Part shown: one piece after another, positions 1 through 64,000 of the stretch | Numbering within the stretch: the first letter of the stretch is position 1 | Layout: each line of letters begins with the position of its first letter | Assembly: GCA_934168325.1 (NCBI GenBank) | Contig: CAKPNG010000002.1 | Coordinates: forward strand, 11-64,010 | Origin: an uncultured Bacilli bacterium | Lineage (GTDB): Bacteria > Bacillota_I > Bacilli_A > RFN20 > CAG-826 | DNA: 64,000 bases | Direction of reading: 5' to 3' | Position numbers and translations under genes: made by a program | The notes under the pieces: generated by a model | The model's database searches: none | Seen by the model: the letters and a program-made list of their open reading frames with translations, nothing else | What the model was told of the DNA's origin: nothing

Positions 1-77
1 GAAAAAGTATTTGATAAAATACAATAAAATACAACTTTTTCAATTACAAACTGTCAAACTCAGGATTTTAGTCTAAA

Positions 78-752
78 TTAGAGCCAATTTAAAGTAGTAA
101 ATAAAAATTGTTTTAATGTATCAACTACTGCTTCATTTAATAATTGATAAGATTTCTTTTTATTTGGTTCAACATCATCTTTATGATTATGTTGTTTCTT
201 TTTATATATTTTACGAAGACAATCCCACATTTCAGGGCCTTCAATTAAATTTAATCTTTCACGATAATTTTTCATATCTTTTCGTATAGCCCATTCATAA
301 TCTTCATTATTCGCGTTATTAGTGTTTTTTTTATTATAAAGAATATAAAAATTGTCATCATCATCATAAGTTGTGATAATGATATCAAATCCATATCCTT
401 TATTATTGTTTTTTGTAGTCAATGCTTGCGTACTATCTTCACAAAAACTAAATCCTTTTGGTTTGAATTTATCAAATGCGTTTCTAAATATATCTTTAAT
501 TTTTTTACAATCTTTATTCCAATTATAATTACTAGGTATCGATTGCATTACAATTTGAAAATCTAAATCAAAATAATCTTCATTACATTTTCTAATAACC
601 ATGTTTCTACTTCCGGTACCTATAGTAGAATATGAGAATGTAATTTTATAATTCTTTTTTATATATTTTTGAACACTGCCGATCCAATTATTAAATGTTT
701 CTCTGGGACCAATTAATTCCTTTTTATTTACGTAATCACACACAAATATCAA
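78..752 (-). CDS. Minimal nucleotidyltransferase-fold (Pol-beta/MNT-like) protein, downstream partner of the Abi2/HEPN gene
   Basis: 224-aa ORF. It carries the hG[GS]-x13-DxD pattern IGTGSRNMVIRKCNEDYFDLDF (G45-S48, D62, D64; nt 561-620) and a third acidic strand GFDIIIT (D123). Its ATG overlaps the stop of the upstream ORF by 4 nt (749-752). Confidence 0.55.
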   Translation of the reverse strand: MIFVCDYVNKKELIGPRETFNNWIGSVQKYIKKNYKITFSYSTIGTGSRNMVIRKCNEDYFDLDFQIVMQSIPSNYNWNKDCKKIKDIFRNAFDKFKPKGFSFCEDSTQALTTKNNNKGYGFDIIITTYDDDDNFYILYNKKNTNNANNEDYEWAIRKDMKNYRERLNLIEGPEMWDCLRKIYKKKQHNHKDDVEPNKKKSYQLLNEAVVDTLKQFLFTTLNWL

Positions 753-1441
753 TCCTCCTTATATAATAAGAACTTATAATAAGTACTAGCTATATTATCT
801 TTCGTCTTTTTGTTTAGCACTTTAAGATTATTTAGACATCTATCTTTATAATCAGTTGGTAGCATATCAACTAATGCATCTATTCCTTTTAATGTTTCTT
901 CCACTGTTGATTCAAAATTAAAATCAAATAATAGTGGCGAATGATGCATAACTCTATTTCTTAAAGTTACGATTGTGTCTAACTTATCGGTATCATAATT
1001 ATGAGAAACATATTCTTTAACAAATGACACCAAATCACCAAAATTTAAAGCAAACATCTTGTAAAAATTAGTTATTTCATCAACAGGATTATTCTTTATT
1101 ACACATTTAGGTAATCCCTTAAAATAATGGTATTCAGTTTTCTTTAATTCAACATCTGGATCAAAATCAAATCTTAATAAAATATCATTTCTAATATATT
1201 CTTCTAACGTTCCTAAATATTTGAATAATACATCTTTTATTGCTTTATCAAGGATAATAAATGAATTGACATCGCTAAACTTAACATTAGAATCAACCTC
1301 ATTCAAAGTTTCAAAAATAATTCTATATTGTTGAACACCTCGAATTTTAGAATACTTTTCAAATGTTCGTTTATTATCATTATTAAGTTTTTCAATAAAC
1401 TCCTTAAATTCCATATTTTCCTCCAATGTATCAAGTTGCAC
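749..1441 (-). CDS. Abi_2 (AbiD/AbiF-like) HEPN-domain abortive-infection protein
   Basis: 230-aa ORF. TLRNRVMHHSPLL contains the HEPN Rx4H motif (R161, H166; nt 944-961) in the position typical of Abi_2 proteins (LRNxxAH). It is translationally coupled to the NTase ORF. Confidence 0.6.
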   Translation of the reverse strand: MQLDTLEENMEFKEFIEKLNNDNKRTFEKYSKIRGVQQYRIIFETLNEVDSNVKFSDVNSFIILDKAIKDVLFKYLGTLEEYIRNDILLRFDFDPDVELKKTEYHYFKGLPKCVIKNNPVDEITNFYKMFALNFGDLVSFVKEYVSHNYDTDKLDTIVTLRNRVMHHSPLLFDFNFESTVEETLKGIDALVDMLPTDYKDRCLNNLKVLNKKTKDNIASTYYKFLLYKED

Positions 1442-1531
1442 TCAAATGACAACTTTTAGAAAGTTTCCGTAAGCTATTGAATTATTCATCCATTTTAAGG
1501 CAACAATAACTTCAGTTATTAACACTTCTTA

Positions 1532-2512
1532 TTACGACTGTATGTTCTTAGATGCGGGTAATAAAATAAATGGTTTCATTTTTAAAAGCTTAACTAATTC
1601 ATTTAACCAAATATTAATTTTATCTCTATTATCTTTCTTAGAAATCATTTTTAAAAAGGTATTATATTTATTTTTTAGCGTTGGTCCATCCATTTCTGAA
1701 ATTGCAGTTTTAATTATATCAAACGAACAAAAAGAATTATTATCATTAAGCTCATATATAGTTTTTGTCTCAAAATCATTAATCTTAATATCTTTTCTAG
1801 AACAACGAAGTCTTATTTCAGATGATAATAATACCAAAGGCAATTCATTATTATTTATTGGTGTTACCTCTTTTACCAATTCATCATTAACACAAATTTC
1901 TTCTTTTATTAAATTTGAACCAGTTTCTATATCTTTTATTCCAAGATTTTCGCATGATGAATCACTTGAATATGTCGAAATAAATTTAATATTATTCATA
2001 GACATATAATAAACAATACCAAATACCTCAGATAATAATGATTCTGGAATATTATTAATTGTAACCTTACGATTCCATAATTTTAATTGTTCAAAAGAAT
2101 ATAAAGCCCAATAATTATATAAATTAATTGCAAAATATAATTTATAGCCATTTTTATTAGCCCAATCAACTCTACTTTCAAAATTCCCGTTTGATATGCA
2201 ATATTCTTCTTTAGTTGTTGACTTAATCTCAACCATTATTTTTTCATCATTTTTTAATATAATGATTGCATCACATGACTTTTCTCCAACATTCGAAGTA
2301 AATTCCTCATCTATTGGAATAATTTCTTTGCATGCATTACATATATATAAATTACCGATAAATTCATATTCACGCTCAAGGCCTTTTATTCTTTCCTCAA
2401 AATTATTAGAATCAACACCTAATCCAGTTAAAATGTTATTAAATTGTTCCGATGTTATTTCTTCTTTAAGTGCTTTCAAGGTTTTAATTAATTCTATGCT
2501 TGGTTCATTCAT
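1532..2512 (-). CDS. Uncharacterised protein with a PD-(D/E)xK nuclease-like motif
   Basis: 326-aa ORF. SD AGGAG lies 9 nt upstream of the ATG. CDAIIILKNDEKIMVEIKST gives D81-x13-E95-x-K97, preceded by acidic residues (EREYE). Confidence 0.4.
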   Translation of the reverse strand: MNEPSIELIKTLKALKEEITSEQFNNILTGLGVDSNNFEERIKGLEREYEFIGNLYICNACKEIIPIDEEFTSNVGEKSCDAIIILKNDEKIMVEIKSTTKEEYCISNGNFESRVDWANKNGYKLYFAINLYNYWALYSFEQLKLWNRKVTINNIPESLLSEVFGIVYYMSMNNIKFISTYSSDSSCENLGIKDIETGSNLIKEEICVNDELVKEVTPINNNELPLVLLSSEIRLRCSRKDIKINDFETKTIYELNDNNSFCSFDIIKTAISEMDGPTLKNKYNTFLKMISKKDNRDKINIWLNELVKLLKMKPFILLPASKNIQS

Positions 2513-2538
2513 TATGCCACACTCCTACTTTTTATTTT

Positions 2539-3061
2539 TTATTTAAGATTTAATGTAATTGTAACAGCATCTTCTTCGCCTAATAACTCAACTAATTCAG
2601 TTTTAGTTAAATTAATATGACCTAATTTAGTATAAGACCATGTATTAGATCCATAAAAATACTATTTGGTTAGATTGATATAGACATATATCTCCAGCAT
2701 TAGTTGTAATACTACTATCATTGGATTTAATAGTGCTCCCTAATGAACCAAACTGTTCAAATCCACCATATTGATGGAGTTCTATTGTTAATCCATCTTT
2801 AGCAAGTTTCTTTAATTCTTTAACTGAATCATTATCCATCCAATAAACATCAACATCGCTACTATCTAGGGTTAAAACCAATGTTTTAGATAAATATGAT
2901 TCATCTTCTTTAGGTTCATCACTAGGTGATGTATTATCAGAAAGAATTATTGTTGGTGAGATATCATTGGTTGGTGGTGTTGAAGAATTATCATTTTTGC
3001 CACAAGCTGACAACGAGAAGACTAATATTAAAGTTACTAGTAATGTTATTAGTTTTTTCAT
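2539..3061 (-). pseudogene. Cyclophilin-like-domain lipoprotein, frameshifted in a T5 run near the 3' end
   Basis: It has its own SD (AGGTGA 5 nt before the ATG at 3061) and a lipobox signal MKKLITLLVTLILVFSLSAC. The ORF stops at 2645 after ...YQSNQIVFLWI. The +1 frame continues as FYGSNTWSYTKLGHINLTKTELVELLGEEDAVTITLNLK* down to 2539, which restores the conserved C-terminus of this domain family. Confidence 0.6.
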
Positions 3062-3976
3062 ATATTCACCTAATGAGACTTTTTTAAATCCTTTTTTAGT
3101 ATCCGCATCAAAACCTATCTTCCAAAAATCCATATCAAGCATTTTCATTTGAGGATAAGGCAATCCTTCAACACACATTTTAACTCTTGTCTCCTCTAAT
3201 TTACTATAATTAGATTCATAAAAATCAACTAACGCTAATATTGATTTAGTATTAAATCTTTTTATGCCTATATTTTCTCCCGATAATCCATCTTTGAAAT
3301 ATCTATCATATGCTGGGCAGCATCCTAGAACACCCATTAATGCCTTTGTTACTAGTGCTTCAGAAACATCCTGTAATATTTCTTCTTCCTTTACTTCTTT
3401 TCTAATCTTGTCATAATAATTAGCGATAAAATCAACTAGTTCGAATAAAAGATTCATAGTATCTTTATTCTTATATTGAAAACATTCAATTCCAAATAAA
3501 ATGTCATATTTGTGATTTAGAACTTCTTTTATGATAGGAATACGAATTCTATAATCCTTCTGCAATAAAAATGATGATCGTCTATACATTCCCCAACTTG
3601 CTAAATAGAAAGATAAATGTAAACTTAAATAATTATAGTCTGGATTATCATTTTTTCTTGCATCATGAAACACTTTATAATTATGCTCCCAAGAGCGAAA
3701 CCTTTCGTATTCATAAACTCTTAATTCATTATAAAAATCAGTTGATGCTGTTATTATTTTTTCTATAGTCTCAGGATTGTAAGTTTTTCTATTTAAAGCA
3801 TCATTATCTATGTTTAATGAAGCCTCTTTACCGTTTAAAATTGAATTTATTTTTCGTTCTAAATCATTGGTGATTCTATTTTTGAACATATTATCAGTCC
3901 AACCATAATCTCGAAGAAATCTTCTACAAATTTCTTTTCTATTATCAATAGGAAGTCCATCAATTCTTGCAATCAT
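3062..3976 (-). CDS. Uncharacterised protein (about 305 aa) whose frame runs without a stop into the lipoprotein gene
   Basis: This is the N-terminal part of the 443-aa ORF 2645..3976. It contains the motif LSFYLASWGMYRRSSFLLQKDY. I recognise no family and there is no stop before the lipoprotein ATG at 3061. Confidence 0.4.
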
Positions 3977-4041
3977 AGGCCCGCCTGTGTATGGATTTCT
4001 AGAAATATAGATTCAATTTCATCAACTATAAACTTATTCAT
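3974..4041 (-). CDS. 22-aa mini-ORF (MNKFIVDEIESIFLEIHTQAGL) whose stop overlaps the ATG of the next gene
   Basis: A strong SD (GGAGG, 4048-4052) lies 6 nt before the ATG at 4041. Its TGA overlaps the ATG at 3976 (ATGA). The downstream gene has no clear SD of its own. Confidence 0.25.
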
Positions 4042-4050
4042 AGAAACCTC

Positions 4051-5196
4051 CTATTCTTCAAGCAATTTTATAAATAAAGTAAATCTAGCTTCGATAAAAA
4101 GTGGATTAGTCTTCTTAAACATCATATGAGACACATTATCAGTTACAGTCATTAAATCTGCAAAAGTTTTTAATGTTTTAAAAGCTTCGCTGTTTTTATC
4201 TAATCCTGTAATAAAGGCAAATATAGCCATTTCGTCATTGTGACTCAAAAAATTATATAATCTTGCAACAAAGCCACAAATAACATCACAAATTTGTATC
4301 TCTCTACTAGTTTTTGAATCCAAGAAATGAACATCTAATTTATTTTCATAATCATCATCAAATTCACCCAATTGTTTAGTAATTGAAGCTTCATTATCAA
4401 AATATTTTTTGTCTTTAATTTCAATCATTCTTGAAAGATAATTAGAAAACACATCACTTGATATAACATATGGTTCATTATCTTCTAAAAAAATCAAATT
4501 TGATTTATCTCTTTTGGCTTTAATAATTTGTCTTAATAATTCTTTTGTAAAATTCTCAATATCATCTGGATCATACTTTTCATAATTATAAGCATATAAA
4601 TCTAATACATCTCTAATAAAATTATTTGCTTTATTCTTAGGGACATTTGGAAATTCATATTTTACTAATAACGCATGTAATTCATCATAATCTTGATATA
4701 AAACTTCCGTCATATAACTTTGAAGTTGTTTATAATACATAAGTGCAGCAAATTGATTTGCATCATTTTCTTCTATTAGAGAATCTAGAATATCAGTTAA
4801 CGCAAAGTGCATATAATGTAAAACATCAAAATGAATTAAAATATTGTTATTAAGAAGATATTCAAAAAACTTTCTCAATCTTGATTGATTAATTGCCTCT
4901 AAGAAATTATTATGCTTAAAAGCAAAGAAATTAAACTTAGCATCAATTGGGGTTTGTCTTGCTCCAACATATTTTAATAAATCATTAAAATCTAGTGTAT
5001 TTTTTATTGCAATCCCACCAAGAACAAAATATAAGTTTTCTAAGTCTGCATTATTGTCTTTATCATAGCCTATAATCCCTTTTTTTATATTATTGCTCTC
5101 ATCAAAATAAAAAATGTGGTTTATATGTAATGATGGAATATTCAGCTTTTCAATATTTTCTTTATATGAATTTATGAAATCATCTAATTTAGTCAT
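4051..5196 (-). CDS. DUF3800-like protein
   Basis: N-terminal HIFYFDESNN and C-terminal REIQICDVICGFV resemble the two conserved DUF3800 boxes (DESG ... QxaD). The start is taken at MTKLDDF (5196), which overlaps the upstream stop by 8 nt. Confidence 0.5.
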   Translation of the reverse strand: MTKLDDFINSYKENIEKLNIPSLHINHIFYFDESNNIKKGIIGYDKDNNADLENLYFVLGGIAIKNTLDFNDLLKYVGARQTPIDAKFNFFAFKHNNFLEAINQSRLRKFFEYLLNNNILIHFDVLHYMHFALTDILDSLIEENDANQFAALMYYKQLQSYMTEVLYQDYDELHALLVKYEFPNVPKNKANNFIRDVLDLYAYNYEKYDPDDIENFTKELLRQIIKAKRDKSNLIFLEDNEPYVISSDVFSNYLSRMIEIKDKKYFDNEASITKQLGEFDDDYENKLDVHFLDSKTSREIQICDVICGFVARLYNFLSHNDEMAIFAFITGLDKNSEAFKTLKTFADLMTVTDNVSHMMFKKTNPLFIEARFTLFIKLLEE

Positions 5197-6148
5197 TGAA
5201 AGAATCACCTCTTTCTTTAAGGCTAAACTCTTTATCACTTTCAGTAAGTTTAATAATTTCTATATTTTTTTCATTAGCTATTCTAAACAGCTCTTCGTAT
5301 TCATTAGATTTTGTATCAGCCTTACATCCTACATAAATCTTTATAATTTTAGTAGGCATTGTATATAGACTCAATTCTTCTAATTTAGAAACTCTATCAC
5401 TACTTGGGGATAAGATACATCTAACCACTACTTCATATTGCCAATCTAATGACTTAACAATAAATGGTTTAGATATACATCTTATTAGTCCTTTATCATT
5501 AACATCAGCTTCTTCGTTTGATAGCATATATCCAAGCACTCTTCTTGTAGTATCTTCTAAATCGAATTTGCATCTTTTCTTAGAATACTTAACATCAAGA
5601 AAATCCTTATCAGGTCTATCAAATTCAATACATATGCCTTTATGTTTGTCTCCATAATGTGACCACATTAGAATAGAATCAAATCGTTTACTAAAGCATG
5701 AAATTAAAGCGTTATTTCGCACTTCTTTTACTTTTTGAATAATTTCACTAGTAAATTTCTCTTTCAATTCATCAAAAGAATTTTCACCATTTTTAGCAGC
5801 ATATCTAACTATCCATCTAGTTAATGTTTGAGCGCCAGGAATAGAGTCATAATACTTATTCTTTTTTGATAATTTCAAATTAAGATTAATACCGAATCTA
5901 TCCCACTTCATAATAAGCTTTGTTAAAAAGCTAACTTTAATATTCTTATTATTTAACAACTTCAAAAATTCTTGAATTAAATAGTACTCAACTATTATAG
6001 AAATTGATTTTTCAATATCGGTATCATCAAAATCTATAACACTATCAAAAGGATCATTATAGTTTTGTGGGCTATTAAGTGCAACAGCATTACTTTCTAA
6101 TATCTTAATTGCACTTTTTAATGATGTATACTTGTATATTTTTTCCAC
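5189..6148 (-). CDS. DUF2971-like protein
   Basis: KIYKYTSLKSAIKILESNAVALNSPQNYNDPFDS and ISCFSKRFDSILMWSHYGDKHKGICIEF match the characteristic DUF2971 boxes. It has a GTG start with SD AAAGGAG. Confidence 0.6.
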   Translation of the reverse strand: MEKIYKYTSLKSAIKILESNAVALNSPQNYNDPFDSVIDFDDTDIEKSISIIVEYYLIQEFLKLLNNKNIKVSFLTKLIMKWDRFGINLNLKLSKKNKYYDSIPGAQTLTRWIVRYAAKNGENSFDELKEKFTSEIIQKVKEVRNNALISCFSKRFDSILMWSHYGDKHKGICIEFDRPDKDFLDVKYSKKRCKFDLEDTTRRVLGYMLSNEEADVNDKGLIRCISKPFIVKSLDWQYEVVVRCILSPSSDRVSKLEELSLYTMPTKIIKIYVGCKADTKSNEYEELFRIANEKNIEIIKLTESDKEFSLKERGDSFND

Positions 6149-6287
6149 ACTAAATGACTCCTTTCTTTTGTTTTGGAATTATTTTAATCATTTCTCTATA
6201 AAATTAACAAAAAAAGAAATAAAAACTTTTCACATATTGTATCACAATTCCATTATAACTTCCTCTATTTAGAAGAAAAAACTTACT

Positions 6288-6307
6288 ATAATTGTTATTA
6301 TGAGAAG
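6288..6307 (+). repeat. 20-nt inverted repeat IR-A (ATAATTGTTATTATGAGAAG), 5' boundary of TRD1
   Basis: Exact reverse complement of 10739-10758. Both copies are in the same codon phase (N-C-Y-Y-E-K). Confidence 0.85.
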
Positions 6308-6763
6308 GTTGGCCAGATCATCAAAATAATAGATAATAAAAAGATGCCTATATCTCATAATATTAAAAACAGATCATTTCAAAAATTATCATTTCTATCA
6401 ACATCATCTATGGGACAAACAATATTGTCATCAGATTTAGATATTGAAGGAATCCCCGTTTATAGCGCTACTATGGATGATTCTCCGTTTGGTTACATAA
6501 AAGAAACAAAAAATAAAATGTATCTTACTAAAGGAGATATAGTAATTCCTGCTAGAGGTAATTCGATAGGATATGTAACTTATATTAATGATAGTTTGGC
6601 AACATGTACTCAGACTACAATTGCATTGTATCCAATTACTAAAGTTATTAGTAAATTTGTATACTATTATTTTAAAGCATATAAAGACTACTTGTTTGAA
6701 TATATTGGTGGAGCAATTCCACAAATTACATTAAAAATGATAAATGAAATTATAGTTCCGCTC

Positions 6764-7078
6764 CCACCTCTTCAAGAACAAGAACGAATAGTTAATAAAA
6801 TTGATAAATTATTTGAATTAGTCGATAAAATAGAAAAGGATCAGCAAGAACTTGAAGAACTAAAGAAACAAGCTAAGGATAAGGTCTTAGAGCTTGCTGT
6901 TACTGGTAAACTAGTTAAACAAGACCCTAACGATGAACCTGCTTCAGTCCTTCTAGAACGTATTAAAGCTGAGAAAGAAAAGCTTATTAAAGAAGGAAAA
7001 ATCAAGATAGAAAAGGCTGATTTAGAACCAATTTCTGATGATGATAAAAATTATTATGAGAATATACCATCTAATTGG
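6764..7078 (+). repeat. 315-bp perfect inverted repeat IR-B (hsdS central conserved region)
   Basis: I compared it segment by segment with the reverse complement of 9971-10285 and found them identical. It encodes PPLQEQERIVNKIDKL...DDDKNYYENIPSNW. Confidence 0.9.
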
Positions 7079-7556
7079 ATAGTTACTAGTCTAAATAGCA
7101 TATGTACAAAAATTGTTGATGGAAACCACAATCCACCAAAAGGATGTCAGCAAAAAACAGATTATTATATGTTGTCATCACAAAATATAGTAGACGGAAA
7201 TATTATTGAATTAAGTAAAGTTAGATTTTTAACCAAAGATCAATTCCTTGAAGAAAATAAAAGGACGAAGTTATCCATTAACGATATTTTATTTACAAGT
7301 GTTGGTTCAATAGGGCGCTCTTGCGTTTTTAACCATAATTATAATATATGTTTTCAAAGAAGCGTTTCTGTTATAACAACTTTAATTAATCCTTATTATG
7401 TAAAATTATTCTTCGATGCCCCAATGCAACAAGTATGGTTTACCAAAAAAGCATCTGGGACAGCTCAAAAGGGTTTTTATTTAAATCAATTAAGTAATCT
7501 ACTTATAGCTGTTCCACCAATATATGAACAATCCAAAATCGTAAAAAAATATAATA

Positions 7557-8052
7557 TTATAGCAAAGAATTTAACAACTTAAATTTGCGACAAATCCTTT
7601 CCTGTTCATCTAAATTTGGAATTGCGACAACTTCATTTAATAAGTCGTTTCTTTCTATTCCAGGTATCATGCTTTTAGCTTTTATTTGCAATTTATATAC
7701 CGTATTTAAAATTAACAAAACATTAAATTGAGTATTAATATAAGATGTAATTCCCATAATTTGTCTAGCAATATGTAAATCACCAATAGTATTTATTGCA
7801 ATTTTGCCGATGGTTCCTTTGCATGTAATTAATATATCATCAATATGAGAATTACAATACTTTATTTTTGTATATCTATTTACGATTAAATTATTGCTAG
7901 TAAAATTACTTGCTCCTGTCATATATGGAATGTCATCATCGCATCGAATACTATGATATTCGTTTGGAGTCAAATCATATCCTGATGTTAATCTTATTAC
8001 ATTTGATAATCTACAAACGCACCACGAACTATTAATGTTCTTATAATAATTT
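7557..8052 (-). other. Silent hsdS TRD2 half-cassette (no start codon or promoter)
   Basis: The frame is open from about 8095. It begins ...RNYYKNINSSW, which mimics the end of the central repeat (KNYYENIPSNW), and ends with an hsdS C-terminal helix (IPNLDEQERICRKFKLLNSLL). A 10-nt match AAATTATTAT lies at 8043-8052. Confidence 0.7.
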
Positions 8053-8096
8053 CTATAAGTAAATAATAGGCTCCATAATCGGAACCTATTTTCTTT

Positions 8097-8900
8097 TTAC
8101 CATGTGACGATTTTATCTACTATAGCTTGTTGTTCGCTTGCTGTTTTTCTTAAATATATTCTAGTTGTTTCAATAGATTCATGTCCCATTAAATCAGCCA
8201 GAAGAGCTATGTCATTATATTTTTCTAAGAAGTTTTTGGCAAAGCGATGTCTAAATGAATGAGGATAAACAACTTTAGGATCAATTCCATATTTCACTGC
8301 ATAATTTTTAAGTTGTTGTGATATTCCTCTTGTGGTGATTCTATCTCCAAATCGATTAAGAAAAATATATCCACTTTCTATATGAACTGTTTCATTTAGC
8401 CAAGTTGTGGTTTCTTTTCTTAAAGCTATTGGAATATAGATTCTTCTAATCTTTCCTCCTTTAGTATATAAATCTATAAAACCAAGATTTACATGTTCAA
8501 CTTTAATTTTAATAAGCTCACTAACTCTTGCTCCAGTAGCACATAAAAATCTTACAATAAAGTACCATTCTTTATTGTTTTCTTGTTTTAATTTCTTTTT
8601 GAAAAAAACGTAATCAGCATCACTAATTACGTTCTCAAGGAATGTTCTTTGTTGAACCTTAACTGATTTTATTCGCAGGTTCGGTTTCTTGATAAATTCC
8701 AAATATTTATTTATAGCCTGTAATTTTAAATTTACAGTTTTAGCTTTGAAATTCTCAATTAAGTATGCCTTCCATGCTAATAGATTCTTTTTTGTAAAAT
8801 CGTCATAGTTACTAATGTATCCTTTTACAGCAGTGATATAAGCAGATACGGTGTTTGGTGCCAAATTATTTGACACTAAAAATTTTTTAAATGCATCCAT
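8097..8900 (-). CDS. Tyrosine site-specific recombinase (XerC/D-like), candidate shufflon invertase
   Basis: ATGARVSELIKIK (Arg box), HSFRHRFA (HxxR) and LMGHESIETTRIYL (His/Tyr) are present. The start is taken at MDAFKK (8900), preceded by AAGGAGG. The 8945 start looks like an ORF-caller extension. Confidence 0.85.
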   Translation of the reverse strand: MDAFKKFLVSNNLAPNTVSAYITAVKGYISNYDDFTKKNLLAWKAYLIENFKAKTVNLKLQAINKYLEFIKKPNLRIKSVKVQQRTFLENVISDADYVFFKKKLKQENNKEWYFIVRFLCATGARVSELIKIKVEHVNLGFIDLYTKGGKIRRIYIPIALRKETTTWLNETVHIESGYIFLNRFGDRITTRGISQQLKNYAVKYGIDPKVVYPHSFRHRFAKNFLEKYNDIALLADLMGHESIETTRIYLRKTASEQQAIVDKIVTW

Positions 8901-8982
8901 AATTCGTCCTCCTTTTTGAATGGATAAATGAATTATAAAATACATTTGATTTGTTTATTTTTAAGTAACTACAATAACATAC

Positions 8983-8995
8983 AAAAATTATTATG
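8983..8995 (+). repeat. 13-nt inverted repeat IR-C (AAAAATTATTATG), 5' boundary of TRD2 cassettes
   Basis: Reverse complement of 9991-10003 (inside the expressed hsdS). The same sequence also occurs in direct form at 7046-7058. All copies share the same codon phase (K-N-Y-Y). Confidence 0.7.
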
Positions 8996-9516
8996 GGCAG
9001 TTACCGATTAACTGGGCATGGACCAACCTATCTTCTTTATCTAAATCAATTACGGATGGGACACATAAAACGCCAAAGTATTTAGATTCAGGAATACCTT
9101 TTTTGTCAATTGCGAATATTTCTTCTGGAAGTTTTGATAATTGCCCGAAATATATTTCACCTGATGAACATAATCAGCTAACTAAGAGGGCAAAACCTGA
9201 ATATGGCGATATTTTATTGTGTAGAATCGGAACTTTAGGTAAGCCATTTATTGTTAATATGACTTTTGATTTTAGTATCTTCGTAAGTCTTGCTCTAATA
9301 AAACCAATAGCTATCAAACAAAATGAATATTTAAAAATGGTATTGTCTTCTCCATTTATTAGTAACCATATCGATAGAATAAAAGTGGGTGGCGGAACAC
9401 ATACATATAAAATTAATCTTGATAATTTGTTAACATTTCCTATACCTCGTCCTCCACAAAAAGAACAAAATGAGATTATATCTAAAGTAACTGAATTAAT
9501 GAATTTACTTTATTGA
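8983..9516 (+). other. Silent hsdS TRD2 half-cassette (no start codon or promoter)
   Basis: The frame opens just after a TAA at about 8965. It begins KNYYGQLPINWAW...DGTHKTPKYLDSGIPFLS (a typical TRD start) and ends PPQKEQNEIISKVTELMNLLY. The 13-nt AAAAATTATTATG at 8983-8995 equals the end of the central repeat. Confidence 0.75.
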
Positions 9517-10948
9517 TAATTCTTTTTTGCTCATTTTCTGGTGCTATAGGTAATGCAAAATTATTAAATGCTTTTTGTGTCAACTGATTAATAGTAGTTG
9601 TTCCACTAGTTTTTTCAAGTTGATTATAATAATATTTTGTTTGCAAAAACAAATATATCCATTTTGAGTATTCAGATTTGCATATAGCCATAAAAGCACC
9701 AAAAGTCATCGGTTCATTGATATTTGAAACAAATGCTGATTTTCCTACTAGATGCTTACTGCCATTTCTAGCACATATTATAATATCATTATTATTAACA
9801 ACCAATTTGCTAGGAATTCGGCTATTCACTCGAATAACATCATTAAAATCAAGCTTGCCATTTTTTATATTACTCGAACGTAGTACAATTATACCATTAT
9901 CGCAAATATTATTAGGACTATATGTTAATCCAATGTATGAATCAGAAATACTTTGAATTTTTGCAATAGACCAATTAGATGGTATATTCTCATAATAATT
10001 TTTATCATCATCAGAAATTGGTTCTAAATCAGCCTTTTCTATCTTGATTTTTCCTTCTTTAATAAGCTTTTCTTTCTCAGCTTTAATACGTTCTAGAAGG
10101 ACTGAAGCAGGTTCATCGTTAGGGTCTTGTTTAACTAGTTTACCAGTAACAGCAAGCTCTAAGACCTTATCCTTAGCTTGTTTCTTTAGTTCTTCAAGTT
10201 CTTGCTGATCCTTTTCTATTTTATCGACTAATTCAAATAATTTATCAATTTTATTAACTATTCGTTCTTGTTCTTGAAGAGGTGGTATTAATATTGATAA
10301 AGACTTGAATTTAGATAAAGGTATACCACCTATTATGCCCTGCATATTATCTCTAAATTCGTTGTTAAAAGTTATGCTATTAAAGAAATAGTAAACAAAT
10401 TTTGATATCACTATAAAAGGGCTAACGCACGCCAATTTATTTACAAAGCATACATCTTTATTTATCAATCCGATTTTATTACCCGCATTTGCTCCTTCTA
10501 GGCAAATAAGAATAGAATTTTGTTTTGCCCTTTTTAGTGAATAATCCAATGGAATATAAAGACCATTCTCATAATTTATATTCCCATTTAAATCAATATC
10601 TTTTGTAGCAATATAATGATGAAAACTATCTAATTTAATTGATAAATCGATTTTTTGTTTATCATTAAGGCTATTACCAGTATATATATTGGAAAAATAT
10701 TGTAATTGAAGGCAAGACCATCCTGAAGGAATGTCATTCTTCTCATAATAACAATTATCGTCATCACTCCAATAGATATCCGATTCTTCTACTTTTGATA
10801 TTTTCTTCTCTTTTTCAAGTTTTTTTCTTTCTTCTCTTATTCTAGCTAAAAGTTCCTCAACTGGCTCATCGTTAGGATCCTGTGGAACCAATTTTCCACG
10901 CATAGCTAAATCAAGAATTTTTTGTTTTAATGCTTTAGTATCTATCAT
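9482..10948 (-). CDS. hsdS: Type I R-M specificity subunit HsdS (expressed copy)
   Basis: 488 aa with two TRDs separated by the conserved coiled-coil region. Its ATG overlaps the hsdM TGA (ATGA at 10945-10948). Confidence 0.9.
   Translation of the reverse strand: MIDTKALKQKILDLAMRGKLVPQDPNDEPVEELLARIREERKKLEKEKKISKVEESDIYWSDDDNCYYEKNDIPSGWSCLQLQYFSNIYTGNSLNDKQKIDLSIKLDSFHHYIATKDIDLNGNINYENGLYIPLDYSLKRAKQNSILICLEGANAGNKIGLINKDVCFVNKLACVSPFIVISKFVYYFFNSITFNNEFRDNMQGIIGGIPLSKFKSLSILIPPLQEQERIVNKIDKLFELVDKIEKDQQELEELKKQAKDKVLELAVTGKLVKQDPNDEPASVLLERIKAEKEKLIKEGKIKIEKADLEPISDDDKNYYENIPSNWSIAKIQSISDSYIGLTYSPNNICDNGIIVLRSSNIKNGKLDFNDVIRVNSRIPSKLVVNNNDIIICARNGSKHLVGKSAFVSNINEPMTFGAFMAICKSEYSKWIYLFLQTKYYYNQLEKTSGTTTINQLTQKAFNNFALPIAPENEQKRIINKVNSLIQLL
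9971..10285 (-). repeat. 315-bp inverted repeat IR-B, partner copy
   Basis: Exact reverse complement of 6764-7078. Confidence 0.9.
9991..10003 (-). repeat. 13-nt IR-C copy inside the expressed hsdS
   Basis: CATAATAATTTTT is the reverse complement of 8983-8995. Confidence 0.7.
10739..10758 (-). repeat. 20-nt IR-A copy inside the expressed hsdS
   Basis: CTTCTCATAATAACAATTAT is the reverse complement of 6288-6307. Confidence 0.85.
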
Positions 10949-12414
10949 TCTTCAATATCCTTAATTAATTCTTTTAATTGAGCCACTGAATCGCTGATAC
11001 TTTTTGATTTTTCTTCAATCATATCAACAAGTTGATGAAGTGTATAATCTTGCTTTTCTTCTTTAATATTTGGATTTTTAAAGTCAATATTATATGTTTC
11101 TTCAATCTTGTCTTGCTTTACAAAATAAGCATTTATATCGCCATTATCTCTATTATTCCACCATCCACGAACGCCTTTTAAATGTTCAGCTGTAAATGGT
11201 TTAGTTTTACTAAAGCTTCTATATCCTTCAGGAAGTGGTACTTGATAATACCAAATTCCATCAGTTTTTTCACCTTTATCAAAGAATAAAATATTTGTTG
11301 TAATACCTGCATAGAATAATCCAGCTGGAAGTTTTACTATTGTATGTAAATTGCATTCAGACATTAATTTTTTCTTGATGTTAACATAAGCATCATCTGT
11401 ATTAAATAGGAAACCATCTGGTAAAATGATGCCTACTCTACCATTTTTAGCAAGTCTATATAAAACTAGGCATACGAATAGATTGGCTGTCTCTGATGTT
11501 CTATATGATTCAGGAAAGTTCGCATCTTCTCCTGGAGCAATTTCTCCACCAAATGGAGGATTCATTAAAACAACATCAACTTTATCACTTTCAGTATATT
11601 CTGTGACATTCTTAGCTAATGATGATGCATATCTAATATTAGAACCATCTGTTCCATTTAATAACATATTTGTAACACACAATAAATATGGTAATGGTTT
11701 ACATTCACAACCAATTATATTATCTTGCATACTATCAAGAGCTTCTTGTGTATTATGTTTCTTTAGAATATGTTGAATTGCAGAAACTAAGAATCCACCA
11801 GTACCACAAGCAAAGTCTGCAATTTTTTCGCCTGGTTTTGGATCTAACATTTCTGCCATGAAATCAGTTACTGGTCTTGGGGTATAAAATTCTCCAGAAC
11901 TTCCTGCATTTTGTAATTCTTTAAGAATTGATTCATAAATATCATTAAATACATGTCTATCTTCATATTTATCAAAATCTATTTCATTTAATTCGTTAAT
12001 GACTTGTCTGATTAAAGTTCCATTAATCATATAATTATGAAGACGTGAAAATACATACTTTACAATAGCAGATCTTTTTGGAGTTGTTTCATCTACAGAC
12101 AAATCTCTTAAAGTGGGGAATAATTTATTATTGATAAAATCAACTAATTCGTCACCTGTTAAAGAATCACCTGTTGGTTTTCCTTCAGAATCAACTTTTT
12201 CAACTGCCCAATTACGCCATCTATATTCTTCTGGAATAATAGATTTATAGTTATCTATTTCAATTTCGTATTCATTACTTTCTTTTAATTCATCATATAC
12301 TTTTAAGAAAAGCATCCAAACAAGCTGATTGATACGTTGAGCATCTCCATCAACTCCATTGTCTTTTCGCATTATTTTTCTTACTCTTTTAACTAATCCA
12401 TTTAAATCTGCCAT
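10945..12414 (-). CDS. hsdM: Type I R-M N6-adenine DNA methyltransferase HsdM
   Basis: 489 aa with the NPPFGG catalytic motif (VVLMNPPFGG), the AdoMet motif DFACGTGGFL, and an HsdM N-terminal domain. Confidence 0.92.
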   Translation of the reverse strand: MADLNGLVKRVRKIMRKDNGVDGDAQRINQLVWMLFLKVYDELKESNEYEIEIDNYKSIIPEEYRWRNWAVEKVDSEGKPTGDSLTGDELVDFINNKLFPTLRDLSVDETTPKRSAIVKYVFSRLHNYMINGTLIRQVINELNEIDFDKYEDRHVFNDIYESILKELQNAGSSGEFYTPRPVTDFMAEMLDPKPGEKIADFACGTGGFLVSAIQHILKKHNTQEALDSMQDNIIGCECKPLPYLLCVTNMLLNGTDGSNIRYASSLAKNVTEYTESDKVDVVLMNPPFGGEIAPGEDANFPESYRTSETANLFVCLVLYRLAKNGRVGIILPDGFLFNTDDAYVNIKKKLMSECNLHTIVKLPAGLFYAGITTNILFFDKGEKTDGIWYYQVPLPEGYRSFSKTKPFTAEHLKGVRGWWNNRDNGDINAYFVKQDKIEETYNIDFKNPNIKEEKQDYTLHQLVDMIEEKSKSISDSVAQLKELIKDIEE

Positions 12415-12415
12415 A

Positions 12416-14737
12416 TTATGCTGCTCCTGCTACTGAATATAAATTGCTTTTTACAAATTGAACTGCTTGTAAATAGTTATCTCTACCGCCAAATATTTCC
12501 TTAATAATTTGTTTTGGTGTTCCAAATTCTTTAAATTCATCAAGTTTAAGAATATTAATGTCATCAACATCATCTATTCCTTCATCACAATATTTGTCTA
12601 ATAATCTATCAATTACTTCTCTAGCAATTCCTGTATATTTATCAAGAAGTTCAGACTTTTTAATGCTCTTTACTCTTTCGCTTCTTGTTAATGGTTTTGC
12701 TTCATATGCTATATAACATATTAAATCAAAATCATCCATATCTTCAACACCTAATTCTGCTCTAATTTGCTCTAGCAAAACTCCATGATAAACTAATTCA
12801 TCAACTATAGCTTTATGTTTTTTCTCACTAGTCCATTTTTGAATAAATTCATCTAAAGTTGCATACTGGTTTAAGATATTTTTCTTTGTGTAATTGATTA
12901 ATGATTGTTTTGTTAAATTACCATCAGGGTCTAAAATTGATACTTCTTCACCCATAATCGTGACTTTGTTTCCGTCAATATGATATACAGGATTTTGGCC
13001 TTCGCCTCCTCCTCCACCACTTGACCTGTGACCGTTATCATCCACATACTCAATTGGTCCATCCCACTTAGGATCAGCAAACAATCTTGTTACTTGTCTA
13101 AAATCAATTATAATAAATTCGTATTTTCTGTCAGCTTCTCTTAATCTAGTTCCACGACCAATAATTTGTTTAAATAAAGTCATAGATGATATTACTTTAT
13201 CTAATACTATTAATTTTGCTGTTTTACAATCCACACCTGTTGTCATCAAATCGGATGAAGTAACAATACATGGGTCAATATCCATATTAAATTCTGCTTT
13301 TGCGAAATCGGTTAAATCAGCTTGTGCTGTTGGAGAATCACCTGTAATTCTAGTTACATATCGAGGATTTTTTCTACAAATATCTAAATTAAGATTCCAC
13401 AACTCTTGTCTTAGTCTTTCGGCATGAACTATATTGCAACAGAAAACAATAGTTTTTTGGTATCTATCTGTTTCCTTTAAATAATTTGTTATTTGTTTAG
13501 CAACCTCTTTTGTTCTTGAATCAACTATCAATTTTTTATCAAAATCATTTGTAGTATAAATTCTGTCTTCTAATAAATTTCCGTGAATATCTAATTGACC
13601 AGGATATGGTCTATATCCTTTAACATCTATATCAAGGAATTTCTTCATAACTTTATATGGAGCTAGGAATCCATCTTCTATACCTTGTTTTAGAGAATAA
13701 ACATATACTGGTTCTCCAAAATATGTTTTAGCTAAATCAACTTCTTGTTCATCATCTTCATCATCTGTCTTCTTGCCTTTTAAATATACCTTTGGAGTTG
13801 CAGTCATACCAATTTGAATTGCGCTTTCAAACCAATCAAGTATTTCTCTCCAATGAGAGTCTTCTTTAGCACTTCCTCTATGACACTCATCAACAATGAT
13901 TAAATCAAAGAAATCTCTAGAAACTTGCTTAAAGGCTTCTAAGTTTGATTCTCCTTTTTCGTTATCTAATTGTTGATAAAGTCCAAAGAATATCTCATAA
14001 GAAGTATCTATTTTACCTTTTGTAATGATAGTTTTAGATGCACCAAAAGGAGCAAACTCTTCATTAAAAGGTTTGCCAATTAATACATTTCTATCAGCTA
14101 AATATAAAACTTTTTTAACTTTACGCATTTGTTTTAACTTCCAAACAATTTGGAATGCAGTATAGGTTTTACCTGTTCCTGTAGCCAAAACAATTAAAGC
14201 TCTACGTTTTCCATTAGCAATTGCTTCTAATGTTTTATCAACAGATGCCTTTTGATAATATCTAGGTCTAAAATCAGGATCAGTATAAAAAGGAAATTCA
14301 ATTAACTTCAATTGTTCTTCAGTTAAATTCTTTTCGTTAATATAACGTTCTCTTAATACTTCAGGTGATGGAAATTCAGCCATTGTCAAGTCTCTTTCAA
14401 GTCCGGTTATCAAATCATGTTCAACGAAACCATGACCATTTGAACTATACGCAAACGGAACATTTAAAAGTCTTGCATATTCTATTGCTTGAAGTAAACC
14501 TTGTCCAGGAGTATGATCTTCGTCTTTTGCTTCAACAATTGCCAAATTAGTATTATTAACATATCTTAATAAATAATCAGCATATTTTCTTTTTCCTCTA
14601 GTCATTACTCCATTTGATGAAACATGAACACGTCCATCAGTGAAATATTCCATGCGATAATTAGCCCAACCCGCTCTATCAATCGCAGGTGTTATATATA
14701 ATCTTTTTACATCTTCTTCAGAAAACTTTTCAGGCAT
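12416..14737 (-). CDS. hsdR: Type I restriction endonuclease/helicase subunit HsdR
   Basis: 773 aa with Walker A LATGTGKT, DEAH-type box VDECHRGS, and helicase motif VI QIIGRGTR. A 1-nt gap separates it from hsdM. Confidence 0.92.
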   Translation of the reverse strand: MPEKFSEEDVKRLYITPAIDRAGWANYRMEYFTDGRVHVSSNGVMTRGKRKYADYLLRYVNNTNLAIVEAKDEDHTPGQGLLQAIEYARLLNVPFAYSSNGHGFVEHDLITGLERDLTMAEFPSPEVLRERYINEKNLTEEQLKLIEFPFYTDPDFRPRYYQKASVDKTLEAIANGKRRALIVLATGTGKTYTAFQIVWKLKQMRKVKKVLYLADRNVLIGKPFNEEFAPFGASKTIITKGKIDTSYEIFFGLYQQLDNEKGESNLEAFKQVSRDFFDLIIVDECHRGSAKEDSHWREILDWFESAIQIGMTATPKVYLKGKKTDDEDDEQEVDLAKTYFGEPVYVYSLKQGIEDGFLAPYKVMKKFLDIDVKGYRPYPGQLDIHGNLLEDRIYTTNDFDKKLIVDSRTKEVAKQITNYLKETDRYQKTIVFCCNIVHAERLRQELWNLNLDICRKNPRYVTRITGDSPTAQADLTDFAKAEFNMDIDPCIVTSSDLMTTGVDCKTAKLIVLDKVISSMTLFKQIIGRGTRLREADRKYEFIIIDFRQVTRLFADPKWDGPIEYVDDNGHRSSGGGGGEGQNPVYHIDGNKVTIMGEEVSILDPDGNLTKQSLINYTKKNILNQYATLDEFIQKWTSEKKHKAIVDELVYHGVLLEQIRAELGVEDMDDFDLICYIAYEAKPLTRSERVKSIKKSELLDKYTGIAREVIDRLLDKYCDEGIDDVDDINILKLDEFKEFGTPKQIIKEIFGGRDNYLQAVQFVKSNLYSVAGAA

Positions 14738-14739
14738 AA

Positions 14740-14943
14740 TTATTTCACCTCTTTCGCTTCAATGCAATTTTCTTTAAATAAACTTTTAAGTCGTTCTTTT
14801 GCAAGTATAGTTGGCTCGTGATGTCCCTTTTCCCACCTATTAACAGTGCTAAAAGAGACTCCAAGCATATCTCCAAGTTGTTGTTGAGAAATATTTAATT
14901 TCACTCTTAGTGCTAGTATCATTTCAGCATAATTAATTTTCAC
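14740..14943 (-). CDS. XRE-family helix-turn-helix protein immediately upstream of hsdR (possible controller)
   Basis: 67 aa. LNISQQQLGDMLGVSFSTVNRWEKG is a canonical HTH_3. It has a GTG start with SD GGAGGA, and 2 nt separate it from the hsdR start. Confidence 0.8.
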   Translation of the reverse strand: MKINYAEMILALRVKLNISQQQLGDMLGVSFSTVNRWEKGHHEPTILAKERLKSLFKENCIEAKEVK

Positions 14944-14968
14944 AGAGCTTATCCTCCAAATCGATTAC

Positions 14969-14989
14969 AATATATGATATATTATAGCA
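14969..14989 (-). promoter_or_regulatory. Putative extended -10 promoter (TGcTATAAT) with an overlapping 15-nt palindrome AATATATgATATATT
   Basis: On the minus strand, TGCTATAAT is the reverse complement of 14981-14989. The palindrome spans 14969-14983, between the -10 and the SD of the XRE gene. Confidence 0.35.
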
Positions 14990-15385
14990 CTTTTTTCTCA
15001 AATTCTCTATTGTTAAAAATTTGTCAAAATATGCACAAAAAGTTACAAAAATATAATATATTTTTTCATTTATTTACCATTGTCTTAATTAATAAGATTT
15101 AAAAATGTCATTTTATGATGTTTTTGATATGTTTTATGAAATTTTAATATTTGTCAATTAATAATAAATAATTAATTAAAAATAGAATCTATTAAGTAGA
15201 CTCGTCAAAAACCACTTAAAGATTCTAAACTCCTATTATATAGGTAATAAAAAATAATGCTAGTAATATAATAATAAAAGTTAATATATTCTTAATTAAT
15301 GTAAAAATAATATTGGTCAATTATAATGATCAATATTATAAATATCTATATATTAAAATCTAAAAAAATAATTAAGTTTTGCGAG

Positions 15386-16471
15386 TTATTTAATTGGTTT
15401 TCTATAGAATTTACCATATACTTGATCCATTGGTACTACATTAATAAATACAGATGGATCTATTTCTTTAGTTATTTTAATTACTTTTTTAACTTCACTT
15501 TTTCTTACTGCAATATCAATAATATATAAGTCTTTACCACTATATCCACCTTTACCTTGAATGATTGTACATCCATGAGGAATAGCAGCAATTATAGATT
15601 GAGATAAATTATAATTAGGAGTAATTATTTTAAGTTCATATTTCTTATTTGTAGTATTAAAAGTGTCAACTACTAATGAAACTACAATCATATATAAGAT
15701 AGTAAACATAAATATAATAATAGCAGTTTGTGGTTCTACTCTTCCAAGTCCTCCACTAATTGGGAATAAAGATTCATCTAGTGGCATAACTGATAATATA
15801 GAATAAATAGTAACTACTATTAAATTAAAGAAAGCACTCCATTTACCGATTTGAACTGATTTTCTTTCACTAATATAAAAAGCAATAATATCAGTTCCTC
15901 CAGCTGAAGTATCTATTTTATAAGCTAAAGCGGCTGCAATTCCAGTACAAACTCCAGCAAATAAAACTCTAGCTACAGTTTCAGTAGCCATCTTCGCTCC
16001 TATTAAATTAATAATATTATTAGGATCTCTACTTTTAATTAAAATACCAAATAAACTAGCAAATCCAACATTAAGCATTGAATATATAGCAAACTTCTTC
16101 CCTACTTTAAAAAATCCTAAAAAGAATAAAGGTATATTAACTACAAAATAAAAACACCAATACATAATATTATAATGGATTTCACTAGTCATAAATTCTA
16201 ATCCACATAACTTTAAAATAGTTGCTAAAGATTGAGATATGCCACTAGCTCCACAACTTGCTAAATGATAAATTGTAACGTTAACTCCTTTTAAAGCATC
16301 TCCCATTGCTTGGAAATTAGGTTGAATAAAGCAGTTAAATCCAAAAGCAAATACTAATCCAGATAAAGCAGTTACTATAGTCATATATCCATTTTCTAAT
16401 ATTGATCTTAAAATAGGATGATCGAATAAATAATTCTTAAGGTTCTTTTTAAATTTAAATAATCTATACAT
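15386..16471 (-). CDS. YitT-family membrane protein (with C-terminal DUF2179-like domain)
   Basis: 361 aa and polytopic. It has the GGTDIIA motif and a C-terminal soluble domain (GCTIIQGKGGYSG...VFINVVP) typical of YitT. Confidence 0.75.
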   Translation of the reverse strand: MYRLFKFKKNLKNYLFDHPILRSILENGYMTIVTALSGLVFAFGFNCFIQPNFQAMGDALKGVNVTIYHLASCGASGISQSLATILKLCGLEFMTSEIHYNIMYWCFYFVVNIPLFFLGFFKVGKKFAIYSMLNVGFASLFGILIKSRDPNNIINLIGAKMATETVARVLFAGVCTGIAAALAYKIDTSAGGTDIIAFYISERKSVQIGKWSAFFNLIVVTIYSILSVMPLDESLFPISGGLGRVEPQTAIIIFMFTILYMIVVSLVVDTFNTTNKKYELKIITPNYNLSQSIIAAIPHGCTIIQGKGGYSGKDLYIIDIAVRKSEVKKVIKITKEIDPSVFINVVPMDQVYGKFYRKPIK

Positions 16472-16666
16472 ACATTCATTATTATTTTATTTTTTAATAC
16501 TTATCGCAAGAAAAATATTATTAACTTATTAAATTTATCTAAATTAGATAAATTATAGTTAATTTTACTCTTTATATATATGAATATATATAATTAAAAA
16601 AATAAAGTTGTTTAAAACCTTAATCAGTGGTATTATTTTTATTGCATATTAATAGAGGTATTTTAC

Positions 16667-17554
16667 ATGAAATTTTTAAAGATATTAGCTACACCTTTTG
16701 TTAAATTATGGGGATGGATTAGAGATACAGCTTGGGTTCAACCACTTCTTATTGTTGGATGTATATTTGCTGTTATTTTCTCAATACCATATATTTCTAA
16801 AGGTATTCAAAACTTATCCAATAAAGAAGAAGATTCAATGAAGTTCTATAATAACAATCGTTTATCAATGTCAGGAGCTTATAAAGATAGTTCAGATGCT
16901 GGTAAATTCTTACTTTCTTATAGTAAAACTCAAGAAGCTTGGGAAACTTATAATAAATCTACTGAAGAAACTAAAATTAAAGAAGCTAAAACTCAATTAG
17001 ATTCTTTTACTGATAAATATGGCGAAAAATTCTATTTTGTCTTAGCTAAATCAAGTTGTGAAGCTTGTGACAATATTTCTACTGGTTTAGAATATCTTAA
17101 AAATAATCAAAAGAACTATGATGTTAGTGGTATTAAATTACATACTATCGTTGTTGATCAAAAATTAACTAAAAACAAAGAAGATGAAAATTATAAAACT
17201 GATAGTGCTTTTAAAATGATTTATGATAATAACGCTGGTGCTTTTGAAAGTTTCTATGAAGCAGGAAGAAATGGTTCATATTACACATCTAATCTTAGTA
17301 ATTATGATTCTTATGTTGATAATTTAGAAACATTATTAGAAAAAGTTGATGCAGTTAAAGTTCCTTTAGTTGTTTTAATTGATTTATCTAAAGATGCAAA
17401 TAAAGAATATACTATGAAAGGATATGATTATATTGCTACTCAAGTATTCTTTGAAATTACTGGAGATACAAAATATGATAGAGCATCTCAATTTGCAGAT
17501 TGCTGGAAATATAAAGGTGATGTCTTCGGTAAAAGAGTTGTTACTGATAAATAA
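16667..17554 (+). CDS. Membrane-anchored hypothetical protein with a CxxC motif (possibly thioredoxin-like)
   Basis: 295 aa with an N-terminal TM segment (WVQPLLIVGCIFAVIFSIPYI) and FVLAKSSCEACDN. Confidence 0.35.
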   Translation: MKFLKILATPFVKLWGWIRDTAWVQPLLIVGCIFAVIFSIPYISKGIQNLSNKEEDSMKFYNNNRLSMSGAYKDSSDAGKFLLSYSKTQEAWETYNKSTEETKIKEAKTQLDSFTDKYGEKFYFVLAKSSCEACDNISTGLEYLKNNQKNYDVSGIKLHTIVVDQKLTKNKEDENYKTDSAFKMIYDNNAGAFESFYEAGRNGSYYTSNLSNYDSYVDNLETLLEKVDAVKVPLVVLIDLSKDANKEYTMKGYDYIATQVFFEITGDTKYDRASQFADCWKYKGDVFGKRVVTDK

Positions 17555-17586
17555 TAATTAATTATATTAATATAATAAAAGCATAG

Positions 17587-17610
17587 GGTGAATCAATGAT
17601 TCACCTTTTT
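17587..17610 (+). terminator. Rho-independent terminator between convergent genes
   Basis: GGTGAAT-caatg-ATTCACC followed by TTTTT. Confidence 0.6.
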
Positions 17611-17658
17611 ATATATAATTAATTATTATTACTACTTCTTCTATATATCTTATATATA

Positions 17659-18144
17659 TTATTTGATTTTATCTTTATAAGCTTTTAAAACAACATCAGG
17701 TACTAAAGGAGATATATCTACTCCACATCTATACATTTCATCAATTGATGAACTAGATATAAATGTAGTTTCTTTATGAGACATTAAAAATACCATTTCT
17801 ATATCTGAATCGATATATTCATTAGCAGCAGCAAGTTGCCATTCATATTCAAAATCACTTACTACTCTTATACCTCTAATTAAAGCAATAGCATTATGAC
17901 TTTTAGCATAATTAATAGTTAATCCACTAGTAGAATCTACTTTAATATTAGGATAATCTTTAGTTGCTTCTTTAACCATATTAATTCTTTCATCAATATT
18001 AAAACGATAATTACCTAATTTATCTTTATTAAAAGCTATTAATACTATTATTTCATCAAATAATTTACTAGCTCTAAATAATATATCTAAATGTCCATTA
18101 GTAATAGGATCAAAACTTCCTGGATATATACCAATTCTTTTCAT
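17659..18144 (-). CDS. coaD: Phosphopantetheine adenylyltransferase
   Basis: 161 aa with GIYPGSFDPITNGHLDI. Confidence 0.92.
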   Translation of the reverse strand: MKRIGIYPGSFDPITNGHLDILFRASKLFDEIIVLIAFNKDKLGNYRFNIDERINMVKEATKDYPNIKVDSTSGLTINYAKSHNAIALIRGIRVVSDFEYEWQLAAANEYIDSDIEMVFLMSHKETTFISSSSIDEMYRCGVDISPLVPDVVLKAYKDKIK

Positions 18145-18147
18145 AAT

Positions 18148-18684
18148 TTATTTACCTCTTAATATATATAATCTACTTCTTCCATATCTTAATTCTTTTA
18201 TATTATAATCATTAAATTCATTAATATCTAATTCATTATCTCTTTCTATAATAATAATAGAATCATGATTAATTATTCTATTATTATTTAATAGATCTAT
18301 AAATTCTTTATTTATATTATATCTATAAGGAGGATCTATAAAGATAATATCAAATGTCATATTTAATTTATTGATGATTTTATAAAAATCATCATTATAT
18401 ATCTTTATATCTTCTTTTATATTAAGTTTATTAATATTAGATAATATAACATTATAAGAAGATTTATTTATTTCTATACCTATTACTTTTTTACAACCTC
18501 TACTAATAGCTTCAATAGCAATAGCTCCACTACCACTAAAACAATCTAAAAATGTTTTATTAGATATATCACCTAATGAATTAAATAAACCTTCTTTTAA
18601 GATATCTTTACTAGCTCTAGTAATACTTTTATCAGGTTGATCTAATAATCTTCTTTTATATTTACCACCAATAACTCTAAGCAT
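18148..18684 (-). CDS. rsmD: 16S rRNA (guanine966-N2)-methyltransferase RsmD
   Basis: 178 aa with CFSGSGAIAIEA and DPPY motifs. It is adjacent to coaD, as in the Bacillus ylbH-coaD arrangement. Confidence 0.85.
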   Translation of the reverse strand: MLRVIGGKYKRRLLDQPDKSITRASKDILKEGLFNSLGDISNKTFLDCFSGSGAIAIEAISRGCKKVIGIEINKSSYNVILSNINKLNIKEDIKIYNDDFYKIINKLNMTFDIIFIDPPYRYNINKEFIDLLNNNRIINHDSIIIIERDNELDINEFNDYNIKELRYGRSRLYILRGK

Positions 18685-18685
18685 C

Positions 18686-19027
18686 TTAATCCTTTATAAA
18701 ATTAAATAATTTATTATCTATTTCTTCATATAATTTATTTAAATTATTTATTTTTTCATAATATATTCTTACATCTTCTATCTTATTAATATTATCCATT
18801 ATTTCTTTTAATTTAATATTAATAGATAATACTTCTTTAGAATTTCTACCATAGTGATTAATAGCATCTTCATATTCCATAATAATTAAATCTTTTTTAT
18901 AAGCTAATCTCATAAGTTCTTCATTATTATTTATTTTATTTTCCATCTCTATATATTCTTTATATTCTATTGAATCGTGTATTAATTCATTTAATAAAGA
19001 ACATTTAATTAATAATTCACTATCCAT
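18686..19027 (-). CDS. YlbF/YmcA-family protein
   Basis: 113-aa helical protein at the position of ylbF, upstream of rsmD-coaD. It is a heptad-rich sequence. Confidence 0.5.
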   Translation of the reverse strand: MDSELLIKCSLLNELIHDSIEYKEYIEMENKINNNEELMRLAYKKDLIIMEYEDAINHYGRNSKEVLSINIKLKEIMDNINKIEDVRIYYEKINNLNKLYEEIDNKLFNFIKD

Positions 19028-19117
19028 ATTAATTATTTTAACATAATTAATATGTATAAATGTAGATAAATACGCATAAATATGGTTTAAATATTCAATT
19101 TGTATTATAATTCTTAT

Positions 19118-19666
19118 ATGAAAATTTTTAAGATAGTAAAAGATAACAAGAAAAGTTTAAGAGAAAAAAGTGTAGAAGTAACTTTACCTTTATCTAAAGA
19201 AGATAAAGAAACATTATTTGAGATGTTAGAATATTTAAAAATATCTCAAGATGATGAATTAGCTAATAAATATGGTATTAGATCAGGAGTTGGATTAGCT
19301 GCTCCTCAAATTGGATTAAATAAATGTATGTTAGCAATTTATATACCTACTGAAAAAGAGATATATCAATATTTATTAGTAAATCCAGTTATTGTTAGTG
19401 AAAGTGCTAAATTAGCTTATTTAGAGCAAGGTGAAGGATGTTTATCTGTAGATAAAGATCATAAAGGTTATGTATATCGTCATTATAAGGTAAGAGTTAA
19501 AGCATTTGATGCTTTAGTTAATAAAGATGTTGAATTAGTATTTACTGGTTATTTAGCAATTGTAGTTCAACATGAAATTGATCATTTAAAAGGTATTTTA
19601 TATTATGATCATATTAATAAATTAGAACCTTTTAAGAAATTACCAAATAGTATTTCAATAGGATAA
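19118..19666 (+). CDS. def: Peptide deformylase
   Basis: GVGLAAPQIG, EGCLS and QHEIDHL motifs. The ATG at 19118 is preferred over the TTG at 19100. Confidence 0.92.
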   Translation: MKIFKIVKDNKKSLREKSVEVTLPLSKEDKETLFEMLEYLKISQDDELANKYGIRSGVGLAAPQIGLNKCMLAIYIPTEKEIYQYLLVNPVIVSESAKLAYLEQGEGCLSVDKDHKGYVYRHYKVRVKAFDALVNKDVELVFTGYLAIVVQHEIDHLKGILYYDHINKLEPFKKLPNSISIG

Positions 19667-19770
19667 AAAATTAGTAAATTTTATCTATTTTTCTTGTATC
19701 TATCAGTCTATTTTTATATAATTAAATCGCTTAAGAATTATATATAGATAAAAAGGAGTTTGTTTTTAAA

Positions 19771-21459
19771 ATGGTAATGAAGATAGCGAATAATCCTATC
19801 AAGATTTATGCTTTAGGCGGTCTTGGTGAAGTTGGCAAAAACACTTATTGTATTGAAAGTGAAAGACATTTAATCATTATTGATGCTGGAGTTAAATTCC
19901 CAGAAGATGATTTAGTTGGCGTTGATTATGTCATTCCTAACTATACTCATTTAAAGAATAACCAAGGTAAAATTAGAGCTCTATTTATAACTCATGGTCA
20001 TGAAGACCATATTGGAGCAATTCCTTTTTTAGTTAAAGCAATTAAAGTACCAGTAATATATGCTCCTAGATTAGCTGCAGCATTAATTCGCCAAAAATTA
20101 GAAGAAAAGAAATGTAAAGAAAAAGTTAATATTATTGAATATGATGAAAATAGTAACATCGTAGCTGGTGAATTTAATGTTAGTTTCTTTAGAGTAACTC
20201 ACTCAATTCCTGATTCTTTTGGAATTTGTGTTGATACTAGTGAAGGTCGAATTGTTACTACAGGCGACTTTAAAATCGATTTAACACCTGTTGGTCCTGA
20301 TATTCAAATAGCTAAAATGGCTGATATTGGAGAAAGTGGAGTTGATTTATTACTTGCTGATTCAACTAATGCTGAAAAAGAAGGTTGGACACCTAGTGAA
20401 AGAAATGTTATTAATTCAATTAATGAAATATTTGATAAAGCTCCAGGTAGATTAATTATTTCTACTTTTAGTAGTAACGTCTCTCGTATTCAACAAATTG
20501 TTGAATCAGCTATTTTACATCATCGTAAACTTGTGGTTGTTGGTCGTAGTATGGTCAATACTTTAGAATATGCTCGTAAATTTGGTTATATTAAAATACC
20601 TACAACTATTTTAAGAACTGTTGAAACAATGCATGATTGTAAAGATAGTGAGATGGTTATTTTGTGTACTGGTAGTCAAGGTGAGCCTATGGCTGCTTTA
20701 AGTAGAATTGCTAATGGTACATTTAAGAACTTGCATATAATTCCAGGAGATACAGTTGTATTTTCTAGTTCTCCTATTCCAGGAAATGGAACTAGTATTA
20801 ATAAAGTAGTTAATTTATTAACTAGATTAGGAGCTGATGTTATTACTAATAGTGTATTTAGTGATATCCATTCTTCAGGTCACCCATCTAGAAAAGAACT
20901 TCAATTAAATTTAAAATTATTTAATCCTAAATACTTTATGCCAGCTCATGGTGAATATCATATGCTTAAATTACATGCTGATTTAGCTAAAAATATTGGT
21001 ATTCCTAGTGAAAATATCTTTGTTTTAGGTAATGGTGATACCTTAGTATTAAATAATCATAAAATTACTGATGGTGAGCGTATTATTGCTGATGATGTTT
21101 ATATTGATGGTAATGATATAAACGGTGTTTCTACTGCTGTTATTAGAGACCGTAAGATTCTTCAAGATGATGGAATGGTTAGTGTTTTAATTTGCTTAGA
21201 TTCTAAATCAAATAAATTAGCTACTGCTCCAAAAGTTATTACTTGTGGATTTGTTAGTAATGGTGCTGCTGAATCTCATTTAACTCGTCACGCTTCAACT
21301 CAAGTTGAAGAAGCTTTAAATAATTTATTACTAACTACAAGTAAAGTTACTTTTGGTGATATTAAAAATACTATACGTAGTGTCGTTTCTAAATATTATT
21401 TTAGAAAGACTCAACGTAATCCAATGATTATTCCATTAATCATGAATTATAATAACTAA
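19771..21459 (+). CDS. rnj: Ribonuclease J
   Basis: 562 aa with the metallo-beta-lactamase motif HGHEDHIG, beta-CASP layout and an RNase J C-terminal domain. Confidence 0.92.
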   Translation: MVMKIANNPIKIYALGGLGEVGKNTYCIESERHLIIIDAGVKFPEDDLVGVDYVIPNYTHLKNNQGKIRALFITHGHEDHIGAIPFLVKAIKVPVIYAPRLAAALIRQKLEEKKCKEKVNIIEYDENSNIVAGEFNVSFFRVTHSIPDSFGICVDTSEGRIVTTGDFKIDLTPVGPDIQIAKMADIGESGVDLLLADSTNAEKEGWTPSERNVINSINEIFDKAPGRLIISTFSSNVSRIQQIVESAILHHRKLVVVGRSMVNTLEYARKFGYIKIPTTILRTVETMHDCKDSEMVILCTGSQGEPMAALSRIANGTFKNLHIIPGDTVVFSSSPIPGNGTSINKVVNLLTRLGADVITNSVFSDIHSSGHPSRKELQLNLKLFNPKYFMPAHGEYHMLKLHADLAKNIGIPSENIFVLGNGDTLVLNNHKITDGERIIADDVYIDGNDINGVSTAVIRDRKILQDDGMVSVLICLDSKSNKLATAPKVITCGFVSNGAAESHLTRHASTQVEEALNNLLLTTSKVTFGDIKNTIRSVVSKYYFRKTQRNPMIIPLIMNYNN

Positions 21460-22019
21460 TGATTTATTTAGGTAGTTCTTCTCCTCGAAGAATTGAATAT
21501 ATTAAAAAAATTACTAATGATTTCAAAATAATAAATCCTCTTTTTGATGAATCAAAAGTATCTAAAAATGATTTATTTTATTCATTTAAAATTAGTAGAA
21601 AAAAGCTTCTTTCTATAAAAAACCTTGTAAAACCCCAAGATTTTTTTATTTGTTTTGATACAATAGTTAAATATAAAAATCATATATTAACTAAACCAGT
21701 TAATGAATTAGAAGCTAAAAAAGATTTAAAGATGCTATCTAATCATAAGCATGTTGTTATTACTAGTGTTACTTATTCTTATCAAAATAAAATACATACT
21801 AAATTAATTAAAACTAAAGTATATTTTAATAAATTAACTGATAAAGATATCTCTACTTATATTAAAGAAGTATATGTTTATGATAAAGCTGGATCTTATG
21901 CTATCCAAGAAGATTCATCTATTAAATTAATTAAAGAAATAAAGGGAAGCTACTCTAATGTAGTAGGCTTCCCTATTGAATGCGTTACTAAGATATTAAA
22001 GAAATATAATATTATTTAA
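21459..22019 (+). CDS. maf: Maf-like nucleoside triphosphate pyrophosphatase
   Basis: 186 aa with LGSSSPRR at the N-terminus and DKAGSYAIQE. Confidence 0.85.
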   Translation: MIYLGSSSPRRIEYIKKITNDFKIINPLFDESKVSKNDLFYSFKISRKKLLSIKNLVKPQDFFICFDTIVKYKNHILTKPVNELEAKKDLKMLSNHKHVVITSVTYSYQNKIHTKLIKTKVYFNKLTDKDISTYIKEVYVYDKAGSYAIQEDSSIKLIKEIKGSYSNVVGFPIECVTKILKKYNII

Positions 22020-22785
22020 TAAAAGCATCATTAACTTTATTTATAAAACTAACATTAGGATGTTTTAATACTCTTATTTTCCTATCACTAATATAAATTT
22101 TAATGGCTCCATTAAAATTATCTAGATTATAACTATTATTATCGTAATATATTGAAAATTTATTATAAGCAAAGTTATCTATAGTTATAATATCATCTTT
22201 ATTAAAGATGATAGGTGAATTAATTGAAGAATAGCATCTATTATTAATAGGTGTTTTTTCAATTAATTGCATAATTTCTAATTCGTGACTTACTAAAGCT
22301 CCACCTAATCCTTTATTAATACCACTACTTCCTATTGAAGAAGAAATACAAACACCATCAGCATTTAATCTTTCTAAAAAGTCATCATTAACACTAATAT
22401 CAAAACGTAATGAACTTCCATCATTACTTTCAATACGTACTTCATTTAATGAATAATATGTTTCATTATTAACTTCAAATCCTAATAATGAATAATCTTT
22501 ATAGTTATCTTGATATTCATTAATAATATTTTTAATAATATTAAAATCATCAATAACAAATTCACATAAAAATCCTAAATTACCTTCATTAATCCCAATA
22601 AATATTGGAACTTTATCTAAATAAGCATGTACTGCTTTTAAAAATGTTCCATCTCCACCTATAGAAAATACAAATTCTGGATTATATTCATCTAGAGTGT
22701 GTCCTTCATTTACTAATATATCTATTAGTCTTTCACTTAGTTTTAAGCAACGTTCGTTGTCTTTGTTTTTAACGTAAAATCTCAT
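22012..22785 (-). CDS. nadK: NAD kinase
   Basis: GGDGTFL motif. The start is taken at MRFYVKNK (22785). The 22887 start overlaps the divergent CYTH gene and looks like an ORF-caller extension. Confidence 0.88.
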   Translation of the reverse strand: MRFYVKNKDNERCLKLSERLIDILVNEGHTLDEYNPEFVFSIGGDGTFLKAVHAYLDKVPIFIGINEGNLGFLCEFVIDDFNIIKNIINEYQDNYKDYSLLGFEVNNETYYSLNEVRIESNDGSSLRFDISVNDDFLERLNADGVCISSSIGSSGINKGLGGALVSHELEIMQLIEKTPINNRCYSSINSPIIFNKDDIITIDNFAYNKFSIYYDNNSYNLDNFNGAIKIYISDRKIRVLKHPNVSFINKVNDAFIK

Positions 22786-22846
22786 ATGAATTCCTTTAAA
22801 AAAATCCTTATTTATTGTATCATATTTTATAGGAGAATTAATAGAT

Positions 22847-23428
22847 ATGGCAACAAATATTGAAATTGAAGCAAAAGTATTAATCACAAAAGAAGAATAT
22901 TTACGAGTAATTAAATTTTATAAAAAAGAAAACGGTACTAGAATAGATCAAACTAACTATTATATCGATACTGATGATTTATTCTTAAAGAAATTTGGTA
23001 TTGGCTTAAGAATTAGAGAAAAAGGTTATTTCACATTAAACTTAAAAGCACCTATGGCTGAAGGTTTACTTGAAAAGAAAGAATCTATTTCTAAAGAGCA
23101 ATACGAAGATTTTAAAAACAAAGGCATCTTCCCAACTGGAGACATTAAAAATTTCTTATTAATGCTTGATGTCGATGTTACAAAACTTAAAATTCAAACT
23201 TCTTTATTTACTGAAAGAATTGAAATCGATAACTATGCTAGTGGGGAAATCTTTTCCATTGACAAAAATAAATACAACGGAATTGAAGACTATGAACTTG
23301 AAATGGAAGGTAATTCCATCGATAGAGCTAGAAATGCATTAAAAGAAAAATGTGCTGAACTTAATATTCCATATGTCGAAAATCAAAAATCGAAACAAGT
23401 TCGTGCAATGGATACTATTAAAAAATAA
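22847..23428 (+). CDS. CYTH-domain (triphosphate tunnel metalloenzyme, YjbK-like) protein
   Basis: 193 aa with an N-terminal EIEAKVLI (ExExK) motif. It is divergent from nadK, as in the Bacillus yjbK-ppnK region. Confidence 0.8.
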   Translation: MATNIEIEAKVLITKEEYLRVIKFYKKENGTRIDQTNYYIDTDDLFLKKFGIGLRIREKGYFTLNLKAPMAEGLLEKKESISKEQYEDFKNKGIFPTGDIKNFLLMLDVDVTKLKIQTSLFTERIEIDNYASGEIFSIDKNKYNGIEDYELEMEGNSIDRARNALKEKCAELNIPYVENQKSKQVRAMDTIKK

Positions 23429-23446
23429 AATTAATTATTAAGAGTT

Positions 23447-23479
23447 AAAAAACCTATGTCGATAAAACATAGGTTTTTT
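23447..23479. terminator. Bidirectional terminator hairpin
   Basis: AAAAAACCTATGT-cgataaa-ACATAGGTTTTTT lies between the convergent CYTH gene and spx. Confidence 0.75.
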
Positions 23480-23518
23480 CATTTAAAAGTCTTTAGAACT
23501 CAACTATTTTTTCAAATT

Positions 23519-23965
23519 TTAATTATTTTGCTTAAAAGCTTCATTGTCTTTTTGGCAATTTGGACAATCTTCACATTGTTCAAATTTAGGACAATTAAGT
23601 CTTCCTATTCTTCTAGCTGCTGGAATAAAAGAACGAATTTCTTCTTCGTTATATCCAACTTGAATCTTGCGATCATCAACCATAATAGGCCTTTTCAAGC
23701 AACTTGGATTCTTTTTAATAAATTCAATTAATTCATTGACAGTCATTGAATCGATATCAATGTTACCTTCTTTAATAATATTACTTCTTTTAGAAATAAT
23801 ATCATCCGTACCATTTTCAGTTTTTGATAAAATATCTTTAAGTTCTGTAGGATTTAAAACAGATGTAAAAATGTTTTTTTCAACATAAGGTATTTTCTGT
23901 TCATCAAACCATTTCTTAACTTTTCTACAACTTGAACAACTTGGTGAAGTGTAAATTCTAATCAT
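23519..23965 (-). CDS. spx: Spx/ArsC-family global regulator with a Cys-rich C-terminal extension
   Basis: MIRIYTSPSCSSCRKVKKWFDEQKIPYVEKNI (CxxC redox switch). 148 aa, with the tail CPKFEQCEDCPNCQKD. Confidence 0.88.
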   Translation of the reverse strand: MIRIYTSPSCSSCRKVKKWFDEQKIPYVEKNIFTSVLNPTELKDILSKTENGTDDIISKRSNIIKEGNIDIDSMTVNELIEFIKKNPSCLKRPIMVDDRKIQVGYNEEEIRSFIPAARRIGRLNCPKFEQCEDCPNCQKDNEAFKQNN

Positions 23966-23990
23966 TTTTAAATCCCTCCCTCTTAATATT

Positions 23991-24635
23991 TTACTTTATA
24001 TAATTTAATATTTCATTAAACTTTTCAATTTTGAATCCAACAATTTCTAATTTGTGTTCTTTACTACAATATCCATAATCACAAAAACAAAAATCCATGC
24101 CAATATTTCTACTAGTTAAAAAGTCAACGTATCCATCTCCGATATATAATCCATTAATGGGATATAAATTAAATTTATCTAATATTATTTTTAATAATGT
24201 TACATCTGGTTTAGGAGGATAAGCTTCATCTTGACCTTGTAAATATAAGAAATCAATCATATTTAATTTATCAGCCATCAATTTTTGTAATATATGATTA
24301 GGTTTATTACTATAAACGATAATTTTAATACCTAATTCATTTAATTTGAGTAATGTATCTTTAACAGTTTCATAAGGTTCACTATTATATTGATTTGCTT
24401 CATATAATTTTAAAAAATATTGATATTTAGCTTCTAAATCATCATTAAAATGATCTTCATGAACTAAAGATAAAAATAAACGACGTGCACCTCTACCTAT
24501 AAATCCTTGTACTTCATCTTCGCTATATCTATAACTATAATTAAAATGCTCTAACATTAAATTACTTGCTACAGTCATTCCTGGAAGAGTATTAATAAGT
24601 GTACCATCTAGATCAATTACAACAAAATTCTTCAT
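23991..24635 (-). CDS. HAD-superfamily hydrolase (phosphoglycolate phosphatase-like)
   Basis: VIDLDGTLINT (DxDGT), a SNK motif and GDGYVD. Confidence 0.75.
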   Translation of the reverse strand: MKNFVVIDLDGTLINTLPGMTVASNLMLEHFNYSYRYSEDEVQGFIGRGARRLFLSLVHEDHFNDDLEAKYQYFLKLYEANQYNSEPYETVKDTLLKLNELGIKIIVYSNKPNHILQKLMADKLNMIDFLYLQGQDEAYPPKPDVTLLKIILDKFNLYPINGLYIGDGYVDFLTSRNIGMDFCFCDYGYCSKEHKLEIVGFKIEKFNEILNYIK

Positions 24636-24660
24636 TATAAGTTCTCTCCTATCGTTTAGA

Positions 24661-24687
24661 AATAAAAAGGAGGGTAAAAGCCCTCCT
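24661..24687 (-). terminator. Rho-independent terminator ending the ribosomal supercluster
   Basis: On the minus strand, AGGAGGG-cuuuua-CCCTCCT is followed by TTTTTATTT, downstream of rplQ. Confidence 0.8.
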
Positions 24688-24707
24688 AATCGTTCTTATT
24701 ATTTTAA

Positions 24708-25103
24708 TTAGTCTGCTAAGATAAGAAGTCTTTGTGGAGCATTATCGCCTTTTCTATTTTCAAGTTTTAAAACGCGAATATATCCACCATTACGATTAGC
24801 AAATCTTTTTGCTAAATCATTGAATAATTTATCTAAAGCATCGACATCGTTAGCTAAATTGTATTTTCTAAGAATACTAGCTGCGAGTCTTCTACTATGT
24901 AAATCACCTTTTTTTGCATAAGTAACGAGTCTATCAAATGTTTTAACAACATCTTTAACCATACTTCTTGTAACTGTTACTTTTTCAAAAATAACGAGTT
25001 CAGTGCAAAGATTTCTTACTTGGGCTTTTTGTTTACTTGAGGTATAAGGAGTCTTAAATCTAACACCACCCTTACCATGAACATTCTTTCTACCTATTTG
25101 CAT
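24708..25103 (-). CDS. rplQ: 50S ribosomal protein L17
   Basis: KQKAQVRNLCTELVIFEKVTVT...GDLHSRRLAAS, in the position after rpoA. Confidence 0.9.
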   Translation of the reverse strand: MQIGRKNVHGKGGVRFKTPYTSSKQKAQVRNLCTELVIFEKVTVTRSMVKDVVKTFDRLVTYAKKGDLHSRRLAASILRKYNLANDVDALDKLFNDLAKRFANRNGGYIRVLKLENRKGDNAPQRLLILAD

Positions 25104-25125
25104 AATTATCTCCCTTTATTTAGAA

Positions 25126-26115
25126 TTAGTCTTCTTTAGATTCTTTAAAAGATAATCCTTTTTCTTCAAGTTTATCTTTTACTTCTTTAAGAGATTTCTT
25201 TCCTAAATTTCTAACTTTCATCATTTCAGCTTCACTCTTTTGAGTTAATTCTAATACGTTAGAAATACCAGCTCTTTTTAAGCAGTTATAACTTCTAACA
25301 CTTAAGTCAAGATCTTCTACTGAAAGATTTTCAAATGTTTCTTCTTTAACTTTTTCTGGATCTTTAACAAGATCTAAATCAGAATATTTATCTTTATTTA
25401 AATCAAGTAAATTATCTAAATAAGCGATTAATATTTTACTTGCTAAGCTTACAGCATCTTGAGGAGCAATTGAACCATTAGTCCAAACTTCAAGAGTTAA
25501 TTTATCATAATGTGAATCATGACCAACACGGGTAGGTTCAACACTATAATTTACTTTAGTAACACTTGAAAAATTGCTATCTGTAGCTATTCCGTGTAAA
25601 GGTAATTTATTTAAAGTTTTGTTTTGTTCACTAGTGACATAGCCTCTACCATTTTTAATATGGAGAGTCATTTTTAAATGTCCACCTTCAGCGACATGAG
25701 CAATAACTAAATCTTTATTAATAACTTCTACACCTGTAGGAAGTTCGATATCTCCAGCTAAGAAATCTCTTGGACCATGGATATCTACATAAGCAGTATA
25801 ATCTTCATCTTCGATAGTATCGGATTTTAAGATTAAATCTTTTAAATTTAAGATAATTTGTGTTAAATCTTCTTCGATTCCTTCTAAAGCAGTAAATTCG
25901 TGAACTGCACCTTCAATTTCAACACAGTAAACACTAGTACCAGGTAAACTAGAAAGTAATACACGTCTGAGTGCATTTCCTAAAGTTGTACCAAATCCTC
26001 TTTCGAGAGGTTCACAGACGATTCTAGCATAATTTTCACTAGGATCAGAAACTGTCATATTGAAAGAACATCTTTCAAAAGGACGAGCGATTTTTACTTC
26101 ATTACTATTTTCCAT
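25126..26115 (-). CDS. rpoA: DNA-directed RNA polymerase alpha subunit
   Basis: ERGFGTTLGNALRRVLLSSLPG and the C-terminal domain motif LSVRSYNCLKRAGI. Confidence 0.95.
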   Translation of the reverse strand: MENSNEVKIARPFERCSFNMTVSDPSENYARIVCEPLERGFGTTLGNALRRVLLSSLPGTSVYCVEIEGAVHEFTALEGIEEDLTQIILNLKDLILKSDTIEDEDYTAYVDIHGPRDFLAGDIELPTGVEVINKDLVIAHVAEGGHLKMTLHIKNGRGYVTSEQNKTLNKLPLHGIATDSNFSSVTKVNYSVEPTRVGHDSHYDKLTLEVWTNGSIAPQDAVSLASKILIAYLDNLLDLNKDKYSDLDLVKDPEKVKEETFENLSVEDLDLSVRSYNCLKRAGISNVLELTQKSEAEMMKVRNLGKKSLKEVKDKLEEKGLSFKESKED

Positions 26116-26138
26116 TTTCTAGCCTCCTATATTATTTA

Positions 26139-26528
26139 TTAACCGTGTGGATGCTTTGGTGGACGGCAACCATTATGTGGAATAGGTGTAGTATCAATAA
26201 TTGATGTGATTGTAAGTCCAGCATTAGCTAAAGCTCTAATTGCGCTTTCTCTACCTGCACCTGGGCCTTTAACATCAACATCAACAGATTTAATACCTTG
26301 TTCAACAGCAGCCTTACCAGCGGCTTCAGCAGCACTTTGAGCAGCAAAAGGAGTTGATTTCTTTGCACCTTTAAATCCTAATACACCAGTACTTGACCAG
26401 GCAATTGCATTACCTTTTTCATCAGTAATAGTGATGATAGTGTTATTAAAGGTTGCATGAATATGAGCAACACCTTTCGTAAAAGCTCTTTTAATTTTCT
26501 TTTTACGAGTAGTTTGTTTATTAGCCAT
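26139..26528 (-). CDS. rpsK: 30S ribosomal protein S11
   Basis: [18 protein letters not shown]. Confidence 0.95.
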
Positions 26529-26544
26529 ATCTATTTAACCTCCT

Positions 26545-26919
26545 TTACTTAACTGCTTCTTTCTTGTTAGCAATAGTCTTACGTGGACCTTTACGAGTTC
26601 TTGCGTTGGTCTTTGTTCTTTGACCTCTAACTGGGAGTCCTCTTCTATGACGGATTCCTCTATAGCAGCCAATTTCTTGAAGTCTTTTAATGTTCATTAA
26701 AACTTCACGTCTAAGATCACCTTCAACTTTAAAGTGACTTACTTCATTTCTAATTCTTGTTAATTCGTCTTCACTTAAATCTTTGACTCTTTTTGTGCCA
26801 TCAACTTTAGCGAGTTCGACGATCTTTTTTGCACTTGATAATCCGATACCGTAAATATAGGTTAATGAATAAGTTACTGACTTATCATTTGGAATATCAA
26901 CACCGACAACACGTGCCAT
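26545..26919 (-). CDS. rpsM: 30S ribosomal protein S13
   Basis: [13 protein letters not shown]...[19 protein letters not shown]. Confidence 0.95.
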
Positions 26920-26937
26920 AATTTTTTTCCTCCTAAA

Positions 26938-27051
26938 TTAACCTTGTCTTTGTTTGTGTTTTGGGTTTGAGCAGATGACCATGACTTTGCCATGTCTTCT
27001 GATAACCTTGCATTTGTCACAAATTGGTTTTACTGAGGGTCTTACTTTCAT
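26938..27051 (-). CDS. rpmJ: 50S ribosomal protein L36 (not in the supplied ORF track)
   Basis: Manual translation of the minus strand gives [37 protein letters not shown]. Confidence 0.93.
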
Positions 27052-27066
27052 AATGTTACCTCCTAA

Positions 27067-27285
27067 TTACTTATGTCTAAAGACGATTCTGCCATTGTTT
27101 AAATCATAAGGCGAGAGCTCGATGGTAACTTTATCACCAGGTAAGATGCGAATGTAATGCATTCGGATTTTACCTGAAACAGTGGCATGAATTACTACAT
27201 CGTTTTCTAGTTTTACTTTGAAATTACAATTAGGTAAAGCTTCGACAACTGTCGCCTCTACGGTTATAACATCTTGTTTTGCCAT
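27067..27285 (-). CDS. infA: Translation initiation factor IF-1
   Basis: 72 aa: [24 protein letters not shown]....[19 protein letters not shown]. Confidence 0.95.
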
Positions 27286-28055
27286 TAATGTCTATTTTCT
27301 CCTTCTTTTAAAGTAATGATCTCATAGCCATCATCCGTAACTACGACCGTATTTTCGTAGTGGCTACATATTTTACCATCTATTGTCTTCGTTGTCCAAC
27401 CATCATCTAAGATTTTTACATCTTTTTTGCCTAAATTGACCATAGGTTCGATTGCAATCGTCATACCTTTACAAATTTTAGGACCAAGATGAGGTTTTCC
27501 AACATTTGGAATAAATGGATCTTCATGGACTTCACGTCCAACACCATGTCCTGCGAAGTCTTCAGTTAAACTATATCCAAAGCTTTTAACATAAGTTTCA
27601 ATTGCGTTAGATATATCCCCGATATGATTACCAGGTTTAACCATACTTACACCTTTGAAGAATGCTTCTTCAGTGACTTCCATAAGTTTAGTCGCTTCTT
27701 CACTTACTTTGCCAACAGGATAAGTTCTTGCTGCATCTGCAGTATAACCATTTTTAGTAACAAGAACATCGTAAGTTACGATATCTCCTTCTTTTAAGAT
27801 AATCTTTTTAGAAGGAATTCCGTGTACTAAAGTATCATTAACTGAGACACAAATTTCTCCTGGGTAACCTTCATAATCTTTACAAGATGGTATTGCGCCT
27901 TGTGAGCGAATAAATTTTCCTGCTAGATGAGCAAGTTCCCAAGTAGATTTTCCAGGGACAGTATTTTCTTTTAAGATGTCGAACAAATCAATAACTATCT
28001 TCCCGGCTTCTTTTATTAAAGCGATCTCGCGGGGAGATTTAATAATAATGCTCAT
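27285..28055 (-). CDS. map: Methionine aminopeptidase type I
   Basis: [12 protein letters not shown] with metal ligands in the D..D / H / E / E arrangement (AIEPM). Confidence 0.93.
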
Positions 28056-28059
28056 TAAA

Positions 28060-28707
28060 TCACCCTAAGATTGCGATAATATCATCTAATATTTTATCTA
28101 ATGGTAATGTACCATCAACTTCATGAAGTAAATTAGCATTAGCATAAAATTTGACTAATGGAGTTGTATTGTGATGATATTCATCTAAACGAGCTTTAAG
28201 TGTTTCGATATTATCATCTTTTCTTTGAATAAGTTCTCCACCACATAAATCACAAACACCATCAACTTTAGGTGGCATGTTTTTAACGTGATAAGGAGCA
28301 CCACAACTCTTACATACTCTTCTTCCTATAATACGTTCTACTAAAACATTTTCAGGAACAACAATATTTATAACATAATTTACTGGGCGTTTTAACTCAG
28401 TTCCAATTTCTTCAAGAGCTTCAGCTTGAGGAATAGTTCTAGGAAAACCATCTAATAAGAATCCTTCATTACAATCATCTTTAGAAAGTCTTTCTTTAAC
28501 TAAACCAATTGTTACTTCATCAGGAACAAGTAAACCTTGAGAAATATAAGAATTTGCTAATTCGCCAAGTGGGGTCTTATTTTTGATTGCTTCACGGAAC
28601 ATATCACCTGTAGAAATATGAGGGATATTTAATTTGGCACAAATCTTTTTAGCATTTGTTCCTTTTCCTGCTCCTGGAGCACCAAGTAAGATAATACTTT
28701 TAATCAT
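28060..28707 (-). CDS. adk: Adenylate kinase (zinc-lid type)
   Basis: LLGAPGAGKGT, with lid CKSCGAPYH...CDLCGG. Confidence 0.95.
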   Translation of the reverse strand: MIKSIILLGAPGAGKGTNAKKICAKLNIPHISTGDMFREAIKNKTPLGELANSYISQGLLVPDEVTIGLVKERLSKDDCNEGFLLDGFPRTIPQAEALEEIGTELKRPVNYVINIVVPENVLVERIIGRRVCKSCGAPYHVKNMPPKVDGVCDLCGGELIQRKDDNIETLKARLDEYHHNTTPLVKFYANANLLHEVDGTLPLDKILDDIIAILG

Positions 28708-28709
28708 TT

Positions 28710-30044
28710 TTACATTCCTCCGATAACTTCATCATAACTTTTTCCAGCAATTAAACCATTAATTTGATTATTGATTTCAAGAGCAACACCAACGACAATG
28801 ATAAGACCAGTACCACCAATTGCAAGTGAAGCATTTTCTTTAAAGACAGTTAATGATAAGACAACTGGTAAAGCTGCAATAAACATTAAACTGATTGCAC
28901 CAATAAATGTTACACGATTTAATACTTTTTTAACGTAACGAGCAGTTTCATTTCCTGGTCTAATACCTGGAATATAACTTCCATTCTTTTGGAAATTTTC
29001 TGCCATTTGATCAGGATTAATTTGAAGATTAGCGTAGAAATAAGTAAATAATAATATTAATACGAGGTAGATGATTAATCCCCAAGGGACATAAACACTA
29101 CCAGTTTTATAAAGTTGGTTATATTGGAATATTTTAAGCCATTCTGCATTAGCAGCATCGCTAGAAATAAAACTTGCAATAACACTAGGTGCCATTAATA
29201 TGGAACTAGCAAAGATGACAGGAATAACACCAGCACTATTAATTTTGATAGGTAAGAAGCTAGCTTTACTCATCTTCTCACTACCACCACTTCTAGTAGC
29301 ATGTTGAACTGGAATCTTTCTTTTAGCAAGTTCAATATAGACAACAAATGCAACAATAGCTATTAAGCTAGCGACATATAATAAGAATTTAAATACGCCA
29401 CCCATTGCTTCCATACTGCCCATGTTCCAGCTATTTAAGACCCAGCTAGTGAAAGCAGTATAAATTTGTGTAGGTAAACTAGAAACGATACCAGCAAAGA
29501 TAATAATAGAAATACCATTACCAACGCCTTTTGATGTGATTTGGTCACCAAGCCACATAACAAGCATTGCTCCAGCTACCATGACAGTAACTACATATGC
29601 ATAATTTAGGAAATTCTCTTCAAATGTGAATGTTATCCAATCTGTATTTTTTGCAGTTTGAATAATACCATAAGCTTGTACAGCAGCAAGCATTAATGTT
29701 AAATAACGCGTTGCCATTTCAATTTTTTTACGGCCGTATTGACCTTGTTTATTTAATTCACTTAAAGCAGGAAGAACATCCATACTTAATAATTGAATAA
29801 TAATTTGAGCAGTGATGTAAGGTGAGACGCCTAATGCAAAAATTGAAAAATTCTGTAAAGCACCACCACCAAGTAAATTCATTAATGCGAAGACATTATT
29901 TGAAGAATCTAATGTATCTTTATTTACTTGGATTCCTGGAGCAGTGATAGCTGCCCCGATTCTAAAAACAAATAAAATCATGATCGTGAAGAATATACGA
30001 CCGACGACTTCTTTGTTTTTAAAAATCTGCACAAACTTTTTCAT
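28710..30044 (-). CDS. secY: Preprotein translocase subunit SecY
   Basis: 444 aa, polytopic, with LGVSPYITAQIIIQLL. Confidence 0.95.
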   Translation of the reverse strand: MKKFVQIFKNKEVVGRIFFTIMILFVFRIGAAITAPGIQVNKDTLDSSNNVFALMNLLGGGALQNFSIFALGVSPYITAQIIIQLLSMDVLPALSELNKQGQYGRKKIEMATRYLTLMLAAVQAYGIIQTAKNTDWITFTFEENFLNYAYVVTVMVAGAMLVMWLGDQITSKGVGNGISIIIFAGIVSSLPTQIYTAFTSWVLNSWNMGSMEAMGGVFKFLLYVASLIAIVAFVVYIELAKRKIPVQHATRSGGSEKMSKASFLPIKINSAGVIPVIFASSILMAPSVIASFISSDAANAEWLKIFQYNQLYKTGSVYVPWGLIIYLVLILLFTYFYANLQINPDQMAENFQKNGSYIPGIRPGNETARYVKKVLNRVTFIGAISLMFIAALPVVLSLTVFKENASLAIGGTGLIIVVGVALEINNQINGLIAGKSYDEVIGGM

Positions 30045-30068
30045 AATTATCTTTCAATAAAGAATATT

Positions 30069-30509
30069 TTATTCCAAAGTCTCAGCTTTTGCACCTGCTT
30101 TATTAATTTTTTCTAAAGCAGTTGCACTAAATTTATCAGCTTTGATAGTAATTTTCTTAGTTAATTCACCATTTCCTAATACTTTTAAGCCATCAAGTTC
30201 TTTTTTGATTAAATTTGCTTCGATTAATGCTGTCATATCAACAACAGCACCATCTTCAAATTTATTTAAATCTCCAACATTGATAGTAGCATATTCTAAT
30301 TTACTATAATGTTTGAAACCTCTTTTTGGAAGTCTTCTGAATAATGGAAGTTGGCCGCCTTCAAATCCGAGTCTGACACCACCGCCAGCTCTAGAATTTT
30401 GACCTTTATTACCAGATCCACCATTTTTTCCTAATCCGCTACCAAGACCACGGCAACGTCTAGTTTTTGCTTTTCTACTACCTTCAGTAGGTTTTAAATT
30501 ATTTAACAT
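30069..30509 (-). CDS. rplO: 50S ribosomal protein L15
   Basis: [19 protein letters not shown]. It overlaps the 3' end of rpsE by 11 nt. Confidence 0.95.
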
Positions 30510-31125
30510 CAGCTTTAACCTCCTCTTTACTTCTAAGAGCTTTAACAGCTTGATAATTCTTTAAATTACTTAAAGCATTATTTGTAGCTCTAATGACATT
30601 AATTGGGGTTCTTGAACCATAGACCTTACTATAAACGTTTTTAATACCAGTAAGTTCTAAGATAGCTCTAACAGCACCACCAGCGATAATTCCAGTACCT
30701 TCAGGAGCAGGTTTTAAGAATACTCTAGTAGCACCAAAAGTTCCGATGATTTCATGAGATATAGAACCAGCATTAACTAATTTAACAGTAAATGTGTTTC
30801 TTTTTGCTCTATCGACTGCTTTTTTGATTGCATCTGGGACTTCGCCAGATTTTCCAGTAGCAAAGCCATATTTTCCTTTGCCATTACCGATAACGACAAC
30901 AGCAGAGAATTTCATTCTTTTACCACCTTTAACAACTTTAGTAACACGATTTATAGCAACAACTCTTTCTTCGTATTCTTTTGGTTCAGCTTTTCTATCT
31001 TTACGTTGGAAATTTCTTTTTCCGTTTCTAAGGTTTCTTTTGCCAGCTTTTTCTTCTGTTGCAGCTGGAGCTTCTTTTACTTCTTGAGTAGCAGTTTCAT
31101 TTACTTTGTTTTCATTTTCTACCAT
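30499..31125 (-). CDS. rpsE: 30S ribosomal protein S5 (with N-terminal extension)
   Basis: [27 protein letters not shown]. Confidence 0.95.
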
Positions 31126-31135
31126 AACGTTCTCC

Positions 31136-31492
31136 TTAGAAATTTAATCCGCCTTCACGAGCAGCTTCTGCTAAAGCTTTAACACGGCCGTGATAAACAT
31201 ATCCACCACGATCATAAACTACTGTAGTAATATTTAAAGCTAAACATTTTTTAGCAATATCTGCTCCAACGAGTTTAGCAGCTTCAATATTATTTCCTCT
31301 TTCAAGGTGTAATTGTTCACTACTACTACTTGTTAAAGTGACGCCTTTAGTATCATCGATAACTTGAACTTCGATGTTCTTATTTGAACGGTAAACACAA
31401 AGACGTGGAGTTAAACTAGTACCGCTAATTTTAGCACGAACTCTGAGGTGTTTTCTTCTTCTAATTGCACTTCTATCTATATTATTAATCAT
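31136..31492 (-). CDS. rplR: 50S ribosomal protein L18
   Basis: [15 protein letters not shown]...[24 protein letters not shown]. Confidence 0.95.
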
Positions 31493-31503
31493 AGCTAATC
31501 TCC

Positions 31504-32049
31504 TTACTTCTTACCAGCTCTCTTACCTTCTTTACGTAAGATATGTTCGCCTTTATATTTAATACCTTTACCACCATAAGGTTCTGGTTTACGAGTACTT
31601 CTAATTAAAGCAGCTGTTTGACCAACTTTGAATTTATCACTACCTGTAACACTAACGTGGTTAGCATCTTTGCAAGCAATTTTGACACCTTCTAAAGGAG
31701 TAATAACGTTTTCATGAGAATAACCGACATGAAGTACTAAATTATTGCCTCTCATTTCAGCACGGTAACCAATACCGACGATTTCGAGTTCTTTAGTAAA
31801 TCCATCATGGCATCCTGTTACAGCATTATTAATTAAAGCTCTAATTGTACCATGAAGTTGTTTTGTATGTTTTTCTTCATTATGACGAGTAACTTTAATG
31901 TGATTATCTTCGATAGCTACACTAATGATAGCTGGATCAAAATAAATTTTATCTTCTCCGTTTTTACCTTTGATATCAACACAATTATCGTTAATAGTAA
32001 CAGTTACTCCTTCAACCATAGGGATTAATTTTTTACCAATACGTGACAT
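31504..32049 (-). CDS. rplF: 50S ribosomal protein L6
   Basis: [17 protein letters not shown]...[11 protein letters not shown]. Confidence 0.95.
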
Positions 32050-32064
32050 TTTAATTACCCCCTA

Positions 32065-32460
32065 TTACCAAATGTAGCAGACAACTTCACCACCAACATG
32101 TAATTGTCTACATGCTTTATCGGTAAGAAGCCCTTTACTTGTTGAAATAATTGCAATACCAAGTCCTCTTAAGACACTTGGAATATGACGTGAATCAACT
32201 GTGACTCTAAGTCCTGGTTTAGAAACTCTTTTTAAACCAGTAATAACTCTAACATTATCTTCACCATATTTTAATGTGATAGTGAGAGTTTTTTTGCCAT
32301 CTTCTTCAACTTCTTTATAAGTTGTAATAAAACCTTCATCTAATAAGATTTTAGCGATAGCTACCTTCATTTTACTAGAAGGCATTGAAACGCTTTCATG
32401 ATGTGTAAGATTAGCATTTCTTATTCTTGTAAGCATATCTGCGATTGGATCTTGATGCAT
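32065..32460 (-). CDS. rpsH: 30S ribosomal protein S8
   Basis: [14 protein letters not shown]. Confidence 0.95.
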
Positions 32461-32478
32461 ATTTTTACCTCCTAATAA

Positions 32479-32664
32479 TTACCATGATGATTTCTTAAGT
32501 CCTGGAATTTCACCTTTATAAGCTAATTCTCTAAGACAAATTCTACAAAGTCCGAATTTTGAATAAACTGCGTGAGGACGACCACATCTTTTACAACGGG
32601 TATATTCTCTGACCTTAAATTTTTGTGGTCTTGATTGTTTGACTTTTAAACTTGTTTTTGCCAT
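32479..32664 (-). CDS. rpsN: 30S ribosomal protein S14, zinc-binding short type
   Basis: 61 aa: [38 protein letters not shown]. Confidence 0.95.
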
Positions 32665-32674
32665 AACGATCCTC

Positions 32675-33274
32675 CTATTTGCTAAATGGCATTCCTAACT
32701 CTTTTAATAGAGCGAAAGCCTCTTCATCAGTTTTAGCAGTAGTAACGATAACGATATCCATACCTCTTACTTTGCCAACTTTATCATAATCAATTTCAGG
32801 GAAAATTAATTGTTCTTTAACACCTAAAGTATAATTTCCTCTACCATCAAATGCATTCTTATTGATACCACGGAAATCTCTAACACGTGGGAGAGCAATT
32901 GAGACAAGTTTATCTAAGAATTCATACATTCTTACGCCACGGAGTGTAACTTTACAACCGATGGATTGACCTTCTCTTAATTTAAATGTAGCAATTGATT
33001 TTTTAGCTTTAGTAATAACAGGTTTTTGACCAGTAATTAAAGCAATTTCACTAACTGCTTCATCAAGTCTTTTGCTATCACTTGTAGCATCTCCAACACC
33101 GATGTTAACGACAATTTTCTCTAAGTGTGGAACTTCCATAACTGAAGAATATTCGAACTTTTTCATTAAAGTAGGAGTAATTTCCTTATGGTATTTTTCG
33201 AGTAATCTAGTTGTTGTAACTCTTTCTTTATGACCACCTTTTTTAGCGGTAACTACTTTCTTTTCGCTTGCCAT
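32675..33274 (-). CDS. rplE: 50S ribosomal protein L5
   Basis: [11 protein letters not shown]...[18 protein letters not shown]. Confidence 0.95.
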
Positions 33275-33285
33275 AAGTATCTCCT

Positions 33286-33600
33286 TTATTCTTTGATGAT
33301 GGTATCATTTGATTTCATAAATCTAACTTTTTTACCATCTTTATCAAATTTATAACCTAATTTTGTACCTTTCTTAGTTTTTGCATCGTAATACATAACA
33401 TTACTTGCATCAAATGGACAATACATTTCTAAGATAGATCCATTAGGATTTTGTTGAGTAGGTTTTTGATGTTTCTTATGTACGTTAACCCCTTCGACTA
33501 CTACTTTATTAAGTCTTGGGTAGACTCTCTGGATGACACCAACTTTACCTTTATCTTTGCCACTAATGACAATGACTTTATCACCTTTTTTAAGTTTCAT
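33286..33600 (-). CDS. rplX: 50S ribosomal protein L24
   Basis: [19 protein letters not shown]. The start at 33600 follows AAGGAGGA. The longer 33633 start overlaps rplN. Confidence 0.93.
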
Positions 33601-33613
33601 ATCCAAATCCTCC

Positions 33614-33988
33614 TTATAAAACTTCGTTAGCAAGGGAGACGATTTTCATAAATGCCTCACCTTTTTCTCTTAATTCACGAGCAACAGGTCCAAAGACACG
33701 TGTACCAACTGGAGTTTTATCTTCGTTAATAATAACACATGCATTATCATCAAATCTGATAGTTGAACCATCTCTTCTTTGAATAGGATAAGATGTTCTA
33801 ACTATAACAGCTTTAACAACATCACTCTTTTTAACTTTACCATTAGGAATAGCATCTTTAACTGCGCAAAGAACTACATCACCAACGGAACATGATTTTC
33901 TATGACTACCACCATAGATTCTAAATACTCTAACACTACGTGCACCAGAGTTATCAGCGACTTTTAAATTTGTTTCTGTTTGTATCAT
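33614..33988 (-). CDS. rplN: 50S ribosomal protein L14
   Basis: [17 protein letters not shown]. Confidence 0.95.
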
Positions 33989-33990
33989 AA

Positions 33991-34314
33991 CTATTTAGCC
34001 TCACTTTCTGGTTCTTCTTCGTGAAGTACTTTTTCTACTTCAGCTTCCTCAAGTACTTTGATTGATTCGAGTGCTTTCTTATCAATAGAAATGAGTTTAA
34101 ATCTTTTTGTTTTGGACATTGGTCTACATTCTTCGATTGTAACAATATCACCAACATTAGCTACATTTTCTTCATCATGTGCATAATATTTACTTCTGAA
34201 TTGAACTCTTTTCTTATACTTAGGATGTTTCTTATAAGATTCAACTTGGACAATAATTGTTTTTTCAGCTTTATTTCCAACAACACTTCCTTGAATACGT
34301 CTTCTATTATTCAT
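33991..34314 (-). CDS. rpsQ: 30S ribosomal protein S17 (with C-terminal acidic extension)
   Basis: [17 protein letters not shown]...[13 protein letters not shown]. Confidence 0.93.
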
Positions 34315-34324
34315 AACTAACTCC

Positions 34325-34522
34325 TTATTTTACTCCAAGTTCTCTTTCTTTAAGAACTGTATAGATACGAGCAATATCTTTACGAACTGTTTTGATCATT
34401 GCTGGATTTTCTAATTGACCAACAGCTTTCTTTCTTCTTAAATTAAATAATTGTTCTTTTAAGGAGTAAATACGTTGATTTAATTCTTCTGTAGATAACT
34501 CTCTAACTTCGCTAATTTTCAT
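34325..34522 (-). CDS. rpmC: 50S ribosomal protein L29
   Basis: 65 aa: LKEQLFNLRRKKAVGQLENP. Confidence 0.93.
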   Translation of the reverse strand: MKISEVRELSTEELNQRIYSLKEQLFNLRRKKAVGQLENPAMIKTVRKDIARIYTVLKERELGVK

Positions 34523-34524
34523 AC

Positions 34525-34941
34525 TTATTTAACCTCCTCTTTTTTAATAATTCTAGTCTTGATTGGAAGTTTGTAAGCTGCCATTCTGAGAGCTTCAACA
34601 GCCATCTCTTCTGGAACTCCACCAATTTCAAATAAGACTCTATTCTTTTTAACAACTGCGACCCAGTATTCTGGATTACCTTTACCAGAACCCATACGAA
34701 CTTCAGCAGGTTTCTTTGTTTTTGCTAAGTGTGGGAAGATTCTGATCCAAATCTTACCTTGTCTTTTTGTATATCTACTTAAGACAACACGGCAAGCTTC
34801 AATTTGTCTATCACTAATATAATTGCCAGTAACAGCTTGGAGACCATATGTTCCAAAGCTAACTTCGTTTCCAGCTTTTGATAAACCTTCATATTTAATA
34901 ATATGAGGTCTTCTATATTTAACTCTTTTAGGTTGTAACAT
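34525..34941 (-). CDS. rplP: 50S ribosomal protein L16
   Basis: [11 protein letters not shown]...[16 protein letters not shown]. Confidence 0.95.
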
Positions 34942-34942
34942 A

Positions 34943-35629
34943 CTATTCTCCTTTCTTATTAGAAGCTTTTACTTCTTTAGGATTAATTTCTTTTTCTCCA
35001 CGGCAGATCCAAACTTTGACACCAAGTTTACCATAAGTTGTCATAGCTTCACTGACTGCGTAATCGATATCACTCTTTAATGTATTGATAGCCATAGTTC
35101 CTTCTTTATAGCCTTCACTACGAGCGATATCAGCACCGGCTAAACGGCCACTAACTTCAGTTTTGCAACCTTTAGCACCACTTTTTCTAACTTGCATAAG
35201 AGCTTTCTTTTGAACGATTCTAAAGCTTGCTCTTTCTTCTAATTGTTTAGCAATTTGTAAGCCAACAATTCTTGCATCTAAGTTAGGTTGTTTAACTTCA
35301 ACAACATCAAGTTTAAGATTATCGTTTTTAATTAATTTAACTAAATCTTTCTTTAATGCATTGATATTTGCACCATCTTGTCCAATAACAACACCAGGTC
35401 TAGCAACGAAGATCATTACTGTGACGAGTTGTCCTTTATTAGTTTTCTTTCTTTCAATTTCGATATGTGATAAGAAAGCGTTTCTATCAAGATGTTTTTC
35501 AATATAATTTCTAATCTTATTATCTTCAATTAAGTAATTGGAGTAATCTTTATTGGAAGCAAACCATCTGCTATTCCAATTTTTATTAAGACCAATTCTC
35601 ATTCCTACTGGATTAACTTTTTGACCCAT
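34943..35629 (-). CDS. rpsC: 30S ribosomal protein S3
   Basis: [13 protein letters not shown]. Confidence 0.95.
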
Positions 35630-35639
35630 AACTTACTCC

Positions 35640-36233
35640 TTAATTTCTTTCCTTAACTGTGACATAGACATTAGCAAATCTTTTTACTAATCCGCTTGCA
35701 CTACCTTTTGCTCTAGGTAAATATCTCTTCATTTTGATTGAATCACTTGCCATGATTTCAGCAACATATAATTTGTCGCCATTCATATTGAAGTTATTTA
35801 CAGCATTTGCGTATGCACTTTTAATTACTTTAGCAACACTTGCAGCAGCTCTTTTATGAGTGTTATTTAATATATCAAGAGCAACATCAACATCTTTTCC
35901 TCTAACTAAATCAATAACGAGTCTAGCTTTACGAGGAGTAACTTTTACATTGAGTGCTTTTGCACTTGCTTCTGTTCTAAGAGCTTTTGGAGCTTCAGGA
36001 GCTTTTTTAGCTTTCTTAGTAGGAGCTTTCTTTTCTACTTTTTCTTCAGTAGGAGTTACAACTTCTTCTTTAGGCTCTTCTTTAGCAACTTTCTTAGCTG
36101 GAGCTTTTTTAGTTGTAGTAGCTTTTTTAGTAGTAGCTTTCTTAGCAGGAGCTTTTTCTTTTACTACTTTTTCTTCAGTAGAAGCAGCTTTTTTAGTTGT
36201 CTTTTTCTTTGTTTCAGTTTTTACTTCTTCCAT
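35640..36233 (-). CDS. rplV: 50S ribosomal protein L22 with an N-terminal K/A/T/E/P-rich extension of about 85 aa
   Basis: The core is VTPRKARLVIDLVRGK. SD AGGAGG precedes the ATG at 36233, and there is no internal Met before the core. Confidence 0.93.
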   Translation of the reverse strand: MEEVKTETKKKTTKKAASTEEKVVKEKAPAKKATTKKATTTKKAPAKKVAKEEPKEEVVTPTEEKVEKKAPTKKAKKAPEAPKALRTEASAKALNVKVTPRKARLVIDLVRGKDVDVALDILNNTHKRAAASVAKVIKSAYANAVNNFNMNGDKLYVAEIMASDSIKMKRYLPRAKGSASGLVKRFANVYVTVKERN

Positions 36234-36247
36234 AATCTAGCCTCCTA

Positions 36248-36559
36248 TTACTTCTTTTTGACTCCAGCAGCAGCCATTGCTGCAGCTTTATCTTCAGCAT
36301 TATTACCGAAGTGGCCTTTATAAGTTCTTGTTGGAGCAAATTCTCCTAACTTATGTCCGACCATATCTTCTGTAACGAATACTGTAATAAATGCATGACC
36401 ATTATAAACAGCAAAGGTGTGTTCAACAAATGATGGGAAAATTGTACTTCTTCTGGACCAAGTTTTAATAACTTCTTTTTTGCCACTAGCATTTAAAGCT
36501 TCGACTTTTTTCATCAAACTTTCATCGACGAATGGTCCTTTTTTTAAACTACGTGCCAT
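36248..36559 (-). CDS. rpsS: 30S ribosomal protein S19
   Basis: [12 protein letters not shown]...[15 protein letters not shown]. Confidence 0.95.
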
Positions 36560-36574
36560 TTTATTTCTCCTTTA

Positions 36575-37408
36575 CTATTTACCATTTCTTCTTCTTACAA
36601 TTAATTTTGTAGAAGCTTTTTTATTCTTACGTGTCTTAACACCAAGAGCTCTCTTACCCCATGGAGTACGTGGAGCATCACGGCCGACAGGACACTTACC
36701 TTCACCACCACCGTGTGGGTGATCAGTTGGGTTCATTGCGCTACCTCTAACAGTAGGACGTGTACCAAGCCATCTTGTTTTACCAGCTTTACCAAGGTTT
36801 ACTAAGCTATAATCTTCATTACCGACAATACCGATTGTAGCTTTACAAGCACCAAGGATTTTTCTCATTTCGCCAGATTGAAGTCTAACGATAACGTATT
36901 TTCCTTCTTTACCTAAGATTTGAGCACTACATCCAGCACTTCTACAAAGTTGACCACCTTTTTTAGGAGTTAATTCAACATTGTGAATGAATGTACCTTC
37001 AGGAATATTTGCTAATAACATAGCATTTCCTGTAACGACATCAGTGATATCACCACTTACGATTTTATCACCAACTTTGAGTCCTTTAGGTTGAATGATG
37101 TAACGTTTTTCACCATCAACATAATGAATTAAAGCGATATTTGCGTTTCTATTTGGATCGTATTCAATTGCGAATACTTTTCCAACTACTCCATCCTTGT
37201 CACGTTTGAAATCGATAATACGGTATTTTCTTTTATTTCCACCACCGATATGACGAGTAGTGATAACACCTTGGTTATTTCTACCGCCGGATTTCTTTAA
37301 AGTAACAAGTAAACTTTTTTCAGGAGTAGATTTTGTAATCTCCTCGTTAGAGATTGTAGTCATTGCTCTACGAGAAGGAGTATATGGTTTATAATTTTTT
37401 ATTGGCAT
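36575..37408 (-). CDS. rplB: 50S ribosomal protein L2
   Basis: [15 protein letters not shown] and [13 protein letters not shown]. Confidence 0.95.
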
Positions 37409-37433
37409 AATAATCTCCTATATATAAGTTTAT

Positions 37434-37778
37434 TTATTCTTTGAATAAATCAATTGCTTCGCCACTAGCTATAGTAACGATAGCTTTTTTAAATCCGCTA
37501 ATTGTACCTTTATGTCTTGTACCACGTGTAACTTCTTTACTAGGAACGTTTACAACACTGACACCTTTAACATGAACTTGGTAAATTCTTTCAACTGCGT
37601 TTTTAATAGCAACTTTATTTGCATTACCTTTAACAATAAATGTAGCTTTATTTTGTTCTTGAGATAATGACATACTCTTTTCAGTTATAAGAGGTTCAAT
37701 AATAACATCGAAGTCACTGAGAGTAGCCTTTGCTTTAGAAAGAATTACTTCTTCTTTCTTTTCAACTTTCTTAGCCAT
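37434..37778 (-). CDS. rplW: 50S ribosomal protein L23
   Basis: The position between rplD and rplB, plus IIEPLITEKS...KATFIV. Confidence 0.9.
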   Translation of the reverse strand: MAKKVEKKEEVILSKAKATLSDFDVIIEPLITEKSMSLSQEQNKATFIVKGNANKVAIKNAVERIYQVHVKGVSVVNVPSKEVTRGTRHKGTISGFKKAIVTIASGEAIDLFKE

Positions 37779-38404
37779 TATTTAAGTTCCTCCTCAATTT
37801 TATTAACGTCATCCTTATTTAATATAAGAGCGTGAGTATTTAATAAATCATAAACTGAGATATTGCTATTTGCTCTTAATGTAAGATTTGCGACGTTATT
37901 ACTTGCTCTTAATACTAAATCGTCATCACTAACAAGTAATACCTTCTTGTTTTCTAATTTAAGTGCTTTTAATAAAGCAACAATTTCTTTTGTTTGTCCA
38001 TTAACTTTTAAGCCATCAACAACATAAATGTTTTTGTGTCCTAAGTTTGCTAATGCACTCTTAAGAGCTAAATCGTGTTCTTTCTTGTTTTGTTTAATTT
38101 TGAAGTTTTGAGTTCCTTTAGGACCGAAGACGTTTCCGCCACCAACCCAGATTGGAGAACGTGTACTTCCTGCACGAGCTCTACCTGTTCCTTTTTGTCT
38201 AAATGGTTTTTTACCACCGCCACTAACTTCTGCTCTTGTTTTTGTTTTAGCAGTTGCTTGACGTGAATTAGCCATATAAACGTTAACAGCATCAAACATT
38301 ACTTGTTCGTTAACTTCTCCACCAAATACTGAAGCGCTAACGCTTATAGTTGAAGTAGCTTCACCGTTTTGGCTATAGACATTTAATTTTACTTTCTTAT
38401 CCAT
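37778..38404 (-). CDS. rplD: 50S ribosomal protein L4
   Basis: SGGGKKPFRQKGTGRARAGS. Confidence 0.95.
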   Translation of the reverse strand: MDKKVKLNVYSQNGEATSTISVSASVFGGEVNEQVMFDAVNVYMANSRQATAKTKTRAEVSGGGKKPFRQKGTGRARAGSTRSPIWVGGGNVFGPKGTQNFKIKQNKKEHDLALKSALANLGHKNIYVVDGLKVNGQTKEIVALLKALKLENKKVLLVSDDDLVLRASNNVANLTLRANSNISVYDLLNTHALILNKDDVNKIEEELK

Positions 38405-38420
38405 AATTTACTCCTTTCAA

Positions 38421-39116
38421 CTATTTAGCTTCTTCTTGTTTAGGAGTTCTGTCGATTAAAGTCTTAATTGCAGGTTCATGACCTGATTGAGCTTTAACAG
38501 CACTTCTAATCATAACAATGCTCTTTTTTGGTCCTGGAATTCCACCAGATACTAATATGTAACCTTTTTCTGCATCAGCTTTAACAATTCTTTGATTTAA
38601 GACAGTTGCGCTTTGGTTACCCATGTGTCCAGCCATCTTTTTGCCTGGGATAACACGGTTATTGCAACGACCATTATTAGCGAATGATCCTTGTCCTCTA
38701 TGGTAACCACTACCATGACCTTTAGGTCCTATAGTGTGTCCCCATCTTTTAATGACACCAGCATAACCTCTACCTTTGCTTGTTCCGATTACATCTACGA
38801 CATCGCCAGTATTGAATAAATCAGCTTTGATTTCATTACCGACTTCGAATTTCATCATTTCGTCGCCTTTTAATTCATAAAGGCCAGCTTTTGTAGCAAC
38901 ACCTGCTTTTTTATAAATTCCTTTTAAAGCATTTGTTACTGATTTTTCTTTTTTATCTTCGTAACCGACTTGGATAGCTTCATAGCCATCTTTTTCAATG
39001 CTCTTTTTAAGTGTTACAACATTAGGTAAGACTTCTACAACTGTAACTGCATACATTGTTCCATCTTCTGCGTATACTTGGGTCATTCCCATTTTACGAC
39101 CGATGATACTTTTCAT
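38421..39116 (-). CDS. rplC: 50S ribosomal protein L3
   Basis: IIGRKMGMTQV...GKGYAGVIKRW. Confidence 0.95.
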   Translation of the reverse strand: MKSIIGRKMGMTQVYAEDGTMYAVTVVEVLPNVVTLKKSIEKDGYEAIQVGYEDKKEKSVTNALKGIYKKAGVATKAGLYELKGDEMMKFEVGNEIKADLFNTGDVVDVIGTSKGRGYAGVIKRWGHTIGPKGHGSGYHRGQGSFANNGRCNNRVIPGKKMAGHMGNQSATVLNQRIVKADAEKGYILVSGGIPGPKKSIVMIRSAVKAQSGHEPAIKTLIDRTPKQEEAK

Positions 39117-39130
39117 TGCTCTTACCTCCC

Positions 39131-39442
39131 TTATAACTTAATATCAATATCAACACCGCTTGGAAGATCTAATCTTTTTAAAGCTTCGATTGTATCATTT
39201 GTTGGATGAGTGATATCGATGATTCTCTTATGTGTTCTAATTTCGAATTGTTCACGAGAATCTTTGTATTTGTGAACAGCTCTTAAGATTGTGTAGACTT
39301 GTTTTTCCGTTGGAAGTGGAATTGGTCCGACTACACCTGCACCAGTCTTAGTAATTGCGCCAACAATCTTTTCAACTGCAAAGTCTAATACTTTGTGGTC
39401 ATAAGCTTGGAGACGAACTCTAATCTTTTTTACTTTTGCCAT
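39131..39442 (-). CDS. rpsJ: 30S ribosomal protein S10
   Basis: [14 protein letters not shown]...THKRIIDI. Confidence 0.95.
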
Positions 39443-39568
39443 GAATTTCTCCTTTCATTTTTTAAACAGGCTCAATTTTGCTCCTTGTAAGTTACCTGAT
39501 CACCATTCATGACAACGCCTGTTGGTGTATCAGCAATCTTCCAAATCAATGCAAACGCCAGTGAGTAA

Positions 39569-39597
39569 ATAATACAATTATATATATAATATGTCAA
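39569..39597 (-). promoter_or_regulatory. Sigma-70-type promoter of the S10 operon (TTGACA-17 nt-TATTAT)
   Basis: On the minus strand, TTGACA is the reverse complement of 39592-39597, followed by a 17-nt spacer and TATTAT (reverse complement of 39569-39574). It lies about 125 nt upstream of the rpsJ ATG. Confidence 0.6.
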
Positions 39598-39835
39598 ATA
39601 CTTTTTTAACTATTTTTTAACTTATTTTATCGATGCTTTTTTAGACTAATTTTTAATAAAAATCGATAAAATTTTTGAGTTTTTTGCCTTGTTAATTCTA
39701 ACTATTTTAAAGTTAAATTTCAATGCATTTTATTGTAAAGTTTTACTTTGAATAAACATTTTTAAATGACAAAAAATTAATGGGATCTTTACAGATCAAG
39801 CAAAACGTGATCTAATAGATTGAGAGGGTTAAAAT

Positions 39836-41959
39836 ATGAATTTACTTGAATATTATAATAAACTACCAGAAGACATCATTTCTAACGATGAGGTAGATGA
39901 AGTTAAATTAACTAAGTTATATGTTTATAACTATGAATACGGGAATAATGATGCATATATTGAGGATTTATTAGATTCTATAACTTATACTAGAGATGAA
40001 AAAGAGCATAATAACTTTATCGATGCAATTTATATTGATCAATATAACGATGATACTCCAATTGAATTATTAACTACTATTTGTTTTTATAATTCTAAAG
40101 CATTTAATTTAAGCGAAATATTTAAAAGAATTGATTATATAAGTTCTACTATTGATAATTTGAATGGTCATAGATATTTAGATAACAATAAGATTTATAA
40201 TAAAATTGAAAATTTAAGAGGCAGTAAAGAATACGATAACGAAATAAATAAATTTACTATCAAAGTAATTACTGATATTGATTTACCAAGTGAAGAAAAA
40301 TATTATGCTAAACAAAAAATTAGTAATTATTGTGTAAATAAAAATATTATTGATGTATCAATACAATTTTCTAGTGATATTGAACTAGCTATTAGAAGTA
40401 ATATTGAGCCATTTGATTTTGTCAATGAAAGTTCTTTTAATGTTGATAATAGTAACAACTATTTAAAATATTCTAATAACTGTATTGTATGTAATATCAG
40501 TGCTAAATCTATAAAAGATAATTGGGAAAAATATCAAAATAAATTACTAGCTATGAATTTAAGATATTACATCAAAAATGATAATATTGATAAAAAAATT
40601 GAAGATTCTATCCAAAAAGATCCTGGTAATTTCTATTATTATAATAATGGTATGATCATTGTTTGTGATGATTTTGAACTTAATAATAATAAAATAAAGT
40701 TAAAGAAATTTTCTATTGTTAATGGTGGTCAAACTACTAGAATGATTGGTGAAGTTCCTTTTAATACTGACTTTTATGTAGTAGCAAAAATAATTAAAAA
40801 TACATATGAAGATGAAGAAAATAAAAATGAATTTATAGCAAATATAGCTGAAGCTAGTAATACTCAAAAACCAATTAAATCTAAAGATGTTATCGCAAAT
40901 CGTAAAGAGCAAAGAATGTTACAATCATTATTTAATAAAAATGATATGTTTATCGAGATTAAGCGTGGTGATAAACCAGATGCTACACGTATTAAAGAAA
41001 AATATCAAAAAACTAAAAATAATGAATTGGCTCAAGACTTATATTCATTTATATATCTTCAACCTGGACCAGCTCATAATAATGTCAGTAGAATACTAGA
41101 ACAAAAAGAAAAATATGATCTATTTTTTGTTAAAAATCATTATGAATTCCCATTACTAAAAGATGTCATTTTTTTAGAAAAAGCCTACAAAGACTATATT
41201 ATTTTTAAGAAAAAGCATAGCGAAGATCTTAAATCAAATTATCCTTCAATTATTAAAACTGGTATCTTCTATTTTATGTCAACGATAGGTTTATTCTTAA
41301 AACTTATTTATAATGATGAATATAAAAATGAATTAAATAAAAGAAGAAACACTTCTACTCATGATTTATTATTAACAACTAAAGCTTTTAATAATAACTT
41401 TATTAAAGAAGAAACTTATCAAGATTTTAGTAAAAATATGAGAAGCTTATTTGATTTTATTTTTAATAATTATATTGCTTCTAGTTACGATATGATGAGC
41501 GAAGGTAAAAATCTAGCAGGTAGTAACTTTACTAAAACTAATACAGGTTTTAATAATTATATAGTTAGACAAATTGAAAGAGAAATATTTGATATAAAGA
41601 ACAATGATAATTTAAATTTAGTTAAATCTTATTTTTTAGATATTAGTGAAGATCAAAAAAATAATAATATTGATACCTTTATAGATTATTATAAAAGCGA
41701 ATTAAATAAAGATGATAGTGAACTTGATTCTATAGATCAAAAAAAGAATCAAGATTTGCAAAATGAATTGTTCTTATATAGAGACAAAACTTCTAAAGAA
41801 AAGCGTATATTACCTAATAAAATATTTACTGATAATCAAATTATAAAATTAGTCAATAATAAACCTACTGATTCATATCAATTATGTAAAATTTTAAGTA
41901 AAGATAAATATCAACTATTCGGTGAAGAAATATTAGATATTATCAGAAAATATCTATAA
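39836..41959 (+). CDS. AIPR-family abortive-infection protein with a C-terminal HRDC-like segment
   Basis: 707 aa. FSIVNGGQTTRMIGE (about nt 40711-40755) is the hallmark NGGQT box of AIPR proteins. The last 50 aa or so (PNKIFTDNQIIKLVNNKPTDSYQLCKILSKDKYQLFGEEILDII) look HRDC-like. Confidence 0.65.
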   Translation: MNLLEYYNKLPEDIISNDEVDEVKLTKLYVYNYEYGNNDAYIEDLLDSITYTRDEKEHNNFIDAIYIDQYNDDTPIELLTTICFYNSKAFNLSEIFKRIDYISSTIDNLNGHRYLDNNKIYNKIENLRGSKEYDNEINKFTIKVITDIDLPSEEKYYAKQKISNYCVNKNIIDVSIQFSSDIELAIRSNIEPFDFVNESSFNVDNSNNYLKYSNNCIVCNISAKSIKDNWEKYQNKLLAMNLRYYIKNDNIDKKIEDSIQKDPGNFYYYNNGMIIVCDDFELNNNKIKLKKFSIVNGGQTTRMIGEVPFNTDFYVVAKIIKNTYEDEENKNEFIANIAEASNTQKPIKSKDVIANRKEQRMLQSLFNKNDMFIEIKRGDKPDATRIKEKYQKTKNNELAQDLYSFIYLQPGPAHNNVSRILEQKEKYDLFFVKNHYEFPLLKDVIFLEKAYKDYIIFKKKHSEDLKSNYPSIIKTGIFYFMSTIGLFLKLIYNDEYKNELNKRRNTSTHDLLLTTKAFNNNFIKEETYQDFSKNMRSLFDFIFNNYIASSYDMMSEGKNLAGSNFTKTNTGFNNYIVRQIEREIFDIKNNDNLNLVKSYFLDISEDQKNNNIDTFIDYYKSELNKDDSELDSIDQKKNQDLQNELFLYRDKTSKEKRILPNKIFTDNQIIKLVNNKPTDSYQLCKILSKDKYQLFGEEILDIIRKYL

Positions 41960-41984
41960 TTATATTGATTATTACATTCTTATT

Positions 41985-42022
41985 AAAAGTATAAGTTCTA
42001 CTAAAAGAATTTATACTTTTTT
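41985..42022. terminator. 15-bp stem hairpin between the convergent AIPR gene and surface-protein operon
   Basis: AAAAGTATAAGTTCT-actaaa-AGAATTTATACTTTT (one G-U pair) followed by TT. The 3' arm overlaps the stop codon of the 605-aa ORF. Confidence 0.65.
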
Positions 42023-43828
42023 ATATCCATATTGATTATTATTACCTTTAATAGCTATATATGTTCCTACTTCTACATTAGTAAGATTAAATGTATTATA
42101 AAGATCAACACAAGCATATTTATGAATTGGTGAATTTTTATAAGGTTGAAACTCATAATTTACACCCATATTTTTTAAACTAGAAAATACTATATTAAAC
42201 GTAGCACTTCCTTCTTGTGTTTCGTATTCTAAGATACTGCCATTATTAATATTTAAAGTTCCTAATGAAGAAATTGCACTAATATTTCCGCCAAATTTTG
42301 CTCCATTATTAATATTTAAAGTTCCCTCATTTATTAATAAAGCATCCCCTTTATCATAAGGATAAATAGTTCCTGCAGGAGATCTTTCATCTTCATATAA
42401 TTTTTTATCGTTATTTGATGAATCATATAAAATGAAAGGACTATTTATATTGACAGTAGATTCTTCTTTAATAATTAATTCAGAACCTCCTAAAAATTTA
42501 ATTCTTTGATTAAAATTTAGATTATATCCTGAATTAACAGTTATAGAAAAATTCCATGGAATTGGATAATCAACCTCTTTTGTTTGCATTGATGTTTTTA
42601 ACATATTTTTAACAATACTTGTTAATAGTGAACTATTACTCCATCCACCTATATATACTGAACGTGTTTCTACTTTTGCATCATTAGAGGCATTTAAACT
42701 TATCTCGAAATAATTGAAATCAACATTAGCGTTGAATGTGAAGATAGTCTCAGCATTTGGACCTGCAACAAAGGAATTATAAGTATTATAATTAGTAAAT
42801 TTATTGTCGTTAGATTTATAAATTAAGTTAATATATCCATCGTTTCTAATTTTAAAAACAGATGCTTCTTCTTGAGAAATAAAATTTATTTCGCTCACAT
42901 TATGACGAGCGTTCATTGTGACTCTAACTTTAACTTTTAGAACTTCTTTTTCAATTTGTGTATAACCAGTAAATAAATCTACATAACCAATCATTTTACA
43001 TCCATAATAATGATTCTGTTCTATCTTAATATTAGGAAAATCATACTGAGATAAAGGAAATTCTTTATAAGTTTCATTAGCATATAGACTAGCAGTACAT
43101 CCTCCGCCTTTATAGTCATAAAAGACCATAGGAAGTTTAACTATTCCATAATTCTCTAATATTGCTCCTCTATTATTAGAATCTTCTTTAATATAGCCTA
43201 AACAATCGATAATACCGGTATTTTTATTAATTATTCTTGCACCTTTATTTAAGTATAATTCACAATAATATCCAGAAGTATTACCTGCTAAAACTGTGTT
43301 ATCGTTGCCTACAATTCCACCTATATTAATAGTACCAAAATTAGTCAATGTTACATTGCTAGCAAGTGTTACTCTATTCACTAAATATTTATTAACACTG
43401 GCTTCATCTTGATCAGCAAATTGATTAGATGTATACTCTCCTATTTCTCTCCATGTATTAGATGTTTTAGCTTCTTTTTGTCGACCATCCCAATCAAATT
43501 CATCTTTTCTAGATATAGGTAAAGTTAAAGTTACTCCACTATTTATAACTACATTAGAATATATAGTTGGATTTTTATCTTTATAACAATAAATAGTATC
43601 ACCACTATTAGCATTATTTAAAGCATCCTCAATCATATAATATTTAATATTTGTTTTACTATTAAAACAAACATAATCATTAATATTATTTCCTATTTTA
43701 TTATTAAAATAATTATTAACTAAATTCCAACTACTATAGCCAATATTAAATATACTTACTAAAAATAATAAGATAATTAATAAAGACAAAGAATGTTTAA
43801 ATATATATTTATTGTTAAATTTATTCAT
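42011..43828 (-). CDS. Large N-terminally anchored/secreted protein, probably beta-helix rich
   Basis: 605 aa. A basic N-terminus is followed by a hydrophobic helix and NIGYSSWNL. Repeats are present: GTLNINNG twice, and FGTINIGGIVGN. The sequence is N/T/S-rich. It overlaps the upstream ORF by 8 nt. Confidence 0.5.
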   Translation of the reverse strand: MNKFNNKYIFKHSLSLLIILLFLVSIFNIGYSSWNLVNNYFNNKIGNNINDYVCFNSKTNIKYYMIEDALNNANSGDTIYCYKDKNPTIYSNVVINSGVTLTLPISRKDEFDWDGRQKEAKTSNTWREIGEYTSNQFADQDEASVNKYLVNRVTLASNVTLTNFGTINIGGIVGNDNTVLAGNTSGYYCELYLNKGARIINKNTGIIDCLGYIKEDSNNRGAILENYGIVKLPMVFYDYKGGGCTASLYANETYKEFPLSQYDFPNIKIEQNHYYGCKMIGYVDLFTGYTQIEKEVLKVKVRVTMNARHNVSEINFISQEEASVFKIRNDGYINLIYKSNDNKFTNYNTYNSFVAGPNAETIFTFNANVDFNYFEISLNASNDAKVETRSVYIGGWSNSSLLTSIVKNMLKTSMQTKEVDYPIPWNFSITVNSGYNLNFNQRIKFLGGSELIIKEESTVNINSPFILYDSSNNDKKLYEDERSPAGTIYPYDKGDALLINEGTLNINNGAKFGGNISAISSLGTLNINNGSILEYETQEGSATFNIVFSSLKNMGVNYEFQPYKNSPIHKYACVDLYNTFNLTNVEVGTYIAIKGNNNQYGYKKV

Positions 43829-44573
43829 ATTTATCTATATCCATATAAAATTCAAAACTACCATTTTTAGTTACTAAATAATCATATATATTAGATAATC
43901 TATTACTACTGATAGGACTTATATTAATAACTAAATAAGTCTCTAGTGTATCTATCTCTTTAGTTAAAATATTAGCTAAAGATAAGCTATATTCGACACT
44001 ATTTGTATTTGTATCTATTATATAATTATCATTATTAACTATATTAGAACTTAATAAATCTTCATCTTTATATGTTAATAAACCATTATAATATTGATAT
44101 AACTTAGAATTATTAAATTTAAATAAGCCAACATTGTTTGCATTTAAATCATTGCTAATTAATTTTAATTTATATTTAAATGTTAATGACTTATTAACAT
44201 TTAATTCATTAAATTCTTTTAATTTATTTAAATTGAAATTTATATAAAATAGTAATTCACCAACGTTAGTTCCTGCATTATTAATATCATTATTTGAATT
44301 ATTATTATGATTAATGAAACCATTAAAGTTATTATTATTTATTCTATATAACAAAGGTCTATATCCATTATTAGGTTTATTAGCTTGATCTACATAAACA
44401 TATTTGCTATATACACCATTAACATTACCTATTTTAACGTCAATATTTCTTACTTCACTATTTAAATTATTATCACTAATAATGAAACTAGAAAATCCTA
44501 TTCCTATAATAGAAAACATAGAAAAATATATTAATGATCCTACAAAAATATTTTTATTATATTTATTTTTCAT
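43821..44573 (-). CDS. N-terminally anchored/secreted Asn-rich protein, first gene of the surface operon
   Basis: 250 aa. Its N-terminus MKNKYNKNIF...FSIIGIGFSSFII parallels that of the 605-aa ORF (MNKFNNKYIF...SIFNIGYSSWNL). Confidence 0.5.
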   Translation of the reverse strand: MKNKYNKNIFVGSLIYFSMFSIIGIGFSSFIISDNNLNSEVRNIDVKIGNVNGVYSKYVYVDQANKPNNGYRPLLYRINNNNFNGFINHNNNSNNDINNAGTNVGELLFYINFNLNKLKEFNELNVNKSLTFKYKLKLISNDLNANNVGLFKFNNSKLYQYYNGLLTYKDEDLLSSNIVNNDNYIIDTNTNSVEYSLSLANILTKEIDTLETYLVINISPISSNRLSNIYDYLVTKNGSFEFYMDIDKYE

Positions 44574-44597
44574 ATCTAAAATCTCCTTTTAGATATG
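44571..44597 (-). promoter_or_regulatory. Perfect 11-bp stem hairpin enclosing the SD (in the loop) and start codon (in the stem) of the surface operon
   Basis: CATATCTAAAA-TCTCC-TTTTAGATATG. On the mRNA the loop reads GGAGA and the 3' arm ends in the ATG (reverse complement of 44571-44573). Confidence 0.6.
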
Positions 44598-44624
44598 AAA
44601 AAGGCTTATAATTTAATCTCTTCC

Positions 44625-44646
44625 TATATATATATATATATATATA
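44625..44646. repeat. (TA)11 dinucleotide microsatellite in the promoter region of the surface operon
   Basis: Direct count of TA x11, located 52-73 nt upstream of the ATG at 44573. Confidence 0.9.
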
Positions 44647-44914
44647 TTGCTCATGCTTTAATTATAAACACTTCAATATTAATTTATAAGAGACACTTTG
44701 TGTCAGTTTAAAATGTATTTATTAACTAAATATTAATAATTATATTATCGCTAATTGAAAAAACTTACTTTCTAAAGAAAATGCGTTAAGAAAAATCAAT
44801 TCTTTGTTGCTTTTAATGTATTGATTTATACTGTTTATTTTCTTATTAAAAAGCCAATAATGTTACTAAGGCAAAATATTACAAAAATTAAAAATACACT
44901 TTCTATAGTTCCTA

Positions 44915-45523
44915 TTAAAAAATTATTCTAAAATTTTCAATAAGTTCATTAATAACATTATCTTTAATAACATCTTTGCTACTATACATATTTGTCTGAA
45001 GTTCCATAATTTTATAATTATTATAAATAAAATAAATTATATAACCGCCATCATTATAATTATTAACTACATATTCAATTTTATTATTTGAAAAAACACT
45101 ATTTTCACCATAAAAAGGGTAAAAATAAAGATAAATTTGATTATAGACTGGTAACTCTGTAGTATTTTCAATAAATAACTGTTTAATCCAAAAATAATCG
45201 TATGTGGAGTTAAAAATATCCTCCTTATTAGAAAAATTACCATCTATATGACCGTAAAATCCTGTAGTAAAACATACATATTTTTTTGGCACGTTAAATG
45301 ATGATAACCCAAAATTAAATTCGGCATTTTTTTGAGTGTTTCTTAAATCTATTAAAAATTTTGAAACTTCATTCAAATCATTAAACCCTTTAGTCCACCG
45401 AATTCTATCCTTGCCAGGTAAAACTAAATCATCATCTGAGTTTTTACTATTAGTAGGATTACAACCAGCACATAAAAAACAAGTTATTAAGGGCAATACA
45501 ATAGTTAGTTGCTTTGCTTTCAT
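44915..45523 (-). CDS. Putative secreted protein or lipoprotein
   Basis: 202 aa with signal-like MKAKQLTIVLPLITCFLCAGC. The lipobox is imperfect (Cys at -3). Confidence 0.45.
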   Translation of the reverse strand: MKAKQLTIVLPLITCFLCAGCNPTNSKNSDDDLVLPGKDRIRWTKGFNDLNEVSKFLIDLRNTQKNAEFNFGLSSFNVPKKYVCFTTGFYGHIDGNFSNKEDIFNSTYDYFWIKQLFIENTTELPVYNQIYLYFYPFYGENSVFSNNKIEYVVNNYNDGGYIIYFIYNNYKIMELQTNMYSSKDVIKDNVINELIENFRIIF

Positions 45524-45656
45524 ATTTTTATTTTATCATTTCATAAATTAAAAAACAAATTACTTATTTGGCATTAAGATTATAATGTCAATTAACTTGG
45601 TAAAACTTTATTTTAATCTATTCACAAATGAATGAAAAAATATTACAATTATATTA
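45518..45656 (+). repeat. 139-bp direct repeat (left copy) flanking the IS
   Basis: Identical by eye to 47557-47695. It covers the whole divergent intergenic region, from the first 6 nt of the lipoprotein gene to the first 25 nt of mgtC. Confidence 0.9.
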
Positions 45657-47556
45657 CCTGTCTTTTTAAGATAAGCTTATTTTATTGTGCTAAAACGATA
45701 ATTTTTAATTAATTTAAGGTCTTTTTCATTAAATATTTTTTTAATTATAGGAAGATTAGTAATAGCTGTTAATTCATCAATAGAGTCTCTCTTTTTAAGC
45801 AAATTTACACTTAAATCTTCATTAACAAAAATCTCAAATTTTCTAATAAAATTAATGATTGTAGTTGCTGGAATTTCATCTTTTAGTAAAACTAACTCGA
45901 TATATCTTATAAAAACTAAAGATAAATAACACATTAAAAAATGACCATAAATTTTAAATTTTCCTTGTAAATATGTAGGTCTTGCACAAAGATCTGTTTT
46001 AAGAATTCTAAATGATTCTTCAATTCTCCAAAGCCTATGATAAACATCATATACTTCTTTAGAACTTGTGGAAATTTCAGATGTAATAAGCATGTTGTAG
46101 CCGCAATACTTAAGGTCTTTTTCAATTTTTTCTTGATCAATTATTTTTGATACGTTTTCAAAATTAATTTCACCATTTTCATCTATTTTCGCAAAATTTA
46201 TATACCTAGAGCATTCACCATATTCCGCTTTTTTGCTTGAGATAGTGCAAGTTTTTTAGCTTTTTCTATCATTAAATTAATTTCAATTCTATGTTTATCT
46301 TCAAGCTTTTTTGACCAGTATATTATTCTTTTTTGCTTAAAATTTTTAGAATATTTAGCGCCATTAAATACAAAATCATATTTAAAATCATCGATGCATT
46401 CTTTATATTTAAAAGTACAATTTTCTTCATTATCCTTTATATAATCGTCATCTTTGTCAACCCAAATAAGTTCTTTAGCAGATAATTTTTTAACTGAATT
46501 TGAATAGATATACCCATCTTTATTTAAATGACATTCAAATATATTTTGCCCACAATTTAGGCCTTTATCCGCAATTTGTATAGTTCTGCCTTTAATTTGA
46601 TTAGTTTCTTTCATTTCATTAATTATTTCTCTAATAACAGGTTTTTCGCTTTGATTACCAGGAAACATTTTCATTGAAATAGCCATTTGATTCTTGTCTA
46701 AAAGAAGACCCATTCCAATGATTGGATTTTTTCTATTTTCTTTGCTTGGACCTTTTTGTTTATCATCGTAAGGTTTATCAATTTCAAAATAATAGTTTGT
46801 ACAATCGAAAAAAACTTTATCAGTTGTAAATTTGTATAACTTTTTAAAACAATTGTTGAACAACTCAATAATACTTTGATAATCTTCTCCAAAAACATCG
46901 AGTGCATCGAGTAAATTTGGATAGGAAAAATCTGAAGAGAACAAAAATTTATCTTTTAGATTAATATATGCGTTTAATTTTGATGATGGATCATAAATTT
47001 GAGAGGCAATTAAAAATTTCATAACATCAAATAGTTTATAATTCACACGTCTCCCATAATTCAGCATATTGATTGGCAATTCTATTTTTAAAGAATCTAA
47101 AAACGATGAAATAAAAGAAGTACCTACGTTTTTAATATCAGAAGAATCATCGATTGTCTTAATTTTATCGCGCATAATCTTTTCTTTTCTTTCTTTTTCC
47201 ATTTGTTCCACTAATTTCTTTGCATAAGTTAGCGGATCATTGATACCTCTTTTCAATAAATCGGAATGATAGCCGATAACGGAAACAGATTTTTGCGTTA
47301 CGTAGCCTTTTTCTTTATCGTAATTACCATCATAAACTTGATAATAAACACCTTTATTTGTTTTGGTTTTCTTTAAAAAATAACTCATAATTTACCTCTA
47401 CTTTATTATAGCACAAAATAGCACAATATAAAATAGTAAAATAAATATTTTGTCAATATTTTTAAAAATTAAAAAAATATCGACTAGTGCGATATTTTGT
47501 TATTAATTGAACATCATTTACTAAAAAATTTTATTGTGCTAACTTAAAAAGACGGG
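45657..47556 (-). mobile_element. IS1634-like (IS4-superfamily) insertion sequence, 1900 bp
   Basis: Terminal inverted repeats are CCTGTCTTTTTAAGATA (left) and CCCGTCTTTTTAAGTTA (reverse complement of the right end). Subterminal TTGTGCTA motifs are present. It carries a DDE transposase and is flanked by a long direct repeat. Confidence 0.8.
45677..47388 (-). pseudogene. IS1634-family transposase split into two frames at an A6G run (frameshifted, or expressed by -1 frameshifting)
   Basis: ORF A (46198..47388) begins MSYFLKKTKTNKGVYYQVY. Frame B is open from the A6G at 46228-46234 to 45677 and contains YHRLWRIEESFRILK (the IS4 Y..R..E......K box). Confidence 0.75.
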
Positions 47557-47695
47557 TTTCATATTTTTATTTTATCATTTCATAAATTAAAAAACAAATT
47601 ACTTATTTGGCATTAAGATTATAATGTCAATTAACTTGGTAAAACTTTATTTTAATCTATTCACAAATGAATGAAAAAATATTACAATTATATTA
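47557..47695 (+). repeat. 139-bp direct repeat (right copy)
   Basis: Identical to 45518-45656. Confidence 0.9.
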
Positions 47696-48456
47696 TGATA
47701 TTAGAAAATTTATTATTAACTGAAACTACTTCTGGTTTCACTACCCCAAGTGGTATTGATTCTATTATTGTTAATTATTTTAATAACCTTGGATGGTACG
47801 GAAACCTCATACTTTTAATAATAAGTCTGCTAATCGCCACTATTTTTGGCGGAATTATCGGTTTTCAAAGAGAAACAAATGGGCATCCAGCAGGCTTTAG
47901 AACTCATATTTTAATATGTTTAGGTAGTGCTTTAATTATGATAATTTCTATATATGGAATACCTGGTTCTACTTCTAGAGATCCTATGAGATTAGCAGCA
48001 GCTGGAGTTACTGGTGTTACTTTTTTAGGAGCAGGAAGCATTGTTAAAAATGGTGTTAATATAAAAGGATTAACTACAGCTGCTTCAATATGGGTAACAA
48101 TGGCTATAGGAATGACTTGTGGAGCAGGTTATTTTGTTATTGGCTTAATAGCTACTATATTTACAATGCTTTGTTTAATATCTTTCCAAAATATAGAAAA
48201 TAAAATTAAAAAGGGATTTATTAATGTTTCTATTATGACTTATGAAGATGAGCCAATAATGGCAGATTTATTAGAAACATTAAAGAAATATAATATTAAT
48301 TATTCAAATATAAAGTCTTTTGTAACCAAATATAATGGTAAAGATGCTCTTAAAATAACCTTTACCTGTAAAACAAAAAATGAAGATTTAATTAATAGCT
48401 TTATTAATGAATTTAAAAACAAAAATAAACCTTTATCAATAAAAATAATTAAATAA
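47671..48456 (+). CDS. mgtC: MgtC/SapB-family membrane protein
   Basis: GFQRETNGHPAGFRTHILICLGSAL and GITTAASIWVTMAIGM, plus a C-terminal ACT-like domain. Confidence 0.85.
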   Translation: MKKYYNYIMILENLLLTETTSGFTTPSGIDSIIVNYFNNLGWYGNLILLIISLLIATIFGGIIGFQRETNGHPAGFRTHILICLGSALIMIISIYGIPGSTSRDPMRLAAAGVTGVTFLGAGSIVKNGVNIKGLTTAASIWVTMAIGMTCGAGYFVIGLIATIFTMLCLISFQNIENKIKKGFINVSIMTYEDEPIMADLLETLKKYNINYSNIKSFVTKYNGKDALKITFTCKTKNEDLINSFINEFKNKNKPLSIKIIK

Positions 48457-49249
48457 TTTTATTTATATAATGATCAATAGCATAAGTTATGCCACAATCA
48501 TTTACATCTTTAGTAACAAATTTAGCAACTTCTTTAACTTCTTTTAAAGCATTACCCATTGCAATACCATTAAAATTCTTAATCATTAAATAATCATTTA
48601 ATGCATCACCAAATGTAAAAATATCTTTTTGATTGACATTAATAATCTCAGCTAATTTACTCACACCACTAGCTTTATCTATTCCTTTATTCATAATATC
48701 AATAAAAAAGATACTACTTCTTACTACATGATATTTATCACAAATTTCTTTTTTAATTACTGTTTGCTTACTATTTTCGGGATCTCCACCAACAATAATT
48801 TTATCGATTAACGTATCTTTACTATAATTAATTTTATTTAAATCATAAGGCAAAGCATCATTTAATCTTAATTCTCTTTCAATCCATTCATCATATTTAT
48901 AATACGCAACATAATTATCAAAAAAAGCAAAAACATTTAAGTTTAGAGGGTTTTTTTCAAAATCTAGGTACATTTCATTCAATAAAGAAATAGGTAATCC
49001 ATCTCTAAATAATAGATTGCCATCAAAATCATAGATACTTGCTCCATTAGAACAAATAGCATATTTATTACCTTCAACAAATAAAGATAAATATTTTTTA
49101 ACTCCTGGAAAAGGACGGCCGCTAGCAATAGCGACCGCTTCTCCATTACGTAAAAGATTATTTATTGATTCTATAGTTTCAGTTTTTATATTTTGATCAT
49201 AATCAATAATAGTTCCATCTACATCAAAAACAAATAATCTCATTGACAT
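48449..49249 (-). CDS. Cof-type HAD-IIB phosphatase
   Basis: FVFDVDGTI, ASGRP and FGDALND motifs. Confidence 0.85.
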   Translation of the reverse strand: MSMRLFVFDVDGTIIDYDQNIKTETIESINNLLRNGEAVAIASGRPFPGVKKYLSLFVEGNKYAICSNGASIYDFDGNLLFRDGLPISLLNEMYLDFEKNPLNLNVFAFFDNYVAYYKYDEWIERELRLNDALPYDLNKINYSKDTLIDKIIVGGDPENSKQTVIKKEICDKYHVVRSSIFFIDIMNKGIDKASGVSKLAEIINVNQKDIFTFGDALNDYLMIKNFNGIAMGNALKEVKEVAKFVTKDVNDCGITYAIDHYINKII

Positions 49250-49251
49250 TT

Positions 49252-50202
49252 TTATTCCTTATCTAAATAAACGTGACCTGATGAGCCAAATACATCTCTC
49301 ATCTTTTCTCTTAACATCTCTGTAACTGCTTTTCTAGCTGGAGTTGTATATTTTCTAATTTCAAATTCTTCTGGATGTTCAACAAAGAATTTTCTAACAG
49401 TTCCAGTCCAGCAGACTCTTAAATCAGTACCAACATTAATCTTACAAACAGCATGTCTACTAGCTTCTCTTAACATAGGTTCTGGAATACCAATAGCTTG
49501 TTCCATTTTACCACCATAATTATTAATTAAAGCTAATTTATCTTGAGGAACACTACTAGAACCATGTAAAACTAATGGGAATCCAGGAAGTCTTCTTTCA
49601 ACTTCTTCTAAGATATCAAATCTTAAAGCTGGTTTTTCTCCTGGTTTATATTTAAATGCACCATGAGCTGTACCAATAGCAACTGCTAATGAATCAATAT
49701 TAGTTCTATTTACAAATTCAACTACATCATCTGGATGGGTGAAATGGCCATATTTATCTTCAACAGTTGTATCATCTTCCATACCAGTAATAGCACCAAG
49801 CTCACTTTCAACAACTACGCCATGAGCATGAGCATATTCTACTACTTCTTTAGTCATTTTAACATTAGTTTCGAAATCATATGCAGAAGCATCGATCATA
49901 ACACTTGTAAATCCTAAATCTACACAGTACTTACAAACTTCAACAGTTTTACCATGATCTAAATGAAGTGCAACTTCAACACCATCTTGAGCAGCAGCTG
50001 TTTTAACAATAGCCATTAAATAATCAGGACCTAAATATTTAATAACATTTTCAGTTATTTGAATAATAATAGGTGATTTTTCAAGCTTTGCAGCTTCAAT
50101 AGCAGCAACAAATGTATCAAAAGTGTCAACATTAAATGCTCCGATTGAATATCCTCCCTTATATGCTCTTTCAAACATTCCTTTAGTAGTAACTAATCCC
50201 AT
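49252..50202 (-). CDS. Class II ketose-bisphosphate aldolase (FBA/TBP-aldolase family), paralog 1
   Basis: 316 aa with GYSIGAFNV, LHLDHG and LVLHGSSS. Confidence 0.88.
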   Translation of the reverse strand: MGLVTTKGMFERAYKGGYSIGAFNVDTFDTFVAAIEAAKLEKSPIIIQITENVIKYLGPDYLMAIVKTAAAQDGVEVALHLDHGKTVEVCKYCVDLGFTSVMIDASAYDFETNVKMTKEVVEYAHAHGVVVESELGAITGMEDDTTVEDKYGHFTHPDDVVEFVNRTNIDSLAVAIGTAHGAFKYKPGEKPALRFDILEEVERRLPGFPLVLHGSSSVPQDKLALINNYGGKMEQAIGIPEPMLREASRHAVCKINVGTDLRVCWTGTVRKFFVEHPEEFEIRKYTTPARKAVTEMLREKMRDVFGSSGHVYLDKE

Positions 50203-50240
50203 AATAATCTCCTTTTTCTCTATTTATCTTATATATATAA

Positions 50241-51179
50241 TTACTCTGCTTTACCAGCTGAATTAAAAACATTAATTAATTTATTTTTAACAAGTTCTGT
50301 TACAGCTTCCATACCAGGTTTAACAAATACTCTAACATCGAATTTTTCTGGATTTTCAACTAATGCTTTTCTCATAGCACCAACATAAGCAACTCTAATA
50401 TCAGTACCAACGTTAATCTTGCATACTGCATGTTCACTAGCTTCTTTAAGCATTGCTTCAGGAATTCCAATAGCTTCTGGCATTTTTCCGCCATATTTAT
50501 TTAAAATTTCTAAAGATTCATGTGGAACTGAACTTGCTCCATGTAAAACTAATGGGAATCCAGGTAATCTTTGTTCAATTTCTTCTAAAATATCAAATCT
50601 TAATTGAGGTTTTTGACCAGGCTTAAATTTATAAGCACCATGAGCCGTTCCAATAGCAATAGCTAATGAATCAATACCTGTTTTACTAACAAATTCAATA
50701 ACATCATCTGGATGAGTGAAATGACCATATTTATCATCAACATTAATATCATCTTCAATTCCAGCAATAGCACCAAGTTCACTTTCAACAACTACGCCAT
50801 GAGCATGAGCATATTCGACGACTTCTTTAGTCATTTTAATATTAGTTTCAAAGTCATATGCAGAAGCATCTATCATGACACTTGTGAACCCTAAATCAAC
50901 ACATTCTTTACATAATTCAACAGATTTTCCGTGATCTAAATGTAATGCAACAGGTACCGTAACTGTCTTCATTGCGAGATCCATTAATCCTCTTATATAT
51001 TCTTTTCCTATAAATTGTAATGCTCCACTAGAGATAGCAATAATCACAGGTGATTTTGTTTCTTCCGCAGCTTTAAGTACAGCTTTCATAATGTCCATGT
51101 TATCGACATTAAAAGCTCCTATAGCATATTTGCCTTCATATGCTTTTTTAAACATTTCTTTAGTTGTTACTAATGGCAT
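50241..51179 (-). CDS. Class II ketose-bisphosphate aldolase, paralog 2
   Basis: It has the same motifs as paralog 1. The start is taken at MPLVTTKEMF (51179), preceded by AAAGGAGGAG. Confidence 0.88.
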   Translation of the reverse strand: MPLVTTKEMFKKAYEGKYAIGAFNVDNMDIMKAVLKAAEETKSPVIIAISSGALQFIGKEYIRGLMDLAMKTVTVPVALHLDHGKSVELCKECVDLGFTSVMIDASAYDFETNIKMTKEVVEYAHAHGVVVESELGAIAGIEDDINVDDKYGHFTHPDDVIEFVSKTGIDSLAIAIGTAHGAYKFKPGQKPQLRFDILEEIEQRLPGFPLVLHGASSVPHESLEILNKYGGKMPEAIGIPEAMLKEASEHAVCKINVGTDIRVAYVGAMRKALVENPEKFDVRVFVKPGMEAVTELVKNKLINVFNSAGKAE

Positions 51180-51267
51180 AAAACTCCTCCTTTTGAAAAA
51201 ATATTTCATTAATACATTTAAATAATATCATTTTTTACCAAAAAATAAATGAAAATTTTTTACAAAG

Positions 51268-51281
51268 TGTAAGCGCTTACA
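51268..51281. promoter_or_regulatory. Catabolite-responsive element (cre) TGTAAGCGCTTACA
   Basis: A perfect palindrome that matches the Firmicute CcpA operator consensus TGWAANCGNTNWCA. It lies in the divergent aldolase / ABC-importer intergenic region. Confidence 0.65.
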
Positions 51282-51352
51282 AAAAAATATTGTTTCTTAA
51301 AAATTTTTGTTGCATAATAGTAGTGTCAAAAACCACTTAGGGAGGAAATAAA

Positions 51353-52693
51353 ATGAATAAGACAAAAATAATGTGCCTATCTCTTGCTGCAGTAGCTATG
51401 ATGTCATTATCAGCATTAGCATCTTGTGGTGGAAATGGTAAAATTCCAACAGCTAAAATTGTTGCTGAAGCTCAACAAATGGATTTAGCAGATCTTGAAG
51501 CAAAGGCTGAAGCCGAAATGAAAGCATCAAACGATACTTTCAAAATCGTCGCTTTAACTTCTACAATGAGTGCTGCTTATAAAGAATTCCAAAAGAAATA
51601 TACTTGGTTAACAGATGATAAAGTAAATTGTAATAACAGCTATAAAGATGCTGCTTTATTAACAGCTTTAGAAACAGCAGATAGTAATTATTTCGCTGAT
51701 TTTGCTTTAATTCAAGATGCTAGATCATTAGCAGATTTAATTGAAAGCGGCATTACTCATAATTACGTTCCAAAAGATTGGAAAGAATTAGGTTTAGCTG
51801 AAGAAGATACTTTACCACTTAAAGGTATTCACTTTAATAAAGTATTCTTTGTTAATAATACTTCTAAGTTATATACTGATCATAAATTTAATAATGTTTG
51901 GCAATTAGCTGGCAAAGCTAGTGATGAAGGTCACTTAGATAACTTCAGCTTCCAAAACCCAGTTACTGAACAAATTAACTTATCATTCTTATTAAGTTTA
52001 ATGTCAGAAAAGAACGCTCCAATGTTAAAAACTGCTTATAAAGATTATTATAAGAAAGATTGGACAGCTAGTAAGGAATACGATAATATCGGTAAACAAT
52101 TTGTTTATGAATTAATGGCAAATGTTAAAGTTTGGCATGGTTCTGATGGAACAGCTATGAAATCTACTCAATACCAAGAAGATATCGCTAAAGAAGAAAA
52201 AGAAGGTATTGATCCATTTGTTTATTATGGCGCTTTTGCTAAAATGAAAGATGCTGCTAAGATTGAAACAAAAGTTACTGGTGAAGATGGTAAAGAAACT
52301 ACAGTTAAAGGCTTACCAATGAAAACAGTCGGCTGGGACTTAGAATTAAGTGGATTCAATAGTTTCATGTATACTATGTATTCTCAAGTTGTAAATAACG
52401 CAAAACATCCATATACTGCTTGTTTATTCGCAAGATTTGTCGTTACTCCAGATTGTTATAAAGCAATGTGTTACAATAGTTTAACACCTAATAGTAAGGG
52501 TGAAAAATCCAACATGTATGGTTATTACTATCCATGTACTAATAAAGATGGTGTTGGCTACAACGATTTAGATTGGAGTAGAGATAAATGGTATCAAAAA
52601 TCTGTCATGGAAGATTATAACTACTTAAAAGATGTTAAATCATCAACCATTGAAGATTTAAGAACATACGTTAACGGTCTATCTAGTAAATAA
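51353..52693 (+). CDS. ABC transporter substrate-binding lipoprotein (substrate unknown)
   Basis: 446 aa with the lipobox LSALASCGG. It is followed by permease and ATPase genes. Confidence 0.75.
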   Translation: MNKTKIMCLSLAAVAMMSLSALASCGGNGKIPTAKIVAEAQQMDLADLEAKAEAEMKASNDTFKIVALTSTMSAAYKEFQKKYTWLTDDKVNCNNSYKDAALLTALETADSNYFADFALIQDARSLADLIESGITHNYVPKDWKELGLAEEDTLPLKGIHFNKVFFVNNTSKLYTDHKFNNVWQLAGKASDEGHLDNFSFQNPVTEQINLSFLLSLMSEKNAPMLKTAYKDYYKKDWTASKEYDNIGKQFVYELMANVKVWHGSDGTAMKSTQYQEDIAKEEKEGIDPFVYYGAFAKMKDAAKIETKVTGEDGKETTVKGLPMKTVGWDLELSGFNSFMYTMYSQVVNNAKHPYTACLFARFVVTPDCYKAMCYNSLTPNSKGEKSNMYGYYYPCTNKDGVGYNDLDWSRDKWYQKSVMEDYNYLKDVKSSTIEDLRTYVNGLSSK

Positions 52694-52714
52694 TTTAAAT
52701 AATAAATTAAAACT

Positions 52715-52745
52715 GGAGGGAGAGTTATTCTCCCTCCTTGTTTTT
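52715..52745 (+). terminator. Intra-operon hairpin/attenuator after the binding-protein gene
   Basis: GGAGGGAGA-gttat-TCTCCCTCC followed by TTGTTTTT. Confidence 0.65.
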
Positions 52746-52755
52746 GGAGGTATCA

Positions 52756-54720
52756 ATGATTCAAAAAATGAAGTCATCATGGTCTAACTTTATTGATAAC
52801 ACTAAAGATAGATTCAATCGATTTGTAAATTATTTTAAAACTTTTACTTGGAAGAAGTTTTGGAATAATCTAAAAACCTATTTTTCAAATCCTGCCAACA
52901 TCATTGTTATTTTATTTGCAATTATTTTAATTGCTGGTGTTGTTTACCCTCTTATTAGATTAATTTTAGATTCATTTACAGTTCAAACTTTAAAAGAAGC
53001 TAAATCTATAAATGAAAACTGGAATTTATCTTTAAAGAAAGGTGATTTAACTTGGGCATTATGGCCACAAGTTCTTTTTAATCCAAGAAATATGCAAATT
53101 TCGGTCACTAATTTCTGGAAACCACTTGGTTTATCAACGTTAATGGCCTTATTAGCTTGTTTTATTGCTGTTGTTGGAGGAGGTATTTTGGCCTTCTTTA
53201 TTACAAGAACTAACTTACCTTGTAAAAAATATATCTCAACAGTATTTATTTTCCCTTACATTATGCCTTCTTGGTCTATTGCAATGTTCTGGGAAAATTT
53301 CTTTAAAAATAGTGCTTTATCTGCTTGTAACTTCCAAACCGGAATGTTAGAAGCTATTACAGGACTTCAAGCACCTGTTAATTTTGTTTATGGTTTAGTA
53401 CCTTGTGCATTAGTTTTAGGTATTCACTATGCTCCTTTTGCTTATATTTTAATTGGTGGTATTTTAAGAAATATGGATGCAAACTTAGAAGAAGCTGCAA
53501 CTATTTTAAAATCTACTAGATTAAAAACTATTTGGAGAATTACTTTACCTATCGTAGCTCCTGCTCTTATTTCTACAATTTTACTTGTTTTCTCAAGTTC
53601 AATTTCTAGTTATACAGTTCCTGCATTCTTAAATAAAAACAATTCATTTAACGCAATTTCTATTCAAATGAGAAGTTTATTAATGCTTGGTGATACTAAA
53701 GGTCAAGGTTACGTTATTGCTGTTGTTCTTCTTTTATTTAGTATTATTATTCTTACAATTAATAATAAATTTACAAGTTCAAGAAAGAGCTTTACTACCG
53801 TTAGTGGTAAATCAGGACAAATTAGTAAAATTCAACTTGGTAAAGGTAAAAATAAATGGGTCAAATGGGTCATTGCTGTATTAATTATCATTGTTGTTAG
53901 TTTCTTTGCAGTTTTCCCTTTAATTTCATTTGCTTTAGAAAGTTTAGAAGAAATTCCTGGAGATCTTACTACATTAACTTTCAAATATTGGATTACAAAT
54001 ACTGATTTAGACTTAAGAATTAGTAATCAAGGTCAATCCTCTAAAGGTATTTTCTTAAATACAACTATTTGGAGTTCTTTAGGTAGATCGTTTATAGTTG
54101 CTGCTTGCGTATCTTTAATTGCTGGTACATTTGGTATATTAATTGGTTATGGTGTAGCTAAAAAACGTTATAGTAAATTAGCTAAATTCGTTTCTAATTG
54201 TGCTTTCTTACCTTATTTAATTCCAGCTCTTAGCTTTGGTGCTGTCTTCTTCTCATTATCTTACACTCCTGGATTCCAATGGATGAATTATAATGCTGCT
54301 GGAGAAACTGCCGCTGTTATTGCTTGTATACTTTGTGGTGGTATTAAATTCTTACCATTTGCAAGTCGTAGTGGAACTAACGCTATGCTTCAACTTAGTG
54401 GTGAAATCGAAGAAGCTGCTATTATTGTTAATGTTCCTTGGTGGAAGAGAATGACCAAAGTTATTTTCCCAATTCAAAAATCAAGCTTCATATCTTGTTA
54501 TTTATTACCATTTATTTCAGGTATGAGAGAATTAACATTATTCACGTTACTTACTAGTAGTTTCACTTTAATTACTAATACATTACAATATTTTGAATTA
54601 TACGGATTAAATCAATTAAGTAACGCTATTAACTTATTAATCGTTTTATTTGTTATTTTAGTAAATCTTTTAGTTAATAAATTAACTGGCGCATCAATTG
54701 ATAAAGGAATAGGAGGCTAA
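52756..54720 (+). CDS. ABC transporter permease, fused two-domain type (12 or more TM segments)
   Basis: It contains two permease modules, with EAA-like loops near EEAATILKSTRLKTIWRITLP and EEAAIIVNVPWWKRMTKVIFP. The start is taken at MIQKMK (52756), after GGAGG. Confidence 0.8.
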   Translation: MIQKMKSSWSNFIDNTKDRFNRFVNYFKTFTWKKFWNNLKTYFSNPANIIVILFAIILIAGVVYPLIRLILDSFTVQTLKEAKSINENWNLSLKKGDLTWALWPQVLFNPRNMQISVTNFWKPLGLSTLMALLACFIAVVGGGILAFFITRTNLPCKKYISTVFIFPYIMPSWSIAMFWENFFKNSALSACNFQTGMLEAITGLQAPVNFVYGLVPCALVLGIHYAPFAYILIGGILRNMDANLEEAATILKSTRLKTIWRITLPIVAPALISTILLVFSSSISSYTVPAFLNKNNSFNAISIQMRSLLMLGDTKGQGYVIAVVLLLFSIIILTINNKFTSSRKSFTTVSGKSGQISKIQLGKGKNKWVKWVIAVLIIIVVSFFAVFPLISFALESLEEIPGDLTTLTFKYWITNTDLDLRISNQGQSSKGIFLNTTIWSSLGRSFIVAACVSLIAGTFGILIGYGVAKKRYSKLAKFVSNCAFLPYLIPALSFGAVFFSLSYTPGFQWMNYNAAGETAAVIACILCGGIKFLPFASRSGTNAMLQLSGEIEEAAIIVNVPWWKRMTKVIFPIQKSSFISCYLLPFISGMRELTLFTLLTSSFTLITNTLQYFELYGLNQLSNAINLLIVLFVILVNLLVNKLTGASIDKGIGG

Positions 54721-54724
54721 AAAT

Positions 54725-55855
54725 ATGCCAAGAATAGAATTAATAAATGTTACAAAAAGATGGGGTAAAACTGTCGCTGTTGATAACTTAAATATGGTAA
54801 TTGAAGATCGTGATTTTATCACTCTTCTTGGACCTAGTGGATGTGGTAAAACTACCACTTTAAGAATGATTGCAGGACTTGAAACTCCTACTACTGGAAA
54901 AATTATTATTGGTGATAAAGTAGTTTTTGATAGTGAAAATGGTATTAATATTTCACCTGCTAAGCGTGATATTGGATTCCTTTTCCAAAACTATGCTTTA
55001 TGGCCACATATGACAGTTTATAAAAATATTGCTTTCGGATTAGAAAATTTAAAATGGAAGAAAGAAGATATTAAAAATCGTGTCGCTGAAGTTATGAAGA
55101 CTCTTAAAATTGAAGAGTATGCTGATAGATATCCAAGTGAACTTAGTGGTGGTCAACAACAACGTGTTGCTATTGCTAGAACTCTTGCTCCTTCTCCTAA
55201 AGTTTTATTCATGGACGAACCTTTAAGTAACCTTGATGCTAAACTTAGAGGTGAAATGAGAACTGAGTTAAAACGTTTACATAGTGATACTAATTCAACT
55301 TTCGTTTACGTTACTCATGATCAATTAGAAGCTATGACTTTAGCTACTAAGATTTGTTTAATTAATAATGGTGTTTTACAACAATATGAACCTCCATTAA
55401 AGGTTTATAGTACACCTAATAACTTATTTGTTGCTGATTTCGTTGGTAATCCTACCATGAACTTTATTCCAGCTACAATTACTAAAGTTGAGCCTAAGAC
55501 ATTTGCTGTTAATTTCTTTGGAGTTAATGCTACATTTAAATCAGAAGAAGATTTTGAATTACCTAATACTGATGAAAATAATGTAGAGAATGTTGTTATA
55601 GGTATTAGACCTGAGTTCTTAAAAATATCTGAAAATGGTAAAATTACAGGTACAGCTTATTCTACTTTACCTTCAGGTATGGAAACTGTTGTTAAAATCA
55701 ATTTAAATGGTGATATTTTATCTGCTGTTCAATTTGGTTTAATCGACTACGCAACTGACGCTGTTATCAATTTTGATGTTACTGGTAAACATATTTTAAT
55801 TTTTGATCAAACTAGTACAAATAGACTCGGAATTGGAGAACTTATAGTTAAATAG
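54725..55855 (+). CDS. ABC transporter ATP-binding protein (MalK/PotA/FbpC-like, with C-terminal regulatory domain)
   Basis: GPSGCGKTT, LSGGQQQRVAIAR and FMDEPLSNLD. Confidence 0.9.
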   Translation: MPRIELINVTKRWGKTVAVDNLNMVIEDRDFITLLGPSGCGKTTTLRMIAGLETPTTGKIIIGDKVVFDSENGINISPAKRDIGFLFQNYALWPHMTVYKNIAFGLENLKWKKEDIKNRVAEVMKTLKIEEYADRYPSELSGGQQQRVAIARTLAPSPKVLFMDEPLSNLDAKLRGEMRTELKRLHSDTNSTFVYVTHDQLEAMTLATKICLINNGVLQQYEPPLKVYSTPNNLFVADFVGNPTMNFIPATITKVEPKTFAVNFFGVNATFKSEEDFELPNTDENNVENVVIGIRPEFLKISENGKITGTAYSTLPSGMETVVKINLNGDILSAVQFGLIDYATDAVINFDVTGKHILIFDQTSTNRLGIGELIVK

Positions 55856-55862
55856 TTAGTTT

Positions 55863-56789
55863 ATGAAAGATCTAGCTTCTTCTACTATTAATAATAGCGA
55901 AAACAATGATACAAAGTATTCTTTACCTAAGCCTTTACTTTTTAAAAGAATGCTTGCTGGTTTATTAGATTTATTATTTTTTGTTATCTTATTTATAGGG
56001 CTTGAAGCTGGATCTTTTTTTACTGTTTTTAAATCATTAGGATATCAAGATATGATTTATAATGTACAAAAGCTACATGCTGATTGTGCTTTATATGTAT
56101 TAAAAGAAAATGAAGGTTATAAATCATATCTTGATATATATAACGAGGACCTAACTCCCGAAGAGAATTTAGATGTACCAATTACTAAATATTATACATT
56201 TGATTCTAGAGCAATTAGTGATAATAAATTAATTGAATATAATAATATTAAATTATCTTCTGGATATTATGAATTAGATGAAACCACTAATCAAATAGTT
56301 AGAAAATCTACTACTTCTAATATTGTTGCTAAGGAATTTTTAACAACTGAGTTTAAAAAAGCTATAAATTATTTTGAAAATAGTCCTCAATATATTCATG
56401 ATGTAAATACTTCACATAATATAATGTTATATGGTTCTCTTATTATATTAATAATAAGTTCGTTAATAATTTATTTATTACCTACTTTATTTTTATATCA
56501 TGTTACATTTGGTCAAATGATATTTAAAATGGGTTTAGCTAATTCTGATACTAATAAATTAGCAGGTTATAAAGAAGTATTTATTAGATTTTTAGTATTT
56601 ACTTTAATTAATATTCTTTGTCCATTTTTATTATTTCTTAAAATAAAATATATCTTTTTTATACCAATATTGATTACTACTTTTATGATGACTTGGATGA
56701 AAAATAATTTAACAATTCATGATTATATATCACATACTTATATAGTAGAAAAATACACTCTTCATAAGGAAAATAAAAATGAAGAGTAA
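55863..56789 (+). CDS. RDD-family-like membrane protein
   Basis: 308 aa. KRMLAGLLDLLFFVILF at the N-terminus and a HDYISHTYIV-type end resemble RDD proteins. Confidence 0.4.
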   Translation: MKDLASSTINNSENNDTKYSLPKPLLFKRMLAGLLDLLFFVILFIGLEAGSFFTVFKSLGYQDMIYNVQKLHADCALYVLKENEGYKSYLDIYNEDLTPEENLDVPITKYYTFDSRAISDNKLIEYNNIKLSSGYYELDETTNQIVRKSTTSNIVAKEFLTTEFKKAINYFENSPQYIHDVNTSHNIMLYGSLIILIISSLIIYLLPTLFLYHVTFGQMIFKMGLANSDTNKLAGYKEVFIRFLVFTLINILCPFLLFLKIKYIFFIPILITTFMMTWMKNNLTIHDYISHTYIVEKYTLHKENKNEE

Positions 56790-57546
56790 TAATACAAGTC
56801 AGTTTTTAGATTTCAAAACTGTAAAAAATATCCGAGATCTAGGGGGTATTCGAACTAAAAACGGTAGTTTTATAAAATATAAATGTCTTTTAAGAAGTGC
56901 TGATTTAAGTAATTTATCTATTGAAGAATTAAATAGATTAAAGACTGAATATAACTTAAAGACAGTTATTGATTTTAGAAGTAGCCATTCTTATTTTAAG
57001 AAAAAAGATAAGCTTGATGAAAGTATAACTTTTAAGCATTATTTTGTTTTAGATTATTTAGAAAAGAATCAATTTACAACGGATTTTGGTTATCCTTATG
57101 ATAGATTCTTTATGAAAATTTATGAAGATTTTGCTACTAAAAAGAAATCTTTTAAAGCTTATAGAGGTTTCTTTGATTACTTATTAGCTAATGATGATGG
57201 TGCTATTTTATGGCACTGCACCAGTGGAAAAGACCGTACTGGAATAGCGACTATTTTATTATTAAAAATATTAGGTTGTGATGATGAAACTTTATATGCC
57301 GAGCATGAAAAAACAAATGAATTTGCAATCACAGAGTTAAATAATTACTTAAATTCTCACCCTAATACAAATGTCATTGAAAGAAATTATAGAGAATGCC
57401 AATTTATAGCAAAAAGAGCATTTCTTGAACATTTCTTTGATGTAGTAAATAAAAAATATGGTGGACTAGATAACTTTATATCTAATACAATAGGAGTTAC
57501 AGATAAAGAAAGAAATATCTTAAAGAAAAGATATTTATCTAAATAA
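56779..57546 (+). CDS. Protein-tyrosine phosphatase-like protein (CX5R)
   Basis: HCTSGKDRTG active-site loop. Confidence 0.8.
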   Translation: MKSNNTSQFLDFKTVKNIRDLGGIRTKNGSFIKYKCLLRSADLSNLSIEELNRLKTEYNLKTVIDFRSSHSYFKKKDKLDESITFKHYFVLDYLEKNQFTTDFGYPYDRFFMKIYEDFATKKKSFKAYRGFFDYLLANDDGAILWHCTSGKDRTGIATILLLKILGCDDETLYAEHEKTNEFAITELNNYLNSHPNTNVIERNYRECQFIAKRAFLEHFFDVVNKKYGGLDNFISNTIGVTDKERNILKKRYLSK

Positions 57547-57563
57547 TAGGGAGATATATCTAT

Positions 57564-58403
57564 ATGGATAATTGCATAATAAGAATCAATGAAACAATGG
57601 ATACATTGTCAAAGCAAGAACAAAAAGTTGCAAATTATGTTTTAAAGCATACATTTGAAACTGCAGAAATGACAGTTGCAGAATTATCAAAGAAATGTAA
57701 ATGTTCTACTGCTACTATTATGAGATTTTGTTACGCTTTAAAATATGATGGATATAGAGATTTTATTAAAGCTTTATATAGCGATGTTGCTAATAATTTA
57801 AAAAGTGAAGAAAGAATTTATGATATAGATAATGATAATATCTCTAATATGTCTGTTAGTTCTACTATCTATACTATATGTAAATTAAATATCGAATCTT
57901 TAAATAATACACTTAAAATATTAAATGCTGATGAAATTGAAAAAGCTATTAATCTTATTGATAAAGCTAATAAAATAGGTATATTTTCTTTAAGTGGATC
58001 TGCTGTTGTTGGTGATGATGCAATGTTTAAATTCCAAAGATTAGCAATTAATACTCAAGCTTATAAAGATGCTCACTCTCAAATATTAGCAGCTAGTATT
58101 ATGACTAGTAAAGATGTAGCTCTTATTATTTCTTATACTGGTGAAACTATTGAATTAATTGAAGTTGCTAATATGCTTAAAGAAAGAAATGTTCCTATTA
58201 TTGCTATTTCTAAATATGGTGATAATCCTTTATCTAAAGTTGCTTCTATAAATCTTCACCATTCTTCAATTGGAAAAGGATTAAGAACTTATTCAACTAG
58301 ATCAAGAATAGTTCAACAAAATATTATTGATATATTATTTGTTGGCTTATCTCAAATAAGAAAAGATAAATTAAAATTATATTATAAATTATTTAGTAAA
58401 TAG
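57564..58403 (+). CDS. RpiR/MurR-family transcriptional regulator (HTH + SIS domain)
   Basis: LSKQEQKVANYVL...AELSKKCKCSTATIMRFC, with a SIS domain (GIFSLSGSAVV). Confidence 0.85.
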   Translation: MDNCIIRINETMDTLSKQEQKVANYVLKHTFETAEMTVAELSKKCKCSTATIMRFCYALKYDGYRDFIKALYSDVANNLKSEERIYDIDNDNISNMSVSSTIYTICKLNIESLNNTLKILNADEIEKAINLIDKANKIGIFSLSGSAVVGDDAMFKFQRLAINTQAYKDAHSQILAASIMTSKDVALIISYTGETIELIEVANMLKERNVPIIAISKYGDNPLSKVASINLHHSSIGKGLRTYSTRSRIVQQNIIDILFVGLSQIRKDKLKLYYKLFSK

Positions 58404-58417
58404 ATTATAAAAGATTA

Positions 58418-58443
58418 AATCATGACTAATTGTCGTGATTTTT
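58418..58443 (+). terminator. Rho-independent terminator
   Basis: AATCATGAC-taatt-GTCGTGATT (one G-U pair) followed by a T-run. Confidence 0.6.
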
Positions 58444-58466
58444 ACTTATTCTTCTTGATTAAATAT

Positions 58467-59696
58467 TTATGATAATAACCAATCAATTATATTTATAGAT
58501 TTAATACCATCATAAGAATTAATAAAATTCCTATCTAATGATAATACTATTTTTTCATAATTATCTTTAATCATTAAAAGTGGTTTTAACTCACGTTTTC
58601 TAGTTTCTAAAGATAACATAGTTTCTGTAACTTGAATATATATTTTTTCATTAGGTTTTTCAGCAATGAAATCAATTTCTACTTCGCCTATTTTTCCAAT
58701 ATAAACTCGATAATCCCTTCTAAGTAACTCTAAAAATACAATATTTTCTAAAATATGTCCACGATCAGCATCTCTATATCCTAACAACATATTACGAAAA
58801 CCAATATCAATAATATAATTTTTTTCTAATGTTTTAAGTAATTGTTTTCCTTTAATATCATATCTACCAACAGCATAAAAAACGAAAGCATTATGTAACA
58901 TTTGTATGTATTTATCGACAGTTTTACCTGCCATTTTCTTTTCTTTTTTATCACTAATATCACCTTCATAAGTTAAGGTATTTCCTATATTATTTGGAGA
59001 AGTAATACTTCCTATATTTGAACAAAGAAATAATACAACCTTATGTAATATTGATTGATCTATTTGGTTATTTCTTTGCATAATATCTTTTAAAACTACA
59101 GTTGAATATATTCCTTCAAGAGCTTGATTACATCTATTTTCATTAAATTTATATTCTTTTAAAATAGGCATTCCTCCAAATTGTAAATACCTTTGAAATT
59201 TATCTTCAATAGTCATAGGATTATCAAAATTATAAAAATTTAAAAATTCTTTAAAAGATAATGGTAAGATGCGTATTTCTACATATCTTCCAGATAAAAG
59301 TGTAGAAAATTCTGTAGATAATAAATACGCATTTGATCCTGTTATATAAATATCAACATCAAAATCAAGTCTAAAAGACTCTATAGCTTTTTCCCAATGT
59401 TCTATAACTTGTAGTTCATCAAATAATAAATAAGTTTTACCTTTATTTGTAATCAAATTACTTACGTAATCATAAAATTCTATATAATTAGAAATATTAC
59501 GATAACGAAGTGATTCTAAATTCATGTGAATTATATTTTCTTCCAAAACTTTATTTTCTAAAAGATATTGATGAAATAAATCTAATAAAGAAGATTTTCC
59601 ACATCTACGAATTCCAGTAATTATTTTTACTAAATCAACATCTTTATTTTCAATAAGTTGTTTTAAATATTCAGGTCGATTTATTAACTTATTCAT
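58467..59696 (-). CDS. AAA-type ATPase with DUF4143-like C-terminal domain
   Basis: 409 aa with Walker A GIRRCGKSSLL and Walker B LLFDELQ. Confidence 0.75.
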   Translation of the reverse strand: MNKLINRPEYLKQLIENKDVDLVKIITGIRRCGKSSLLDLFHQYLLENKVLEENIIHMNLESLRYRNISNYIEFYDYVSNLITNKGKTYLLFDELQVIEHWEKAIESFRLDFDVDIYITGSNAYLLSTEFSTLLSGRYVEIRILPLSFKEFLNFYNFDNPMTIEDKFQRYLQFGGMPILKEYKFNENRCNQALEGIYSTVVLKDIMQRNNQIDQSILHKVVLFLCSNIGSITSPNNIGNTLTYEGDISDKKEKKMAGKTVDKYIQMLHNAFVFYAVGRYDIKGKQLLKTLEKNYIIDIGFRNMLLGYRDADRGHILENIVFLELLRRDYRVYIGKIGEVEIDFIAEKPNEKIYIQVTETMLSLETRKRELKPLLMIKDNYEKIVLSLDRNFINSYDGIKSINIIDWLLS

Positions 59697-59755
59697 ACTT
59701 ATTTAACTCCCATTAAATTAATTTAAATATATATTTAAATCTATTAAAAGTCAAT

Positions 59756-59820
59756 AGTTTCTAACTTTAAAGTCCAAAACTCTCTAAAATTATAAAGTTT
59801 CTAACTTCAAAGTCTGAAAC
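59756..59820. repeat. Two copies of a 25-nt motif (AGTTTCTAACTTYAAAGTCYRAAAC), 40 nt apart start to start
   Basis: Copies at 59756-59780 and 59796-59820 differ at 3 positions. Each has inverted termini (AGTTT...AAAC(T)). Confidence 0.7.
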
Positions 59821-59896
59821 TTTTAGGTTTTTATTATTATTTTATATAATAAAAAAGATCCAAAGATCCTTTTTAATAATTAAAATTAATTAAATA

Positions 59897-62284
59897 TTAT
59901 AGAGGTAAATCTTTCTTATTAAAGTAAGTTATACCAACATTATAAGTAACTGCAGTAATTGCAACTAATCCTAATAATTTAATCCAATAAATAGCATCTC
60001 CATTCATTGCTGCTAATCCATCATATAAATTATCAATAGTGAAATAATTAAATATATTCATCGAATCAATTCTAATTGCTCCAGGCATTGCTTTACTACC
60101 AAATAAACCTAATATAGAGCAAATAAAGAAGAATATATTAATACCGCCACCAACACCAATTGCAAATCTAGTTTTATTAAATATACAGCTTGATAAGAAA
60201 CAAATTCCACTCATTGCAATAATTACCATTACTGAACCTAATGTAAATTCAATAATATCAGATAATAATAACGATTCTAAGAAGTCAGTTCCACCGATTG
60301 CAATACCTACTTCTCTAGATAAAATAGCACCAAGTAATAATACAATTCCTGAAGCTACTTCACTAACTATTAAATATACAGCTTGAGTAAAGACAAATGT
60401 ATTACGTTTAGTAGGTGTAGCTAAAGTAAATGCTAAAGATCCGGTTTCAACTTTTTCAGCAACTAATCCATTAGCTAATATAATTGTATAAACTAAAGGC
60501 ATTAATAAACAAGCCATACCAAATGCAACAACACCAACCATAAATCCATAAGTATTCATACTACCTAATTCAGTTAATGTATCAGTTAAAGCAGGTGGTA
60601 ATGAACCAGTAACAGTTTTACTAGCTAAAGTCATACTTATTAACATTGTTTCAGTAGCATCATATCCTTTTATACTATATTCTTTATACATCTCTTGATA
60701 ACTACTTAATCCACTAACAGCATAGACCTTTAATAAGTTTACGATTGACTCACTAGACATACCTAAGAAGTCACTTGGAATATCTTCAATATTTGTAATT
60801 AAAGTGTTATTAGCAGAGTTATAGGTATCAATTAAGGTCCTTTTACCTTGCTCAATAACCATTTCTATTGACTTTTCACTAATAGCACTATCAATTATAT
60901 TTTTACCATCAAAATAAGCATTTTTATTATCAGAATCTCTATTAATAAATTCATTCATAAATGAAGTTAAATAAGTTTTAGATAAAGTAATTGATGTTTG
61001 AGCTTCTTTTTTAGCTTGATCAATTTCTTTTTGAGTATATTCTTTACCAGTAATAATTGCTTTATTTTTCTTTTCAAGCATATTAGAAGCATTACCCATT
61101 GTTCCACTTACTTTAATAAAATGTTCTGGATCATATTTATTAGTTTCTACTTCTCTATAAATAATATTTCCATTACTATCAACAGTTCCAGTTGATTCCT
61201 TTATTAAAGGAAGACCTCTAACACTAGTGATATATTCAACTTTATAAGTAGGTAAATAATTTAAATAAGCAAAATCTTCTAGTGTATTTACTACTACATC
61301 AATAATAGATGCTGATACACTTTGATCATAATATTTATCTACATTACCAACAAAAGATTCTTTTCTTTCTTCATATCTATTCTTTAAATCATTAATTAAA
61401 TATGTAGTTTGTTCTTTTAAACTTTCATCAGTAACTAAAGGAATAATTTCAAAAGTCAATTCAGTAGCAGTTTGTCTAGCAATTAATGTTTTCTTATTAG
61501 TATCTGTAATTCCTGAAACTTTTTTATCATAATCATTAATAGAATTAATTACTAAATCTTTAATTTTATTAGCTAATTCATCACTTAATGAATATTGATT
61601 TTGAACACTATTAACAAGATATTTACCAATCGCATTAATAAGTCTAGTTTTTGTAGTAGCTGTTGAATCATTCATTGTTGCATAATATTCATCTATATAA
61701 TAAGGAACAATTGCTTTTGCTAATTGTTTTTCTTCTTCAGTCATTGAAGAAAAATTCTTTAAATAAACATCTACTAAAGAAACAGTGTTATTTTTAGCGT
61801 TTTCATGATTTTTATCAACATCATACAAACGTTTATATGTAGTTTCAACATATTTTAAAGTTGATAATGTATTTTGATTATTAACTTGTTCATACATTGT
61901 TGATAAAGAATTAATAAGCATTTTTTGACTTGATGTTAATGTTTCATAAGTTTGTCCAGCTTCTTTAAAACTTGAATATAAACCGATTACACCAGTTTTA
62001 ACTGTTTCTTCTGTATCAGCATTTTGAAACATACTAGTCATAGCTTTTTTAGTTTCATTAATATTTAAACTAGATAAAATCATAACAACTATGATGATTA
62101 AAATAGCATTACCTAAAGAGACTATTGACCATGATCCCCAATAACTTTTTACATTTTCTTTAAATAAAGCAAATGAGAATAAGCCCTTCTTTTTATGCTT
62201 ATTTGTTGTTTCTATACTGTCAATATTTGAAGGAAATTCTACATTTTCAGTTGAGTTCTGCAAGGTTTTTTCTTTTTTTCTCAT
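59897..62284 (-). CDS. ABC-2-type exporter permease with a large extracytoplasmic domain
   Basis: One N-terminal TM segment, a soluble region of about 500 aa, and a C-terminal cluster of TM helices. The start is taken at MRKKEK (62284), after AAAGGAGG and 1 nt past the upstream stop. Confidence 0.7.
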   Translation of the reverse strand: MRKKEKTLQNSTENVEFPSNIDSIETTNKHKKKGLFSFALFKENVKSYWGSWSIVSLGNAILIIIVVMILSSLNINETKKAMTSMFQNADTEETVKTGVIGLYSSFKEAGQTYETLTSSQKMLINSLSTMYEQVNNQNTLSTLKYVETTYKRLYDVDKNHENAKNNTVSLVDVYLKNFSSMTEEEKQLAKAIVPYYIDEYYATMNDSTATTKTRLINAIGKYLVNSVQNQYSLSDELANKIKDLVINSINDYDKKVSGITDTNKKTLIARQTATELTFEIIPLVTDESLKEQTTYLINDLKNRYEERKESFVGNVDKYYDQSVSASIIDVVVNTLEDFAYLNYLPTYKVEYITSVRGLPLIKESTGTVDSNGNIIYREVETNKYDPEHFIKVSGTMGNASNMLEKKNKAIITGKEYTQKEIDQAKKEAQTSITLSKTYLTSFMNEFINRDSDNKNAYFDGKNIIDSAISEKSIEMVIEQGKRTLIDTYNSANNTLITNIEDIPSDFLGMSSESIVNLLKVYAVSGLSSYQEMYKEYSIKGYDATETMLISMTLASKTVTGSLPPALTDTLTELGSMNTYGFMVGVVAFGMACLLMPLVYTIILANGLVAEKVETGSLAFTLATPTKRNTFVFTQAVYLIVSEVASGIVLLLGAILSREVGIAIGGTDFLESLLLSDIIEFTLGSVMVIIAMSGICFLSSCIFNKTRFAIGVGGGINIFFFICSILGLFGSKAMPGAIRIDSMNIFNYFTIDNLYDGLAAMNGDAIYWIKLLGLVAITAVTYNVGITYFNKKDLPL

Positions 62285-62285
62285 A

Positions 62286-63188
62286 TTAATTGCCTCCTTT
62301 TCTTCTTTCATCAAAGTACTTAGCTAAGTCATATTTTAATTGACTTATAAATCTTAAATCATAATTTGTAAGAGTTTGAAGTAATTCAGCTATTTCTTCT
62401 TTTTTAACTCTAACAGTTGCTTGATTATAAATATCTTGAAGTCTAATAATATCTTTTCGACCTTCAATAAATTTTAGATATTCTTCTTTTTTATTGAATT
62501 CAATTTTATAATCTCTAAAGTCTATATTTTTAATAGCATCTAATTCAGCAACGTCAAGAATTTTACCATTAGATATTAAAATTACTTTATCACATACTTT
62601 TTCTAATTCTTCAATACTATTACTAGACATGAAGATTGTTGTTCCTTTTTGTTTTTCTTCTAAAATAATATTTAAAAGTTCATCTCTCATTAAAGGATCT
62701 AGACCAGTAGTCGGTTCATCTAATAAAACTAGAAGTGGTTTCTTCATTAAAGCAGTAACAATAGCTGTTTTTTGCTTCATACCTTTAGACATTCTTTTAG
62801 GATAGGCTCTAATATCAAGTTGAAGTCTTTTAATTAAACTATCTGCATAAGTAAAATCAGTTACTCCACACATTTTTGCATAACTATTTAAGAATATAAT
62901 TCCACTTTTGACATCTGGATAATTAATTTCACCAGGAACATAACCAACATAATTTTTAACATCAGCTGCATCTTTATAAGCATCTAAACCATAAATTGTA
63001 ATCTTTCCGCTATCAGGTTTAATAAAGCCCATAAATTGTCTCATTAAAGTTGTTTTACCGGCACCATTTTCTCCGACAATACCAACAGCTTCTCCATCTT
63101 TAATATTAAAAGATATATTAAAATTACCACGACCTTGGCCATAGTCTTTAGTTATATTATCAACAATTACTACATCTTTCTTTTCCAT
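62286..63188 (-). CDS. ABC transporter ATP-binding protein
   Basis: GENGAGKTT, MSKGMKQKTAIV and LLDEPTTGLD. Confidence 0.9.
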   Translation of the reverse strand: MEKKDVVIVDNITKDYGQGRGNFNISFNIKDGEAVGIVGENGAGKTTLMRQFMGFIKPDSGKITIYGLDAYKDAADVKNYVGYVPGEINYPDVKSGIIFLNSYAKMCGVTDFTYADSLIKRLQLDIRAYPKRMSKGMKQKTAIVTALMKKPLLVLLDEPTTGLDPLMRDELLNIILEEKQKGTTIFMSSNSIEELEKVCDKVILISNGKILDVAELDAIKNIDFRDYKIEFNKKEEYLKFIEGRKDIIRLQDIYNQATVRVKKEEIAELLQTLTNYDLRFISQLKYDLAKYFDERRKGGN

Positions 63189-63189
63189 A

Positions 63190-64000
63190 TTACTTAACTC
63201 CAACATAAGTCTTTTCTTCTTTATAGAAAGACATAAAATAATCTTCTAATGTTTCTTTAATTTCAGTTAAATCAATAACTTCATATTTAGAAATATCTTT
63301 AATAAAACTATTAATTTTAGAATCATCAACGCTAATTACAACTTGATATTTATCTTTATGATGATCAATTATTTTAAAATTTGGATGATCATCATGTAAA
63401 AATTCATTTAAATCATTTAAATTAATAAAAGTAACGACATAGGTTTTTAAAGTTTTATGTTTTAATTCACTAGATTTAAATAAAGAAACAATCTTTCCAT
63501 CTTTAATAACAGCGATTCTATCACAACTAGCATCAATTTCTTTAAATATATGGCTAGACATTAAAATAGTTTTGCCGCGTTTCTTTTCTTTTTCTACTAA
63601 TTGAATAAATACTTCTTGCATTTCAGGATCTAAACCACTACTTGGTTCATCCATAACAATAATATCTGGATCACTCATAAAGCAGCATACAACTGCTAAT
63701 TTTCTTTTCATACCTAAAGACATTTCTTTACATAATAAAGATGTATCTAATTTAAATAAATTAATTAAATAATCTCTAAAAGTATAATCTACAACGTTTT
63801 TTAAAGTACATTGAATGTCTATAAATTCTTTACCCGTTAAAGCATCAGGCAAAGCGATTTCTCCAGGCAAATAAGAAACACTTCTCATGACTTCATCACG
63901 ATTTTTTAAGGTGTTTTCGCCATTAATCAAGGTTTCACCATGATCTGGTTTAGAAAAGCCCATTAAATGTCTAATAGTTGTTGATTTTCCAGCACCATTA
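63190..64000 (-). CDS. ABC transporter ATP-binding protein (5' end beyond the window)
   Basis: LSLGMKRKLAVV and VMDEPSSGLD. The Walker A (NGAGKSTT) is encoded at 63964-64000, so the gene continues past the window edge. Confidence 0.88.
   Translation of the reverse strand, partial: NGAGKSTTIRHLMGFSKPDHGETLINGENTLKNRDEVMRSVSYLPGEIALPDALTGKEFIDIQCTLKNVVDYTFRDYLINLFKLDTSLLCKEMSLGMKRKLAVVCCFMSDPDIIVMDEPSSGLDPEMQEVFIQLVEKEKKRGKTILMSSHIFKEIDASCDRIAVIKDGKIVSLFKSSELKHKTLKTYVVTFINLNDLNEFLHDDHPNFKIIDHHKDKYQVVISVDDSKINSFIKDISKYEVIDLTEIKETLEDYFMSFYKEEKTYVGVK

Follow-up and report, generated by a model that had tools for sequence, protein, structure and literature searches.

Does an Abi_2-family gene that is followed directly by a nucleotidyltransferase (NTase) gene in an uncultured Bacilli bacterium form a single system with that neighbor, and, if so, does the NTase restrain or activate the predicted RNase? 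The two genes lie within positions 78–1441 of the window (the whole 64,000-nucleotide stretch of DNA that was analyzed), and a preliminary description had taken them for a possible HEPN/MNT-like abortive infection module. The pair appears to be a module for phage defense or toxin control that has not been described, most likely a single mobile two-gene unit that would act in phage defense or in a toxin-antitoxin-like manner. We denoted the upstream gene A and the downstream gene B; the features of the locus are as follows.

749..1414, minus strand: gene A, minimal Abi_2-family (HEPN-type) protein, 221 aa (ATG 1414..1412, stop TGA 751..749).
1420..1424, minus strand: GGAGG ribosome-binding site of gene A, 5 nt upstream of ATG 1414 (direct sequence reading).
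941..964, minus strand: LRNRVMHH, predicted HEPN catalytic motif, R152-x4-H157 and H158 (invariance in homologues).
754..758, minus strand: GGAGG ribosome-binding site of the NTase, inside the 3' end of gene A (sequence and relatives).
78..743, minus strand: gene B, minimal CD-NTase-like nucleotidyltransferase, 221 aa (GTG 743..741, stop 80..78).
561..620, minus strand: G42-T43 ... D59-L-D61, NTase hG[GS] and DxD catalytic motifs (140 family representatives).
384..386, minus strand: D120, third catalytic acidic residue, on the following beta-strand (140 family representatives).

The two neighboring same-strand ORFs noted previously are present at 78–1441; they lie side by side on the minus strand, which had been left unstated. 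The ATGA overlap reported at 749–752 does not exist: these positions read TCAA on the plus strand and TTGA on the minus strand, and the genes do not overlap in the window. Both starts were also revised. For gene A, the previously assumed GTG at 1441 (230-aa ORF) is replaced by ATG 1414, preceded by GGAGG at 1424..1420, because the homologues are 221 aa long and begin with MEFKEF. For gene B, the TTG start (224-aa ORF) gives way to GTG 743, located 5 nt past the TGA stop of gene A, considering that the N-terminus typical of the family is MCxY and that loci L010–L013 have ATG at the same position. An equivalent GGAG precedes the NTase start in the loci examined (n = 21); across loci, the genes are either 4–18 nt apart or overlap by 8–20 nt, with the GGAG inside gene A. 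The GC content of the pair is 24.7% vs 28.0% for the window. A promoter and terminator scan yielded 26 promoter-like sites (22.7 expected) and 0 terminators, which is uninformative in DNA of 25–28% GC.

The product of gene A is an Abi_2-family, HEPN-type protein, as proposed in the preliminary description. It matches Pfam Abi_2 (PF07751) at 29.3–29.5 bits, above the gathering cut-off of 25.6 bits, along profile positions 4–81 of 184 only; 35 of the 38 gene A relatives match the same family (best E-value 2.3e-8), and PHROG 2158 (“abortive infection resistance protein”) matches gene A at E = 1e-4. The motif LRNRVMHH is encoded at nt 964..941, and the catalytic residues previously given as R161 and H166, correctly so in the 230-aa numbering, are R152 and H157 of the 221-aa protein. 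R152, N153, H157, and H158 of the RNxVMHH signature are invariant in 38 homologues and in 13 of 13 distinct pairs, at identities down to 25%, and the phage-borne copy of gene A retains the RNxxxHH motif. The AlphaFold2 (AF2) model (pLDDT 95.8) is all-helical. Foldseek searches with this model returned no significant match, either in PDB, where Csm6 came up at E = 2, or in BFVD, so the HEPN fold of gene A is assigned from sequence evidence alone. Gene A barely exceeds the Abi_2 domain in size and is essentially a bare domain: it matches only Abi_2 and AbiD, with no match to CARF, SAVED, or other sensor families. It lacks a predicted transmembrane segment and is probably soluble, given a maximum 19-residue Kyte-Doolittle hydropathy of 1.01. 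An Rfam scan (E ≤ 10) of window positions 1–3000 detected no abiF RNA motif. No tyrosine follows the catalytic histidine (RNxVMHHSPL), and a weak HepT-like match was obtained for only one of the 38 relatives (1.2e-3). The search for homologues with an Abi2 profile stayed within the same family and reached no remoter relatives, and neither single-sequence nor profile searches of PDB sequences gave an informative match for either protein.

Gene B encodes an NTase of the Pol-beta superfamily whose catalytic set is intact. The GS-x13-DLD string described previously is literally present, but the glycine-serine conserved in the family is the earlier G42-[S]43. The acidic residues had been identified correctly: D62, D64, and the third-strand D123 in the 224-aa TTG numbering are D59, D61, and D120 of the 221-aa protein, the last one falling on a predicted strand (120–129 of the 224-aa AF2 model). 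Among 140 family representatives, clustered at 50% identity, the catalytic positions are G in 140, S in 139, D in 140, D in 139, and the third D in 137; position 43 is Thr in the window copy and Ser in 139 of the 140. Given that the HEPN and NTase motifs are invariant or nearly so (38 homologues and 140 representatives, respectively), neither is a chance occurrence. Family members also commonly carry an aromatic residue (Y4) close to the N-terminus.

The gene B model (pLDDT 88) places this enzyme among the CD-NTases. The top 50 Foldseek matches in PDB are all CD-NTases or cGAS (CdnB, CdnE, DncV, and cGAS), the best one being DwCdnB (8yss; E = 2.5e-8, TMq 0.62), and the only sequence-library matches of the family are to CBASS cyclase models: PADLOC “Cyclase” PDLC00795 (E = 1e-3 for the window NTase; 17 of 58 relatives, best 1e-8) and NCBIfam CBASS_cyclase_a (3 of 58 relatives, best 8.8e-5). 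Pfam NTase families (MNT, NTP_transf_2, and Polbeta) have no match to the window NTase at E ≤ 1 and none among the 58 relatives, and the same two sets show no match to Pfam SMODS or Mab-21. Likewise, AbiEii/DUF1814 does not match the NTase, and no AbiEii/MenT structure figures among the top Foldseek matches. Compared with known CD-NTases, the protein is short of about 80–100 aa in the C-terminal lobe; at 25 kDa, it is to our knowledge the smallest protein with the CD-NTase fold. The MNT-like character suggested previously for the NTase therefore has to be abandoned. Because the NTase is not MNT-like and the HEPN protein is not HepT-like, “HEPN/MNT-like” is at best a functional analogy.

The pairing itself extends to other genomes, in agreement with the preliminary description: the pair is strictly conserved in gut Mollicutes-like bacteria and one gut phage. 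In the paired clade, sequence upstream of the NTase is available for 57 loci, which group into 38 clusters at 99% identity, 19 at 70%, and 7 at 50%. In all 57, an Abi2-like gene lies directly upstream of the NTase on the same strand and is tightly coupled to it, and the HEPN-first order reported for the window is seen in all loci. These loci include a Mollicute-like contig that requires translation table 4 (TGA = Trp) and the complete gut phage genome PV036423.1. Look-ups that began with Abi2 led to the NTase in 3 of 3 cases (P0084, P0201, and P0136). The distribution is patchy, with the pair present in 10 of 185,579 species genomes; an IMG/VR scan with a narrow NTase alignment found no relative, and plasmids gave no match. 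Pairwise identities of the two proteins correlate with r = 0.88 (78 pairs). Such co-divergence may be mere shared descent. In two loci (L055 and L056), the NTase gene is split by a frameshift at A7 runs, identically in two assemblies, and the adjacent Abi2 gene is intact, with the motif RNKVMHH.

The flanking genes vary by locus and are often defense genes (type I R-M, Pycsar, McrBC/GmrSD, AAA_13, PDC-S31, PDC-S51, and PADLOC candidates); some pairs are located among housekeeping genes, namely those for CysRS and SpoU (L001), SAM synthetase (L025), and PolC (L064). Two candidates for an additional component were rejected. A 326-aa Hjc-like gene is syntenic in close relatives only, and a homologue of the 299-aa N-terminal part of ORF 2645–3976 adjoins the pair only in L004–L006, which indicates loose defense-island linkage. 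Obligate adjacency, tight coupling, correlated divergence, and shared carriage despite differing flanks argue that genes A and B are functionally linked.

Beyond the paired clade, the mini-NTase family comprises at least 700 protein clusters at 50% identity. Its remoter members are either solo (L021 and L022/23) or exist as fusions with HNH or with an unknown domain, so that one conserved NTase occurs with varied partners, and the catalytic triad is invariant in the solo members as well.

As stated previously, no Abi2+NTase system appears to have been described: we found no published description in the searched literature, and the pair did not match any known system. Several systems nevertheless resemble it in part. 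Like type I CBASS, it is a two-gene operon found in defense islands and phages, with a cGAS/DncV-like fold and the G[S]-DxD-D residue set; unlike CBASS, the gene B family is only about 215 aa long compared with 270–400 aa for known CD-NTases, gene A is an Abi_2 HEPN protein devoid of SAVED, STING, Cap15, or another known sensor, and the window NTase is linked to cyclases by a single PADLOC model. Like the type VII toxin-antitoxin system HepT/MntA, it combines a predicted HEPN RNase with a Pol-beta-superfamily NTase that could plausibly be a negative regulator, and NTase-effector fusions occur in both families. However, gene B yields a bilobed CD-NTase-like model rather than an MNT, gene A is of the Abi_2 and not the HepT/DUF86 type and has no Rx4HxY tyrosine, and the gene order is reversed, MNT coming first in HepT/MntA; membership in HEPN/MNT, as suggested previously, is thus not upheld. 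Both proteins are larger than their HEPN/MNT counterparts, as had been claimed, although about 1.6-fold rather than roughly twofold.

AbiD and AbiF are about 300–350 aa long. With these single-gene systems, gene A shares the Abi_2 domain, the RNxxxH motif, and a location in phages and defense islands, but it is shorter (221 aa vs the 315-position PHROG abortive infection profile), and it has an obligate NTase partner instead of the abiF RNA (PMC12373285). In Hailong (HalA/HalB) and Panoptes (mCpol/2TM-beta), a constitutively made product holds the effector off (PMC13434031). There, too, an effector gene is followed by one for a small nucleotide-polymerizing enzyme, but those effectors are membrane proteins (HalA is a transmembrane ion channel), unlike the soluble gene A product. 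No sequence link was detected from the NTase to mCpol or to HalB, which makes Tyr-primed oligo-dA; PDB sequences searched with the family profile yielded no NTase match. Animal OAS-RNase L also couples a cGAS/OAS-fold NTase to a HEPN-superfamily RNase, a parallel for which we claim no homology other than that of the superfamilies; the ankyrin and pseudokinase domains with which RNase L senses 2-5A are missing from gene A.

With somewhat less than even confidence, we tentatively favor negative control, whereby the RNase would be toxic by itself and the NTase would keep it in check by way of a nucleotide product or a modification. Under this scheme, the minimal Abi_2 HEPN RNase encoded by gene A would be the toxic effector, co-produced with the 25-kDa, catalytically intact, stripped-down cGAS/DncV-like NTase by means of the ribosome-binding site in the 3' end of gene A. 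In the uninfected cell, the NTase would hold the RNase off, either because a short nucleotide or oligonucleotide product occupies the RNase and does what the abiF RNA antitoxin does in canonical AbiF, in a manner resembling Hailong- or Panoptes-type guards, or because the NTase nucleotidylylates the RNase, as in the modification of HepT by MntA. RNA cleavage would be released once infection removes the product or halts its synthesis.

Several observations point in this direction. Gene A is a bare Abi_2 domain that matches no sensor family. Abi_2 proteins are toxic alone and are neutralized by a bound nucleic acid, RCd22/abiF RNA (PMC12373285); no abiF motif is present here. All three look-ups from the Abi2 side found the NTase; NTases lacking Abi2 exist in remoter clades. 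The NTase-HNH fusions in the family parallel the NTase-effector fusions documented for MNT-HEPN (PMC13000451), and the order of effector first and NTase second matches that of Hailong (PMC13434031). Other observations argue against negative control: the NTase fold is closest to that of the signal-making CD-NTases, which activate effectors in CBASS; the frameshift in L055 and L056, if real, implies that the RNase is tolerated without the NTase; no tyrosine follows the catalytic histidine at the position AMPylated in HepT; and no fold match confirms the HEPN geometry of gene A.

The same fold similarity lends weight to a close rival, activation in the manner of CBASS or OAS-RNase L, which we regard as possible rather than probable. 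Here, the mini CD-NTase would be silent until infection, which would prompt it to make a cyclic or linear oligonucleotide as second messenger; binding of this messenger to the Abi2 protein would turn on the RNase and lead to abortive infection. Apart from the uniform CD-NTase and cGAS identity of the top structural matches and the confinement of library matches to CBASS cyclases, the combination of one conserved NTase with varied partners recalls CBASS and its effectors, and the loci with an intact Abi2 gene and a frameshifted NTase agree with an effector that needs a signal to become active. Gene order is compatible as well, since the effector also comes first in some CBASS operons, such as capV-dncV. 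OAS has a cGAS-like fold, and the KEN domain of RNase L belongs to the HEPN superfamily, which makes OAS plus RNase L a precedent for NTase-HEPN pairing. Against activation, gene A, barely larger than Abi_2, offers no recognizable ligand-sensor domain; the NTase lacks the C-terminal lobe and any SMODS or Mab-21 match; CBASS does not typically feature cyclase-effector fusions of the NTase-HNH kind; and no HEPN or Abi2 effector of CBASS appears in the searched literature.

It is improbable that the NTase is itself the toxin, acting in the manner of AbiEii/MenT (for example, by tRNA nucleotidylylation) with Abi2 as antitoxin or co-effector, or that the two proteins are independent co-traveling effectors. 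The solo mini-NTases of remoter clades, with their invariant triad, imply that the enzyme can act without Abi2, and toxins of the NTase type are known from AbiE/MenAT (PMC13064643); however, AbiEii/DUF1814 gave no sequence match, AbiEii/MenT is not among the top structural matches, the complete RNxxxHH in every partner argues that Abi2 is an enzyme rather than a passive antitoxin, and strict adjacency with tight coupling argues against independence. A housekeeping pair in RNA metabolism, combining RNA cleavage with tailing or repair, would fit the loci between housekeeping genes but is highly improbable given the patchy distribution, the varying insertion sites with frequent defense neighbors, carriage by a phage, Abi_2 membership, and low GC content.

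Returning to the pair as a candidate defense or toxin-control module, a more far-reaching proposal, which we consider unlikely though not negligible, is that an oligonucleotide made by the mini cGAS-like enzyme, possibly protein-primed, directly gates the bare Abi2 HEPN RNase, replacing the abiF RNA. If true, the pair would represent a new class of NTase-HEPN immune modules, found both in Mollicutes-like gut bacteria and in their phages, that serves as the functional counterpart of OAS-RNase L in bacteria or, inversely, as a nucleotide guard, and the same mini-NTase would have been re-used with HNH and other effectors. Abi_2 (AbiD/AbiF) genes are among the commonest phage-defense genes, and we know of only one case in which the control of an Abi_2 protein is understood, that of an RNA antitoxin; dependence on an enzyme as obligate partner would point to a second mode of control with a very different logic. 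A minimal cGAS/DncV fold of about 215 aa would be defined by the NTase, in a family that is invisible to Pfam and nearly so to defense-finder HMMs, and CBASS-type enzymes would gain their first connection with HEPN RNases in bacteria. The module occurs in gut Bacilli and Mollicutes that are uncultured and have reduced genomes, hosts whose immune repertoires have been poorly charted.

The first 1.45 kb of the window contain two adjacent ORFs, both on the minus strand, for an Abi_2-family (Abi2) protein and, downstream, a small nucleotidyltransferase (mini-NTase). The upstream ORF is open back to GTG 1441 and ends with TGA 751..749; because all its homologues are 221 aa long with the N-terminus MEFKEF, its start was placed at ATG 1414. 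The downstream ORF, as listed, runs from TTG 752; every homologue starts with MCxY, and GTG 743..741 occupies the exact site of an ATG in four related loci, so GTG 743 was taken as the real start.

The Abi2-NTase pair and its ribosome-binding sites
1424..1420, minus strand: GGAGG preceding ATG 1414
1414..749, minus strand: Abi2 gene, 221 aa
758..754, minus strand: GGAGG ahead of GTG 743 (GGAG inside the Abi2 gene)
743..78, minus strand: mini-NTase gene, 221 aa

These starts replace those of the preliminary description (GTG 1441 and TTG 752), and the ATGA overlap reported there at 749-752 disappears: the minus strand reads TTGA at 752..749, and the genes abut in the window without overlap, the NTase starting 5 nt past the Abi2 stop. 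The observation was otherwise real. LRNRVMHH was found at nt 964..941, with R161/H166 of the 230-aa reading corresponding to R152/H157, and so were GS-x13-DLD and the third acidic strand residue, D62/D64/D123 of the 224-aa reading corresponding to D59/D61/D120.

Pairing was analyzed by running a profile of each family against the six-frame ORFs of all retrieved loci. An Abi2-like gene lies directly upstream on the same strand in 57 of the 65 loci with an NTase-family hit; three of the other loci lack upstream sequence, and the five unpaired ones all come from remoter NTase subfamilies. By NTase identity, the 57 paired loci form 38 clusters at 99%, 28 at 95%, 19 at 70%, and 7 at 50%, and pairing is kept down to 33-36% identity (loci L018 and L019). 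The pair also occurs on a contig that requires translation table 4 (L025; TGA = Trp) and in the complete genome of a human-gut Caudoviricetes phage (PV036423.1), and all three look-ups begun from the Abi2 side (proteins P0084, P0201, and P0136) reached an NTase. Across loci, the distance from Abi2 stop to NTase start ranges from a 4-18 nt gap to an 8-20 nt overlap, and a GGAG lies within the Abi2 gene. Pairwise identity in one protein correlates with that in the other (r = 0.88, 78 pairs), a pattern that fits joint inheritance as a module but is on its own no proof that the proteins interact physically. In two loci (L055 229-892 and L056 1915-2578), a frameshift in a region containing two A7 runs splits the NTase into two ORFs next to an unbroken upstream Abi2 gene (RNKVMHH). 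These two independently named assemblies match throughout the 700 nt compared, and the split may represent a true pseudogene, a phase-variable switch, or an assembly error common to both.

The Abi2 protein scores 29.3-29.5 bits against Pfam Abi_2, above the gathering score of 25.6, with a match that spans only the N-terminal 81 of the 184 profile positions. The same family was matched by 35 of 38 diverse homologues (best E-value 2.3e-8), and HepT-like and HEPN_RiboL-PSP gave weak matches to single members each. Further matches were to PADLOC AbiD (1.2e-3) and to the PHROG "abortive infection resistance protein" (1e-4). R152, N153, H157, and H158 are invariant in the 38 homologues and in every distant partner examined; together with the family matches, this supports the proposed Abi2 HEPN identity. 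AlphaFold modeling yielded a very confident (pLDDT 95.8), all-helical structure with a small beta insertion. We infer the HEPN fold from membership in the sequence family, given that Foldseek found no significant match to this model in PDB or BFVD. The protein is predicted to be soluble, having no transmembrane segment. At 221 aa, it is scarcely more than the Abi_2 domain alone, and no sensor domain is detectable.

No Pfam family matches the NTase or any of 58 diverse relatives, and neither single-sequence nor profile queries matched PDB sequences. In its AlphaFold model (pLDDT 88, pTM 0.83), a long N-terminal helix leads into the canonical Pol-beta NTase topology, and three more helices make up the C-terminus. 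Foldseek returned 57 PDB hits at E ≤ 1e-3, led by DwCdnB (8yss; E 2.5e-8, TMq 0.62) and then CdnB, CdnE, DncV, CdnC, CdnG, and human cGAS; every one of the top 50 is a CD-NTase or cGAS, with no MNT, AbiEii/MenT, or antibiotic NTase among them. At the sequence level, the only NTase-type library matches are CBASS cyclase models: a PADLOC cyclase model, matched by the window protein at E 1e-3 and by 17 of the 58 relatives at values down to 1e-8, and NCBIfam CBASS_cyclase_a (3 of 58). These fold hits and library matches point to a stripped-down cGAS/DncV-like enzyme rather than the MNT-like one previously suggested; the other elements of that interpretation, an Abi2 HEPN protein and a co-conserved NTase, hold.

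In an exhaustive profile search, the NTase family comprised 702 clusters (50% identity) at a cut-off of E ≤ 1e-3 and 370 when this was tightened to 1e-10; most members are 205-220 aa long. Among 140 representatives (221-aa numbering), the most conserved residues are G42 and D59 (140 each), S43 and D61 (139 each), D120 (137), Y180 (134), S198 (130), and S104 and K184 (127 each). At residue 43 (window 615-617), the window copy carries Thr in place of this catalytic-motif Ser. Residues 1-4 (MCxY; window 732-743) vary little or not at all within the Abi2-linked clade, and residue 4 is aromatic in 127 of the 140 representatives (101 Y, 21 F, 5 W). We know of no counterpart of MCxY/Y4 in CD-NTases; Y4 might serve in priming or regulation.

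The flanks of the pair vary from locus to locus and often contain defense genes: Pycsar and AAA_21 in L004; McrBC, GmrSD, and HEPN_RiboL-PSP in L007; type I R-M in L018; AAA_13 and NYN in L019. Housekeeping genes flank it in L001, L025, and L064. The window's own pair lies on the margin of a defense island that reaches 14.7 kb and is followed by RNase J and then the ribosomal-protein/rpoA region, which indicates that the island is chromosomal.

Features upstream of the pair
1532-2512: directly upstream of the pair, 326-aa Hjc-like PD-(D/E)xK nuclease (Pfam, weak, 22.8 bits versus 21.1)
2645-3976: 443-aa ORF, a 299-aa protein of no known family plus a lipoprotein-signal/cyclophilin-like protein
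4051-6148: overlapping DUF3800 and DUF2971 genes, candidate defense families (PADLOC PDC-S51, E 3e-61; PDC-S31, E 2.5e-35)
6344-14737: type I R-M locus
6344-7582, plus strand, and 7557-7973, minus strand: extra hsdS, full or partial
8097-8945: tyrosine recombinase
9482-10948: hsdS
10945-12414: hsdM
12416-14737: hsdR

With a perfect 315-nt inverted repeat (6764-7078 with 9971-10285), the R-M locus has the predicted layout of a phase-variable hsdS shufflon. The Hjc-like gene was rejected as part of the unit, its synteny being restricted to close relatives (L008, L009, L011, and L013). In the 96%-identical contigs L008 (2259-3685) and L009, the halves of the 443-aa ORF are separate genes; in L004-L006, a homologue sharing 30% identity with the 299-aa part directly follows the NTase (L004 6798-7826). 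This part may be a loosely linked defense gene; alternatively, the ORF seen in the window may be a fusion or a frameshift artifact. The window ends 77 nt beyond the NTase stop, where a 97%-identical contig (L008) has only small unrelated ORFs.

Relatives were found in only 10 of 185,579 species genomes. The carriers are all gut or rumen uncultured Mollicutes, Acholeplasmatales, Anaeroplasmataceae, or Bacilli MAGs or "Clostridium sp. CAG:288", which, at 95% identity, probably represents the source organism of the window or one closely related to it; in addition, single records bear the depositors' names "Candidatus Cloacimonadota" and "Acidaminococcus sp. CAG:917". The 57-kb phage genome PV036423.1 (NatCom_17901, human feces; L029 4312-5581) carries the whole pair, with genes overlapping by 26 nt and both annotated as hypothetical, ahead of genes for an anaerobic ribonucleotide reductase and a thymidylate kinase. 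Contigs L021, L025, and L026 translate correctly only with table 4, placing the NTase family in Mycoplasma-type recoded organisms as well, with the full pair in L025 and L026.

PADLOC, NCBIfam, Pfam, and PHROGs do not recognize the pair as a system, and sources that name its proteins label them hypothetical. It differs from HEPN/MNT in lacking an MNT domain and a HepT-type HEPN and in its reversed gene order, from canonical AbiF in lacking the abiF RNA, and from Hailong in lacking a membrane effector; with CBASS it shares no more than the NTase fold. The preliminary description knew of no Abi2-NTase system, and full-text searches outside the subscription literature (covering the HEPN census, the Abi_2 neighborhood survey of 7,828 genomes, a lactococcal Abi review, and recent defense-system reviews) turned up neither an Abi2-NTase nor a CBASS-HEPN pairing; an earlier description elsewhere is possible. 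The pair is probably a conflict system, which we classify provisionally as an NTase-regulated HEPN or nucleotide-signaling defense module.

Negative control and activation both fit the data, and in both the NTase would regulate the RNase. We tentatively favor negative control of the Abi2 RNase by the NTase. Abi_2 proteins, which are intrinsically toxic, have a single characterized regulator, an RNA that binds them (the RCd22/abiF motif; PMC12373285). Counted for negative control are the absence of this motif at the locus, where an obligate NTase stands instead; the bare Abi_2 domain without a sensor; and the distribution, with NTases found in all Abi2-first look-ups in this clade and Abi2-less NTases in remoter clades. 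In Hailong, which shares the effector-first gene order, a constitutive NTase product keeps the effector off (PMC13434031). Fused MNT-HEPN systems are documented (PMC13000451), and the NTase-effector fusions in the present family parallel them. Activation, by CBASS or OAS-RNase L logic in which the NTase switches the RNase on, is a possible, somewhat less probable alternative; the modeled CD-NTase-like fold, the cyclase HMM matches, and the intact Abi2 beside an NTase frameshifted at A7 runs in two assemblies speak for it. Because the model is two-lobed and CD-NTase-like, an oligonucleotide product seems likelier than protein AMPylation, although the two are not separable. An AbiEii-like toxin role of the NTase is unlikely, and a non-conflict RNA-metabolism pair is highly improbable.

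Remoter mini-NTases have no Abi2 link. P0242 is solo (L021), and P0333 follows an unrelated secreted small protein, next to YoeB/Phd or MutH/Dcm (L022 and L023). P0315 (L024 459-1463) is fused to a C-terminal HNH nuclease, and P0269 (L062 634-1698) and P0279 share a conserved C-terminal domain of ~130 aa without a family match. Given these solo, fused, and differently partnered members, the mini-NTase appears to be a reusable module joined to varied nuclease-type partners.

Follow-up and report, generated by a model that had tools for sequence, protein, structure and literature searches.

Proteins of the DUF2971 family are predicted ADP-ribosyltransferases (ARTs) that are reported to be related in sequence to DarT and to AbiGi, the latter likewise being classed as ART-like (PMC12522546). 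One family member, Aristaios from the Lactococcus plasmid pUCCL641_199, is a validated single-gene, Abi-like system with an ART fold (PMC11381338), in which a DUF2971 protein of 316 aa is protective alone (PMC11381338, PMC13064643). The DUF3800 domain is predicted to adopt an RNase H-like fold (PMC10910872, PMC7736814) and has been tied to ncRNAs, to retron RTs and to Cas12/Cas13 loci, and no role has been demonstrated for it (PMC5737381, PMC7736814, PMC10910872, 10.64898/2026.08.25.746378). PADLOC-DB v2 lists the two kinds of protein as separate single-gene candidates, PDC-S31 and PDC-S51; a literature search for the validation of either returned no paper naming them.

Here we report the analysis of a DUF2971 gene (A) and a DUF3800 gene (B) that overlap within a 64,000-nt stretch of DNA from an uncultured Bacilli bacterium, hereafter the window. 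A preliminary description had suggested that the pair is a two-gene defence module matching no named system and composed of families with no assigned function. The latter view is outdated by the ART (PMC12522546) and RNase H-like (PMC10910872, PMC7736814) predictions, and the former is not supported, as both genes fall into PADLOC single-gene candidates and Aristaios lies within DUF2971 (PMC11381338).

Compared by family and description rather than by sequence, Aristaios and A have in common the DUF2971 domain, a similar length (316 and 319 aa) and a single-domain layout, and the best, albeit weak, structural matches of A are mono-ADP-ribosyltransferases. The window copy differs in carrying Val at the invariant Glu241, in lying on the chromosome of a gut Bacilli/CAG:288-like genome and in being followed by an overlapping DUF3800 gene. 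A plasmid-collection search for Aristaios relatives of A gave no Lactococcus match. The full-length, high-scoring matches of A and B to PDC-S31 and PDC-S51 and the defence-island context of both agree with the PADLOC entries, from which the window departs in that the two genes are overlapped and co-transcribed. With the DUF3800 accessories of type VII retrons, of Cas12a2/a3 (TPR-DUF3800) and of Cas13 CASK (Csx32), B has in common the domain and its N-terminal D-E and C-terminal QxxD motifs (PMC7736814, PMC10910872, PMC13594972); unlike them it stands alone, at ~380 aa and with a long helical insertion, its surroundings contain neither an RT nor a Cas gene, a TPR domain or a kinase, and no DUF3800-associated RNA motif was detected. 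As in DarT-DarG and AbiGi-AbiGii, an ART-like gene directly precedes a second gene of its operon, but A is neither a DUF4433 nor an AbiGi protein, B is neither a macrodomain nor an AbiGii protein, and A orthologues exist without B. Pfam and PADLOC scans found no DarT (DUF4433) or DarG macrodomain in A or B.

Layout of the overlapping genes and their R-M neighbourhood

Both ORFs of the preliminary description, of 319 and 381 aa, were recovered on the minus strand (Table 1) with the boxes named for them: IYKYTS, NDPFD and MWSHYGDKHKGICIEF in A, and FYFDESNN and IQICDVICG in B. The longest ORF of B spans 4051..5238 (395 aa, GTG start); the ATG at 5196, which yields 381 aa, is common to all homologues (M[TS]KLDD). 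As the TAA stop of A occupies 5191-5189 and the ATG of B 5196-5194, the reported overlap of 8 nt was confirmed.

Table 1. Positions of the genes and sites discussed, in window coordinates
Feature	Position	Strand	Remarks
Gene A: DUF2971 / PDC-S31 protein (Aristaios-family, ART-like)	5189..6148	minus	319 aa, GTG start
Gene B: DUF3800 / PDC-S51 protein, predicted RNase H-like nuclease, large helical insertion	4051..5196	minus	381 aa
A/B overlap ATGACTAA (B start codon + A stop codon)	5189..5196	minus	8 nt
GAGGTG Shine-Dalgarno of B	5206..5211	minus	9 nt upstream of B ATG
A codon 241, GTG (Val)	5426..5428	minus	second Glu of ExE motif in homologues
A-hsdS intergenic region	6149..6343	no strand	195 bp; presumed promoter region of A-B-downstream array
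hsdS copies, both orientations, around a recombinase	6344-10948		ORF map
hsdM	10945-12414		ORF map
hsdR	12416-14737		ORF map

The overlap exists because the ribosome-binding site and ATG of B sit within a 6-codon C-terminal extension of A. The final codons of A (..KERGDSFND) contain the Shine-Dalgarno of B, and this tail is absent from the A orthologues without B, which measure 313-315 aa. The same junction was found in six further loci (L001, L007, L009, L011, L017 and L036).

In the ORF map, A and hsdS are divergently oriented, and the gap between them contains promoter-like matches of consensus level only, e.g. at 6210-6181 on the minus strand. No minus-strand terminator-like site was found that would separate A, B and the gene after them. 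Genes are closely spaced along the entire array, with intergenic gaps of at most 9 nt around B; since the stop codon of B lies 9 nt from the ATG of the next gene, small distances are usual here. The gene downstream of B carries three indels, at about 4010, 3085 and 2659. The 8-nt overlap demonstrates co-transcription and possible translational coupling, but no functional dependence. The R-M shufflon said to lie beside the pair was verified as a type I R-M locus with inverted hsdS copies, a recombinase, hsdM and hsdR, and the analysis supports the placement of A and B, tightly packed, in a defence island adjoining a phase-variable type I R-M system.

Family assignment, predicted folds and lesions

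The domain assignments proposed earlier were borne out by HMM search. A scored 27.8 bits against Pfam DUF2971 (PF11185; gathering cut-off 22) and 120.5 bits (2.5e-35, residues 2-311) against the PADLOC PDC-S31 model PDLC04990, and was also matched by four further PDC-S31 models. B scored 35.3 bits against Pfam DUF3800 (PF12686; cut-off 21), covering profile positions 1-148 of 149, and 205.4 bits (2.9e-61, residues 9-378) against the PDC-S51 model PDLC05033. NCBIfam gave no informative match for either protein, and PDB sequence searches with the two family profiles returned nothing relevant. Both are genuine genes rather than chance ORFs. Homologues number 1020 for A and 125 for B, and deep pairwise dN/dS values are 0.06-0.26 for both; B is represented by 503 sequences at 50% clustering. 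The recent dN/dS (window vs L001) is ~1 for both genes, a value based on too few substitutions for interpretation.

The AF2 model of A (pLDDT 86) retrieved mono-ART CteC as all of its top 7 Foldseek matches in the PDB, although these were weak (E 0.3-1.5, TM <=0.3). Motifs I (N-terminal YKY..NDPFD) and II (central SCFS..MWSHY) are present. At position 241, the second Glu of the motif W-x-Y-E-x-E-[VI]-R, all 110 homologues have Glu and the window alone has Val, a difference confirmed by a second alignment; the identical V241 protein occurs on 3 contigs of public assemblies. Window A is a family member by descent whose active-site ExE is incomplete; judged from this residue, E241V is probably a catalytic knockout and the enzyme probably inactive. 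Further lesions affect related copies: nearly all relatives at least 94% identical carry S163L in MWSHYGD, the CAG:288 reference also has a nonsense codon at 274 (on 10 contigs), and the A copy of locus L010 is frameshifted. Most copies with S163L or E241V are still full-length.

A is decaying and B is kept intact. In B, D32, E33, Q301 and D304 are invariant among 20 homologues, and the family-invariant acidic residues (D32, E33, D135, D138, E164, Q301 and D304) are all preserved. The AF2 model of B (pLDDT 92.5, pTM 0.90) had no Foldseek match in the PDB with E <1, human RNase H2 appearing at rank 20 (E = 5), and in BFVD it retrieved a phage DUF3800 protein, with no significant match. In this model strand 1 carries D32/E33, whereas D135/D138 belong to the helix that follows strand 120-127 and Q301/D304 to the one that follows strand 289-292. 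This predicted order is compatible with an RNase H-like fold. An Rfam scan of the whole window at gathering score gave no match, hence no DUF3800-associated RNA (DUF3800-I to -XI, drum, skipping-rope), and a scan of positions 1-9000 at E up to 5 gave chance-level snoRNA matches only.

Occurrence of A and B together and apart

An obligate two-gene system would keep A and B together at all divergence levels, and this co-occurrence breaks down in both directions. A orthologues at 66-82% identity without B keep the position flanking the R-M genes, with other single-gene defences (Tiamat TmtA, PDC-S01) coming next. An 82% identical A stands in the order hsdS-hsdR-YgjP-A-TmtA (P0171, in 381 index blocks), an 80% identical A in the order A-TmtA (P0176), and a 66% identical A behind hsdM and an hsdS shufflon with integrase and ahead of PDC-S01 (P0192); hmmsearch found no B anywhere in these loci. 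The orthologues at 80-82% identity have intact motifs and are very common. Conversely, most contexts of B homologues at 36-67% identity have no A next to B, the solo copies adjoining serine recombinases, AbiGi/AbiGii or hypothetical genes; B homologues were also located on a viral contig and, close to replication genes, on conjugative plasmids, and distant plasmid DUF3800 genes were solo in all 4 sampled.

In the B tree the pair-bearing sequences form one monophyletic clade, which indicates that the overlapping pair arose from a single juxtaposition. Across this clade the junction is kept at 70-98% (B) and 67-96% (A) identity and the downstream cassette varies. Synonymous divergence from the window is discordant between the two genes (dS of 0.36 for A and 1.18 for B against L011; 0.60 and 0.51 against L036), so the two recombine independently.

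Beyond the clade, two other DUF2971 subfamilies stand upstream of B homologues, at a distance of 0.33-1.1 kb, in separate B lineages (L013/14 and L051/52). Their proteins share ~23-25% identity with A and 29% with one another; in L051/52 a TIR gene (PDC-S35) sits in between. In a third lineage the B homologue follows AbiGi. DUF2971 or AbiGi is thus upstream of B in ~3 of 16 contexts, which may be above chance, and the other DUF2971 subfamilies in this position hint at residual linkage. No DUF2971-DUF3800 fusion was found among 16 long (407-550 aa) DUF2971 homologues. Neighbouring genes are overwhelmingly defence genes (Abi_2, GmrSD, PLD/DpnI-like, DUF4238, TIR, Tiamat, AbiG). The scan of genome contigs comprised 6 loci only.

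Candidate roles of the two genes

We consider it probable, with real room for doubt, that A and B are two independent, co-transcribed single-gene anti-phage candidates of the abortive-infection type and not a new two-gene system. They would be stacked head-to-tail in a defence hot spot flanking the phase-variable type I R-M locus. As a member of the Aristaios family, A would be an ART-like toxin that, once triggered, blocks a step such as phage transcription, its window copy probably being catalytically dead. B would by the same kind of family argument be an RNase H-like, metal-dependent nuclease, whose helical insertion of ~150 residues may have a sensing or regulatory function; as it looks intact, B is the likelier working gene of the pair. 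Of the module first proposed for this locus, a role in defence stays plausible, but obligate pairing is not supported, given that A and B occur apart and that the pair represents one clade; the inactivating-looking lesions of A beside an intact B also oppose it.

A genuine two-component module, in which the ART-like protein and the nuclease cooperate (e.g. one senses or marks nucleic acid and the other cleaves it) and A is possibly a non-catalytic partner here, seems unlikely to us. Such cooperation would account for an overlap conserved despite up to 30% protein divergence and variable flanks, for the three unrelated DUF2971 subfamilies and one AbiGi that lie a short way upstream of B-subfamily genes in different lineages, for the full length of most S163L or E241V copies, and for purifying selection on both genes in deep comparisons. 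It is hard to reconcile with the abundance of intact, 80-82% identical A orthologues without B, the absence of DUF2971 from most B lineages, the TIR gene intervening in L051/52, the lack of fusions, the discordant dS values, and the nonsense codon or frameshift in A copies accompanied by an intact B. That DUF2971 ART-like proteins and the ~380-aa DUF3800 subfamily are recurrent partners, a dead but full-length A (E241V or S163L) sensing for or gating the nuclease, we judge quite improbable; if true, the partnership would be a previously undescribed two-component Abi system.

In darT-darG, the ART gene comes first and its partner second, and the two overlap. The A-B order with its overlap resembles this arrangement, and repeated inactivation of A with retention of B is the expected look of toxin loss, as if A were an ART toxin and B neutralised it or reversed its product. 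Yet intact A is found without B in hundreds of assemblies, followed by unrelated genes (TmtA, PDC-S01), B is neither a macrodomain protein nor any other known ADP-ribose hydrolase and is mostly solo, far from any ART, and Aristaios acts as a single gene (PMC11381338). We largely rejected this toxin-antitoxin-like pairing, for which we see very little chance, in view of how often intact A orthologues occur without B. We give a slim chance to a role outside phage defence, in which either gene, or both, would work for a mobile element or for the R-M system, A as an R-M accessory and B in plasmid/ICE maintenance or nucleic-acid processing. Type I R-M loci adjoin A-type genes in 5 of 6 context types, and the B homologues beside serine recombinases, on the viral contig and on conjugative plasmids, together with the ties of DUF3800 to ncRNAs, retron RTs and Cas12/Cas13 loci (PMC5737381, PMC7736814, PMC10910872, 10.64898/2026.08.25.746378), point the same way; the predominance of defence genes among the neighbours, the measured anti-phage phenotype of one DUF2971 member (PMC11381338) and the lack of an Rfam ncRNA near B in the window argue against it.

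The analysis shows the domains, overlap, distribution, lesions and selection, from which the enzymatic activities, a defence phenotype and the functional independence of A and B are inferred. Both genes belong to families already catalogued as single-gene candidates, one of them with a validated member, and the locus adds little to that catalogue. It provides a natural example of single-gene cassettes (DUF3800, Tiamat or PDC-S01) being swapped behind a conserved DUF2971 "anchor" beside a phase-variable type I R-M system. A start/stop overlap can come from cassette juxtaposition alone, which calls for caution when systems are inferred from overlaps. The stand-alone DUF3800 subfamily (PDC-S51) is a compact, well-folded candidate nuclease effector whose domain recurs with retrons, Cas12a2/a3 and Cas13, and knowledge of it could inform these DUF3800 contexts.

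The overlapping gene pair and its neighbours

The preliminary description had placed two ORFs with an 8-nt overlap beside a type I restriction-modification (R-M) shufflon and assigned them to DUF2971 (gene A) and DUF3800 (gene B). Both ORFs and their overlap were found on the minus strand, an ORF map showed the adjoining shufflon to be real, and HMM searches placed both proteins above the Pfam cut-offs (gene A, 27.8 bits against DUF2971, cut-off 22; gene B, 35.3 bits against DUF3800, cut-off 21). The longest ORF of gene B begins with a GTG at 5238; the ATG at 5196 is the start in all homologues (M[TS]KLDD). The products of B-linked copies of gene A are 319 aa long and carry extra C-terminal residues (..[KR]GDSFND or ..GGGFND) whose coding DNA is the ribosome-binding site and start codon of gene B, which argues that the overlap is a by-product of the cassette joining point. 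The GC content of the A/B region (~26-29%) is similar to that of the remainder of the window, and with deep dN/dS values of 0.06-0.26, A and B are real genes under selection.

Features of the gene pair and its surroundings in the window
Feature	Position	Strand	Remarks
224-aa ORF	78-752	-	overlaps Abi_2/AbiD-like gene by 4 nt; weak oligonucleotide-cyclase/NTase-like PADLOC match (E = 0.0011)
Abi_2/AbiD-like protein	749-1441	-	29.3 bits
Hjc-like nuclease-domain protein	1532-2512	-	Pfam Hjc, 22.8 bits
Gene B	4051-5196	-	ORF, 381 aa from ATG at 5196; boxes FYFDESNN, IQICDVICG
Gene A	5189-6148	-	ORF, 319 aa, GTG start; boxes IYKYTS, NDPFD, MWSHYGDKHKGICIEF
A/B overlap	5189-5196	-	ATGACTAA, 8 nt; A TAA 5191-5189, B ATG 5196-5194
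Shine-Dalgarno of gene B	5206-5211	-	GAGGTG, within last codons of gene A
Codon 241 of gene A	5426-5428	-	GTG (Val)
hsdS, full, first	6344-7582	+	
hsdS, partial ORF	7557-7973	-	
Tyrosine recombinase	8097-8945	-	
hsdS, partial ORF	9103-9516	+	
hsdS, full, second	9482-10948	-	
hsdM	10945-12414	-	
hsdR	12416-14737	-	

The type I R-M locus is complete (6344-14737) and includes an hsdS shufflon, in which the full hsdS genes lie in opposite orientation and have in common an identical central stretch of ~105 aa (LIPPLQEQERIV...ENIPSNW). This stretch presumably serves as the substrate of recombination. Behind gene B, the related locus L001 (2290-3794) carries a separate 323-aa gene, whose product had no match in Pfam or PADLOC, and then a 174-aa Cyclophilin_like2 lipoprotein gene. 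Compared with L001, the window (2645-4042) has lost 1 nt near 4010 and gained 1 nt near 3085 (A5 to A6 run); the 323-aa gene is thereby frameshifted and runs into the lipoprotein ORF (443-aa ORF, 2645-3976). Another 2 nt are missing near 2659 (T run). The three indels reflect either genuine pseudogenisation or sequencing errors in homopolymer runs. The three ORFs at 78-2512, on the strand of A and B, likewise resemble defence genes. Of these, the Abi_2/AbiD-like gene and the 224-aa ORF adjoin also in L001, L007 and L011, and may be a pair of their own.

Family membership and predicted folds

Full-length matches to the PADLOC models PDC-S31 (PDLC04990, 2.5e-35) and PDC-S51 (PDLC05033, 2.9e-61) were obtained for gene A (1020 homologues) and gene B (125 homologues), respectively, and both are new members of already catalogued kinds. 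In PADLOC candidate names "S" denotes single-gene and "M" multi-gene systems; a PDC-M13C match in the same output agrees with this convention.

One study places DUF2971 among the ADP-ribosyltransferase (ART) families, as kin of DarT and AbiGi, and notes an ExE motif and a conserved Tyr (PMC12522546). Aristaios, a 316-aa DUF2971 protein of a Lactococcus plasmid, is a single-gene Abi-like system that has a predicted ART-like fold and disturbs phage transcription (PMC11381338, PMC13064643). When the AF2 model of gene A (pLDDT 86) was compared with the PDB by Foldseek, the top seven matches were all to the mono-ART CteC, with weak E values of 0.3-1.5. DUF3800, found with type VII retrons, is predicted from modelling to be RNase H-like (PMC10910872, PMC7736814); it accompanies Cas12a2/a3 as TPR-DUF3800 (PMC13594972) and Cas13-CASK as Csx32 (10.64898/2026.08.25.746378), and eleven ncRNA motifs are associated with it (PMC5737381). 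An Rfam scan found no RNA present. Gene B keeps all family-invariant acidic residues (D32, E33, D135, D138, E164 and D304) and the invariant Q301. Its AF2 model (pLDDT 92.5, pTM 0.90) had no Foldseek match in the PDB below E = 1, RNase H2 first appearing at rank 20, and its best viral match was a phage DUF3800 protein. An ART fold for gene A and an RNase H-like fold for gene B are compatible with these models, which do not confirm them independently.

Distribution of the two genes

Homologues of gene B were sampled at 31 loci from genomes, metagenomes and viral contigs, with further loci added by exact look-up; the A/B tallies were borne out by hmmsearch of six-frame ORFs in all loci. Wherever B is at least 70% identical to that of the window, it is immediately preceded by gene A, joined by the same overlap (L001/7, L002, L003, L009, L010, L011, L017, L036/37), the exception being L004. 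In the B tree these sequences all fall in one clade, and the pair is therefore attributed to one juxtaposition event. At L004 (Christensenellales MAG, 6572-8783), B is 92% identical over residues 121-381, an IS-type transposase gene truncates its 5' end, and A is absent; the downstream 324-aa and lipoprotein genes are the same as elsewhere despite the missing A. Outside the clade (36-67% identity) the upstream neighbours differ from A, and comprise serine recombinases (L015 and L031 (viral contig)), phage or ICE-like genes (L012/21/24), hypothetical genes (L005, L018, L049) and AbiGi/AbiGii (L045-48). Distant plasmid DUF3800 genes were solo in all four sampled.

Relatives of A are far more numerous than those of B, and orthologues of 313-315 aa (66-86% identity) occur without B. 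The orthologue P0171 (82% identical, indexed in 381 blocks) stands in the order hsdS-hsdR-YgjP-A and is followed by a 1514-aa protein, as is P0176 (80%); PADLOC identifies this protein as TmtA (Tiamat, 881 bits). P0192 (66%) follows hsdM, an hsdS shufflon and an integrase, in a layout identical to the window, and precedes two AAA_14/DUF4143 genes (PDC-S01 in PADLOC). Gene A thus resembles an anchor at the border of type I R-M loci, with differing single-gene defence cassettes behind it, B being one.

Lesions in gene A and probable independence of the two genes

E241, the second Glu of W-x-Y-E-x-E-[VI]-R, is 100% conserved across 110 aligned full-length homologues, the window alone having Val; the exact V241 protein occurs on three public contigs. 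In almost all other members of the 90% cluster of the window protein, the near-invariant motif MWSHYGD is altered by S163L. To this the Clostridium sp. CAG:288 reference copy adds a premature stop at codon 274 (10 contigs), and A is frameshifted at L010. Gene B is intact in every one of these cases. Among copies of A from the species-level lineage of the window (P0121, P0387-P0398; L001:183-1142), a near-invariant active-site residue is altered in almost every copy, and some are truncated (273, 279 and 258 aa). This suggests repeated inactivation or tolerated loss of the ART-like gene in the window lineage; in the window genome it is probably dead, and the candidate DUF3800 nuclease is intact. 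Synonymous divergence of A and B is discordant across the same genome pairs, which points to recombination between them.

The preliminary description was confirmed in its observation of the pair, and its interpretation as an unnamed two-gene module is only partly supported. In favour of a true two-component system, the A-B junction is retained while the downstream cassette varies (323-aa and lipoprotein genes versus PLD/DpnI-like and GmrSD genes), and further ART-like genes lie upstream of separate B lineages. These encode two mutually unrelated DUF2971 proteins (29% identical to each other, 23-25% to A), 333 nt (L013/14; L013:4729-7137) and ~1.1 kb (L051/52; L051:2969-6125) from B, and, in a third lineage, an ART-like AbiGi (AbiGi/AbiGii) just upstream (L045:3012-6149). 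These points give a hint of a link, and no more; the recurrence of ART-like genes upstream of B may be non-random. No DUF2971-DUF3800 fusion was found among long DUF2971 homologues. With B intact beside each lesion of A, and A frequently found without B, we regard a two-component system as unlikely; a non-defence role serving a mobile element or the R-M system has a slightly slimmer chance, and a DarTG-like toxin-antitoxin pair is very improbable. The most economical reading, and the one we think probable, is that the two genes are independent defence candidates of the single-gene kind, transcribed together and stacked in a hot spot that flanks the R-M locus, with the ART-like gene A probably dead here and the DUF3800 nuclease B still intact.

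In most contexts seen, DUF2971 (PDC-S31) genes lie directly beside type I R-M genes (L032-L035, L036-L037, L041-L042, L051-L052, window 5189-6344), the neighbour being an hsdS shufflon, hsdR-YgjP or an HsdM_N fragment, and the cassettes behind them carry DUF3800, Tiamat TmtA, PDC-S01 or the TIR protein PDC-S35, which PADLOC identified at L052 between DUF2971 and B. DUF2971 looks like a conserved marker for the edge of a defence hot spot linked to R-M.

Follow-up and report, generated by a model that had tools for sequence, protein, structure and literature searches.

A probable PsrA-type hsdS inverton with a predicted 2 x 4 allele repertoire in an uncultured gut Bacilli lineage

RESULTS

Organization of the hsd operon and its silent hsdS modules

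The stretch of DNA analyzed here, a window of 64,000 nucleotides, carries a tightly packed restriction-modification (R-M) operon whose genes overlap or lie no more than 2 nt apart. As listed in Table 1, a small XRE-type HTH gene is followed after 2 nt by hsdR, and the stop codon of hsdM overlaps the ATG of hsdS in an ATGA, in line with the coupling described in an earlier note on this DNA. HsdR scored 956.6 bits against NCBIfam NF046051 (cut-off, 550) with full-length coverage, and the HsdS of the operon matched PF01420 in two stretches, corresponding to two target recognition domains (TRDs). Judged by HsdR, HsdM, and the two-TRD HsdS, the locus is a type I R-M system of the EcoAI family (type IB). 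In one public contig, L004, hsdM is interrupted by a nonsense codon; thus, the system is not necessarily active in all strains. The host belongs to an uncultured low-GC human-gut lineage resembling Bacilli/Mollicutes, and the names "Mollicutes bacterium" and "Clostridium sp. CAG:288" are attached to protein clusters from the window.

The operon is followed downstream by a silent hsdS copy with two domains, a pair of silent cassettes with one domain each, and one tyrosine recombinase gene. Only the hsdS copy at 9482-10948 has a start codon coupled to hsdM; the silent copy lacks the N-terminal conserved region and is not positioned behind hsdM. The tail of the TRD2d cassette overlaps that of the expressed hsdS. 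In other sequences the single-domain cassettes are found joined to the central conserved region (CCR), TRD2c in P0010, P0011, and P0086 and TRD2d in P0009 and P0048. Because the six TRDs are only 21 to 29% identical in pairwise comparison, the earlier count of two TRD1 and four TRD2 modules is correct, and this divergence suggests that target sequences differ from allele to allele.

Table 1. Features of the hsd locus in the window
Feature	Position	Strand	Details
Whole locus	6288-14943		HTH-hsdR-hsdM-hsdS operon, downstream silent pieces, and recombinase
Small HTH (XRE-type) gene	14740-14943	-	First gene of operon; Pfam HTH_3, 9.1e-12
hsdR	12416-14737	-	EcoAI/FtnUII family (type IB) restriction subunit; NCBIfam NF046051; Pfam ResIII, EcoEI_R_C
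hsdM	10945-12414	-	Methyltransferase subunit; Pfam N6_Mtase (PF02384), 2.4e-61; HsdM_N (PF12161)
Expressed hsdS	9482-10948	-	488 aa; two Methylase_S stretches; N-terminal conserved region 10745-10948, TRD1a 10286-10744, CCR 9992-10285, TRD2a 9482-9991
Silent hsdS'	6290-7582	+	Pfam Methylase_S, 2.2e-27, two stretches; module map: TRD1b 6290-6763, CCR 6764-7057, TRD2b 7058-7582
Silent TRD2c cassette	7557-8054	-	Headed by s3; Pfam Methylase_S (PF01420), 1.3e-08
Silent TRD2d cassette	8983-9516	+	Headed by s4; Pfam Methylase_S (PF01420), 3.6e-07
Tyrosine recombinase, PsrA family (by homology)	8097-8900	-	267 aa; PF00589, 1.4e-27
Terminator-like hairpin	8065-8090	-	Directly after recombinase stop, inside recombinase segment; 11-pair stem, then T-rich tail
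315-nt inverted repeat	6764-7078 / 9971-10285	+ / -	100% complementary; CCR plus 7 codons
20-nt inverted repeat	6288-6307 / 10739-10758		Exact; extends to 23 nt at 96%
13-nt inverted repeat	8983-8995 / 9991-10003		Exact
10-nt core	7048-7057 / 8043-8052		Exact; within 22-nt stretch at 86%
Site s1, TRD1-type	6288-6307	+	Head of silent hsdS' copy
Site s2, TRD2-type	7048-7057 (core)		Within left 315-nt arm, 6764-7078 (+)
Site s3, TRD2-type	8043-8052 (core)		Heads TRD2c cassette; encodes RNYYKN
Site s4, TRD2-type	8983-8995		Heads TRD2d cassette; encodes KNYYGQ
Site s5, TRD2-type	9991-10003		Within right 315-nt arm, 9971-10285 (-), inside expressed hsdS
Site s6, TRD1-type	10739-10758	-	ATAATTGTTATTATGAGAAG; encodes NCYYEK; in expressed hsdS

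Six in-frame sites at the TRD boundaries

Each boundary between a conserved region and a TRD encodes ..DD(N/K)xYY.. and holds a recombination site. Two sites are of the TRD1 type (20 nt, ATAATTGTTATTATGAGAAG), and four are of the TRD2 type with the core AAATTATTAT, two of them terminal in the 315-nt CCR repeat. An in-frame TTATTAT (Tyr-Tyr) is present in the same codon phase at all six junctions. The 20-mer matched twice in the window, against 0.00 matches expected by chance; the 10-mer by itself is not significant (8 occurrences versus 4.3 expected), and four of the eight are the four TRD2 starts. The 20-nt, 13-nt, and perfect 315-bp repeats and their common codon phase had been recognized in the earlier note and were recovered exactly; its 10-nt repeat stood as an exact core, while the coordinates 7046-7058 given for one copy were slightly loose.

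A PsrA-type recombinase on its own segment

The recombinase gene lies within the invertible region, as previously noted, on a segment of its own (8057-8982) between sites s3 and s4. AGGAGG precedes its ATG at 8900 by 7 nt, and a hairpin, called as a terminator by consensus match only, follows its stop codon. The product is Xer-like with a complete set of catalytic motifs (R...K...HxxR...H...Y249). Over 267 aa it shares 61% identity and 79% positives with WP_000651186.1, annotated as "tyrosine-type DNA invertase PsrA," and its Tyr249 aligns with the catalytic Tyr247 of PsrA, the residue mutated in psrA-Y247A (PMC7096588). By full-length homology, the catalytic Tyr, and the target site, we classify the protein as a PsrA-type (clade 1) hsdS invertase. 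Relatives with 67 to 92% identity, in Bacilli, Bacteroidales, and Clostridia, adjoin hsdS genes bearing the same GGTGAYGATAA....TATTATGAGAAG junction motif as here, and a site motif for the clade, ..GATAA....TTATGAGAAG.., is common to 57 of 80 loci of recombinase relatives.

Alternative arrangements in public assemblies

We compared the window with public metagenome contigs whose flanks are 98 to 99.98% identical. Six configurations of the locus were found (the window, L004, L005, L006, L091, and L096/L097); all are among the 32 predicted (see Discussion), and the others lie one or two inversions from the window. At the breakpoints, the partner switches exactly within AAATTATTAT or the 20-mer, with both reciprocal junctions on the same contig; in L004, for instance, s6 has crossed over with s1. 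No junction between a TRD1-type and a TRD2-type site was seen among the observed arrangements. The recombinase gene points the same way as the hsd operon in the window and L091 and the opposite way in L004, L005, L006, and L096, and its segment was also found flipped alone in other contigs. Thus, inversions at all four repeat classes have occurred among near-identical natural strains.

Intact open reading frames behind hsdM were found for six of the eight predicted alleles (1a2a, 1a2c, 1a2d, 1b2b, 1b2c, and 1b2d). A diverged lineage carries 1a'2b' behind hsdM, and 1a2b was found only there; 1b2a was never found at the expression site among the public contigs. Chimeras 1a2a and 1b2a also occur at the silent position (P0005-7 and P0017). 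The proposal of a shufflon giving up to 2 x 4 HsdS proteins is thereby borne out by full-length chimeras, six configurations, and breakpoints in the very repeats it had named. L004, L005, and L088, which carry 1b2b, 1a2c, and 1b2c at the expression site, respectively, are 2 SNPs apart in the 10.2-kb left flank. L004 and L005 differ by 1 more SNP in the 6.8-kb right flank, giving 3 SNPs in 17 kb in total, and are three inversions apart, which indicates that inversion far outpaces point mutation.

DISCUSSION

Our data indicate that the locus is very probably a phase-variable type I (EcoAI-family, type IB) R-M locus, that is, a PsrA-type "epigenetic inverton." As in the definition of Huang et al. 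(2020), it holds four hsdS genes or cassettes, four inverted-repeat pairs, and an encoded invertase homologue; reading frames are kept in the inversion products, and inversions occur at the repeats, as shown between samples. In the model that we propose, HsdS would be made only from the copy directly behind hsdM, composed of the N-terminal conserved region, TRD1, the CCR, and TRD2. The recombinase in the middle of the locus would invert segments flanked by two sites that are of one type and face in opposite directions, and the 315-nt repeat may also serve homologous recombination. Each inversion would be conservative and in frame and would swap TRD1 or TRD2, while recombination between the two sites on either side of the recombinase would flip only the recombinase segment. 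The model predicts 32 configurations and 8 HsdS proteins (2 TRD1 x 4 TRD2), each expected to have a different bipartite target for methylation and restriction. It is the recombinase that probably catalyzes the inversions, and switching would take place within clones at appreciable rates. For the organism, this implies populations heterogeneous in methylome and in restriction of phages and plasmids.

Since the arrangements come from different samples, they prove past inversions rather than ongoing switching within one clone. It could be argued that they are fixed strain polymorphisms left by infrequent, unprogrammed (RecA-type) exchange between homologous hsdS sequences, with no phase variation on ecological time scales and a recombinase that is irrelevant or inactive. 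The 315-nt perfect repeat is indeed long enough for homologous recombination, and pneumococcal IR2 and IR3 inversions survive deletion of psrA (PMC4948785). Nonetheless, we consider this explanation very unlikely: crossovers also occur at cores of 10 to 13 nt, too short for efficient RecA recombination, and the products are reciprocal and in frame every time. Moreover, the three inversions between contigs only 3 SNPs apart, an intact recombinase gene with all catalytic motifs, and the conservation of this recombinase at 61 to 92% across phyla beside the same site motif all speak against it. That the contigs were arbitrarily joined across repeats, with no biological inversion behind them, is scarcely credible. 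Rearrangements at 10-, 13-, and 20-nt sites cannot arise from k-mer ambiguity, because assemblers of short reads typically work with k-mers exceeding these lengths (one contig name, for example, includes k141), which makes mis-joins there unlikely; the same configuration recurs in the independent assemblies L096 and L097, and six independent studies and assemblers yielded only configurations that the site model allows. The 315-nt repeat, on the other hand, is longer than short-read k-mers, and several contigs break exactly at it: L003, at 2892 nt, has the same length as the inter-repeat segment, and L090, L092, and L093 end inside the CCR. Additionally, the Logan contigs L087 and L088 diverge mid-gene and may be chimeric.

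A division of labor, with the recombinase needed only for the short sites (10 to 20 nt) and inversions at the 315-nt CCR repeat mostly due to host homologous recombination, has a serious, if minority, chance of being right. By analogy, inversion at IR1 (15 bp) of the S. pneumoniae cod locus is strictly PsrA dependent, while psrA mutants still show inversion at IR2 (298 bp) and IR3 (85 bp); the complete identity of the CCR repeat also fits frequent exchange or gene conversion. Against this, the recombinase can produce the same result, since a TRD2-type core terminates the CCR repeat, and the two routes are inseparable by sequence alone.

Returning to the recombinase-driven inverton, its six sites might constitute an "address code" of two letters for a single PsrA-family recombinase, combined with operon read-through that renders the switching rate itself phase variable; we put this forward as a speculative and rather doubtful extension. 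The arms of an imperfect dyad (GATAA at -8 to -4 and TTATG at +4 to +8) would be conserved around a 6-bp overlap region, read as TTGTTA in the TRD1 class of sites and as AAATTA in the TRD2 class, and identity of the overlap regions would keep TRD1 and TRD2 exchanges orthogonal. The layout of arms and class-specific spacers was found across Bacilli, Bacteroidales, and Clostridia, with two spacer classes in 40 of 48 loci. Read-through could come into play as the recombinase gene occupies an invertible segment of its own, the orientation of which varies. Identification of recombinase target motifs was named as future work by Milman et al. (PMC9881135), and this conserved architecture with class-specific spacers, crossing phyla within a recombinase family, is the one aspect here that may merit further work. 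Our comparison also illustrates that the activity of a shufflon can be demonstrated purely from public metagenome assemblies, here through six configurations, six or seven of the 8 alleles, and crossovers at 10-nt cores.

Comparison with known systems

Inverted duplicated hsdS genes accompany about 6% of type I systems (PMC7394358), and the catalogue of invertase-positive invertons runs into the hundreds (PMC7672463). The likeness to SpnD39III (ivr) pointed out in the earlier note is right at the family level, as the sequence identity to annotated PsrA indicates. The S. pneumoniae cod locus (PMC4190663, PMC4948785, PMC7096588) likewise has an hsdR-hsdM-hsdS operon followed by silent hsdS pieces, a homologous recombinase gene, psrA (creX), inside the invertible region, and in-frame inverted repeats of three size classes (15, 85, and 298 bp, compared to 10 to 13, 20, and 315 nt here); in both loci, a copy of the short core is contained in the long repeats. 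SpnD39III has six phases according to the title of its report, whereas 8 alleles and 32 configurations are predicted here; in addition, the R subunit here is of the EcoAI family (type IB), and the host is an uncultured gut bacterium. Gene order is also shared with pRUMAL02 of Ruminococcus albus 7 (NC_014825.1), where hsdR-hsdM-hsdS, a small inverted ORF, a recombinase gene (product 70.7% identical to ours), and an inverted hsdS follow one another. That locus, listed by Huang et al. as a plasmid-borne inverton (PMC7672463), is simpler, with one full silent hsdS and a small inverted ORF annotated as hypothetical, and resides on a conjugative megaplasmid.

In its combinatorial logic, the locus parallels Bfa9343I of B. 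fragilis NCTC 9343 (PMC7641763, PMC7672463), which has the same XRE-hsdR-hsdM-hsdS operon, hsdS genes in full-length and half form (two of each), and 2 N-terminal x 4 C-terminal modules for eight alleles; in both, a silent-to-silent inversion is required to bring one module into play. Bfa9343I has 16 configurations, compared to 32 here, because the recombinase segment also flips here. Its invertase, BfiA, belongs to clade 3 and is encoded outside the inverton, whereas ours is of clade 1 and lies inside. Its four inverted repeats (16 to 47 bp) are mutually unrelated, and none of the published IR1 to IR4 matched the window with up to 3 mismatches allowed; membership in the BfiA group was thus rejected, alike as the two 2 x 4 loci are in their working.

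At the level of the site, the locus resembles Tde35405VII of T. denticola (invertase TdiA; Huang et al. 2020, PMC7672463), in which a clade-1 invertase also lies inside the inverton, inversions were verified by PCR, and the alleles methylate different motifs. At the DNA level, its recombination site is essentially identical to ours: the experimentally verified IR2 (ATAATTGTTATTAT) is found without a mismatch in each arm of our 20-nt repeat (s1 and s6), and IR1 (TTGTTATTATGAGAAGTT) matches the repeat with 1 mismatch. The T. denticola locus is limited to two single-TRD cassettes and three alleles, with exchange of TRD2 only, whereas TRD1 is exchangeable here too, and the TRD2-type sites here use a different core, AAATTATTAT. 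Altogether, these comparisons firmly support a further member of the PsrA-type (clade 1) hsdS inverton family, not novel in kind, its 2 x 4 logic having already been described in B. fragilis, and confirmatory for the field; they extend the host range of such invertons to an uncultured, low-GC Bacilli/Mollicutes-like lineage of the human gut.

Organization of the hsd operon and its modules

The window carries a compact hsd operon followed by additional hsdS modules and a tyrosine recombinase gene, as listed below. HsdR scores 956.6 bits (cut-off, 550) against the NCBIfam model "EcoAI/FtnUII family type I restriction enzyme subunit R," and the stop codon of hsdM is overlapped by the ATG of the expressed hsdS. 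Within the expressed HsdS, the central conserved region (CCR) repeats the N-terminal conserved region (NCR) in diverged form, with 57% identity across 68 aligned residues in a BLASTP local alignment, while the six target recognition domains (TRDs) of the locus are just 21-29% identical in pairwise comparisons. A promoter scan of the window returned 63 matches, with 60.8 expected and hence no excess. Since an Rfam search of the whole 64-kb window at gathering thresholds found no RNA families, the shufflon contains no RNA element.

Features of the hsd locus, in window coordinates
Feature	Position	Strand	Evidence or remark
Compact hsd operon	9482-14943	minus	
HTH_3 gene, 67 aa	14740-14943	minus	Pfam
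hsdR	12416-14737	minus	Pfam ResIII and EcoEI_R_C
hsdM	10945-12414	minus	N6_Mtase (2.4e-61) and HsdM_N
Expressed hsdS, 488 aa	9482-10948	minus	Pfam Methylase_S
Expressed HsdS, part 1: NCR	aa 1-68		
Expressed HsdS, part 2: TRD1a			
Expressed HsdS, part 3: CCR	aa 222-319		
Expressed HsdS, part 4: TRD2a			
Single-TRD cassette TRD2d	8983-9516	plus	Pfam Methylase_S
Tyrosine recombinase, 267 aa	8097-8900	minus	Phage_integrase; AGGAGG ahead of gene
Terminator-like hairpin, 3' of recombinase	8065-8090		
Single-TRD cassette TRD2c	7557-8054	minus	Pfam Methylase_S
Head-less two-TRD copy TRD1b-CCR-TRD2b	6290-7582	plus	Pfam Methylase_S
315-nt inverted repeat	6764-7078 / 9971-10285		100% complementary
20-nt inverted repeat (s1 / s6)	6288-6307 / 10739-10758		exact; 23 nt at 96%
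13-nt inverted repeat (s4 / s5)	8983-8995 / 9991-10003		exact
10-nt core (s2 / s3)	7048-7057 / 8043-8052		exact; within 22 nt at 86%

A repeat search of the window reproduced the inverted repeats that the earlier note had listed. TTATTAT, two Tyr codons within ..DD(N/K)xYY.., is common to all six conserved-region/TRD junctions and lies in one phase at each, which bears out the accompanying claim of a shared codon phase. The six recombination sites form two classes: TRD1-type sites (s1 and s6) share ATAATTGTTATTATGAGAAG, and TRD2-type sites (s2 to s5) share AAATTATTAT, with s2 and s5 forming the very end of the 315-nt CCR repeat. Chance predicts 0.00 occurrences of the 20-mer in the window, which has two; the 10-mer, with 8 matches versus 4.3 expected at 28% GC, is unremarkable alone, and the four TRD2 heads make up half of those eight matches.

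Recombinant alleles and arrangements in nature

We searched the expressed HsdS against a collection of 5.8 billion proteins and compared the 120 best matches module by module using BLAST. Among them, the predicted chimeric structures were found as full-length proteins with module identities of 98-100%, in agreement with the earlier proposal that each inversion would leave an intact hsdS. Proteins of the expressed type, which carry the NCR, represented alleles 1a-2a (P0001 and P0002), 1a-2c (P0010 and P0011), 1a-2d (P0009), 1b-2b (P0060), 1b-2c (P0086), and 1b-2d (P0048), as well as 1a'-2b' of a diverged lineage (87% / 82%; P0013). Silent-type proteins, lacking the NCR, represented 1a-2a (P0005-7) and 1b-2a (P0017). 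In more distant HsdS homologues (P0019-P0058), TRDs about 55-59% identical to TRD2a occupy position 1 and TRD1a-like domains occupy position 2, so TRDs swap HsdS halves over evolutionary time; this half-swapping was seen among the distant homologues and not within the locus of the window.

Ten window segments were mapped onto the contigs encoding the chimeras and onto further contigs obtained by a pattern scan of metagenome contigs. Two Logan contigs, L087 and L088, were used for hsdS alleles only.

Arrangements of the locus in the window and in metagenome contigs, read from hsdM to the flank (REC, recombinase segment)
Sequence	Arrangement
Window	1a, CCR, [2a/2d]+, REC+, [2c/2b]+, CCR, 1b
L004	entire unit inverted between 20-nt sites
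L005	1a, CCR, [2c/2b]+, REC-, [2a/2d]-, CCR, 1b
L006	1a, CCR, [2a/2d]-, REC-, [2c/2b]+, CCR, 1b
L091	1a, CCR, [2a/2d]-, REC+, [2c/2b]-, CCR, 1b
L096 and L097	1a, CCR, [2a/2d]+, REC-, [2c/2b]-, CCR, 1b

An inversion model that permits exchange solely between same-class sites in opposite orientation yields 32 configurations and 8 expressed alleles. All six observed configurations are among these 32, each at a distance of 1-2 inversions from the window. At the breakpoints, the sequence 5' of the core matches one window site and that 3' of it another, with the switch falling within AAATTATTAT or the 20-mer, and the rearranged contigs examined also carry the reciprocal junction. In L005, for example, the CCR runs through GATAAAAA, TTATTAT, and AAGAACATT into TRD2c, and the reciprocal junction to TRD2b reads CTTATAGAAA, TTATTAT, and GAGAATATACC. 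Such paired junctions are the signature of conservative reciprocal exchange.

We considered whether assembly artefacts could have created the junctions at the short sites and rejected this explanation, because cores of 10-20 nt are shorter than typical short-read assembly k-mers (k141 in one contig name), which makes mis-joins there unlikely. Assemblies do break at the 315-nt repeat: L090, L092, and L093 stop inside the CCR, and L003 corresponds precisely to the 2892-nt segment between the repeat arms. The contigs L001, L002, and L003 (2.9-3.2 kb, from three other samples) match window 7079-9970 at 100% identity and terminate at this repeat or close to it, L003 exemplifying an invertible segment assembled as an orphan contig; orphan pieces of this kind get misannotated as plasmids (Huang et al., PMC7672463). 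L087 (6302-6633) departs from window homology inside the recombinase (window 8325), and L088 (10947-11623) does so inside TRD2b (window 7382), each continuing into unrelated genes. These breaks could be shufflon-locking deletions or chimeric contigs.

The flanks of the locus give a measure of the pace of inversion. Two mismatches over the 10,180-nt left flank separate L004, L005, and L088, and one mismatch over the 6,779-nt right flank distinguishes L004 from L005. Yet these near-identical contigs express 1b2b, 1a2c, and 1b2c, respectively, with L004 and L005 three inversions apart; therefore, inversion in this lineage is much faster than point substitution. Reciprocal, in-frame exchange has taken place in nature at all four repeat classes, and the contigs, each from a different sample, provide strong indirect, between-sample evidence for programmed switching.

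Search for exchange between site classes

The two site classes have a 12-nt sequence, TTATTATGAGAA, in common, and a model that also admits TRD1-type by TRD2-type recombination gives 320 configurations and 14 alleles, with half-size HsdS proteins or a TRD2 in position 1 as predicted products. No cross-type HsdS product was present among the 120 best HsdS homologues, nor was one present among the 5 metagenome contigs that include the NCR end. We thus rejected cross-type recombination for lack of evidence, although it may occur at low frequency. In sequence, the sites resemble an imperfect dyad: a spacer of 6 nt, TTGTTA in the TRD1-type and AAATTA in the TRD2-type class, separates GATAA at -8..-4 from TTATG at +4..+8. 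Tyrosine recombinases require identical overlap regions, so the differing spacers would account for the lack of cross-class products in these searches. In related loci, the inverted pair has a common spacer in 45 of 48, an agreement that is partly trivial in that the CCR copies are long repeats, and two spacer classes are present in 40 of 48. Control of exchange by class-specific spacers is a lead rather than a result.

The recombinase and its proposed action

The recombinase is Xer-like. A PDB search returned Xer-type structures only, the best being 4a8e, a Pyrococcus XerA-type protein (E = 2e-18), and the XerA, XerC, and XerD matches in an NCBIfam search were all below cut-offs. Its catalytic motif set is complete, comprising Arg in ATGARVSEL, Lys in TKGGK, HSFRHRF, GHES, and Tyr249 in RIY. 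Using tblastn, we found 19 relatives in annotated plasmid records, including one annotated as "tyrosine-type DNA invertase PsrA" (WP_000651186.1, from a Streptococcus dysgalactiae record). Pairwise alignment of the two proteins showed 61% identity and 79% positives end to end, and placed Tyr249 opposite PsrA Tyr247, the residue altered in the psrA-Y247A strain (PMC7096588). The recombinase is also 97% identical (258/267) to NCBI proteins named [quoted passage not shown] (P0138); the plasmid collection also contains M. arginini records, whose copy is just 63.7% identical. These values suggest either a very recent horizontal cassette transfer or contamination or mis-binning of the assemblies with the 97% match.

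By analogy with the PsrA literature, the encoded recombinase would bind the junction motif and exchange strands within a short overlap. The terminal core would make the long CCR repeat usable too, and homologous recombination may act on this repeat as well. The eight HsdS proteins are predicted to give a population as many as eight specificities of methylation and restriction, and the possible benefits of switching include phage defence, epigenetic regulation, or both.

Host and genomic surroundings

The host is an uncultured low-GC gut bacterium (window GC, 28%), and genetic code 11 reads the window genes normally. SecY of the window belongs to a 90% cluster named "Mollicutes bacterium," and HsdM clusters with "Clostridium sp. 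CAG:288" and "Bacilli bacterium." From 27000 to 39200 on the minus strand, GC rises to 33-36% along a run of short ORFs that includes SecY (28710-30044) and presumably represents the S10-spc-alpha cluster of ribosomal-protein genes.

A block of ~15 kb (104-15015), comprising the HTH gene, hsdRMS, the shufflon, DUF2971 and DUF3800 genes, and ~5 kb more, is 98-99% identical in other contigs, and its neighbours on the hsdR side vary: a gene for a 361-aa membrane protein in the window; an element of ~6 kb that encodes a 561-aa N6 methyltransferase and two serine recombinases in L004, L005, and L088; and CotJB, Mn-catalase, desulfoferrodoxin, and SurE in L006, L096, and L098. This variation may mark the block as a mobile defence island or as a hot spot for rearrangements; an exact look-up of the adjacent gene at 15386-16471 returned no record. 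The shufflon is directly adjoined by DUF2971 and DUF3800 genes (4051-6148), and the genes downstream in L004 and L006 add a faint Abi_2 match and an IS (rve) element, all typical defence-island company. A 443-aa ORF at 2645-3976 on the minus strand, whose last ~140 aa open with the lipoprotein-like signal MKKLITLLVTLILVFSLSAC, corresponds in related contigs to two genes, of 301 or 323 aa and of 95 or 174 aa (Cyclophil_like2 match), and may be two same-frame genes or a fusion. hsdM is intact in the window and in L005 (ERZ28564323); in L004 (8535-10004; ERZ28564492 scaffold_1), 99.98% identical to L005, a TGT-to-TGA nonsense change affects Cys203 in the SAM-binding motif FACGTGGF. The entire R-M system may be off by mutation there, or the change may be a consensus error.

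Distribution and relation to known systems

One scan of GTDB species representatives returned 311 recombinase relatives. The best 80 of these, 67-92% identical, belong to MAGs of Bacilli (Anaeroplasmataceae and "Scatoplasma" among them), to many Bacteroidales such as Segatella copri, to Clostridia, and to one Melainabacteria MAG. An hsdS conserved region lies near the recombinase in 57 of these 80 loci, where it ends in (F/Y)(K/R)G(D/E)DNx(Y/H)YEK, with nucleotides GGTGAYGATAA....TATTATGAGAAG. The same cassette has spread across phyla, in agreement with the account of clade 1 given by Huang et al. (PMC7672463).

Inverted duplicated hsdS genes occur in ~6% of type I systems (PMC7394358), and 827-1140 invertase-positive loci are known across 16 phyla (PMC7672463). 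The finding is real and well supported, and the kind of system is already known. In Treponema denticola, inversions at Tde35405VII, whose invertase TdiA is a PsrA-like clade-1 enzyme, have been verified and run via IR1, 5'-TTGTTATTATGAGAAGTT, and IR2, 5'-ATAATTGTTATTAT (Huang et al. 2020, PMC7672463). Each arm of the 20-nt repeat in the window contains IR2 exactly, and IR1 fits this repeat with one mismatch; the published inverted repeats of B. fragilis (BfiA, clade 3), S. agalactiae, and E. faecalis had no window match at ≤3 mismatches. By family, the locus belongs to the PsrA-type (clade 1) epigenetic invertons. Its logic is that of B. fragilis Bfa9343I, with a pair each of full and half hsdS genes and 2 x 4 = 8 alleles, whereas the latter uses another invertase clade and other repeats. 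Furthermore, the window locus has 32 configurations rather than the 16 of Bfa9343I, because two sites bound the recombinase segment, which flips alone, as seen when the window and L091 are compared with L006 and L096.
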